Positions 1 through 64,000 of a stretch of DNA of 64,000 nt are shown piece by piece. This DNA comes from Eledone cirrhosa (Eukaryota), in assembly GCA_964016885.1 (NCBI GenBank), contig CAXHJY010000861.1, forward strand, positions 258,667-322,666, written 5' to 3'. The translations under genes were made by a program, and so were the position numbers. The first letter of the stretch is position 1. Each line of letters opens with the position of its first letter. A model generated the notes under the pieces. That model ran no database searches and was not told the DNA's origin. It was given only the letters and a program-made list of their open reading frames with translations.

Positions 1-2119
1 TATGTGCCCATCATTGTGCAATGCATGCGTGCGTTTATGTATGTGTGTGTGTCGGCACACACACATACCTATAGACATCATATCTATAGACATCAAAAGG
101 TATGCAAATTTGTGTATATTTGTGTTGCACCATAGAACATGTGTGTTTACGTATGTCATTGTGTTTATATGTGGGTAGAGATGTATGCTGATGTAGGTAT
201 GTATGTTGACGTGTGGGTTCGTCTTAGGGAGAAGTGTTTAGACGGGGTCCGTATTTGTTAATAAAGTAAGATTTCTTGCTGATGCGCTGGGTGTGGGTGG
301 CATTATCTTTAAATTTGTAGAGGGGAAAGATTCTGAAGTTGGGATGATTTTGGGCTGCACAGGTATCAATGTGTTCACTCAGTGGTATTTTCCTGTATTC
401 CCGTATTTTAATTTGGGATCTATGGACAGTCATGAGTTGGCGGAGGCTGTTTTTAGTCTGGCCTATGTATTGTTCTCGACAACCTGAGCAAGTTAATACA
501 TATATTAGATTTTCTGATGCGCATGTGAAATTGTGTTTTACTATAAAACGTTGTCCTTCTTTGAAATAGAATTCCAAACCCTCTATTAGGTTGATGCATA
601 TGCCACAGTTGGGTCTATCACATTTTTTTACTGTGGGTTTCGTTGTTGTAGTTGGCAGTACTTTGGCATGTGTTAGGATGTTTTTCATTGACTTAGATTG
701 TCTTTTGCTCTTTATGATATCGTGTGTTCATATGATTTGGTTCATTCTATGGTCCTTTTTCAACACAGGGATGTTCTGGAGGATGGTGTCAAAGGCCTCA
801 TTGTTGAGGGGGTTGTGTGTGGAGATGTATGTAAGAGCTTTTAGTTTCGGTTGATTTACTTTAGGGTGTCTAAGATCCTGGGTACTGAGTTTTGGGGCAC
901 GTTGGATTCCATTGTCAATTAGTGATGCAGGGTAGTCCCTGCCTATGAGTGTGTCCTTTAGTTCTTGTAGCCGTAAGTAGCAGGTGTTTTTATTGGAGAC
1001 TATAGTACAGATTCTCTTGGCTAAGTTGTAGGGAATATTAATTTTAACGTCTAGGGTGGCACGAGTTGAAAGGAAGATATTGCTTGGAGTCTGTGGGCTT
1101 GTAGTATATGTCTGTTTCTATTTTTTTGTTATGGATCTTAATGAGGATGTCGAGGAAGGGGAGTTGTTGATGGCTGTATTCCATCGTGAAGTTAATATTC
1201 GTGTTGAGCCCATTTATAAGGGTGTGAAATTCTTTAAGTTTTTCGATGTTTTCGTGCCAAAGGATGAAGCAGTCATCTAGATATCGCTTCCAGTTCCTTT
1301 CTATATGTAAGTGGAGAGTGTTTCCAAATTTGTTTAGGACTTTAGTGTAGAGGGTGATTTCCAGGTATCCCATGACTAGGTTGGCATAAGTGGGGGCTGT
1401 TTTCGTTCCTATAGCGGTCCCAGATTTCTGCCTGTAGGGTTTGTTATTGAAAACGAATTGTTCTCCAAGATAAATTTGAGTCCCTCTATCACAAATTCTT
1501 TTTTGATGCGTTGTGGGAGTTCATTGTGGTAATTATCCAGCCAGAATTGGATAGCTTCTATTCCTAGGTTGTGGGGGATGTTGGAGTATAGGTTGACTAC
1601 ATCAAACGTCACTAGTAGGGTTTGTTCAGAAAGGGGCATATTAGGGAGGTGATTGAGCATATCTAGGTCGTCCCTTATATAGCTTTTGATGTGTTTGAGA
1701 AAAGGCTTGAGAAGGGTATCAATGAAGTTGCTAAGGCGGTGCGTTTCGCAAGCGGGGCTTGCTATTATAGGTCTTAATTTGAGATCATTGGGTGAGGGGA
1801 CATTAATGACTATGTCTGTGGCTTCCTTGCATGCCTTACTTATTAATTCGCTTTTATGTACTTTAGGGATACCGTAGAAAAGGCTGGATTTATTTGTGAA
1901 GTCTGTGATGAAGCTGAATTCCTTGTTAGTGAGTCCTTCTTTGTATTGGTTGATCAGAGTTTTTAGGTTTCTCATAATTTTCTGTTGATTGTAGTGTTCA
2001 GCCTTTTCGTAGTATGTTTCGTTTTCCAAAGTGGAGAGCGCTAAGTTGATATAGAATTCTGTCTCCATTAGGACTACTGTACTCCCTTTATCAGCCTCTT
2101 TAATTGTAATGGTTCTTTT
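1..2119 (-). mobile_element. Penelope-like element 1, 5'-truncated, frameshifted RT plus C-terminal GIY-YIG; 3' end runs off the window
   Basis: ORF pieces 1409-2119 (LRPIIAS, LVTFDVVNLYSNIP), 1044-1373 (WKRYLDDCF, TDIYYKPTD) and 224-688 (CDRPNCGIC linker, NLIYVLTC..CREQYIGQT). Confidence 0.93.
224..688 (-). pseudogene. GIY-YIG endonuclease domain of Penelope-like element 1
   Basis: IY...YIGQT motif, H..H residues and terminal LN, typical of PLE endonucleases. Confidence 0.9.
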
Positions 2120-2552
2120 ACTACTACTACACACACACACATATTTGTTTTGAAAGACTTATTTTTCAATGACTTCTCAATCAGCCGACACAAACCTACA
2201 TTTGGCGCAAAATCAATTTTTTACATTCACATGACCTCTACCGACCAATCAAAATTGTTTTGACCACAAGAATTTTTGCAACACGAATTGGCGCAAAACT
2301 TATTTTAATACCGCTGGAGCCACGTTTTTAACATAAAAACAGGTAGAATTTCCAAAACTAATCAGATTAGAGCAAACATCACGAATGCTCTATCTCAAAA
2401 TTATTTTTGAAAAGCATTAGAAATGCGCAACCGGTAAAACTTAAAACCAAAACTGAATACTAACCAATACTATTACTAATTCTCACTTATTCCTAATTAA
2501 ACTATTTTTCACTGTGAATAATTTGTCAGCATTTTCTTTTCCGTTTACCAAT
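2120..2552 (+). repeat. Inverted pseudo-LTR segment at the 5' truncation point of Penelope-like element 1
   Basis: Reverse complement of 13000-13520, which is contiguous with sequence matching this element's 3' UTR (14085-14122 resembles 121-159). Confidence 0.7.
2404..2439 (+). ncRNA. Variant or degenerate minimal hammerhead motif
   Basis: TTT-TTGAAAA-GCAT(TAGAA)ATGC-GCAA-CCGG-TA-AAA; U3-A8 core, GCAA instead of GAAA, weak stem I. Confidence 0.45.
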
Positions 2553-2652
2553 ATATCATAACTTGTGTGTTACACCTCTATTCTTTTAAATATATATATA
2601 TATGTGTACATGTATATATATATACATGTACATGTATATATATATATATACA

Positions 2653-2694
<42 letters not shown>

Positions 2695-2706
2695 CATGTA
2701 TATATA

Positions 2707-3061
2707 TCATCATCATCATCACCGTTTTACGTCCGTTCTTCCACGCTAGCATGGGTTAGACGGGTTGTCCTGTTGTGGGCAGTGTCTGGTCGGCTGACCA
2801 TGCCTTGCTCATACAGGAACTGATCTGGCTTGATTTCTACAGCTGGATGCCCTTCCTAACACCAACCTCATTTACAGTGAGTGCTGGGTGCTTTTTCGTG
2901 GCGCCTACACGTCCACTTTACAGTGTGGGCTGGGTGCTTTTTTTGCCGTGGCACCTCCACGGCCACCTTGCGGTGGAGGGGGGGGGCATATTGTTTATAT
3001 GCTTCAGCATGTACCCATGGGAGGTCGGGTACCCTGTATTACTGCGTGACGCCAGAAGTCA
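2707..3061 (-). mobile_element. RTE family B 3' fragment
   Basis: Near-identical to 23975-24333; (GAT)n tail; flanked by TA arrays. Confidence 0.92.
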
Positions 3062-3085
3062 TATATATATATATATACATACATG

Positions 3086-3169
<84 letters not shown>

Positions 3170-3224
3170 CATGTACATGTATATATATGTATATATACAT
3201 GTACATGTATATATATATATATAT

Positions 3225-5263
3225 AACTTTGAACTTTGAATAACTTTGAAATGTTTTGGCCAGTATTGGCCCAGGCCATGTCTAACTTAATAGCACCACC
3301 TGGCGAAGTTTTTCAATTCAGGATTTGGGCACCATGGCCCATTCGAGAAGAGAATTACTGTTTGCGGAGACATATCCGGGTGTGGGTGATTTGTCCGGGA
3401 TTACTTGGAGGAATTTGTCCAAAGACTTCTTGAATTTTGTGTGGTCAGTTTCTGTTTTGACGTGTCCTGGTGTGATGTTGAAGAGAGCAGGGCCGATTGA
3501 GGTGAAATAATTGTGCCGTATTGTTGTTATGAGTTGCGATTTAGATTTTTGAATGGGACGGATAGCACGGGGCCCAAACCTTGGGTGTATCTTGAAGGCG
3601 ATGCCAACATCATTTGGGCAGTGATGATGGAACATTTTCCACATCATGCAGATAATATAACGCTCACGGCGACGTTGGAGTGAGTAAAGTTTCAGGTTTT
3701 CTAATCGACCCCAGTAGTCAAGGTCTGACATGCCATCTATCTTTTTCGTGATTGCCCTTTGAGGAGCTTCAAGTTTCATGATACTTTGTTTCGTGTGGGG
3801 AGACCACAGTGGACAACAGTATTCAAGGTGTGGTCGGGCGAAAGTAGAGAAGAGAAGGATAATGGTGCGGGAATCTCTCGACTGGAAGGTTCTGAGGATC
3901 CAGGAACACATTCTGCGGGCCATGTCAACTTTGCTGCTTATATGCGTGGTCCAGCTTATGTTGCTGTCCACGGTTACTCCCAAGTCTCTGATGTTGTTAG
4001 ATGCCACGAGAGTTTCCCCGGAGGGAAGGGAGTACGGGAGTTTCAGAGCATCCTCTTTTCCAAAGTGGATCAGTTCGAATTTGTCTTCGTTCAGTAACAT
4101 GTTGTTCTTTTCCGCCCATTGGGTAACAGCCAGTAGGTCTGACTGAAGGCTTATCCGGTCATCCACGCCATTGATGACCTTTTGGAGCTTGGAATCATCA
4201 GCAAAAATTTTAATGTTGCTGTGTTTGATGATGTCAGTGATGTCATTAATATAGATGATGAAGAGAAATGGGCCCAACACAGTGCCTTGTGGGACCCCAC
4301 TACTGACTTTGGCTGGGCTGGATTTGACTCCCTCAACTACAACATGTTGGGTTCTGTTTGACAGGAAGCTCTTGATCCACTGCAGCAGCTTTCCAGTGAC
4401 ACCAATATTGGACAGCTTTCTCAGTAGAATGTTATGATCAACCCTGTCAAAGGCCTTGCTGAAATCAAGGTAGATAACATCAGTGTTGGAACCCTCTCCC
4501 AAGGCTCTCAAAATGTCATCAAAGTGATGCAGTAGCTGCGTCAGGCAATCCCTTCCATTACGGAATCCATGCTGGTTGGAGTTCAGCATATTGTTACTCT
4601 CAAGGAAGTGGGTCATTCGCGATCTCACCACTCTCTCAAATACCTTAATGATATGAGAGGTGAGTGAGATTGGACGGTAATTCACGGCAAGGGATTTGTT
4701 TCCCTTTTTGAAAACTGGGACAACAGACTGGGATAGAAGGTTTTCTGGCACATATCCAGCATCCAGTGAGTTCCGCCACAGATTGGCAAGAGGAGATGCA
4801 AGTTGGTGTTGACACGCCTTCAAGACACAAGCAGGGAACCTATCGGGACCTACTGCTGAATTATGCTTGATTTCCTTTATTGCCGCCAAGACATCAGGGG
4901 CGCCAAACGTTATGTCCGATAAGGTGTAATGGGGAGTAACATCGCCGATACAGCCCAGATCGGCCATATCAGGATTGCTGAAAACAGAGCAGTATTGTTT
5001 CTGCAGTATCTCACCCATGGTTTTAGCATTGTCTTGAAGAGTGCCATTTTCATCAATTAGAGGGCCAACAGTAGAGCCAGTGATTTTGTGTTTTTTTGCA
5101 AATGAAAAGAACACTTTGGGATTGAGTTTGATCTTCTCAATGGCCCAGGCCTCTTCAGCTCTTCTCTGATTGTTGATGAGGGACATTATGTTGTTTTGGA
5201 GGTTACGTTTTTTAATCTCTAGTGATGAAATGGCAGTCAAGTTGATGTGTTGCTGCTGACAGT
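3225..5263 (-). mobile_element. CR1-group LINE family A, 5'-truncated
   Basis: Open frame 3318-5262 with [50 protein letters not shown]; 3' tail (TTCAAAG)n-like; TA arrays both sides. Confidence 0.93.
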
Positions 5264-6700
<1,437 letters not shown>

Positions 6701-8752
6701 TTCGTTTCTGAATTTGTTTAGCAAGATTTTTTATCTGAAATCGTGTGTTGAAACCGATATTGTTATACTTTGGGAGGGTCATGTTGCCAATAAGAAACAC
6801 ACGCACCAGTTGCTTTCACTTCAATTTATTATATATTTATAAATTTTCAAATTTACAAACTTATAAATTTCTGGTTGTTGGTTGGTTCCACAACCAGATA
6901 GTTGTTTATATATAGTCATAGTCCTTTCGTCACACACTCTGTGACCTCTTCAGTGACTGGGGATTCCTTTCTTTGTTTCTGTGCCTTTCCTTTCTTCTAT
7001 CCTATGCCATTTTGTTTCTGTGTGTGTGTTGTGTGCTCAGTTTGCGCATGCGCCACATCCGGGTGTCTGTGTGTGTTTGTGTTCATTTATCTATTTGTTT
7101 ATTTATTTATTTATTTATTGTTGGTTGGTTGTTTGTTCTATGTGTGTGTGTGTTTTCATTTTGTCCTGTGTGTGTTTTCATTTTGTCCTTAATTGTAAGT
7201 TGTTTGTTCTATGTGTGTGTGTGTTTTCATTTTGTCCCGTGTGTGTTTTCATTTTGTCCTTAATTGTAAGTTGTGATGTTGCTGTTCCACTCATATTTTC
7301 TATTTAATTTTGGTTTTAATTCTTTTATGCTTACTGCCTCTGTAATTTGCCTAAACATTGCGTCTTTTCTGTGTGTGGATTCTATTTTTATTTCTATGTT
7401 CTCTAATCTACCCCTGTGTTCTATCTTAGCATGTTGGTAGAGCACAGATGATTCTTTATTATCTTGGAGGTCTCGCCAGTGTTCATTTATTCGTTCCCCT
7501 ATACTACGAGCTGTCTCACCTATGTACACTATATTTTTGTTTCTACATTGTCCTTCAGTACATCTTATGCTATACACTACATTTCTAGTTTTACAGTTAA
7601 TATGGGGGCTTATTTTACAGGTTATACATTTCTTATCTATACATGAGGGTCTTTGGAACGGGTATGTCTTGCTAATAAGTGTTTTTACGGAGGTACCTGG
7701 TCTTTCTACTATCTTAATATTGAGATTATGTTTATTTAGGGCCCTTCTAAATTTGTAGGCTAGTTCGCCTCTAGGGGTTGTATTGATGAACATTACACTC
7801 TGGTATTTATTGCTATCATACCATGAGTTTATTCTATTGGCCTTGTTCCTAGTTCTTTCTATTCTATTCCAAAATTTGCTCCTATACAAGGGGCCGGTCC
7901 CATTTATGTCATTATTTACCATTTTTTCCCATTTGGTTCTGGCTCCTTTATACACTCTGATTCTATCTCTCTGATTGTAGCCAGAGAACTGCATACGGTG
8001 GATGAAGTGTTGTATGTGTCTCTCTAGTTCTTCGGGGTTGCACATGCAGGACACATTTCTCATCACCCGTACCAAATCCGCAATCAGTATGTTGATTTTG
8101 GTATGGTCCGAAATGGCCGAGTTTCGGTGGATCAGATGTTTGGAAGTCATGGGTTTGGCATAATGGGAATGGAGGATTTGTTTTTGGTTGTTAATGGTAT
8201 CTAACCAGAGCTCTGTGTCTAGTACAGGTAATCGATGGTTGGGGTGTCTACTTGGGTAGTCTATAGTAACTCTAATGCTCTGGTGGATGGAGTTTGCTAT
8301 TTGCTGGATGCTTTCCATTGTGTTTTTCTCTAGTTCCTAACTGTTCTTTAGTGGGGGTGTCTTAACTACGATGTTTATATCATCTACGTAGCGGGAGTAC
8401 ATTATCAGGGTTAAGCTGTCTTCTAATTGTTCTTTAAGTTTTTGTTTAAGTCTACTGTCCCACCATACCATGAATAAGTTAGCTATGTCGCCTGCAATGC
8501 TAACACCAATGGCTGCTCCTTCCTCTTGGGCATATGTTTTACCATTAAATTTGAACATATGTTCCTTAAGGGTTAATTTTATGCTGGCCCCTACCGCATG
8601 TGCAATCATTTTCTTCAGTTCATCGTGGTTTTCGGGTGTCCGTATGGCTCTGGTCCACCCGTTCCATCTATCTGTGTGGGTTTTCTTGGCCATTGAGGTA
8701 ATGGTAGGTGGTCTGCCTCTTGCTGGTCTTGTAGGGCACAGGTTGCTGGTCT
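6701..8752 (-). mobile_element. Penelope-like element 2, 5'-truncated
   Basis: GAAIGVSIAGDIANLFM, YSRYVDD (8337-8693); thumb, CIDKKCITC linker and NVVYSIRC..YIGET GIY-YIG (7260-8318); in-frame stop near 8337; hammerhead in 3' UTR. Confidence 0.93.
6914..6958 (-). ncRNA. Minimal type I hammerhead ribozyme
   Basis: AGUCA-CUGAAGA-G-GUCACA(GAGUG)UGUGAC-GAAA-GGAC-UA^-UGACU; 5-bp stem I, 6-bp stem II. Confidence 0.88.
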
Positions 8753-11700
8753 TGGATGGCGTGGCACCAACATAACTTTACATAGAACGGGGTGGTGTGG
8801 ATGGGGTGGGGGTGGTGGTGGTGGGACGGGGTGTATTTTGTTAGAGATGCCTACTGGCTGTAGTAGGTTTTACTATGTATTTAGGTAAGGCGGGTCTTCT
8901 CTGTTACTGAGTACCGCCAAAGGTCTCGGTTCAGTGACATTGTCTTGGAGAGGTGTAAGTGTGTGAGGTCGGAGTTTATCAGCTCATCCCAGGTTTTTCT
9001 AGGTCTGCCTATTCCGTGGCTACCGTCTATCTTTATTGCCCTGCACTTTGTTATACAGCTATCGACTTTCATGCGCATCACGTGTCCATACCAACGTAGC
9101 CTTCTCTCGAGTAAACAATATCTGATCCCTCTTATTTCTAATTTTTTCCTTAGTTCGTTTATGCTTTGCCGTTCACGTATATTACTGTTACACATCCAGC
9201 GGAGCATGCAAGCTTCGTTCCTCTCTAGTCTGCGTATATCCTCTGCACACAATGCCCAGGTCTCACTGCCATGCAACATTGCTGTTCGTATGCAGGCATC
9301 GTACAACCTGCCTTTCATTTTTAGGGAGAACCCTTTAGCAGCTAATAGTGGTATAAGCTCTCTGAACTTTTTCCAACCAGTTCTGACTCTAGCTACTGTA
9401 CTTTCAGAGCACCCTCCCCCACTGCTGATTTTATCGCCCAGGTAACGGGAGCTGTTCACTATTTCTATAGAACCCTCTGCGCAATTGAAAGAGCTAGTAT
9501 TTTGTGGGCACTTGCTGCTACTTATTGCACCAGAGCACCGGCCACATGTAAAATCTATGTTCTTAGTTAGCTTACCTGTGATCCCACTACATCTTTTATG
9601 CACCCATACTTTGCATTTAGGACATAAAATGGAGTTTCTACCTACGCCTTTCCTACACACCGAGCACGACCATTTCCCAGAAGGGACCGCCGCCTTATTT
9701 TCTTTCCTACAAACTAGAACTTTAGTCTTAGCCAGGTTAATTTTAAGTACTTTTGATTCTAGGCCGTGCTTCCATGTTTGAAATTTCTTCTCTAGCTCGG
9801 CCATTGATTCCGCTATGAGTTTCAGGTCGTCTGCGTATAGGAGTTCCCATGGGCAGCCGGTCTTGAACTCCTCTGTTATAGCCTGAAGGGCAATAATAAA
9901 TAGTAGGGGGCTGAGAACAGAGCCCTGATGGACGCCAACTTTTACGCTAAACTCTTCACTATATTCGTTGTTAATTCTAACCTTGCTGACTGTTTCTTTA
10001 TACATGGCTTGTATAGCCCTCACAAGCCATTCGTCAACGCCTAGTTTTCTAAGAGCCCACCAGATAATGGAGCGGGGGACTCTGTCGAAGGCTTTCTCCA
10101 AGTCGACAAAAGCTAAGTAGAGGGGTTTACCTTTAGCTAGGTACTTCTCCTGTAGTTGTCGTACAATGAAAAGAGCGTCTGTGGTACTTTTGCCTGACAC
10201 AAACCCAAACTGCATTTCATCTAGGTCAATTCTCTCTCTGATTAGTTGCGCTATTACTTTTTCCGTGACCTTCATGACCTGGTCGATTAATTTAATGCCT
10301 CTATAGTTACTCCTATCTAGGGCGTCTCCTTTACCCTTATAACAGTTAACGATGATGCTGCTATGCCAGTCCTTCGGAACAACCCCATTCTGTACGACTT
10401 GGTTAACTATGCGGGTGACCATGGTGTGTCCCACCGTGCCAGATTCCTTCAGCATCTCAGCAACTATTTCCCGAAGGCCCAGCCACCTTACCCGTCTTCA
10501 TATCCTTGATAGCTTTACTTATTATACTCCCCTCGACTAACACTGCTGGTCCCTCTATTGGGTCGATATGGGGGAGACTGTCTTTCTCCCATTTATTCTC
10601 CTCATTTAGTAGCCTTTCATAGTGACACTTCCAAGCTACCTTCTTATCAGCGTCGGTGATGGCAAGTATGCCATCATCGTTAAGTACACACTTCTCCCCG
10701 ACAATATCACGGTTTTCCTTGACGCATTGCCTAGCAATCCTGAACACCTCACGTTTTTGGTCCTCGCGTTGTAGAACATGCTTGAACTTTCTTTCCTCTG
10801 CTTCCCTTCTTGCTAAGTACACGTGTCTCCTAGCTTCCCTCCTGGCCACTTGATAGTCTTCTCTACTTCCCCCATCCCGCCATACTTTCCAAGCCTGCTT
10901 TTTGGCCTTAATTGACCCCTCCACCTTACTGTTCCACCACCATGTTACTCTCCTCCTGCCTACAGGCCTGCTCCAGCCACAGACTTCGTCTGTCGCCATC
11001 AGCAGGTTTGCTTTCAGAAATTCCCACTGTCCCTCTATATTGTCCGACTCTAAATGTTCTTCCTTACTGTCGAAAGCATCAAGTAATATGCTTTGAAATT
11101 CATTTCTGGCTGTGGGGTCCTTTAGCTTCCATATTTTTCTCCTGAGGATAGTCCTCTTCTGCTGTCGAGTACGTCTCGTCCTGACTATGAGGTCGCTAAT
11201 TATCAGTCTATGTTGGGAGGTGCATTCTTCATGGGGGAGGGATTTAGTGTTTACAACAGACACTCTGTCACGTCTTCTGGTAAGGATATAATCTACCTGG
11301 CTTGTGTGTTCCCCGGATCTATAGGTGATCAGGTGATTGTCACGTTTTTTGAAGTTAGTGTTACAGATAGTTAGGTTATTTGCATCACAGAATTCCAGGA
11401 TTCTGGAGCCTTCCTCATTTCTAGTACCAAACCCATAGCCTCCATGGATTTCGTCGTAGCCGTCACAATGTTGTCCAACGTGACCATTTAGGTCGCCTGC
11501 AATAATTATATAGTCACTGTCGGATATTTGGGAGGTAGTTAGCATCAGTGTCTCATAGAATCTGTCTTTTATAGTGCTGGGCAGTCCGGATTGGGGTGCA
11601 TACGCAGATATTACTGCCACCGTAGTTCTATTGAGGACAAGTCGTATTTTAATTATTCTGTCGTTCACTCTATTTACGTCTATTATCTTATCTGCCCACT

Positions 11701-12356
11701 TTTCTGCTACCATGATTCCTACTCCACCCAGCCCAGAAAAGCTTATTACATCGTTTTTTACCCTCAATGAATCTAGCAGACCCACTCCTCCACCTGGTCT
11801 CTTGAATACAACAAACATTGACCTCCTTACGTTCAAGCATTTCTACAACCTCGTTAGCGTGACCCTTTAGGGTGCCTACATTTATGGTACCAACTCTGAA
11901 GTTTTGGATTGCGTTTGGAGGGTGGGGGCGGTGGGGGGCGGGGGGAGATGGGGTTATGTTAGCCGCCCGCGGTCGAAACAAAGAGGAGTGCTCGCATTCT
12001 CGTCCACGAGGTGAATTTGTTTTTAACTTTGGCATTTTCGCTGAGCGTCCAGATTTTTCTCTCTCTTCCACTCTCCAGGATTCCGCAGTCCATCCATCCA
12101 TCCATCCATCATATATCGAAAGGCAACCGGGCAAGCGATAGTATAGGCCTCTGGCTTATGATTGGTCCGCGTAATAACAATGGTGCGGGGGGGGGGGGGG
12201 CTCTGGCGTATGATTGGTCCACGTAATAACAATGGTGGTGTGTGGAGGTGGGTGGGAGGGGTGTGGGGTAGCTAGCTGGAAGGTTAGGATTGTTTAACAA
12301 GCGATTAACAAAAAAACAAAAATGCAGGATTTGTTCTGTTCAATACGACAAAAACA
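8753..12356 (-). mobile_element. RTE family A LINE, near full-length, frameshifted, 3' end missing
   Basis: APE endonuclease (GTINVGT, CIQET, GDLNGHVG, QVDYIL) and RT (FVDLEKAFD, GVHQGSVLSP, YADD); highly similar to 38749-41931. Confidence 0.96.
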
Positions 12357-12373
12357 TGTATATATATATATAT

Positions 12374-12980
12374 ATTTAAAATATATGATAAACACGAAAT
12401 GTGTTTATATTGCAACAGACAAAGTTAGCTATTAATGAAATAAACTAATTAAAGTAAATACAATTTGTCTGTCTCGATATAAGTCAATAAAGACAAGCTT
12501 ATATTGGCAACGGCCATGATTCCTGGACATATTTAAATTTCGAAATTCAAACCTGTTCTATAGACGAATTTGAACCTCGAAACCCAAATAAGTTTCGCAA
12601 CGGTGAAATGTGAATTGAAAAATAAAGAGAATCGAAATGGAGTTGAAATAAAAGAGTGAAATACCCAAATCTACTGTGCTTATCAACAGGAATCTAGTAA
12701 AATTAGTCTATCTCACATCAAAAATTTTGCAGGTCTGACTACACGTGTGTAGGCAGGCCAAAACTAGCTATCCGGCATTCACGGTGCTAGAAATAACAGC
12801 CGCTTATGCAAGATTAAGGATCAGCTCATACAATAAAGGAGCTATACATTATATTATATTTTGAGAATAAACTCTCAGTCGTTTACAATAATTAAGCTCC
12901 AGGAAGGGGCTCTTCCGAGCAGTTACATTTAAAATATATGATAAACACGAAATGTGTTTATATTGCAACAGACAAAGTTA
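12374..12980. repeat. Unclassified non-coding unit bounded by 54-bp perfect direct repeats
   Basis: 12374-12427 equals 12927-12980; TA runs on both sides. Confidence 0.8.
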
Positions 12981-12999
12981 TATATATACATGTATATAT

Positions 13000-13576
13000 T
13001 GGTAAACAGAATAGAAAATGCTGACAAATTGTTCACAGTTGAAAAATGGTTTAATTAGGAATAAAAGAGTATTAGTGATTGTATGGGTTAGTATTCAGTT
13101 GTGGTTTTAAGTTTTTAAGTTTTTACCGGTTGCGCATTTCTAAATGCTTTTCAAAAATAATTTTGAGATAGAGTGTCCGTGCTGTTTGCTCTGATCTGAT
13201 TAGTTTTGGGAATTCTACCTGTTTTTATGTTAAAAAAGTGGCTCCAGCGTTACTTTGGTGTTGCAAAAATTCTTGTGGTCAAAACAATTTTGATTGATCG
13301 GTAGAGGTCATGTGAATGTAAAAAATTGATTTTGCGCCAAGACTGTTTTTATGTTAAAAAAGTGGCTCCAGCGCTATTTGGTGTTTGCAAAAATTCTTGT
13401 GGTCAAAACAATTTTGATTGGTCGGTAGAGGTCATGTGAATAAAAAATTGGTTTTGCGCCAAGATTGAGAAATGACTCTTTCACAACAAATATGTGTGTG
13501 TGTGTGTGTAGTAGTAGTAAGGTGTTCGATGTTGTGATAATGGTTAGCAGGGATGTGTGTCAAATGGCTATTAAGA

Positions 13577-13640
<64 letters not shown>

Positions 13641-13800
13641 GCAGAGTAATTTGTCGTAGCAGGGATGGTCAGGTAAGAATGTGTCTGAAAGCAATGGGGG
13701 GTATTTTAGCATGTCAAAAGATATTTTTCAGCTTTTGTCTTATACGGAGAAGTGCGTGTGTGTGTATAAGTCTCTTTGTATGTTAATGTACGCGTGTGTA

Positions 13801-13854
<54 letters not shown>

Positions 13855-14122
13855 GGTGGGTGGACCAGTATTTTTTTCCCCCTGGTAAAATGGTGTGCAT
13901 TATTCGATTTTTTCAGTAAAATCGGTTCTCTTAATAGAACATCAAAAATCTTAACAATAAAAGGTGTGAAATGATATTCACTACATATATATACACATAC
14001 ATATATTCACTATATATATATATATATATATATACATATATATACATATATATATATATACATATATATACACATATATTTTTCTGTGTTGCACCATAGA
14101 GCATGTGTGTTTACGTATGTCA
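13000..14122 (-). mobile_element. 3' UTR/pseudo-LTR of Penelope-like family 1 (solo fragment)
   Basis: Matches 2120-2552 in inverted orientation and 121-159 directly; internal ~120-bp tandem duplication 13220-13465; (TG)n runs; variant hammerhead 13122-13157. Confidence 0.65.
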
Positions 14123-14156
<34 letters not shown>

Positions 14157-14157
14157 C

Positions 14158-17100
14158 CACTTCATGAGTGTTCGCGGTCAGCCACCCCACTCTACATCAT
14201 GCGGCCAAACTCCCCCCCCCCCTTTTCTCTCTCTATCTATATATCTTCTCCCCCTCCACCACTTCATGAGTGTTCGCGGTCAGCCTCCCCACTCTACATC
14301 ATGCGGCCAAACTCCCCCCCCTTCTCTCTCTCTATCTATATATATAAGATAACACCCACAAGTAATCACATTCGCCAAATTCGTGGCTGTTTTTCCTTCA
14401 CGGTATAATGTAATGTACACATTTTTCTTGCATTTCTACAATCCGCTTAATTTCATAGTCCATCCAATCCGACAATTCTATAGCATTTTCTATCCTTCGA
14501 TTCCAATCCTTGCTTCACTACTCGCTATTCTATCCTATTTCCAAAACAAATCCTCCTGTATTCTGTATTTTGTCGTATTTTCCAAAACAAATATTGTATT
14601 TTTTGTTATTGCTTGTTAAATACGAAGTTTTTGTCGTATTTTACAAAACAAATCTTGTATTTTTGTTATCGCTTGTTAAATACGAGGATCTTACTTAAAC
14701 CTAATCTTCTCGCTAACAACTCAACACCCCTCCTGCCCGCCCCCACGCACCACCATTATTATTACGTGGACCAATCATAAGCCAGAGGCCTATACTATCG
14801 CTTGCCTGGTCGCCTTCGATATGACGGATGGATGGACTACGGCATTCTGGAGAATTGAAGAGAGAAAAATCTGGACGCTCAGCGACAATGCCAAAGATAA
14901 AGACAAATTCACCTCGTGGACGAGAATGCGAGCACTCCTCTTTGTTTCGGCCGCGAATGGCTAACATAACCCCATCTCCCCCCGCTCCCCACCGATCCCA
15001 CCCTCCAAACGCAATCCAAAACTTCAGAGTTGGTACCATGAATGTAGGCACCTTAAAGGGTCGCTCTAACGAGGTTGTAGAAATGCTTGAACGTAAGGAG
15101 GTCGATGTTTGTTGTATTCAAGAGACCAGGTGGAGGGGAGGGTCTGCTAGATTCATTGTGGGTAAAAAACGATGCTATATGCTTTTCTGGGTGGGAAATG
15201 ACAATGGGCTGGGTGGAGAAGGAATCATGGTAGCAGAAAAGTGGGCAGATAAGATAATAGACGTAAATAGAGTGAACGACAGAATAATTAAAATAAGACT
15301 TGTCCTCAATAGAACTACGGTGACAGTAATATCTGCGTACGCACCCCAATCCGGACTGCCCGGCACTATAAAAGACAGATTCTATGAGACACTGATGCTC
15401 ACTACCTCCCAAATAACCGACAGTGACTATATAATTATTGCAGGCAACCTAAATGATCACGTTGGACAACATTGTGACGGCTACGACGAAATCCATGGAG
15501 GCTATGGGTTTGGTACTAGAAATGAGGAAGGCTCCAGAATCCTGGAATTCTGTGACGCAAATAACCTAACTATCTGTAACACTAACTTCAAAAAACGTGA
15601 CAATCACCTGATCACCTATAGATCGGGGGAACACACAAGCCAGGTAGATTATATCCTTACCAGAAGACGTGACAGAGTGTCTGTTGTAAACACTAAATCC
15701 CTCCTCCATGAAGAATGCACCTCCCAACATAAACTGATAATTAGCGACCTAATAGTCAGGACGAGACGTACTAGACAACAGAAGAGTACTATCCTCAGGA
15801 GAAAAATATGGAAGCTAAAGGACCCCACAGCCAGAAATAAATTCAAAAGTATATTACTTGATGCTTTTGACAGTAAGAGCAATTAGAGTCGTACAATATA
15901 GAGGAGCAGTGGGAATTTCTGAAAGCAAACCTGCTGATGGCTGCAGACGAAGTCTGTGGCTGGAGCAGGCCTGTAGGCAGGAGGAGAGTAACATGGTGGT
16001 GGAACAGTAAGGTGGAGGGGTCAATTAAGGCCAAAAAGCAGGCTTGGAAAGTATGGCGGGATGGGGGAAGTACAGAAGACTATCAAGTGGCCAGGAGGGA
16101 AGCTAGGAGACAAGTGTACTTAGCAAGAAGGGAAGCAGAGGAAAGAAAGTTCAAGCATGTTCTACAACGCGAGGACCAAAAACGTGAGGTGTTCAGGATT
16201 GCTAGGCAATGTGTCAAGGAAAACCGTGATATTGTCGGGGAGAAGTGTGTACTTAATGATGACGGCGTACTTGCCATCACCGACGCTGATAAGAAGGTAG
16301 CTTGGAAGTGTCACTATGAAAGGCTACTAAATGAGGAGAATAAATGGGAGAAAGACAGTCTCCCCCACATTGACCCAATAGAGGGACCAGCAGTGTTAAT
16401 CGAGGGTAGTATAATAAGTAAGGTAATCAAAGATATTAAGACGGGTAAGGCGGCTGGGCCTTCGGAAATAGTTGCCGAGATGCTGAAGGCATCTGGTACG
16501 GTGGGACACACCATGGTCACCCGGATAGTTAACCAAGTCGTACAGAATGGGGTTGTTCCGAAGGACTGGCGTAGCAGCATCATCATTAACTGTTATAAGG
16601 GTAAAGGAGATGCCCTAGATAGGAGTAACTATAGAGGCATTAAATTAATCGACCAGGTCATGAAGGTCACGGAAAAAGTAATAGCGCAACTAATCAGAGA
16701 GAGAATTGATCTAGATGAAATGCAGTTCGGGTTTGTGTCAGGCAAAAGTACCACAGACGCTCTTTTCATTGTACGACAACTACAGGAGAAGTACCTAGCT
16801 AAAAGTAAACCCCTATACTTAGCTTTTGTCGACTTGGAGAAAGCCTTCGACAGAGTCCCCCGTTCCATTATCTGGTGGGCTCTTAGAAAACTAGGTGTTG
16901 ACGAATGGCTTGTGAGAGCTATACAAGCCATGTATAAAGAAACAGTCAGCAAGGTTAGAATTAACAACGAATATAGTGAAGAGTTTAGCGTAAAAGTTGG
17001 CGTCCATCAGGGCTCTGTTCTCAGCCCCCTACTATTTATTATTGCCCTTCAGGCTATAACAGAAGAGTTCAAGACCGGTTGCCCATGGGAACTCCTATAC

Positions 17101-18111
17101 GCAGATGACCTAACACTCATAGCTGAATCAATGGCCGAGCTAGAGAAGAAATTCCAAACATGGAAGCACGGCCTAGAATCAAAAGGCCTTAAAATTAACC
17201 TGGCTAAGACTAAAGTTCTAGTTTGTAAGAAAGAAAATAAGGCGGCGGTCCCTTCCGGGAAGTGGCCATGCTCAGTGTGTAGGAAAGGCGTAGGTAGAAA
17301 CTCCTTTTTGTGTCCCAAATGCAAAGTATGGGTGCATAAAAGATGTAGTGGGATCACAGGTAAGCTAACTAAGAACACAGATATTACATGTGGCCGGTGC
17401 TCTGGTGCAATAAGTAGCAGCAAGTGCCCACAAAATACTAGCTCTTTCAACTGCGCAGAGGGTTCTATAGAAATAGTGGACAGCTTCCATTACCTGGGTG
17501 ACAAAATCAGCAGTGGGTGAGGGTGCTCTGAAAGTACAGTAGCTAGAGTCAGAACTGGATGGAAAAAGTTCAGAGAGCTTATACCACTATTAGCCGCTAA
17601 AGGGTTCTCCCTAAAAATGAAAGGAAGGTTGTATGATGCCTGCATACGAACAGCAATGTTGCATGGCAGTGAGACCTGGGCATTGTGTGCAGAGGATATA
17701 CGCAGACTAGAGAGAAACAAAGCTTGCATGCTCCGCTGGATGTGTAATAGTAATATATGTGAACGGCAAAGCATAAACGAACTAAGGAAAAAATTAGAAA
17801 TAAGAGGGATCAGATGTTGTTTACTCGAGAGAAGGCTACGTTGGTATGGTCACGTGATGCGCATGAAGGACGATAGCTGTATAACAAAGTGCAGGGCAAT
17901 AAAGATAGATGGTAGCCACGGAATAGGCAGACCCAGAAAAACCTGGGACGAGCTGATAAATTCCGACCTCACACACTTACACCTCACCAAGACAATGTAA
18001 CTGGACCGAGACCTTTGGTGGTACTCAGTAATAGAGAAGACCCGCCTTACCTAAATACAAAGTAAAACCTACTACAGTCAGTAGGCATCTCTAACAAAAT
18101 ACACCCCCGTC
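14158..18111 (+). mobile_element. RTE family A LINE with long 5' UTR, disrupted ORF, 3' end missing
   Basis: ORF pieces 14888-15886, 15937-17520, 17617-18000; 5' region resembles 38035-38750; ~100-bp tandem duplication at 14158-14345. Confidence 0.96.
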
Positions 18112-21100
18112 AGTTTCTGTTTTGACATGTCCTGGTGTGATGTTGAAGAGAGCAGGGCCAATTGAGGTGAAATAATTGTGCCGTATTGTTGTTATGAGTT
18201 GCGATTTAGAGTTTTGTTTGGGATGGATAGCACGTGGCCCAAGCCTTGGGTGTATTTTGAAGGTGATGCCAACATCATTTGGGCAGTGCTGATGAAACAT
18301 TTTCCACATCATGCAGATAATATAACGCTCACGGCGACGTTGGAGTAAGTAAAGTTTCAGCTTTTCTAGTTGACCCCAGTAGTCAAGGTCTGACATGCCA
18401 TCTATCTTTTTCATGATTGCCCTTTGGGGAGCTTCAAGTTTCATGATACTTTGTTTCATGTAGGGAGACCACAGTGGACAACAGTATTCAAGGTGTGGTC
18501 GGGCAAAAGAGAAGGATAATGGTGTGGGAATCTCTCGACTGGAAGATTCTGAGGATCCAGGAACACATTCTGCGGGCCATGTCAACTTTGCTGCTTATAT
18601 GCGTGTTCCAGCTTATGTTGCTGTCCACGGTTACTCCCAAGTCTCTGGTGTTGTTAGATGCCACGAGAGTTTCACCGGAGGGAAGGGAGTACGGGAGTTT
18701 CAGAGCATCCTCTTTTCCAAAGTGGATCAGTTCGAATTTGTCTTCGTTCAGTAACATGTTGTTCTTTTCCGTCCATTGAGTAACAGCCAGTAGGTCTGAC
18801 TGAAGGCTTATCCGGTCATCCACGCCATTGATGACCTTTTGGAGCTTGGAATCATCAGCGAAAATTCTAATGTTGCTGTGTCTGATGATGTCAGTGATGT
18901 CATTAATATAAATGATGAAGAGAAGTGGGCCCAACACAGTGCCTTGTGGGACCCCACTACTGGCTTTGGCTGGGCTGGATTTGACTCCTTCGACTACATG
19001 TTGGGTTCTGTTTGACAGGAAGCTCTTGATCCACTGCAGCAGCTTTCCAGTGACACCAATATTGGACAGCTTTCTCAGTAGAATGTTGTGATCAACCCTG
19101 TCAAAGGACTTGCTGAAATCAAGGTAGATAACATCAGTGTTGGAACCCTCTCCCAAGGCTCTCAAAATGTCATCAAAGTGATGCAGTAGCTGCGTCAGGC
19201 AATCCCTTCCATTACGGAATCCATGCTGGTTGGAGTTCAGCATATTGTTACTCTCAAGGAAGTGAGTCATTCGCGATCTCACCACTCTCTCAAATACCTT
19301 AATGATATGAGAGGTGAGTGAGATTGGACGGTAATTCACGGCAAGGGATTTGTTTCCTCTTTTGAAAACTGGGACAACAGACTGGGATAGGTTTTCTGGC
19401 ACATATCCAGCATCCAGTGAGTTCCGCCACAGATTGGCAAGAGGAGATGCAAGTTGGTGTTGACACGCCTTCAAGACACAAGCAGGGAACCTATCGGGAC
19501 CTACTGCTGAATTATGCTTGATTTCCTTTATTGCTGCTAAGACACCAGGGGCGCCAAACGTTATGTCCGATAAGGTGTAATGGGGAGTAACATCGCCGAT
19601 ACAGCCCAGATCGGCCATATCAGGATTGCTGAAAACAGAGCAGTATTGTTTTTGCAGTATTTCACCCATGGTTTTAGCATTGTCTTGAAGAGTGCCATTT
19701 TCATCAATTAGAGGGCCAACAGTAGAGCCAGTGATTTTGTGTTTTTTTGCAAATGAAAAGAACACTTTGGGATAGAGTTTGATCTTCTCAATGGCCAAGG
19801 CCTCTTCAGCTAATCTCTGATTGTTGATGATAGACATCATATTGTTTTGGAGGTTATGTTTTTTAATTTCTAGTGATGAAATGGCAGTCAAGTTGATGTG
19901 TTGCTGCTGACAGTATTTCAGCTTGTTGATTTTTTTTGTTAGTTCTCTTAATTTTCCTGATGAGCGTTTTTCTATTTCTAGGGATTCTGCTCTTAGATTT
20001 GTTTATACTTCTTAATGGGGTGTGTTTTGCACATATGATTGTAACAGTGTCCACAAATGTCTGCCAGGACTTTTTGATGTTAGTGGGTGTGTGAGTGTGC
20101 GTGAAGGACCAGTCGACATGTGCAAGATCATGACTGATCGCTTCCCAGTTTGCATTGTGGAAATCCATAGCGTCAAACGGATGGACAGGAGAGATGACAT
20201 TGGGTTTGTATATTGGACGGTGGAATCTCAGATCACAGAGAACCATGTCATGATTAGAGAGTAGAGTTTTCTCCACTGCAATATTGTGGGTAGTGTCAGT
20301 GTGATTGCTGAAAATTAAGTCTAGGACGTTTTTGTGGCACCTCGTTGGTTCGAGCACCAGTTGGGACAGGAAGAAATCATCCATGAAGTCAAGAAGCAAT
20401 TCCACTGCTTCCCTGTCAGAGGTTGAGGCAGAAGAACCTGGTGGCAGGCTGTTTGTGGACCAGTCAACTCCGGGGAGGTTGAAGTCCCCCATCATTAAGA
20501 TGTTGTCAGGGTGACACTCTTGGATGAAACACTTTATGCTGTTGAGGCATTCCTTGAAGCATGGTACAGGCGTTTGGGGTGGCCTATAGAGCCCAACTAC
20601 TATTAGGTTGTTGGTTTGACTGAATACAGTGACTGCTTCGCAGTATCCATTAGTAAATTTGTTCATAGCCTCTGTTGAGAAAGAATTATGGACATAAATG
20701 GCAGTCCCACCCTTTCTTCTGCCAGCGCGATCAGCACGGATGGCTTTGAAATTTTTCACTTTCACCTCGGCTTCCAAGTGGAGGTTACTGAGATGGGTTT
20801 CAGTGAGGACGAAGAAAGGGATGTGGTTTGGATGGACATCAACCCAGTCCTCCAGGAATTTGATTTTCCATTTTTGAGTATTGGTGGAAGGGCTGATGCC
20901 TTGGGCGTTAAGCAAAAATGTTGAGGCGAGAGTGGATGGTTTTAATTGTTTTGGTGTGTTGTTAATTTGTTTGTTTGTTAATGGCAGCAATGGGAGTTTG
21001 TGCAGTGGGGTGATAGTGGAGGGTGGTGCTGGGTGATAGCTCAAATGTTTTTTTTCCAGTTCTTTTGCCAGATTCATTATGGCTAAAAAAGAGGAAGAAT

Positions 21101-22407
21101 TTTCCTGTTTAGGAGACTGTTGGTGACTGTGGTAGTGGTTATTTTTATGTAGGTTATGGTTTTTGTTTTTGCTTTTATTTTTTTTTCATTTGTCCGACGG
21201 GTCCCCGGGAGTTGGGTAAAGGGACAATCCCAGTGTAAACACAATCTGTCTCGCAGGGAAAAACGGCAGATTTGTGGATTCCTTGTTTGAGTTATTGGTG
21301 GTTGTGTTGGTGTTAAATTAGAACATGTATTATGGTGGTGGCTGTTTGTGGGGATAGACCGTTTTGTCCTAGGTAAATGGGTGAATTTGCAGCCACTATC
21401 CTTACATATTCTATAGCGTAGAGAGTAGCGGCAAATGATGGGGTTTCGAGTGGGTGTGTATGTGTGTGTGTGTGTTGTGAGAGGTGTAGATGATAGTTTG
21501 AGTAGGTTTTGACGACCTTTGTGGGCTGTGGGAGGGAGAGTTCTTGTACTGGTATTAGAAGGTAAATTCCTTAAGATAGCAGTAGGCAAAGATGTAGTAG
21601 TAGTATTAGTAGGCAGAGGAGATGTTGGCAGTGGTGATGATTGGACTGCTGGGGCAGAGAAAGGAAGAAGCGTTTCCTGCTGTGAGACAGTGGCTACTGG
21701 GAGGTCAATAGTTTCATTTAGTAGTTCGGCCATTGTTGATGAATCAAGGAGTGGTTCACACTGTTGTTGTTGTTGTCGTTGTTGTTGTTGCTGTTGTTGT
21801 TGTAGCTGTTGTTGTTGTTGCCGTTGTTGCTGCTGTTGTTGTTGTTGCTGCTGTTGCTGCTGCTGGACAGCATTCGAAGAAAAAACACACAATAGTTTAT
21901 CCAAATGTTTATTGATTAATTTAAAAGCAACTTCGATTTGCTTTAATTTATTTTGAATCTGTTGTTCAGATCGGGTTTTCAAAAGGTGAACTGTACGTTT
22001 AGCAATTTCGTTCAGACATGAAGCATCTATGTCTTCTGTTTGGGTAAGGCAATGCCATGTGTTTATTAGAATGTCGATTTCATTATCAGACCAGTTCTGT
22101 TTGGATTTTTCCTGGTTAGCCATTCTAGTTTTGAGTGTGTGTGTTTTAGTTAAGTATTTCAATATATATATATATATTGTTTTTTTTTTTTGTTTTTTTC
22201 TTGTGTGTGATTGAGAAGTGTATATATAAATATGAGTATATATAAATAAATATATTCTGGTTATTTCAAATTAATGAAATTAATGAAAAGACGAAAGTAT
22301 ATAATAATTTGTAGTTAAAGGAATATGTACTCACAAGTTGGTAAACACGTGGTTTCAAATATATAAGAATATAGATGTATGTAAATGTAATTGACCGGTC
22401 AATTTGG

Positions 22408-22411
<4 letters not shown>
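18109..22411 (-). mobile_element. CR1-group LINE family A, two-ORF copy lacking the last ~220 bp
   Basis: ORF1 21083-22162; APE 19863-21077 (LNAQGI, LTETHL, MGDFNLP, LDLIFS, SNH); RT 18488-19891; near-identical to 3444-5263. Confidence 0.94.
21083..22162 (-). CDS. LINE ORF1 protein with putative Myb/SANT-like N-terminus, polyQ and two CCCH-like fingers
   Basis: WSDNEIDILINTW...RSEQQIQNKLK; polyQ at 21761-21865; CRYSLRYRICKDSGCKFTH and CRFSLRDRLCLHWDCPFTQ; lies directly upstream of the APE ORF. Confidence 0.75.
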   Translation of the reverse strand: MKYLTKTHTLKTRMANQEKSKQNWSDNEIDILINTWHCLTQTEDIDASCLNEIAKRTVHLLKTRSEQQIQNKLKQIEVAFKLINKHLDKLLCVFSSNAVQQQQQQQQQQQQQQRQQQQQLQQQQQQQQRQQQQQCEPLLDSSTMAELLNETIDLPVATVSQQETLLPFSAPAVQSSPLPTSPLPTNTTTTSLPTAILRNLPSNTSTRTLPPTAHKGRQNLLKLSSTPLTTHTHTYTPTRNPIICRYSLRYRICKDSGCKFTHLPRTKRSIPTNSHHHNTCSNLTPTQPPITQTRNPQICRFSLRDRLCLHWDCPFTQLPGTRRTNEKKIKAKTKTITYIKITTTTVTNSLLNRKILPLF

Positions 22412-22451
<40 letters not shown>

Positions 22452-22457
22452 ACATGT

Positions 22458-23536
22458 ATCATCATCATCATCATCATCAGGTTTAGCGTCCGTGTTCCAC
22501 GCTTGCATGGGTTTGGACGGGGGTTTTCCCAATTGAGGCAAGAGTGGTTGTCTTGCTCGCATAGGACTGTCTGGCGGGTTTTCTAGTTGGATGCCCTTCC
22601 TAACACCAACCACATTTACAGTGTGGGGCTGGGAGGTTTTTACCGTGTTGCCTACACGGCCACATTTACAGCGTGGACTGTGTGTTTTTTGTCGTGACAC
22701 CTACACGATCTCATTTGTTTCGGCCTGGATGTTGTGGGACCAACATAACTTTACATTGAAAGGGGTGGTGTGGGTGGGGTGGAGGTGGTGGGACGGGGGT
22801 GTGTTTTGATAGAGATGCCTACTGACTGTAGTAGGTTTTTACTTTGTATTTAGGTAAGGCGGGTCTTCTCTATTACTGAGTACCGCCAAAGGTCTCGGTC
22901 CAGTGACATTGTCTTGGAGAGGTGTAAGCGTGTGAGGTCGGAATTTATCAGCTCGTCCCATGTTTTTCTGGGTCTGCCTACTCCGTGGCTACCGTCTATC
23001 TTTATTGCCCTGCACTTTGTTATACAGCTGTCGTCTTTCATGCGCATCACGTGACCGTACCAACGTAGCCTTCTCTCGAGTAAACAACATCTGATCCCTC
23101 TTATTTCTAATTTTTTCCTTAGTTCGTTTATGCTTTGCCGTTCACGTATATTACTATTGCACATCCAGCGGAGCATGCAAGCTTCGTTCCTCTCTAGTCT
23201 GCGTATATCCTCTGCACACAATGCCCAGGTCTCACTGCCATGCAGCATTGCTGTTCGTATGCAGGCATCGTATAACCTGCCTTTCATTTTTAGGGAGAAC
23301 CCTCTAGCGGCTAATAGTGGTATAAGCTCTCTGAACTTTTTCCATCCAGTTCTGACTCTAGCTACTGTACTTTCAGAGCACCCTCCCCCACTGCTGATTT
23401 TGTCACCCAGATAACGGAAGCTGTCCACTATTTCTATAGAACCCTCTGCGCAGTTGAAGGAGCTAGTATTTTGTGGGCACTTGCTGCTACTTATTGCACC
23501 AGAGCACCGGCCACATGTAAAATCTATGTTCTTAGT
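22458..23536 (-). mobile_element. RTE family A, 5'-truncated, complete 3' UTR and (GAT)n tail
   Basis: ORF end EKTRLT* at 22850; TA arrays both sides. Confidence 0.95.
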
Positions 23537-23591
23537 ATGTATATATATATATATGTGTGTGTGTACATGTATATATATATATATATGTATA

Positions 23592-23953
23592 TCATCATCA
23601 TCACCGTTTTACGTCCGTTCTTCCACGCTAGCATGGGTTAGACGGGTTGTCCTGTTGTGGGCAGTGTCTGGTCGGCTGACCATGCCTTGCTCATACAGGA
23701 ACTGATCTGGCTTGATTTCTACAGCTGGATGCCCTTCCTAACACCAACCTCATTTACAGTGAGTGCTGGGTGCTTTTTCGTGGCGCCTACACGTCCACTT
23801 TACAGTGTGGGCTGGGTGCTTTTTTGCCGTGGCACCTCCACGACCACCTTGCGGTGGGGGGAGTGGGGGCATATTGTTTATATGCTTCAGCATGTACCCA
23901 TGGGAGGTCGGGTACCCTCTATTACTGCGTGACGCCAGAAGTCACGGTCGTGT
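23592..23953 (-). mobile_element. RTE family B 3' fragment
   Basis: Tandem near-copy of the adjacent 23975-24345. Confidence 0.92.
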
Positions 23954-23974
23954 GTATATATATATGTGTGTGTA

Positions 23975-25694
23975 CATCATCATCATCATCATCACCGTTT
24001 TACGTCCGTTCTTCCACGCTAGCATGGGTTAGACGGGTTGTCCTGTTGTGGGCAGTGTCTGGTCGGCTGACCATGCCTTGCTCATACAGGAACTGATCTG
24101 GCTTGATTTCTACAGCTGGATGCCCTTCCTAACACCAACCTCATTTACAGTGAGTGCTGGGTGCTTTTTCGTGGCGCCTACACGTCCACTTTACAGTGTG
24201 GGCTGGGTGCTTTTTTGCCGTGGCACCTCCACGGCCACCTTGCGGTGGAGGGGGGGCGGCATATTGTTTATATGCTTCAGCATGTACCCATGGGAGGTCG
24301 GGTACCCTGTATTACTGCGTGACGCCAGAAGTCACGGTCGTGTGTCATTGACTTTGAGAGGTGTAGTTGGGTAAGGTCGGCTTTTATCACCTCATCCCAA
24401 GTCATCTTGGGTCTCCCCACTCCGCGGTTTCCATCAACTTCTAGTGCTCTGCACCTTTTTATGCAGCTGTCATCCTTCATACGCATCACATGTCCATACC
24501 AGCGTAACCGCCTCTCCTGCACGCAGCATTTGATTCCTCTTATGCTCAGTCTCTCTCTCAATTCCTTTATGCTTTGTCGTTCACGTATATTACTGTTACA
24601 CATCCATCGGAGCATGCAGGCTTCGTTTCTCTCTAATCTACGTAAGTCTTCCACCTTCAGCGCCCAGGTCTCACTACCATGCAACATCGCTGTTCGGATA
24701 CACACATCATACAGTCTGCCTTTCATTCTGAGGGAGAAGCCTTTTGCAGCTAGCAGTGGTAGTAGTTCCCTAAACTTCTTCCATCCCGTTCTTACCCTAG
24801 TTATTGTACTTTCTGAGCACCCACCTCCGTTGCTAATTCGGTCACCTAGGTAGCAGAAGCTGTCTACTGTTTCTACAGGGCCCTCCCGGAGATTGGTGGT
24901 ACTTGTTTCCTGTGGCTGTTTGCTTGCTGTTTCAGCACAGCTGCTGCATGTGAATCCTACATTCTTAATTAAGCTTCCTGAGATCCCGCTACATCTCTTG
25001 TGTACCCATTGTTTGCATTTGGGGCAGAGAATGGAGTTTCTACCTACACCTTTCCTACATACTGAGCAAGGCCATTTCCCTGAGGGGATCTGGGTTCTGT
25101 TTTCTCGTCTACTTACAAGGACCTTAGTCTTTGTCATGTTGACTTTGAGGCCCTTTCTCTCTAGTCCCTGCTTCCAGGTTTGGAATTTATTCTCTAGTTC
25201 TACCATAGATTCAGCTATGAGTGCGAGGTCATCAGCATACAGGAGTTCCCATGGGCATCCGGTCTTAAACTCCTCCGTTATTGCCTGCAGGACTATGATG
25301 AACAGGAGAGGGCTAAGAACAGAGCCCTGGTGGACCCCAACCTGTACGCTAAATTCCTCGCTATACTCATTGCCAATCCTAACTTTGCTGACTGCTCCCC
25401 TATACATGGCTTGTACCGCTTTCACAAGCCATTCATCTACTCCTAGTTTTCTAAGAGCCCACCAGATTACTGCACGTGGAACTCTGTCAAAGGCTTTCTC
25501 AAGGTCGACAAATGCCAAGTAGAGTGGCTTACTTTTAGCTAGGTACTTTTCCTGTAATTGCCTCACAAGGAAGAGGGCATCAGTGGTGCCTTTCCCTGGT
25601 ACAAACCCAAATTGCATCTCGTCTATATTCACCCGGTCCCTAATCAGCTGTGCTATAACTCTTTCTGTTACTTTCATGACCTGGTCCATCAACT
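23975..25694 (-). mobile_element. RTE family B, 5'-truncated RT with PHD-like insert
   Basis: Open frame 24277-25694 with FVDLEKAFD, YADD, CSVC..CPKCKQWVHKRC..CSSC; own 3' UTR and (GAT)n tail. Confidence 0.95.
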
Positions 25695-25858
25695 GTACAT
25701 GTATATATATATATGTGTGTGTGTGTGTGCATGTATATATATATATATATATACATGTATATATATATATATATGTATGTATATATATATATATGTGTAC
25801 ATACACATGTATATATATATATATATATATATGTACATGTATATATATATATATATAC

Positions 25859-26252
25859 ATAAAATATTAAAAAAATAATGAATAAAACAAAGAAACAGTT
25901 CCTTATATTAAACAATAATTATTTCTGAAGACAGCATATATATGTGATGGTATGTATATACTCCTTGATAGTTTGTATAATTTTGTACATAGATCTTTTG
26001 AATATGCATGCCAATTCTAACACATATATGTCCTAGAAACGATCGTTAAATAATGAACTTTTTTTGTTTAATATAAGGAACTGTTTCTTTGTTTTATTCA
26101 TTATTTTTTTATATTTTATCTTGACTCTGTATTCCGTTTATCTTTCACCGAAAGTGATTTTTGAATGCATCTCTTCTTTCCATGATATCCGGATTACATT
26201 GAGTTCTTCATACGGATTGGACACTACCGTAAACTTTTGGTAGATTTATCTA
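25859..26252 (+). mobile_element. Short non-coding hammerhead-bearing unit with ~52-bp inverted repeat (probable PLE terminal remnant)
   Basis: 25859-25911 is the reverse complement of 26068-26119; hammerhead lies between them; TA flanks. Confidence 0.65.
25918..26054 (+). ncRNA. Type I hammerhead with ~100-nt stem II region
   Basis: AUUAUUU-CUGAAGA-[..AUAUAUGUG..CACAUAUAU..]-GAAA-CGAUCG-UU^-AAAUAAU; 7-bp stem I; palindromic stem III. Confidence 0.75.
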
Positions 26253-26279
26253 CTATATATATATATACATGTATATATA

Positions 26280-26889
26280 AAGGGCAAAGGAACTCCTGGG
26301 AGCTCTTAGAGCTCTTGGAGTCAATGGCCATCCAAAACCAGCACGGCCCGCTGAAAGGCACTGCAGTGCCGGAAAAGTCACATTCCTTGACGTTACTTCC
26401 TGCTACGAGTATGCTGGTAAGCTAGTACAACGTATCTCCAGACGGATAGAGTGGGTCCGTAGCTTTGGTTAGCGACTACTCTAGTGTTTGCAACACGAAC
26501 AATTAGGGCGAAGGTATAAATGCCAGGTTGGTATCTGGCGCCGGGTAACCCACCACACGGAGGAGGAAGCACCTTCTTCAAGACTTGGCTGTCAAATTCT
26601 TTCACATGTGTGTAGTAGTGGCGCCCACACACATTATTAGCTACTTCAAAATATGATGGATTTCGCAACTAACTGCACCAGGGTTCCTGTTCCTCAGGGA
26701 ACCACACTATATGGTATACCTGTTGATATAGGTCCAGCCCCTGCCTTCCCGGGTCCTGTTTCTGATCATAATGATCTCTAGGGATACGGGAATCAATAGA
26801 CAGGAGCTGGGGGCAGCGATGGGGGACGGCGAATTCTAGGGCATGAGAGTGAGATCCATCATCTCGACAGTAGTAGAAGAATGATGATG

Positions 26890-26890
<1 letters not shown>
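26280..26890 (+). mobile_element. Degraded non-autonomous RTE derivative
   Basis: (ATG)n tail; residual ISRDTGINRQELGAAMGDGEF* resembles an RTE ORF C-terminus; 5' part resembles 34240-34282 (minus strand). Confidence 0.55.
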
Positions 26891-26923
<33 letters not shown>

Positions 26924-26934
26924 GTGTACATACA

Positions 26935-27247
26935 CATCATCATCATCACCGTTTTACGTCCGTTTTCCACGCTAGCATGGGTTAGACGGGTTGTCCTGTT
27001 GTGGGCAGTGTCTGGTCGGCTGACCATGCCTTGCTCATACAGGAACTGATTTGGCTTGGTTTCTACAGCTGGATGCCCTTCCTAACACCAACCTCATTTA
27101 CAGTGAGTGCTGGGTACTTTTTTCGTGGCGCCTACACGTCCACTTTACAGTGTGGGCTGGGTGCTTTTTTTCCGTGGCACCTCCACGACCACCTTGCGGT
27201 GGGGGGTGTGGGGGCATATTGTCTATATGCTTCAGCTTGTACCCATG
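26935..27247 (-). mobile_element. RTE family B 3' fragment
   Basis: Matches 23975-24290. Confidence 0.92.
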
Positions 27248-27333
27248 TATATATGTATATATATGTACACATGTATATATATATATATGTGTACATACAC
27301 ATGTATATATATATATATATAGGAACAAGTAAG

Positions 27334-27427
27334 ACCCCGACGGCTGAGCTCAAGCCGTTTCGACGGCTAATTCTGTACTGAATGAAAGTTTATTCTGGTA
27401 TTTAAATAGCCGAACTTATCAAGGGGT
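27334..27427 (-). ncRNA. Type I hammerhead, U3-A8 core variant (sense copy)
   Basis: ACCCC-UUGAUAA-G..CGGCUA..UAGCCG..C-GAAA-CGGCU(loop)AGCCG-UC^-GGGGU. Confidence 0.85.
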
Positions 27428-30400
27428 AATTCCATATATGGTCAAAGAGATAATCACCAGGATTGGTCACATCACAAGTTAGTAGTAAATCTGTGATGGC
27501 AAGTTGGTGGGGGAAGGGGTAGCTAAACCTGCCGGTAGGAGAAAAAGGGAGAGGGGGTGGAGTAGACCCATTCATGCGTTGGTAGTGCCAGCTACAGCTG
27601 GGTGTGAGGTCAAAGAGGATACTGGGGAGGGGGAGGGGGAGGAGGTCGAAACGTTAAGTAGAACAATGAAAGGTAAAACTATAAAAGGTACTGAGAGAAA
27701 AAAAAAAAATAAGCCAATTCTGGTGACTAAGACTTAAGTCACTCGCTATTGCTAGGCTAAAGAAATACATAAATAAATAAATAAACAAATAAGTGAATAA
27801 AAGAATAGATAAATAAATTTAAAAAAAAATTTAAAAAAAAAATATATATATATATATATATAATGTAGAATAAAAAAAAATATATATATATATATATATA
27901 ATGTAGAATAAAAAAAAATATATATATATATATATAATGTAGAATAAAAAAATAAATAATAATAATAGAAATAAACTAGGTGGGACGGAAATAAAGGGAC
28001 CCTTATACGAGGTATAAGTGCGTGTATCGTACGGTGACGGGTCAACAAAGGGGGGGCCAGAATACTAAAGAGACTACCACGAAAATAATAAAGGTTTCTA
28101 CCCCAAACACAGGGCCAGCAACCACCCAGTGCAAGAAAGTAAACTAGTACGAGAATATAATTCAGGGTCCCGCAAAAAAATACTAGTGCTAACTCTAAGG
28201 GTACCGCGAAGAAACAAAAAGTCTTATAGAAGCTACATGAAAAATCGGACGAAGTAAAAGTAAAGAACGGAAAATTAATACAGGAACCCCCCCCCCCCAA
28301 AAAAAGGGAAAAAGAAAAAAGAGATACTGGATAAACGAGAAATTAAAGCAAAGATGCCACTAAGAAATATAGAAGGCACGGAAAAAAGAGACAGCGGTCG
28401 GAGAAGGGGGCGAGTATCCGAAGTCTAACACCTCTGCTATAAAAAGCGGAGTCAGCCAAATCTATCATAGAATAGGGGAGGGGGTGGGGGTGCTGAAGCT
28501 ACAAGGGACCGATGGGCTACCTCGGGTGGGCGAGAAAAAGACGACGACAAAGAAAGGGAACTGGGGTAGAAGGACTAGGGGGGGGATGGGGGAGAATGAG
28601 GAAATATAGAGGAAGCGATAAAAGAATGTAAAAGAAGATCTTACGTCTCCATAGGCAAGCAGGGGTTACCCATTACAAAATAGGCAAGTGGGGTGTTATA
28701 GCCCTAGTCTACCCCCCCCCCCCCCCGAGTCATTATGGGGTTTGAGGGCGAGGTAAGTCCTACGTAATTGGTGTTTACATGCAGTAACCAGTTCATCTTT
28801 CTTGTTTAGGAGTTGGTCCGTCGAAAACAGCATTTGTAATGTTTCCTCCGAGCATAAGTTGCACGGACGGCGTCCTCCCGTGTAAGAGTTGGCTCTGGAC
28901 AGTAATTTCCAAGTGAGATCATAGTTGATGTTGTTGTCCTTGAGGTCCCATATGTGGCCCGGAAGTGTAGTGGCGTGACGCCGGGCCGGGTTTCGGAAGG
29001 TATGTCTGTGTTGGTATAGCCGGGTCTTGAAGTCACATGCAGTTAATCCTATATAAGCTTTGTTGGAGGTGTCCGTGCTCACGTTGCACTGGTAGATCAC
29101 ATTACGGTCTCTGCATCTGTTGTCGAGGGGGCAACTGGATCTATCAGGACAGTTGCACCTCCTGGTCGGCTCTCCACTGCTATTTAGGTTGTTTCATCCA
29201 TCGGGGTTGAGTTTTTTGTTGTTGGAGGAGACGATGTTTTGTGCGAAATTAGGTGTAGTGCTGTAAGAGAGTTTGATGGTATTTTTGTTAATTATGTTGT
29301 GGTAGCGGTGTTGTGGTGGGAAGTGTTTTTCAATGAGCCTAAAGAAAATTTTCCCGATGGGAGTTGTCACCTCGGCGTTGTGGGGAGGATTGAACCATGT
29401 TACATTGCGTGAGCGGCGGTGTCGCTGGTTCCGCTAATGGGAGCTGGACAGTAGGATATTTCCTCCCGGAAACCACTCCGCTTGAGGGCCTGGTTGTAGT
29501 AAGGCGCATGTTCATCGAATATCTTCTCATTGGCTGACAAACAGGATATACGGAGGGAGATGTTTTTGACCAGGTTGTTGGTGATGTTCCTAGGATGGTT
29601 AGATCGGCGGTGGATGTAGTGCAGGTTGTCATTGGGTTTCCTGTATGGGTAGTACCGGTCATTGAGATCGAGGGTAACGTCCAGGAAATTAACTCGGGTC
29701 AGGGACGTTTGTAGGGTTATTTTAAATCCCCAGTTGCGGAAGAAGCTGATTAATTGTTTACGGACCCGATCTGTACTACTGGGGTTGTACCCTTTAAGGG
29801 TAAGGAGCCCATCATCACGGTACAATCCAGCACCGAAAGCAGGAAACATATCGGTGAGTTTGGCTATAAGGAATAATCCTATAAGATCTGTGACCTCCGC
29901 CGAATCCATAGCGCCCATGCTGACGTCGAAGGGTGAGTCAGGAGCTCTTTTTATCCATTTGGAGTTGTCAAAGAGTAAGACTGTCTTCCTGGCGTGGAGG
30001 ATGATTTTTCTTTCCTGGTCAGTGATGGGCACAAGTGCTTCGGCGAAGTCCAAGGCGGCAGTAAGTAGCGGTAAGGTGATGGAAGCATAGTAGCTCTCTA
30101 TGTCGAACTGGATAAATTTAGTGTCTCGTTTATCCTCCAAATTGCTGAACCATGAGATAACTTCCTGTGTGTTGATCCATAAGCGTGTTGCTTGACTTTA
30201 GGTATCATGCGGTCTAGGATTTTTTTGCTGATTCTCCCTATGTCGGACTTCGTTGGGTTTATAAGCCTGATAGATGGTTTACGGTCGAAATCGGATTTGT
30301 GGTCCTTCAGTGTGAAGTAGGGTGTCCGTGGGTCTAGGGGTTCGGTGCGGTCGGCGACCCCGAGGCTGGAGGTAATTTGTTGTCCATCTCGATTAATGTC

Positions 30401-30778
30401 CTCGATGCATGAGTGGTTGGCCTTTTTATAGGTGGAGTTTAGGCTGCTCCTGATCAGTGTGTGATATCTGTCGGGGTTGACAAAGTATAGGTTCCCAGTT
30501 TTATCCGAATGCACCATGATGTCATTGGTGTTATCATACTCTGTTAAGTTGCTACGGAGTTTTTGTAGGAATCGGTTGTGTCTGGGTTTGAATTTAAGGT
30601 TCTTGACCAGTTGGAAGAGGTCATTCTCGAAGGGTGAGGGCAAGGGGTTCGGGGGGGAGATTTGTAGGTAATAAATCCGAATCTCTCCTTGGTACCGAAG
30701 TCTTGGTTGTCGCAGATTTTCTACTAACTTGTGATGTGACCAATACTGGTGATTACCTCTTTGACCATATATGGAATT

Positions 30779-30872
30779 ACCCCTTGATAAGTTCGGCTAT
30801 TTAAATACCAGAATAAACTTTCATTCAGTACAGAATTAGCCGTCGAAACGGCTTCAGCTCAGCCGTCGGGGT
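30779..30872 (+). ncRNA. Type I hammerhead, U3-A8 core variant (inverted copy)
   Basis: Same as 27334-27427; GUC cleavage triplet at 30865-30867. Confidence 0.85.
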
Positions 30873-31026
30873 CTTACTTGTTCGTATTACCCACTCTACT
30901 ACCCTAAGTATTGAGTACTTTGGTGCGTTATGGTCCACCTGGTTCCTTACCACATTTCCTTTGTTATATATATATATATGTGTACATGTACATATATATA
31001 TATATATGTACATATATATATATATA

Positions 31027-31066
<40 letters not shown>

Positions 31067-31180
31067 TATATGTACATGTATATATATATATATATATATG
31101 TGTACATACACATATATATATATATATATGTACATGTATATATATATATATATGTACATGTATATATATATATATATGTA

Positions 31181-31632
31181 CATCATCATCACCGTTTTAC
31201 GTCCGTTCTTCCACGCTAGCATGGGTTAGACGGGTTGTCCTGTTGTGGGCAGTGTCTGGTCGGCTGACCATGCCTTGCTCATACAGGAACTGATCTGGCT
31301 TGATTTCTACAGCTGGATGCCCTTCCTAACACCAACCTCATTTACAGTGAGTGCTGGGTGCTTTTTCGTGGCGCCTACACGTCCACTTTACAGTGTGGGC
31401 TGGGTGCTTTTTTGCCGTGGCACCTCCACGACCACCTTGCGGTGGGGGGGGGGGGCATATTGTTTATATGCTTCAGCATGTACCCATGGGAGGTCGGGTA
31501 CCCTGTATTACTGCGTGACGCCAGAAGTCACGGTCGTGTGTCATTGACTTTGAGAGGTGTAGTTGGGTAAGGTCTGCTTTTATCACCTCATCCCAAGTCA
31601 TCTTGGGTCTCCCCACTCCGCGGTTTCCATCA
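31181..31632 (-). mobile_element. RTE family B 3' fragment
   Basis: Matches 23975-24436. Confidence 0.93.
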
Positions 31633-31693
31633 TGTATATATATATATATATGTATATATATGTACATGTATATATTTATATATATATATATTG

Positions 31694-31733
<40 letters not shown>

Positions 31734-31771
31734 CATATATGTACATGTATATATATATATATATATATATG

Positions 31772-31820
<49 letters not shown>

Positions 31821-31906
31821 GTACATGTATATATATACATGTATATATATATATATATATATATGTACATATATGTACATGTATATATTTATATATATAT
31901 ATATTG

Positions 31907-31954
<48 letters not shown>

Positions 31955-31992
31955 CATATATGTACATGTATATATATATATATATATATATG

Positions 31993-32045
<53 letters not shown>

Positions 32046-32068
32046 GTACATGTATATATATATATATG

Positions 32069-32159
<91 letters not shown>

Positions 32160-32191
32160 GTATATATATATATACATGTACATATATATAT

Positions 32192-33008
32192 ATTGTATGA
32201 TGCCTGCATACGAACAGCAATGTTGCATGGCAGTGAGACCTGGGCATTGTGTGCAAAGGATATACGCAGACTGGAGAGAAACGAAGCTTGCATGCTCCGC
32301 TGGATGTGTAATAGTAATAAACGTGAACGGCAAAGCATAAACGAACTAAGGAAAAAATTAGAAATAAGAGGGATCAGATGTTGTTTACTCGAGAGAAGGC
32401 TACGTTGGTACGGTCACGTGATGCGCATGAAAGACAACAGCTGTATAGCAAAGTGCAGGGCAATAAAGATAGATGGTAGCCACGGAGTAGGCAGACCCAG
32501 AAAGACCTGGGACGAGCTGATAAACTCCGACCTCACACACTTACACCTCTCCAAGACAATGTCACTGGACCGAGACCTTTGGCGGTACTCAGTAATAGAG
32601 AAGACACGCCTTACCTAAATACAAAGTAAAACCTACTACAGTCGGCAGGCATCTCTAACAAAATACACCCCCGTCCCACCACCCCCACCTCATCCACACT
32701 GCCCCTTTCAATGTAAAGTTATGTTGGTGCCATAACATCCAGGCCGAAACATATGAGATCGTGTAGGTGTCATGACAAAAAAAAACACACAGTCCACACT
32801 GTAATGTGGCCGTGTAGGTAACACGGTAAAAACCTCCCAGACCCACACTGTAAATGTGGTTGGTGTTAGGAAGGGCATTCAACTGTAGAAAACCCGCCAG
32901 ACAGTCCTATGTGAGCAAGACAACCACTCTTGCCTCAAGTGGGAAAACTCGCGTCCAAACCCATGCAAGCGTGGAACATGGACGTTAAACGATGATGATG
33001 ATGATGAT
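32192..33008 (+). mobile_element. RTE family A, 5'-truncated
   Basis: [17 protein letters not shown]...EKTRLT*, 3' UTR, (GAT)n tail. Confidence 0.95.
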
Positions 33009-33032
33009 ATATATATACATATATATATATAC

Positions 33033-33105
<73 letters not shown>

Positions 33106-33385
33106 CATATATATATACATAGATATATATATACATATATATATATATACATTATATATATATACATATATATATATACACATATATATATACACATATA
33201 TATATATACACATATATATATATACACATATATATATATACACATATATATATATACACATATATATATACACATATATATATATACACATATATATATA
33301 TACACATATATATATATACACATATATATATATACACATATATATATATACACATATATATATATACACATATATATATATACAC

Positions 33386-33442
<57 letters not shown>

Positions 33443-33471
33443 CATATATATATATACATATATATATATAT

Positions 33472-33760
33472 AGCGGCGATGAATTAGTTTTGCGAGGTTT
33501 TTTATATGAAATCGTGTGTCGAAACAGATATTGTTATATTTGGGGAGGGTCATATTTGCGTAATATTGCCAGAATTAATAACAGAACACACTCACTGTTT
33601 GGTTGGTTTTCGCTTCTCGCTGTCTTTTATATATATATATCTGCGATCTAGCTTACTCGGTCCTCAATGTGCAACGAAAGATTTATGTAAACTATATATA
33701 TATGTGTTTGTCTATATTGTATCTGTATTATTTTTGACCGCCGGTCAGTCAATGGCAACA
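33472..33760 (-). mobile_element. Fragment related to the terminus of Penelope-like element 2
   Basis: 33478-33553 resembles 6706-6782. Confidence 0.55.
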
Positions 33761-33827
33761 TATACATATATACATATATACATACATATATACATACATA
33801 TATATATACATATATACATACATATAT

Positions 33828-34440
33828 GGTGGCTGCCAACTCGTTTTCGAGTACGGCCACTACTTTATATCCATGTAGGAGAACCCCTACCGATGCGCTG
33901 AACGAATGTGACTTTTTAGTCGAGCCAGCGACTTGAAAACTCTGGTACAAAGACTACACTTGTGACCATTATTGACACATAGTGCAGGGCCCATGGTACC
34001 ATGTGATGACAAGTGCAGAGAGATCTCCAGATATAAAGCAATGCCTGTGCCGTGAAGCTTTTATAGTGAGCAAAGGCACTGCACAAAGCCAGTCCCACTC
34101 TCTTAACCAAGATGATATTTACCAAAAAGAAGAACAAGTCAACATCATTGGATACCATCAGGGTTGCAGGTGTTATATCAGAGTTTTCCTTCTCCTAGAA
34201 TTCTGCCTTGACAAAGGCTAAGGGGTCATCTCTCCCGGTGATTTTGGATGGCTATTGAGTCTTAAGAGCTCCCTTGCCCTTTGACAGGTTTTGTTTTTAG
34301 TCCTGCAGGATGTCCAAAGTCACCCTCCTCACCAAGAAACCTTGGTGGGGTTGCCAGTTTAGTCACCAACGACCCGACCATGAGAAAGGTTGTACTGGGA
34401 TACATGTTACCAGTAGCACCAACTGGTGACCTGACATAAC
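33828..34440 (-). mobile_element. Non-coding repeat with RTE-type 5' UTR motifs
   Basis: Second copy at 42599-43006; CTAGGAGAAGGAAAACTCTGA recalled as an RTE 5' UTR motif. Confidence 0.6.
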
Positions 34441-34457
34441 ATATATATATACATATA

Positions 34458-34745
34458 TCATCATCATCATCATCACCGTTTTACGTCCGTTCTTCCACGC
34501 TAGCATGGGTTAGACGGGTTGTCCTGTTGTGGGCAGTGTCTGGTCGGCTGACCATGCCTTGCTCATACAGGAACTGATCTGGCTTGATTTCTACAGCTGG
34601 ATGCCCTTCCTAACACCAACCTCATTTACAGTGAGTGCTGGGTGCTTTTTCGTGGCGCCTACACGTCCACTTTACAGTGTGGGCTGGGTGCTTTTTTGCC
34701 GTGGCACCTCCACGACCACCTTGCGGTGGGGGGAGTGGGGGCATA
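34458..34745 (-). mobile_element. RTE family B 3' fragment
   Basis: Matches 23592-23872. Confidence 0.92.
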
Positions 34746-34765
34746 TATATGTATATATGTAAATA

Positions 34766-34803
<38 letters not shown>

Positions 34804-34844
34804 AGCTTACATATATATATATAGATATATATATTTATATATAC

Positions 34845-34885
<41 letters not shown>

Positions 34886-35053
34886 AATTAATAAGGTAAT
34901 GAATTCTTTTACAATGGAATCAGCTCGAATGAGGAAAAATATCCCCTGAGCAGTGTATAAATTAATATGTAAGTGATGAAACACAGATACCAACATATCT
35001 GTATATATATTTCAAATATATGTATGTATACATACATACATACATATATATAC

Positions 35054-35086
<33 letters not shown>

Positions 35087-35231
35087 CATACATACTTATA
35101 TACATATATATATACATATATACATACATACATACTTATATACATATATATATACATATATACATACATACTTATATACATATATATATATATATACATA
35201 TATACATACATATATACATATATATATATAT

Positions 35232-37696
35232 ACCAACAAGAGGCGAAAATGTCCTGGACCTCTGTTTTACAAACAACGAAGTGCTCATCCACAATGTAAA
35301 GGTGACACCAACAATTCTCTCGGATCATAACTTAGTAGTGCTAATGATATGTGGTCCAAGAGAACCAACAGAGACAAAACCACCAAGAAGCTCCGGGACG
35401 CTATCCAGCCTTAACTTCTACAAGGCTAACTGGAAAAAGATTAAGAGTGAAATCCGGAAGCAAACATGGAGTGAAAACACCGCCACACAAGACACTAACA
35501 CACAATTTCAACACTTCATGACAACGATACACACTGTGTGCAAAAAGTTTGTCCCGGAGAAAGAGGCAAACAGACACAAAAATCTTATTCCCAGAGATAG
35601 GAAAATCCTTATGAGACGTAGAACTAAACTCTCAAACAAGTTGAATAGTCAACAAAACAAAAACAAGAAGGAATCCTATTTGAAACGTGCACTACTTGAC
35701 ACCGAGATTGCACTCAAACTTTCACATGAGAATGAGAGGGCAAAGAAAGAGAACAGGGCCATAGAAAACATTAAAACAAACCCTAAGGCCTTCTTTAAAT
35801 TTGCAAAAGAAACTGCCTCAGTACACTGCAAGATTGGGCCACTCTTCCACACGGTTCATTAACCAAAAACGCCCCAAGAGATATGTGAAATACTGAACAA
35901 ACAGTACAAATGTGTCTTCACATGACCACTGAGGCACATGCAAATAACGAAGCCAGAGGAGTTCTTTGATGCCACAACACTACATCAAGAAATGGCAACC
36001 ATCAACCACATAGACATAACGGAGGAGGATGTGGTGTACGCCATTGATGAAATTAGAACAGACTCGGCTGCTGGACCTGATGGATTCCCAGCAGTTCTCT
36101 TAAAAATATGTAAGCGGGCCTTAGCAACTCCACTGAAGATGCTCTTCAGAAGCTCCTTGGCTAGCGGTGTACTACCCAGGGAGCTGAAAGAAGGCACAAT
36201 ATGCCCTATCCATAAAGGAGGTAGTAGAGTGGAGGCCAAGAACTATAGGCCAGTCTCCCTGACGTCGCATATCAGTAAGGTCATGGAGCGAGTCGTCAGA
36301 AAGAAACTAATCACTTTCCTCAAAGAAAATGACCGCCTGACTAGCACGCAACTTGGCTTCCGCCCAGGAAGAAGCTGCCTTACACAGCTGCTACATCACT
36401 ACGACTGGGTACTGAGACAACTACTAGACAGCTCACATGTGGACCTGATATATCTTGACTTTGCGAAGGCCTTTGACAAGGTCGACCACGGAATGTTGTC
36501 ACAAACTACACGGACTCGGCATAACTGGAAAAGTAGGTGAGTGGCTGCATGGCTTCCTAAGGGACAGAAGCCAGGCAGTCGCAGCAAATAGGGCCCTCTC
36601 GAGGGAAACACCGATAACAAGTGGGGTGCCCCAGGGGACAGTCCTGGGACCACTACTGTTTTTGGTGGCTCTCTCGGACATGCCCTCTGTGGTGCATGCA
36701 ACAACATCCCTCACTAGCTATGCTGATGACACTAAGGTAGCACAGGCAATCAAAAACCCGGCTGACGCTGCCCTTTTACAGCAGGATCTGGATGGCATAT
36801 ACAGATGGGCAGAAGAAAACAACATACAGTTTAATGTTGGCAAATTCCAAGCCCTACAATACAAACCTGCAAACACAAATATAGTGGAACACAGCTACAC
36901 AGGACCAGGAGGGACCGATATCCCCGTGTCAAAATCGATACGAGACCTGGGCATAGACATGAGCGATGATGCATCTTTTTCTTCACACATCATGAAAGTG
37001 GCGACAACGTGCAGACGGCTCGCTGGCTGGATCTTGAGGACTTTCCGGACAAGAGATCAAGACACCATGTTGACACTGTGGAGGACTTTTGTCCTAAGCC
37101 GCCGGGACTACTGCTCCCAGTTGTGGTCACCCCATAGTGTCAAATTAACCACAGAGCTTGAGGCAATCCAGCGCAGCTACACCAAGAGGATTGCCAAGAT
37201 GAGGGAGACAAGCTACTGGGAGAGGCTAAAGGAACTGAACCTCTACTCCTTGGAGCGAAGACAGGAGAGATACGCAGTGATCTACATGTGGAAAATCCTG
37301 GAGGGACTAGCACCAAACTTTGGCATTGGGAGCTGGACCAACCGTCGAACAGGACGTCACTGTGTGGTGCCAAAGGTCCCGTCTTCCACATCTAGAATAA
37401 GGAGCAGGTATTGCAATAGCCTGGGATTCAAGGGCCCTCAACTCTTCAACAGGCTGCCGAGGCATCTGAGAGACTTGCATGACGTGGAGGTGGATGTCTT
37501 TAAGAAACATCTCAACACCTTGTTATCCAGGATCCCGGATGAGCCCACAGCAAGACACGAGGGAAACCTAAGGGCAGCAGCAACAAACTCCCTCTTACAC
37601 CAGTGGCCAACCTATACAGGCTGGAGATAAAATGTGTAGCAACAAGGGCGGTGCCCCAGCATGGCCTCAGCCGGATGGCTGAAACAGGAAAAAGAG
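35232..37696 (+). mobile_element. CR1-group LINE family B, 5'-truncated and frameshifted
   Basis: [17 protein letters not shown] (APE end), [41 protein letters not shown]. Confidence 0.93.
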
Positions 37697-37884
37697 TATA
37701 CATACATACATATATACGTATATATATATATATAAATATATACATACATACATATATACATATATATATACATACATACATATATACATATATATATACA
37801 TACATACATACATATATACATATATATATACATACATACATATATACATACATACATACATACATATATACATACATACATATA

Positions 37885-37916
<32 letters not shown>

Positions 37917-38502
37917 CATACATATATACATATATATATACATATATATATATATTCTACTTCTTATAAACTACTTTAAATATATATATCATGCTACCTC
38001 GAAAGTCAAAAATCCCGCTCATACACCCTTCACCCACCATCTTCTTCATGAGGGGTTGCGGTCAGCCACTCTCTCTCTCTCTCTCCCCCTTCCCACTCTC
38101 TCTCTCTCTTCCCCTTCCCCCCCTCTCTCTCTCTCTCTTAGCTACACACACACACATATATATATATATAAGATAAATTCCCGTTCATGTTTATTCACTT
38201 TCGCCAAACAATTGCTGCTTCAACTATTCCTACTACGGTGTACCCATGTAATCGTAACGTTCACGTTTTTCCTATCTACTCCACGCCACAATTTCGTACA
38301 TAGTCCAAACATCCAATCTCGCAAAATCCGAAATCTGTATTTTTTGTTAATTATTAAGGTTTAAATACGGAGTTTTTGTCGTATTGAACAGAACAAATCT
38401 TGCAGTTTTGCTTTTTGTTAATCGCTTGTTAAACATTCATAACCTTCCAGCTAGCTACCCCACACCCCTCCCACCCGCCCCCACACACCACCATTCTTAA
38501 TA

Positions 38503-38631
38503 CGTGGACCAATCATAAGCCAGAGACCCCCCCCACACGCATCACCATTATTATTATTATAAGCCAGAGACCCCCCCCCCCCACACGCATCACCATTATT
38601 ATTATTACGCGGACCAATCATAAGCCAGAGG
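38503..38631 (+). promoter_or_regulatory. Tandem CCAAT-box repeats in the RTE-A 5' UTR (putative internal promoter)
   Basis: GGACCAATCATAAGCCAGAG occurs twice plus a partial copy; also at ~14768 and 12150-12222. Confidence 0.45.
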
Positions 38632-38748
38632 CCTATACTATCGCTTGCACGGTTGCCTTCGATATATGATGGATGGATGGATGGATGGACGGACTGCGGA
38701 ATCCTGGAGAGTGGAAGGGAGAGAAAAATCTGGACGCTCAGAGCGAAA

Positions 38749-41700
38749 ATGCCAAAGTTAAAGTCAAATTCACCTCGTGGACGAGAATGCGAGCACTCCT
38801 CTTTGTTTCGCCCGCGGATGGCTAACATAACCCCATCTCCCCCCGCCCCCCACCACCCCCACCCTCCAAACGCAATCCAAAACTTCAGAGTTGGTACCAT
38901 AAATGTAGGCACCCTAAAGGGTCGCGCTGACGAGGTTGTAGAGATGCTTGAACGTAAGGAGGTCGATGTTTGTTGTATTCAAGAGACCAGGTGGAGGGGT
39001 GGGTCTGCTAGATTCATTGAGGGTAAAAAACAATGTTATAAGCTTTTCTGGGTGGGAAACGACGATGGGCTGGGTGGAGTAGGAATCATGGTAGCAGAAA
39101 AGTGGGCAGATAAGATAATAGACGTAAATAGAGTGAACGACAGAATAATTAAAATACGACTTGTCCTCAATAGAACTACGGTGACAGTAATATCTGCGTA
39201 CGCACCCCAATCCGGACTGCCCGGCACTATAAAAGACAGATTCTATGAGACACTGATGCTCACTACCTCCCAAATATCTGACAGTGACTATATAATTATT
39301 GCAGGCGACCTAAATGGTCACGTTGGACAACATTGTGACGGCTACGACGAAATCCATGGAGGCTATGGGTTTGGTACTAGAAATGAGGAAGGCTCCAGAA
39401 TCCTGGAATTCTGTGATGCAAATAACCTAACTATCTGTAACACTAACTTCAAAAAACGTGACAATCACCTGATCACCTATAGATCCGGGGAACACACAAG
39501 CCAGGTAGATTATATCCTTACCAGAAGACGTGACAGAGTGTCTGTTGTAAACACTAAATCCCTCCCCCATGAAGAATGCACCTCCCAACATAGACTGATA
39601 ATTAGCGACCTCATAGTCAGGACGAGACGTACTCGACAGCAGAAGAGGACTATCCTCAGGAGAAAAATATGGAAGCTAAAGGACCCCACAGCCAAAAATA
39701 AATTTCAAAACATATTACTTGATGCTTTCGACAGTAAGGAAGAACATTTAGAGTCGGACAATATAGAGGGACAGTGGGAATTTCTGAAAGCAAACCTGCT
39801 GTTGGCGACAGACGAAGTCTGTGGCTGGAGCAGGCCTGTAGGCAGGAGGAGAGTAACATGGTGGTGGAACAGTAAGGTGGAGGGGTCAATTAAGGCCAAA
39901 AAGCAGGCTTGGAAAGTATGGCGGGATGGGGGAAGTAGAGTAGACTATCAAGTGGCCAGGAGGGAAGCTAGGAGAGAAGTGTACTTAGCAAGAAGGGAAG
40001 CTGAGGAAAGAAAGTTCAAGCATGTTCTACAACGCGATGACCAAAAACGTGAGGTGTTCAGGATTGCTAGGCAATGCGTCAAGGAAAACCGTGATATTGT
40101 CGGGGAGAAGTGTGTACTTAACGATGATGGCATACTTGCCATCACCGACACTGATAAGAAGGTAGCTTGGAAGTGTCACTATGAAAGGCTACTAAATGAG
40201 GAGAATAAATGGGAGAAAGACAGTCTCCCCCATATCGACCCAATAGAGGGACCAGCAGTGTTAGTCGAGGGGAGTATAATAAGTAAGGCAATCAAGGATA
40301 TGAAGACAGGTAAGGCGGCTGGGCCTTCAGAAATAGTTGCTGAGATGCTGAAGGCATCTGGCACGGTGGGACACACCATGGTCACTCGCATAGTTAACCA
40401 TGTCGTACAGAATGGGGTTGTTCCGAAGGACTGGCATAGCAGCATCATCGTTAACTGTTATAAGGGTAAAGGAGACGCCCTAGATAGGAGTAACTATAGA
40501 GGCATTAAATTAATCGACCAGGTCATGGAGGTCACGGAAAAAGTAATAGCGCAACTAATCAGAGAGAGAATTGACCTAGATGAAATGCAGTTCGGGTTTG
40601 TGTCAGGCAAAAGTACCACAGACGCTCTTTTCATAGTACGACAACTACAGGAGAAGTTCCTAGCTAAAGGTAAACGCCTCTACTTAGCTTTTGTCGACTT
40701 GGAGAAAGCCTTCGACAGAGTCCCCCGCTCCATTATCTGGTGGGCTCTTAGAAAACTAGGCGTTGACGAATGGCTTGTGAGGGCTATACAAGCCATGTAT
40801 AAAGAAACAGTCAGCAAGGTTAGAATTAACAACGAATATAGTGAAGAGTTTAGCGTAAAAGTTGGCGTCCATCAGGGCTCTGTTCTCAGCCCCCTACTAT
40901 TTATTATTGCCCTTCAGGCTATAACAGAGGAGTTCAAGACAGGCTGCCCATGGGAACTCCTATACGCAGACGACCTGACACTCATAGCGGAATCAATGGC
41001 CGAGCTAGAGAAGAAATTCCAAACATGGAAGCACGGCCTAGAGTCAAAAGGACTTAAAATTAACCTGGCTAAGACCAAAGTTCTAGTTTGTAGGAAAGAA
41101 AACAAGGCGGCGGTCCCTTCTGGGAAATGGTCGTGCTCGATGTGTAGGAAAGGCGTTGGTAGAAACTCCATTTTATGTCCTAAATGCAAAGTATGGGTGC
41201 ATAAAAGATGTAGTGGGATCACAGGTAAGCTAACTAAGAACATAGATTTTACATGTGGCCGGTGTTCTGGTGCAATAAGTAGCAGCAAGTGCCCACAAAA
41301 TACTAGCTCTTTCAATTGCGCAGAGGGTTCTATAGAAATAGTGGACAGCTTCCGTTACCTGGGCGATAAAATCAGCAGTGGGGGAGGGTGCTCTGAAAGT
41401 ACTGTAGCTAGAGTCAGAACTGGTTGGAAAAAGTTCAGAGAGCTTATACCACTATTAGCTGCTAAAGGGTTCTCCCTAAAAATGAAAGGCAGGTTGTACG
41501 ATGCCTACATACGAACAGCAATGTTGCATGGCAGTGAGACCTGGGCATTGTGTGCAGAGGATATACGCAGACTAGAGAGGAACGAAGCTTGCATGCTCCG
41601 CTGGATGTGTAACAGTAATATACGTGAACGGCAAAGCAGAAACGAACTAAGGAAAAAATTAGAGATAAGAGGAATCAGATGTTGTTTACTCGAGAGAAGG

Positions 41701-41931
41701 CTACGTTGGTATGGACACGTGATGCGCATGAAAGTCGATAGCTGTATAACAAAGTGCAGGGCAATAAAGATAGACGGTAGCCACAGAATAGGCAGACCTA
41801 GAAAAACCTGGGACGAGCTGATAAACTCCGACCTCACACACTTACACCTCTCCAAGACAATGTCACTGGACCGAGACCTTTGGCGGTACTCAGTAACAGA
41901 GAAGACCCGCCTTGCCAGTAGGCATCTCTAA
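38749..41931 (+). CDS. Intact APE endonuclease-reverse transcriptase with internal PHD-type finger (~1060 aa)
   Basis: No stops; first ATG shared by all long copies at 38749; YADD 40963-40974; C4HC3 motif 41134-41265. Confidence 0.95.
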   Translation: MPKLKSNSPRGRECEHSSLFRPRMANITPSPPAPHHPHPPNAIQNFRVGTINVGTLKGRADEVVEMLERKEVDVCCIQETRWRGGSARFIEGKKQCYKLFWVGNDDGLGGVGIMVAEKWADKIIDVNRVNDRIIKIRLVLNRTTVTVISAYAPQSGLPGTIKDRFYETLMLTTSQISDSDYIIIAGDLNGHVGQHCDGYDEIHGGYGFGTRNEEGSRILEFCDANNLTICNTNFKKRDNHLITYRSGEHTSQVDYILTRRRDRVSVVNTKSLPHEECTSQHRLIISDLIVRTRRTRQQKRTILRRKIWKLKDPTAKNKFQNILLDAFDSKEEHLESDNIEGQWEFLKANLLLATDEVCGWSRPVGRRRVTWWWNSKVEGSIKAKKQAWKVWRDGGSRVDYQVARREARREVYLARREAEERKFKHVLQRDDQKREVFRIARQCVKENRDIVGEKCVLNDDGILAITDTDKKVAWKCHYERLLNEENKWEKDSLPHIDPIEGPAVLVEGSIISKAIKDMKTGKAAGPSEIVAEMLKASGTVGHTMVTRIVNHVVQNGVVPKDWHSSIIVNCYKGKGDALDRSNYRGIKLIDQVMEVTEKVIAQLIRERIDLDEMQFGFVSGKSTTDALFIVRQLQEKFLAKGKRLYLAFVDLEKAFDRVPRSIIWWALRKLGVDEWLVRAIQAMYKETVSKVRINNEYSEEFSVKVGVHQGSVLSPLLFIIALQAITEEFKTGCPWELLYADDLTLIAESMAELEKKFQTWKHGLESKGLKINLAKTKVLVCRKENKAAVPSGKWSCSMCRKGVGRNSILCPKCKVWVHKRCSGITGKLTKNIDFTCGRCSGAISSSKCPQNTSSFNCAEGSIEIVDSFRYLGDKISSGGGCSESTVARVRTGWKKFRELIPLLAAKGFSLKMKGRLYDAYIRTAMLHGSETWALCAEDIRRLERNEACMLRWMCNSNIRERQSRNELRKKLEIRGIRCCLLERRLRWYGHVMRMKVDSCITKCRAIKIDGSHRIGRPRKTWDELINSDLTHLHLSKTMSLDRDLWRYSVTEKTRLASRHL

Positions 41932-42562
41932 CAAAATACACCCCGTCCCGCCACCACCCCCACCCCATCCACACCACCCCGTTCTATGTAAAGATATGTT
42001 GGTGCCGCGCCATCCAGGCCGAAACAAATGAGATCGTGTAGGTGTCACGACAAAAAAACACACAGTCCACGCTGTAATGTGGCCGTGTAGGTAACACGGT
42101 AAAAACCTCCCAGACCCACACTGTAAATGTGGTTGGTGTTAGGAAGGGCATCCAACTGTAGAAAACCTGCCAGACAGTCCTATGCGAGCAAGACAATCAC
42201 TCTTGCCTCAAGTGGGACTACCCCCGTCCAAACCCATGCAAGCGTGGAACACGGACGTTAAACGTTGATGATGATGATGATGATGATATATACATATATA
42301 TATATATACATACATATATAAATAAATATATATATATATATACATACATATATACAAATATATATACATACATACATATATACAAATATATATACATACA
42401 TACAAATATACATATATACATATTTTAAAAAAATATATATACATACATACATATATACATATATATATATATACATACATATATACAAATATATATACAT
42501 ACATATATACAAATATATATACATACATACATATATACATATATATATATATACATATATAC

Positions 42563-42598
<36 letters not shown>

Positions 42599-43006
42599 GG
42601 TGGCTGCCAACTCGTTTTCGAGTACGGCCACTACTTTATATCCATGTAGGAGAACCGCTACTGATGCGCTGAACGAGTGTGACTTTTTAATCCAGCCTGC
42701 GACATGAAAACTCTGGTACAAACACTACACCTGTAACAATTATTGACACATAGTGCTGGGCCCATGGTACCATGTGACGACAAGTGCAGAGAGATCTCCA
42801 GATATAAAGCAATGCCTGTGCAGTGAAGCTTTTATAGTGAGCAAAGGCACTGCACAAAGCCAGTCCCACTCTCTTAACCAAGATGATATTTACCAAAAAG
42901 AAGAACAAGTCAACATCATTGGATACCATCAGAGTTGCAGGTGTTATATCAGAGTTTTCATTCTCCTAGAATTCTGCCTTGACAAAGGCTAAGGGGTCAT
43001 CTCTCC
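42599..43006 (-). mobile_element. Second, shorter copy of the 33828-34440 repeat
   Basis: High identity to 33828-34236; same left boundary. Confidence 0.75.
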
Positions 43007-43063
43007 ATATATATATATATACATACATACATATATACATATATACATACATACATATATACA

Positions 43064-43104
<41 letters not shown>

Positions 43105-43125
43105 ATACATATATACATATATACA

Positions 43126-43161
<36 letters not shown>

Positions 43162-43311
43162 TACATACATATATACATATATATATATATACATACATAT
43201 ATATATACATATATATATATATACATACATATATACATATATACATACATATATATATACATACATATATATATATATATACATACATACATATATATAC
43301 ATACATACATA

Positions 43312-43343
<32 letters not shown>

Positions 43344-43375
43344 CATATATACATATATATATATATACATACATA

Positions 43376-43551
43376 TCATCATTTTCATTTCATTTTACGT
43401 CCGCTTTTTCCCTGCTTGCAAGGGTGGGACGGGAACTGATGCTGGCTTGATTTCGACAGCTGGATGCCCTTCCTAACACCAACCTCATTTACAGTGAGTG
43501 CTGGGTGCTTTCTTGCTGTGGCACCTCCACGACCACTTTGCAGTGGAATGA
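43376..43551 (-). mobile_element. 5'-truncated SINE copy
   Basis: Reverse complement of 49317-49480. Confidence 0.85.
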
Positions 43552-43679
43552 TATGTATATATATATATATATGTATGTATATATATATATATATGTATGT
43601 ATATGTATAGATGTATGTATATATATATGTATGTATATATATATGTATGTATGTATATGTATATATGTATGTATGTATG

Positions 43680-43713
<34 letters not shown>

Positions 43714-43880
43714 CATACATATATACATATATATATATACATACATATATACATATATATATATATACATACATATATACATATATATATATATACATAC
43801 ATATATACATATATATATATATACATACATATATACATATATATATATACATACATACATACATACATATATATATATAT

Positions 43881-43913
<33 letters not shown>

Positions 43914-44092
43914 TATATACATACATACATACATATATACATATACATACATACATACATATATACATATACATACATACATATATATATACATACATAT
44001 ATATATACATACATATATACATATACATACATACATATATATATATATACATACATATATATATATACATATATATACATATATATATATAC

Positions 44093-44123
<31 letters not shown>

Positions 44124-44299
44124 GATATATACATATATATATATATACATACATGTATATATATATATACATACATATATATATATACATATATATATAT
44201 ACATATACATATATATATATACATATATATATATATACATATACATATATATATATACATATATACATATACATATATATATATACATATATTTTTTTT

Positions 44300-47200
44300 T
44301 TAATGACCATGCTGTAAAATGGAGGGGTAGAGAGGGCCCTTGAGTCTAGTAAGACATCCTCTCTAGTGCTGGTGGCACAAATAAAAGCACCCAGTCCATG
44401 CTGTAAAGTGGCGCTGGTGTTAGGAAGGGCATCCAACCAGTGTATCAATGCCAAAAAGCTTATCAGCACAGCAACAAAACAGCATAGAAAAATATGAAGA
44501 CGTCGCATCTCAGAGTTGCAACACTTAATGTTGGCACTCTCAGAGGTAGATCTGCTGAAATAGCGGAGATGCTGGAGAGAAGGCAGGTGGATGTGTGCTG
44601 CGTGCAAGAGGTGAGATGGAGAGGTGCCTCTGCGAGACTAGTCGTAGGCAAGCGTCTTAGCTATAAGCTATTCTGGGTAGGTAAGGATGATGGGTTAGGG
44701 GGAGTAGGCATTTTCCTGGCTGAGAAATGGATCAATAAGACAATAGAGGTAGTTCGAGTTAGTAATCGAATAATTAAGCTTAGATTAGTTGTAGGTAGGA
44801 GACTACTGACAATCATCTCGGTCTATGCTCCCCAAGCAGGCCTAGGCATAGATGAGAAAGACTGCTTTTATGAGCAACTTTTGCAAACAACCACAATGAC
44901 AGAGGACGGAGACATCTTTATGCTAGCAGGAGACTTCAATGGTCATGTTGGACAGCTCCAGGATGGTTACACTGGGGTACTTGGTGGGCACGGTTACGGT
45001 TCAAGAAATGAAGAAGGCGTGAGACTTCTTGAATTTTGTGATGCAAGTACATTGACTATTTGCAACACAAACTTCCAGAAACCTGCCAATCACCTAATAA
45101 CCTACAAATCTGGTGAGCACATAAGCCAGATTGACTTCCTGCTAGTTAGGCAGCGGGACAGGCAGATAGTGTCTAATACCAAGGCATACCCTGGGGAAGA
45201 ATGTACCCCACAGCATAGGTTAGTTGTTAGTGATATCTCAGTAAGCAAGGGATGGAATGAGACATATAGGAAGGTGTGGAGAAGAAAGGTCTGGAAGCTA
45301 AAAGACCTTTCACTAAAATTCAAATTTAGGAAAGCCCTTCAAGATGTATATGACGAAAAAGAAGACGATTTAGAGACGTATGACATAGATAATAACTGGA
45401 AGTTCTTACGTGACAACTTGCTGAAGGCTACTGATGAAACCTGTGGCTGGAGCAGAGCTCCAACCAGACAGAGAGTGACCTGGTGGTGGAACAGCAGTGT
45501 AGATAAGGCTATTAGAGACAAAAGACTAGCATGGAAGGCTTAGAATAAGGGTGGGAGTAGGGAAGAATATACAGCCACTAAGAGAGAAGCTAGACGTCAG
45601 GTGTACTTAGCACGCAGGGAGGCAGAGAGTAGGAGGTTTGCCAATGTTCTGCGACGGGAAGATCAGAGGCGTGCGGTGTTCCACATTGCAAGGCGGTGTG
45701 TCAATGCAAATCAGGATGTTGTTGGTGATAAATGTGTCCGGGATGATGCCGGTGTACTTAGTGTCACGAATGACCAGAAAAAGGAGGCCTGGAAATGTCA
45801 TTATGAGAGACTGATGAATGTGGAGAACGAATGGGAGAGAGAGAAATTACCCTTGGTAGATCCGACAGAGGGACCAGCTATTGAGATTGACGAATATAGG
45901 GTCCAAGAGGCGATTAGGGAAATGAAAAATGGTAAGGCGGCCGGACCATCGGGAATAGTTGCTGAGATGCTGAAGGCATCAGGGGACGTAGGCAGTAAAC
46001 TGGTTGCACGCATAATCAATCAGGCTATATATGGTGGTGTCATACCCAAAGACTGGTGCAGCAGTATTCTCATAAATTGCTACAAAGGTAAAGGGGATGC
46101 TTTGGAGAGGAGCAATTATAGGGGTATAAAACTGATAGATCAGGTTATGAAAGTGGCAGAAAGGATTTTAGCACAACTAATTAGAGAAAGGGTCAAACTA
46201 GATGATGCAGTTTGGTTTTGTGCCTGGGAAGAGTACAACAGATGCCCTCTTCTTGGTGAGACAAATGCAAGAGAGGTTCTTAGAGAAGAATAAGCCACTA
46301 TACTTAGCCTTTGTTGACCTAGAGAAGGCCTTTGATAGGGTACCCCGATCTGTCATCTGGTGGTCCCTAAGGAAGCTGGGTGTTGAGGAATGGCTTGTAA
46401 GGACAGTGCAAACTTTGTACAGAGGTACTCTCAGTAAAGTCAGGGTAGGAATGGAGTTTAGTGAGGAATTCCAGATACAAGTAGGAGTACATCAGGGTTC
46501 GGTCCTCAGCCCGCTCTTGTTCATTATAGTCCTCCAAGCCATAACAGAGGAGTTTAAGACTGGCTGTCCATGGGAACTTCTCTATGCTGACGATCTGGCT
46601 CTTATGGCAGAATCAGTAGAGGAGCTAGAGAATAAATTCCGGCTATGGAAACAGCAGTTGGAAGCAAGAGGACTGAGAGTAAATCTAGCTAAGACAAAAG
46701 TGTTGATGAGTAGAAAAGAGGACAAAACCCTGATTCCGTCAGGGAAATGGCCATGTTCGATATGCAGAAAAGGAACAGGCATAAATTCTATAAAATGCAC
46801 ACAATGTAGGTCCTGGGTACACAAGAGATGTAGCGGGATAGCAGGCAAACTAACAGGTAGGGAGAAATATGTATGCAGTAGATGTACAGGGAAATTAGAC
46901 AGTAGAAGTCGCACTGATAGACACATTTTTCAAATGCGAGAGGGCGCTATAGAAGTGGTGGATAGCTTCCGGTACCTAGGAGATCAGATTAGCATGGGAG
47001 GAGGGTGTTCCGAGGCCATAGTATCTAGAATAAAGACGGGTTGGAAGAAGTTTAGGGAGCTGCTTCCTCTGTTGACGAAGAAGGGTTTCTCCCTGCGTAC
47101 GAAAAGCCGGTTGTATGATGCCTGTGTGAGGAGCGCGATGCTGCATGGTAGTGAGACATGGGCAGCTACCGCGGAAGATATGCGACGGCTGGAGAGAAAT

Positions 47201-47579
47201 GAGGCAAGCATGCTCCGTTGGATGTGCAGTGTAAATGTGCGTGAACGACCCAGCATAAATGTGTTGAGAGAGAAACTGTGTCTGAGAGGGATAGAATGTA
47301 GTGTACGGGAGAGGAGACTGAGGTGGTACGGACATGTGATGCGCATGGAGGATGACCGATGGGTGAAGAAGTGCCAGGAAATGCCAGTTGAAGGAAGACG
47401 TGGTAGAGCTAGACCACGAAAAACATGGGCGGAGGTGGTGAGAACAGACCTCAGATCATTGAAGCTCACGGTGGAGATAACGAGGGACCGTGACGAGTGG
47501 AGAGATGCTGTGCTGAATAAGACCCGTCCCACCCTTGCAAGCAGGGAAAAGCGGACGTAAAATGATGATGATGATGATG

Positions 47580-47580
<1 letters not shown>
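44300..47580 (+). mobile_element. RTE family C LINE, full-length, one stop and one frameshift
   Basis: ORF 44494-47560 broken at 45541 (TAG) and ~46203; PHD-like CSIC..CTQCRSWVHKRC..CSRC; ORF ends directly at the (ATG)n tail. Confidence 0.95.
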
Positions 47581-47610
<30 letters not shown>

Positions 47611-47673
47611 CATATATATACACATATATATGTATACATATATATATATATACATACACATATATATATATAC

Positions 47674-47704
<31 letters not shown>

Positions 47705-48003
47705 CATATATATACATATATATACACATATATATACATATACATATATATATATATACATACACATATATATATATACACATATATATATATATACATA
47801 TATATACACATATATATACATATACATATATATATATATATACATATATATACACATATACATATATATATATACATATATATATATACATATACATATA
47901 TACATATATATATATACATATATATATATACATATATATATATATACATATATATATATACATATATATATATACATATATATATATACATATATATATA
48001 TAC

Positions 48004-48050
<47 letters not shown>

Positions 48051-48454
48051 CATATATATATATACATATATATATACATATATATATATACATATATATA
48101 TATACATATATATATATACACATATATATATATACATATATATATATATACATATATATATATACACATATATATATATACATATATATATATACATATA
48201 TATATATACACATATATATATATACATATATATATATACATATATATATATATACATATATATATGTATATATATATATGTATATATATATATGTGTATA
48301 TATATATATGTATATATATATATGTATATATATATATGTGTATATATATATATGTATATATATATATATGTATATATATATATGTGTATATATATATATG
48401 TATATATATATATGTATATATATATATGTATATATATATGCATATATATATATG

Positions 48455-48485
<31 letters not shown>

Positions 48486-48496
48486 GTATATATATG

Positions 48497-48564
<68 letters not shown>

Positions 48565-48583
48565 CATACATATATACATATAC

Positions 48584-48616
<33 letters not shown>

Positions 48617-49106
48617 CATATATATATATACATATACACATATACATATATACATATATATATATACATATACATATATACATATACATATATATACATA
48701 TATATATATACATATATATATATACATATATATATATACATATACATATATACATATATATATATACATATACACATATATATATATACATATACATATA
48801 TATATACATATATATATATACATACATATATATATATACATATACATATACATATATATACATATATATACATATACATATATATATATATATATATATA
48901 CATATACATACATATACATATATATATATATATATATATACATATACATACATATACATATATATATACATATACATACATATATACATATACATATATA
49001 TATATACATATATACATATATATATATATACATATATATATATACATATATATATATATACATATACATATATATATATACATATATATATATATACATA
49101 TACATA

Positions 49107-49144
<38 letters not shown>

Positions 49145-49151
49145 CATATAT
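47581..49151. repeat. (TA)n/CA array with an internal opposite-polarity block (~48265-48512)
   Basis: Directly visible. Confidence 0.98.
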
Positions 49152-49492
49152 GGAGGCACATGGCTTAGTGGTTAGAGCATTGGCCTTGCAATCGAAAGGT
49201 TGTGAGTTCAATTCTCAGACCGGGTGATGTGTTGTTTCCTTGAGCAAGACACTTTATTTCACATTGCTCCAGTTTACTCAGCTGTAGAAATGAGATGATA
49301 GGGACTGAGTTCCCTATCATTCCACTGCAAAGTGGTCGTGGCGGTGCCACGGCAAAAAAGCACCCAGCACTCACTGTAAATGAGGTTGGTGTTAGGAAGG
49401 GCATCCAGCTGTAGAAATCAAGCCAGAATCAGTTCCCGTCCCACCCTTGCTCGCAAGGAAAAGTGGACGTAAAATGATGATGATGATGATGA
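49152..49492 (+). mobile_element. tRNA-derived SINE with CORE-like domain and RTE-derived tail
   Basis: A box TGGCTTAGTGG 49161-49171; B box GAGTTCAATTC 49204-49214; TCCTTGAGCAAGACACTT CORE-like segment; 3' end shared with RTE-C. Confidence 0.88.
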
Positions 49493-49569
49493 TATATATA
49501 CATATATATATATATACATATACATATATATATATATATATACATATATATATACATATATATATATAC

Positions 49570-49614
<45 letters not shown>

Positions 49615-49629
49615 CATATATATATATAC

Positions 49630-49660
<31 letters not shown>

Positions 49661-49661
<1 letters not shown>

Positions 49662-50936
49662 TCAGGTTTGAGGTTCACCACTGTATAGAGCTGGTCTATT
49701 CCGTATGGTCAATCGTAATGCAATAATATAGAGAGTACTCAACGTAAAGCAGTTCAACCGTCTTTGTTTTTGTAGTTGGTGGTGCTATTACGGAGTTAAA
49801 TATTATAATGAAATGACAGGAGGCTGGATTTGTGTAAATACTTGAAAGGTTTATTATACTATGACCGGGTTCCGTATGAATCCGGTGATATCATCAGGTA
49901 TTCGAAATATAATACGTGAATGTAATAGGTAAAATCCATGGGGCTGAAAATCGAGACCCGAGGGCGACCGCTATTCTGTTCCTTCAACCTCAGCCGGTCG
50001 CCCTGGAGTGACGTGGCTAAATTTTATAGTATGCTACTACCGGTCAGATGAACGAAAACAGAAAGGGATGGGAGCATAGGTTAACGTCGATCCCATGACA
50101 CAAGGTAAAAGAAAGAAAGAAAGGAAGGAGAGAGAAGAAGGGGGAAGAAAGAAGAAGAGAAGCCAGGGTTAATGTCAGCTAAAAGAGGAAGGCAACTACT
50201 ACTGGTCAGATATAGGCAAGCAAGAGGGGGAAGGAAGATAAGTCTGCGGGAGGAGGGGAGAAGAGAAGGAAGGCAAGAGAGAAGTAGAAAAGTAAGGGTT
50301 GATGGCTACAAGAAGGAAGATAGAAGGAAAGAGGAAGAAAGGTCGATATTAATGTCAGACCACAGTCAAGCCAGGAGTGGCGCGAGAAAATTTTCACAGG
50401 GACCCGCATCTTAGCGGAGGTGAATATATTGGGAGTCAGTGTTTTACAGTGTTTAGACTTCTAGGATGAAGTTAAACAAATTAATAATCAATATTCAATA
50501 TTAAAGAGGTTAGAAAATTTAAAGTTCAACAGTTTAACATTTAATTATATAATAGTTCCGATTTGTTCTGTAATTTAAAGGTACTATTTGGCGGTTAAAA
50601 CAACGGCCGCGCCCCGGGCCCCATGGCGAATTAAGCCACGCCGAGTATTTTCATTTACTGAAAGAAGGGGAAATTTATTTTTCCAAGCACTCCAGGTGAG
50701 CTCGTTCGCCAGGGAGCTGGTCGCGCCACCATTAAAACCCACCCAACAGTCCGACAGAAAGTTGGAACTTTAAAATTTTGCTTAGAGAAGTAAAAGAGTA
50801 ATGGTTGATAGCTACAAGAAGGAAGATAGAAAGAGAGAGGAAGGAAGGTCGATATTAATGTCACACCACAGTCGGGCCAGGAATGGCGCGACAAAATTTT
50901 CACAGGGACTCGCATCTTAGCAGAGGTGAATATATG

Positions 50937-51001
<65 letters not shown>

Positions 51002-51041
51002 GTATATAAGTATATATATATATATATATGTATATAATGTA

Positions 51042-51075
<34 letters not shown>

Positions 51076-51121
51076 TATGTATATATATATATATATGTAT
51101 ATGTATATATGTATGTATATG

Positions 51122-51159
<38 letters not shown>

Positions 51160-51325
51160 AGGGGTCAGCCCCATGGATTTTACCTATTACATTCACGTAT
51201 TATATTTCGAATACCTGATGATATCACCGGATTCATATGGAACCCGGTCATTGAAATGATCATAGTATAATAAACCTTTCAAGGATTTACACAAATCCAG
51301 CCTCCTGTCATTTCATTATAATATT
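49661..51325 (-). mobile_element. Non-coding element with ~150-bp hammerhead-containing inverted repeats (probable PLE derivative)
   Basis: 49799-49947 is the inverse of 51165-51325; internal direct repeat 50277-50427 / 50784-50934. Confidence 0.7.
51211..51268 (+). ncRNA. Type I hammerhead with palindromic stem III
   Basis: AUAC-CUGAUGA-..ACCGG..CCGGU..-GAAA-UGAUCA-UA^-GUAU. Confidence 0.8.
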
Positions 51326-51375
51326 ATATATATATATACATATACATACATATATATACATATACATACATATAC

Positions 51376-51461
<86 letters not shown>

Positions 51462-51573
51462 ATATATATACATATACATTTTGAGTTTATGTTGGTTGTA
51501 TACCAACACCTCAGTATGCAGGCTGGAGCACTCGACGAAGTGCGCAGGTTGGTTTGGTTACTCCGGAGTAGTG

Positions 51574-51839
51574 TAAAATAAAGTTAAATAAAAGTCAAAT
51601 GATTAAAATTTAGCTTCGTTTATTACTGCTATATATATTTCAATGACAGCCATCTTTGGCTGTGACCTCTTCAGGCAGTTTGAATTAGTATGCTAATTCA
51701 AACTGCCTGAAGAGGTCACTGCCTGAAGAGGTCACAGCCTGAAGAGGTCACAGCCAAAGATGGCTGTCACTGAAATATATATAGCAGTAATAAACGAAGC
51801 TAAATTTTAATCATTTGACTTTTATTTAACTTTATTTTA
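51574..51839. repeat. ~265-bp palindrome made of two back-to-back hammerhead cassettes
   Basis: Centre at 51690/51691; arms nearly perfect; right arm has GCCTGAAGAGGTCAC three times. Confidence 0.92.
51626..51678 (-). ncRNA. Type I hammerhead (left arm); mirror copy on + at ~51703-51787
   Basis: CUGC-CUGAAGA-GGUC-ACAGCC(AAAGAU)GGCUGU-CAUU-GAAA-UAUAUA-UA^-GCAG. Confidence 0.8.
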
Positions 51840-56967
<5,128 letters not shown>

Positions 56968-58960
56968 TAATCAATAACAAAGAACGCCTATAGCATATGC
57001 ATATCTTTACTTGCTAACATTGTTTCATCCGCACTATAAGTGGGACACATCAGAGCATAAAGGTTAATTACATACCACACAAGCAATAACAAATCCAAGA
57101 CAATGTATCTATGTAGAGCGTGTACTGTGATATAGGCTGCACAAATAGAAATTTAGCCTGTAACTGTGGGCGGACCTGTGCCATCCCGCCGTAAGCAGTA
57201 GATACGTGGCACATGTACGTGTTGCCCTCCTATTCTGTGGTTTAAGATCTACAGGCTGACTTCTGGGAGCTCTTGCCCGGGGTTGTAGTCTTTCTAGCAC
57301 GATTGGTCTTCCATATATTGACGGTCGTTGTTATTATCCCGAAAGTAACGTTTTGGCCCCGATAGCCCTCCGTAGTTACTAACGGTCTGTGTACAGTTGA
57401 ATCGGGCAATGGCACATGCGGACATGATTATCTCCGTAGGATTTCAATTTGATTTATTTTACTGCATCTCATCGTATGTATTTATTTTGAATGTATTATC
57501 CGTGGTGGTGGGTCTTGCCTAATGTGGTATTTCTGTGTTTAATATCAGCTTTGACCCGGGTGTCCTACGCTGTGTGTGTGTGCGTGTGTGTCTGTGTATA
57601 CATTTATATGTGTATGGGTGTAGGTGGTTGTATATGTCTGTATATAAAAATATATATATATGTATACCGTCTCTGCATATGCATGTGGTGTGTATATGTG
57701 CATATACGTGCTGAACATATTGGTGTGTATAATCTTGAGATGTCCCAATGCGGTGACTTCATGATATTGGCTCTTGAAGCTATTTTTTATATATCTTTTA
57801 TTTTTTATATATCCTTTGTATGCGCTGTTGAGTATGCATATTAACCCGCCTGACCCAACTACATCTGCTTGCTTTCGGCTAGCCCGCCTGCACCTGCTTG
57901 CTTTCTGCCCACCTGTCTGCCTCTTGCTGCTGCACGTGAATTCTCCTACCTTCCTTCGATGTACCTCTGTTGACCATTGGACTCCTGCCCGGGTGTGAAC
58001 CGGTTTGTGATTACACCACCGCTCAACTGTGTGAATGCACACCCGTGACTTTCGAGTGAACTTTTGAGACTGCCCAACCTGGGACGTCTCCATTGCATTG
58101 CAATGGTCAAGTGATACTGATAACAAATATATTCTAAAAAAATATATATCTTATCTCAATTTACTTTATTTTATTTCATTTCATTTCATTCTATTTAATT
58201 TTATTTATTTATTTAATTTTATTTATTTAATTATATCTTATATTATATTATTTTATTTTAGTTTATTTTATTTTATTTTAGTTTATTTTATTTTATTTTA
58301 TTTTATCTTATTTTATTATTATATTATATTATATTCTATTTTATATAATTTTAATTTTATATTATTTTATTCTATTTTATTTCATTCCTTACCCTGTATC
58401 ACTATTATCTGTATATTTTATATTTTATATGTATGTTTTTTTATATTTTCTTATATATATTATAAGTCTATTTTTTACCTATTTTTCACCTATTTTTTAT
58501 CTACTCTTACCTAATCCTATCTATCTTATCTATTCTTGTCTGTTCTCTTATCCATGTGTATGCTTGTATGTAACTATATGTTGACAGCACTCCGCCCAAC
58601 TGTGACTGATAGCACCCCTTATTTTTCAATTATTTTTCATTGTTTATTTTTCAATGTTTATTTTTATTTTTATTTTTATTTTTACTTCCTCAATATCTTT
58701 TATCTTTTATTATTTTACATTCTTTATTTCTTCAATGTCTTGGATTTGTTATTGCTTGTGTGGTATGTAATTAACCTTTATGCTCTGATGAGTCCCACTT
58801 ATAGTGCGGATGAAACAATGTTAGCAAGTAAAGATATGCATATGCTATAGGCGTTCTTTGTTATTGATTATATCACGGCTCTGTCCTCAGACATCGAGCT
58901 AACCTTATACTGCCTGTTGGATAAGTGGAGTATTATACACCCCTGATCCTCTCCCTAGTA
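56968..58960 (+). mobile_element. Degraded 5'-truncated Penelope-like element with 135-bp inverted repeats
   Basis: 56968-57102 is the inverse of 58736-58870; possible GIY-YIG relic DIGCTNRNL near 57128; T-rich 3' UTR. Confidence 0.7.
58781..58826 (+). ncRNA. Minimal type I hammerhead
   Basis: UGCU-CUGAUGA-GUCCCACU(UAU)AGUGCGGAU-GAAA-CAAUG-UU^-AGCA; inverted copy 57012-57057 has CUGAUGU. Confidence 0.85.
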
Positions 58961-59058
58961 TACTATATATATACATATATATATATATATACATATATAT
59001 ATACATATATATATATATATACATATATATATACATATACATATATATATACATATAC

Positions 59059-59089
<31 letters not shown>

Positions 59090-59140
59090 CATATATACAT
59101 ATATATATACATATATATATACATATACATATATATATAC

Positions 59141-59173
<33 letters not shown>

Positions 59174-59210
59174 CATACATATATATATACATACATATAT
59201 ATATACATAC

Positions 59211-59247
<37 letters not shown>

Positions 59248-59814
59248 CATATATATATACATATATATATATACATACATATATATATATATACATATAT
59301 ATATATACATATATATATATACATACATATATATATATATACATATATATATATACATATATATATACACATATATATATACACATATATATATACACAT
59401 ATATATATATACATATATATATATACATATACATATATATATATACATATATATATATACATATATATATATACATATATATATACATATATATATACAT
59501 ATATATATACATATATATATATACATATATATATATACATATATATATATACATATATATATATACATATATATATATACATATATATATATACATATAT
59601 ATATATACATATATATATATATACATATATATATATACATATATATATATACATATATATATATACATATATATATATATACATATATATATACATATAT
59701 ATATACATATATATATACATATATATATACATATATATATATACATATATATATATACATATATATATATACATATATATATATACATATATATATATAC
59801 ATATATATATATAC

Positions 59815-59867
<53 letters not shown>

Positions 59868-59976
59868 CATATATACATACATATATATATATACATATAT
59901 ACATACATATATATATATACATATATATATATACATATATATATATACATATATATATATACATATATATACATAC

Positions 59977-60008
<32 letters not shown>

Positions 60009-60306
60009 ATATACATATATATATATACATATATACATATACATATATATATACATATATATATATACATATACATATATATATATACATATATATATAC
60101 ATATATATATATACATATACATATATATATATACATATATATATACATATATATATATACATATATATATACATATATATATACATATACATATATATAT
60201 ACATATATATATACATACATATATACATACATATATATATACATATATATATACATATATATATACATATATATATACATATATATATACATATATATAT
60301 ATATAC

Positions 60307-60349
<43 letters not shown>

Positions 60350-60384
60350 TATATACATATATATATACATATATATATATATAC

Positions 60385-60433
<49 letters not shown>

Positions 60434-60523
60434 TATATACATATATATATATACATATATATATACATACATATATATATACATATATATATACATATAT
60501 ATATACATATATATATATATATA
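58961..60523. repeat. (TA)n/CA array
   Basis: Directly visible. Confidence 0.99.
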
Positions 60524-61065
60524 CAATGTGTCAAGGAAAACCGTGATATTGTCGGGGAGAAGTGTGTGCTTAACGATGATGGCATACTTGCCATCACCGA
60601 CGCTGATAAGAAGGTAGCTTGGAAGTGTCACTACGAAAGGCTTCTAAATGAGGAGAACAAATGGGAGAAAGACAGTCTTCCCCACATCGACCCAATAGAG
60701 GGACCAGCAGTGTCAGTCCAGGGTAGTACAATAAGCAAGGCAATCAAAGATATGAAGACGGGTAAGGCGGCTGGTCCTTCGGAAATAGTTGCTGAGATGC
60801 TGAAGGCATCTGGTTCGGTGGGACACACCATGGTCACCCGGATAGTTAACCAAGTCGTACAGAATGGGGTTGTTCCGAAGGACTGGCGTAGCAGCATCAT
60901 CGTTAACTGCTATAAGGGAAAAGGAGATGCCCTAGATAGGAGTAACTATAGAGGCATTAAATTAATCGACCAGGTCATGGAGGTCACGGAAAAAGTAATA
61001 GCGCAACTAATCAGAGAGAGAATTGATCTAGATGAAATGCAGTTCGGATTTGTGTCAGGCAAAAG
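60524..61065 (+). mobile_element. Internal RTE family A fragment
   Basis: [13 protein letters not shown]...QFGFVSGK; matches 40072-40612. Confidence 0.95.
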
Positions 61066-63322
<2,257 letters not shown>

Positions 63323-63852
63323 TCATCATCATCATCATCGTTTAACGTCCATATTCCATGCTTGCATGGGTTTGGACGGGAGTTTCCCCACTTGAGGCAA
63401 GAGTGGTTGTCTTGCTCGCATAGGACTGTCTGGCAGGTTTTCTACAGCTGGATGCCCTTCCTAACACCAACCACATTTACAGTGTTACCTACATGGCCAC
63501 ATTACAGCGTTGACTGTGTGTTTTTTTGTCGTGACACCTACACGACCTCATGTTTCGGGCTGGATGTTGTGGTACCAACATAACTTTACATTGAAAGGGG
63601 TGGTGTGGATGGGGTGAGGGAAGTGGGATGGGGTGTATTTTGTTAGAGGTGCCTACTGACTGTAGTAGGTTTTACTTTGTATTTAGGTAAGGCGGGTCTT
63701 CTCTATTACTGTGTAGCGCCAAAGTGACATTGTCTTGGAGAGGTGTAAGTGTGTGAGGTCGGAATTTATGAAGTCGTCCCAGGTTTTTCTGGGTCTGCCT
63801 ACTCCATGGCTACCGTCTATTTTTATTGCCCTGCACCTTTTTATACAGCTGT
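63323..63852 (-). mobile_element. RTE family A 3' fragment
   Basis: [14 protein letters not shown], 3' UTR with small deletions, (GAT)n tail. Confidence 0.93.
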
Positions 63853-63890
63853 AAAATATATATATATATATACGTATATATATATATACA

Positions 63891-64000
63891 TCATGTGGAC
63901 TATCTATTGATGAACGAATAAATATTCTAAAGAGATTACGCAATAGCGATTGCCTAAACTCAAGAAATGAATTCTTCACACGTTGTCCACATTCTGGATA
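63891..64000 (+). mobile_element. C-terminal GIY-YIG fragment of another Penelope-like element
   Basis: Translates SCGLSIDERINIL..CLNSRNEFFTRCPH, comparable to CNLCSEE..LLNKKDELVTACKH at 28696-29100. Confidence 0.65.

Follow-up and report, generated by a model that had tools for sequence, protein, structure and literature searches.

Layout of the Penelope-like element

A 5′-truncated Penelope-like element (PLE) lies in (TA)n within the window, that is, the whole 64-kb stretch of DNA analyzed here. At its break it carries a 174-bp inverted copy of its own 3′ end and an 80-nt tail. The features of the locus are as follows.

27250..27321, unstranded: left (TA)n-rich target flank
27323..27496, minus: left arm, the 3′-terminal 174 nt of the sense copy, ending 16 nt past the cut site, followed by one extra base and then (TA)n
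27427-27334, minus: type I hammerhead motif, sense to the open reading frame (ORF), at the 3′ end of the element; scissile bond 27339/27338; U3-A8 core
27497..28695, minus: long 3′ untranslated region or spacer of 1.2 kb, pyrimidine-rich, with TA/poly-A repeats and without coding homology
28696..30711, minus: dead PLE ORF with reverse transcriptase (RT), CxCx5C linker, and C-terminal GIY-YIG endonuclease, identified from translations and homologues
30710..30722, unstranded: 13-nt junction where the truncated ORF meets the inverted arm; its sequence reads as ORF but also matches the 3′ arm at 11/13 positions
30710..30883, plus: right arm, in which the 3′ end is duplicated in inverted orientation at the 5′ break
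30779-30872, plus: second hammerhead copy, antisense to the ORF; scissile bond 30867/30868; loop III palindrome broken at 30855
30869-30892, plus: predicted hairpin competing with stem I
30884..30964, plus: one-sided tail of about 80 nt, present on the inverted copy only, before (TA)n
30893..30918, plus: conserved tail motif RCTC-N(9-26)-GAGYAC (N16 here)
30964..31180, unstranded: right (TA)n-rich target flank

The ORF lacks about 46 N-terminal residues and is disrupted by frameshifts near positions 30650, 30185, and 29430 and by an in-frame stop at 29194-29196. With three frameshifts and one in-frame stop, this PLE copy is dead. Its translations align end to end with homologues of about 710 amino acids, as a single ORF comprising the RT and the C-terminal GIY-YIG domain. 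The RT fragment matched 414 proteins at an E value of ≤1e-20 among 2325 candidates (best, 54% identical), and the N-terminal fragment matched 2044 proteins at an E value of ≤0.001, with most matches starting near its residue 45-55. None of the four ORF fragments had a match in Pfam. In a tblastn search, the 120 listed homologues matched solely the minus strand, between 30711 and about 28729 (E < 1e-5), and the arms encode nothing homologous to these proteins. The right arm was also considered as a possible ORF start and rejected, as the homologues give no support for it.

The Hydra clade of PLEs is defined by a DKT motif, a CxCx5C linker, CxxC and CxH motifs in the endonuclease, and a (TA)n target (PMC8557442). 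All of these were recovered here. DKT replaces DKG (as SDKT, in the fragment at 30098-30796), and DKT or DKS occurs in 93/120 homologues and ADKG in none. The CxCx5C linker, which is shared by 102/120 homologues, lies in the fragment at 28696-29193, which also shows CxxC and CxH flanking the E and N of the endonuclease. The N-terminal RWK motif, present in 79/120 homologues, falls in the truncated portion. Furthermore, both flanks of the element are (TA)n-rich, which marks an insertion into (TA)n. The element thus matches a Hydra-clade PLE, with the clade assigned by these sequence motifs and the reference Hydra families compared by eye. In that comparison, its RT was closer to Hydra-1_Obim of Octopus bimaculoides than to the clade consensus, as given in the supplement of PMC8557442, and the host may accordingly be a cephalopod.

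For comparison, 20 related loci were collected by a contig search; they are probably animal contigs in bacterial assemblies. From the end of ORF homology to the focal hammerhead core there are 1307 nt, compared to 86 to 218 nt in 11 related loci, and the terminal unit could therefore have another origin. A further hammerhead of canonical type closer to the stop codon was ruled out, as no other core was found on the minus strand between 27300 and 28800. Likewise, no other copy of the arm or of the spacer was detected in the 64-kb window or in the 20 related loci. A non-LTR retrozyme, made of short tandem repeats with a canonical type I hammerhead and no ORF, was rejected, since a single inverted pair flanks an RT ORF and the window holds no tandem copy.

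The hammerhead motifs and their relatives

A preliminary description of this DNA had placed hammerheads on opposite strands at the two ends of the element, and a descriptor search of both strands of the 64-kb window recovered them there, as two 94-nt type I hammerheads among seven rows. Its anatomical details also held in the search and in the folds, namely, a 5-bp stem I, a 6-bp helix III (closed by a 7-nt loop), a GUC triplet, a long stem II loop, and two intact copies. Both cores read UUGAUAA (U3-A8) and are accompanied by GAAA. Stem II consists of G10.1-C11.1, a 2x1 internal loop, and a further 6 bp, and is capped by a 37-nt loop II. In both copies the 3-8 pair, U4, G5, A6, A9, G12, A13, A14, A15.1-U16.1, and H17 are all present. 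The descriptor must allow an internal loop in stem II; a version with ungapped stem II (C/U-UGA-N-R-A) misses both copies.

The three helices are arranged around the core and open at helix I, i.e., type I, in both the minimum free energy (MFE) folds and the pair probabilities. At the MFE, each copy is predicted to adopt the hammerhead three-way junction (−23.7 and −23.8 kcal/mol), and only 3 and 6 of 200 shuffles, respectively, folded as well. When the 3569-nt element was dinucleotide shuffled 400 times, both strands yielded 16 loose matches and none as strong as those observed. The hammerhead anatomy of the focal motif is thereby confirmed, and self-cleavage is predicted. The copies differ at a single position, in loop III (30855/27351). 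As both stem from one duplicated motif, the two hammerheads are not independent evidence.

Rfam returned no match in the 64-kb window at the gathering score, and none of its 30 matches up to an E value of 10 between 27250 and 31000 was a hammerhead. Minimal C3-G8 hammerheads elsewhere in the window also score below the gathering threshold, indicating that the Rfam models are insensitive here. Rfam, like descriptors demanding CUGANGA and short loops, thus has a blind spot for motifs such as the focal one.

A scan of the 20 related loci gave 41 rows, from which 10 near-duplicates and 10 poorly formed motifs were dropped. The remaining 21 (16 loci), together with 3 from the window, formed a comparison set of 24 other hammerheads. 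All 24 have C3-G8; their helix III segments measure 4 to 10 nt versus 19 nt in the focal motif, and stem II plus its loop measures 11 to 31 nt versus 54 nt. Hydra-clade hammerheads tabulated in File S2 of PMC8557442 are similarly minimal (26/26 rows with C3-G8, helix III of 3 to 4 bp with a 1- to 3-nt loop, and a small loop II). The animal examples listed with Fig. S3 of PMC4209133 include 2/56 with U3-A8 and 1/56 with U3-G8, all with a helix III segment that, as read from the figure text, does not exceed about 10 nt. The reading of UUGAUAA as a compensatory swap of the C3-G8 pair agrees with published work, in which U3-A8 is a natural hammerhead covariation (PMC3088659) and also occurs in about 1,300 PLE hammerhead hits of Schistosoma mansoni (PMC4209133). 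U3-A8 combined with an enlarged helix III in an animal PLE was not found among the 26 Hydra-clade rows, the 24 other hammerheads, or the papers compared. The two-strand layout and the core swap were already known; the size and the combination are unusual and were seen at a single locus.

Inverted arm, tail, and predicted folding

The inverted repeat spans 178 bp (27319-27496/30710-30887), of which 172 are identical. Two of the six mismatches fall within the 13-nt junction, one (30884) lies at the end of the sense copy, and three are spread over the remaining 161 bp. The right arm begins exactly at the 5′ truncation of the ORF, and the 13-nt overlap at the junction suggests joining by microhomology. 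Typical PLE insertions have, at the 5′ end, an inverted 5′-truncated copy, and bear a tail on just one end (PMC8557442, PMC3846280). Indeed, the Hydra-clade element Penelope-13_HM is tabulated with hammerheads on both strands (PMC8557442, supplement File S2), a Cotesia PLE has the same opposite-strand layout according to the legend of Fig. S4A in PMC4209133, and opposite-strand pairs have been reported in S. mansoni (PMC4209133). Similar arrangements were observed among the related loci. In L013, hammerheads at +5449 and −1782 sit in arms that are separated by 3.5 kb and bounded by (TA)n, and in L019 an inverted hammerhead lies upstream of a truncated ORF. The window itself holds two more outward-facing pairs, one at 56967-57105/58733-58871 (137/139 identical, with A9 missing from one copy) and one centered near 51690 (104/106 identical); no ORF was identified for either. 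The opposite-strand hammerhead is therefore likely a by-product of insertion, in a layout common in PLEs.

In isolation, the focal motifs have pair probabilities of 0.93, 0.94 to 0.95, and 0.90 to 0.94 for stems I, II, and III, while G10.1-C11.1 reaches only about 0.1. Stem I of the sense copy forms with a probability of 0.88 to 0.96 in 7/8 sequence contexts and of 0.05 in one. The preliminary description had expected the motif to fold as a monomer, unlike minimal PLE hammerheads. The predicted stems of the isolated right copy (0.93/0.94/0.94) are in line with the first part of this expectation, and helix III, with 6 bp and a pair probability of 0.9, is not too short for a monomer. The distinction from the minimal forms is less clear, since helix III is still near-palindromic and monomer-active fungal PLE hammerheads are known. 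In the sense copy, helix III comprises a segment of 19 nt (27358-27340) that is nearly palindromic, with 18/19 nt self-complementary; in the inverted copy, the palindrome is broken at one position (30855). The form with an intermolecular helix III is predicted to gain 16.5 kcal/mol (left) and 7.9 kcal/mol (right) over a pair of hairpins, and the cofold keeps both cores. A 6-nt palindrome is present in 508/16384 (3%) of possible 7-nt loops. Given this frequency and the near-palindromic sense helix III, the focal motif looks like an enlarged dimer-type hammerhead in these folds, and dimers are possible besides monomers.

A distal extension of stem I with an internal loop is predicted, and no canonical contact between loops I and II is recognizable. 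A pseudoknot between loop II and the tail was rejected, as the best match to loop II in the flanks, a 9-nt complement, was equaled in 125/500 shuffles, which is chance level.

The tail might interfere with the plus-strand copy. Before the RNA reaches 30891-30893, stem I has a probability of 0.80 to 0.96 in three of four 5′ contexts and of 0.41 in the fourth; once it passes this point, the probability is 0.02 to 0.17; the predicted reason is that stem I loses its 3′ strand to pairing with the tail. Forcing stem I in the tailed RNA costs 2 to 3 kcal/mol. The sense copy ends at the equivalent of 30883, inside the loop of the 30869-30892 hairpin. In the whole context, 6/300 shuffles of the first 17 tail nucleotides did as well as the natural sequence, as did 40 and 43/300 shuffles of 63 nt; in a local test, 93/200 shuffles did as well for the focal case. 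Across the 24 other hammerheads there was no tail-hairpin signal (Fisher P = 0.63; 1/24 at P ≤ 0.05). On the latter two results, a conserved, family-wide off-switch was rejected, and competition between tail and stem I may tentatively be predicted for the focal RNA only.

The tail motif RCTC-N-GAGYAC was found within 230 nt downstream of 11/34 hammerhead positions (the focal one and 10/30 in the loci), compared to 27/1338 background blocks, although the pattern was chosen post hoc. Being common to related loci, it assigns the tail to the element. The closing pair of the motif is A-U here and G-C in 12/12 instances in the loci, a single compensatory change; this stem is absent from the MFE structure predicted for the window segment.

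The preliminary description had also proposed that the termini can pair into a panhandle, and that transcripts of either strand would be cut. The former is supported by energy, as a transcript of both arms would form a duplex of 174 bp enclosing all of the ribozyme (−308 to −311 kcal/mol, compared to −35 to −36 kcal/mol when the ribozyme arm folds by itself). However, a panhandle enclosing the whole ribozyme conflicts with two-strand cleavage; any transcript of both arms makes the complement first, and cleavage would thus likely be suppressed. Cleavage of either strand is further rendered doubtful by the origin of the plus-strand copy as an inverted 3′-end duplicate, by the predicted competition of the tail with stem I, and by the presence of the cut site within both copies.

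Proposed origin, alternatives, and known systems

We consider it probable that the locus holds one hammerhead, a predicted monomer self-cleaver, at the 3′ end of a dead Hydra-clade PLE, and that its opposite twin is an inverted duplicate, likely made by insertion and not selected to cut both strands. As both genomic copies span the scissile bond, the RNA that was copied was uncut or religated. In an Anolis element of another PLE clade, insertion mainly uses uncut RNA, and two RT start sites bracket the tail (PMC11167929). By analogy, RT may have started at two sites here, giving the sense copy ending at 27323 and a short tailed copy, and the two could have been joined head to head via the 13-nt microhomology. 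The ribozyme itself may have arisen from the dimer-type motif of the clade through extension of the palindromic helix III and a change from C3-G8 to U3-A8. The prediction is for cleavage that is slow to moderate as a monomer, possible also as a dimer, and poor with the tail or the opposite arm in the same RNA.

A designed ambisense system, whose own ribozyme cuts transcripts of either strand and whose ends form a functional panhandle, would account for two intact cores and would fit the bidirectional PLE transcription and antisense templates proposed in PMC3846280. However, arms that are 98% identical need no selection to remain intact, and the inner boundary of the inverted arm is simply the 5′ truncation point. 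With the ribozyme included in the panhandle, A9 lost from one copy of another pair in the window, and a dead ORF, this explanation appears highly improbable. Hardly more probable is the acquisition of the ribozyme end from another element, retrozyme-like or another PLE, and its joining to the ORF via the 1.2-kb spacer. The spacer is about six times as long as in the relatives, the ribozyme is unlike theirs, and captured spacers of 0.9 to 1.5 kb occur in Adineta Pen1 (PMC3846280), but the tail motif also follows hammerheads of related loci, helix III keeps the palindromic pattern of the clade, and no remnant core lies nearer the stop codon.

Two further alternatives concern what the motif does, and both are possible, if rather unlikely. 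It might act mainly as a dimer in vivo, with the palindromic loop III nucleating RNA-RNA pairing and an intermolecular helix III as in other animal PLE hammerheads. The extensive self-complementarity of the left segment, the rarity of such loop palindromes, the preserved cores of the cofold dimer, and the near-palindromic helix III segments of the relatives (4 to 10 nt) all point in this direction. However, the stable monomer hairpin would form first during transcription, the right copy is without the loop palindrome, and there is no tandem same-strand copy here. Alternatively, the motif may fold but be nearly inactive at physiological Mg2+, owing to the lack of a recognizable loop I-loop II contact, U3-A8, and the weak base of stem II, and serve as a structural or protein-assisted element. 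In agreement with this, the template was uncut or religated, and the Anolis PLE hammerhead needs protein and has no reads ending at its cut site (PMC11167929). However, the catalytic positions are all kept, the 3-8 pair is compensatory, a distal stem I extension is predicted, and a fungal PLE hammerhead with a long helix III and without recognizable contacts has a cleavage rate of 0.16 per min at 1 mM Mg2+ (PMC4209133).

A more far-reaching possibility is that a lineage of the Hydra clade has turned a dimer-only hammerhead into an independent, switchable one, with the longer palindromic helix III allowing cleavage as a monomer or upon loop-loop pairing and the tail hairpin holding RT-template RNAs uncut. 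We consider this unlikely. If true, it would provide an animal PLE ribozyme that works without a partner or a protein, and a clean way to ask why PLEs retain hammerheads. The question arises because animal PLE hammerheads show little cleavage and, in the only element tested, the RNA inserted is uncut. An animal PLE hammerhead that is predicted to fold alone, and whose template was uncut or religated, offers a test case for a possible gating of cleavage.

Among known systems, the Hydra-clade PLEs Hydra-1_Obim and Penelope-13_HM are the same in their C-terminal GIY-YIG domain, DKT, CxCx5C, (TA)n target, sense 3′ hammerhead, and near-palindromic helix III, and Penelope-13_HM shares the inverted 5′-truncated copy with hammerheads on both strands (PMC8557442). 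The two-strand layout itself is ordinary. In contrast to the focal element, with its U3-A8 core, 6-bp helix III with a 7-nt loop, 37-nt loop II, and hammerhead 1.3 kb behind the ORF, Hydra-clade elements are mostly shorter than 3 kb (PMC8557442). The PAc hammerhead of the Anolis Poseidon PLE likewise lies upstream of two element ends with an optional tail between them, and uncut RNA is inserted; however, it has C3-G8, needs protein, and overlaps the ORF start, and its tail measures 30 to 40 nt versus about 80 nt here (PMC11167929). In fungi and protists, some PLE hammerheads are competent as monomers; those such as in Serpula lacrymans resemble the focal motif in being type I, with a large helix III, no recognizable tertiary contact, and a monomer fold, but reside in endonuclease-less telomeric PLEs of non-animals (PMC4209133).

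The Cercyon PLEs of S. mansoni share U3-A8 (one listed example has UUGAUAA) and opposite-strand pairs (PMC4209133). Unlike the focal motif, their hammerheads are essentially without helix III and are thought to be dimer dependent (PMC4209133). As Cercyon belongs to a different PLE clade, the U3-A8 swap was likely independent, and the focal hammerhead provides a natural setting for what U3-A8 costs. Six of the 10 poorly formed rows from the related loci also had a U3-A8-like core, four of them antisense inside PLE ORFs and two outside, with helix III never exceeding 2 bp; one motif, L016:1035, could be a genuine minimal U3-A8 hammerhead.

Conserved motif and the related loci

Downstream of Hydra-type hammerheads, a conserved motif, RCTC-N(9-26)-GAGYAC, was found both in the window and among 20 related Penelope-like element (PLE) loci (L001 to L020; locus:position).

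Window 30893-30918, in the tail of the main element
L003:1780, L005:5882, L006:2003, L007:2668, L016:4374
L004:1335 and 1398; L009:837 and 899
L013:6280(-); L019:2903(-) and 2580(-)

In L004 and in L009 the motif is doubled, and both copies lie immediately ahead of the next ORF. The motif is a candidate hairpin for protein binding or RT start. The related loci are hammerhead-bearing Hydra-clade PLE ORFs on contigs catalogued as bacterial genomes, with one assembly supplying 10 of the 20; this filing likely reflects animal host contamination. L016:1030-1072 (+), not within any PLE ORF, is possibly a minimal U3-A8 hammerhead with weak stems.

Other hammerheads and PLE remnants in the window

Two further inverted pairs and two PLE remnants were recorded.

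56967-57105 (-) and 58733-58871 (+): 139-bp inverted repeat, arms identical at 137/139 positions
About 51512-51839: two minimal C3-G8 hammerhead-like motifs, inverted head to head amid TA-rich repeats
7260 to about 8750 (-): PLE remnant ORF, RT and GIY-YIG
224-2158 (-): further broken PLE ORF, DKG, RT and GIY-YIG

The 139-bp repeat carries a minimal C3-G8 hammerhead motif (58781-58826), the left copy of which has a core altered at A9; no ORF was identified between the arms. The head-to-head motifs lie at 51679-51625 (-) and 51718-51788 (+), and the core region of the latter is present in three repeats. A minimal C3-G8 hammerhead (6958-6914, -) follows the stop codon of the 7260 ORF by ~300 nt; none was found behind the 224-2158 ORF in the 223 nt remaining before the window edge. 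In the main element, the 1.2-kb spacer between ORF and hammerhead (27497-28695) carries a threefold TA/poly-A repeat near 27830-27960.

Non-LTR elements

8881-11842, 14825-18000, 24277-25866, 38563-41931, 44488-47560: non-LTR element ORFs
18488-22270 (-): non-LTR element, endonuclease, RT and a weak Myb/SANT-like match in ORF1

The ORFs of the first group encode an AP endonuclease and an RT followed by a PHD finger, and that at 38563-41931 is an open frame of 1122 aa. Copies are 96-98% alike and occur in inverted orientation.
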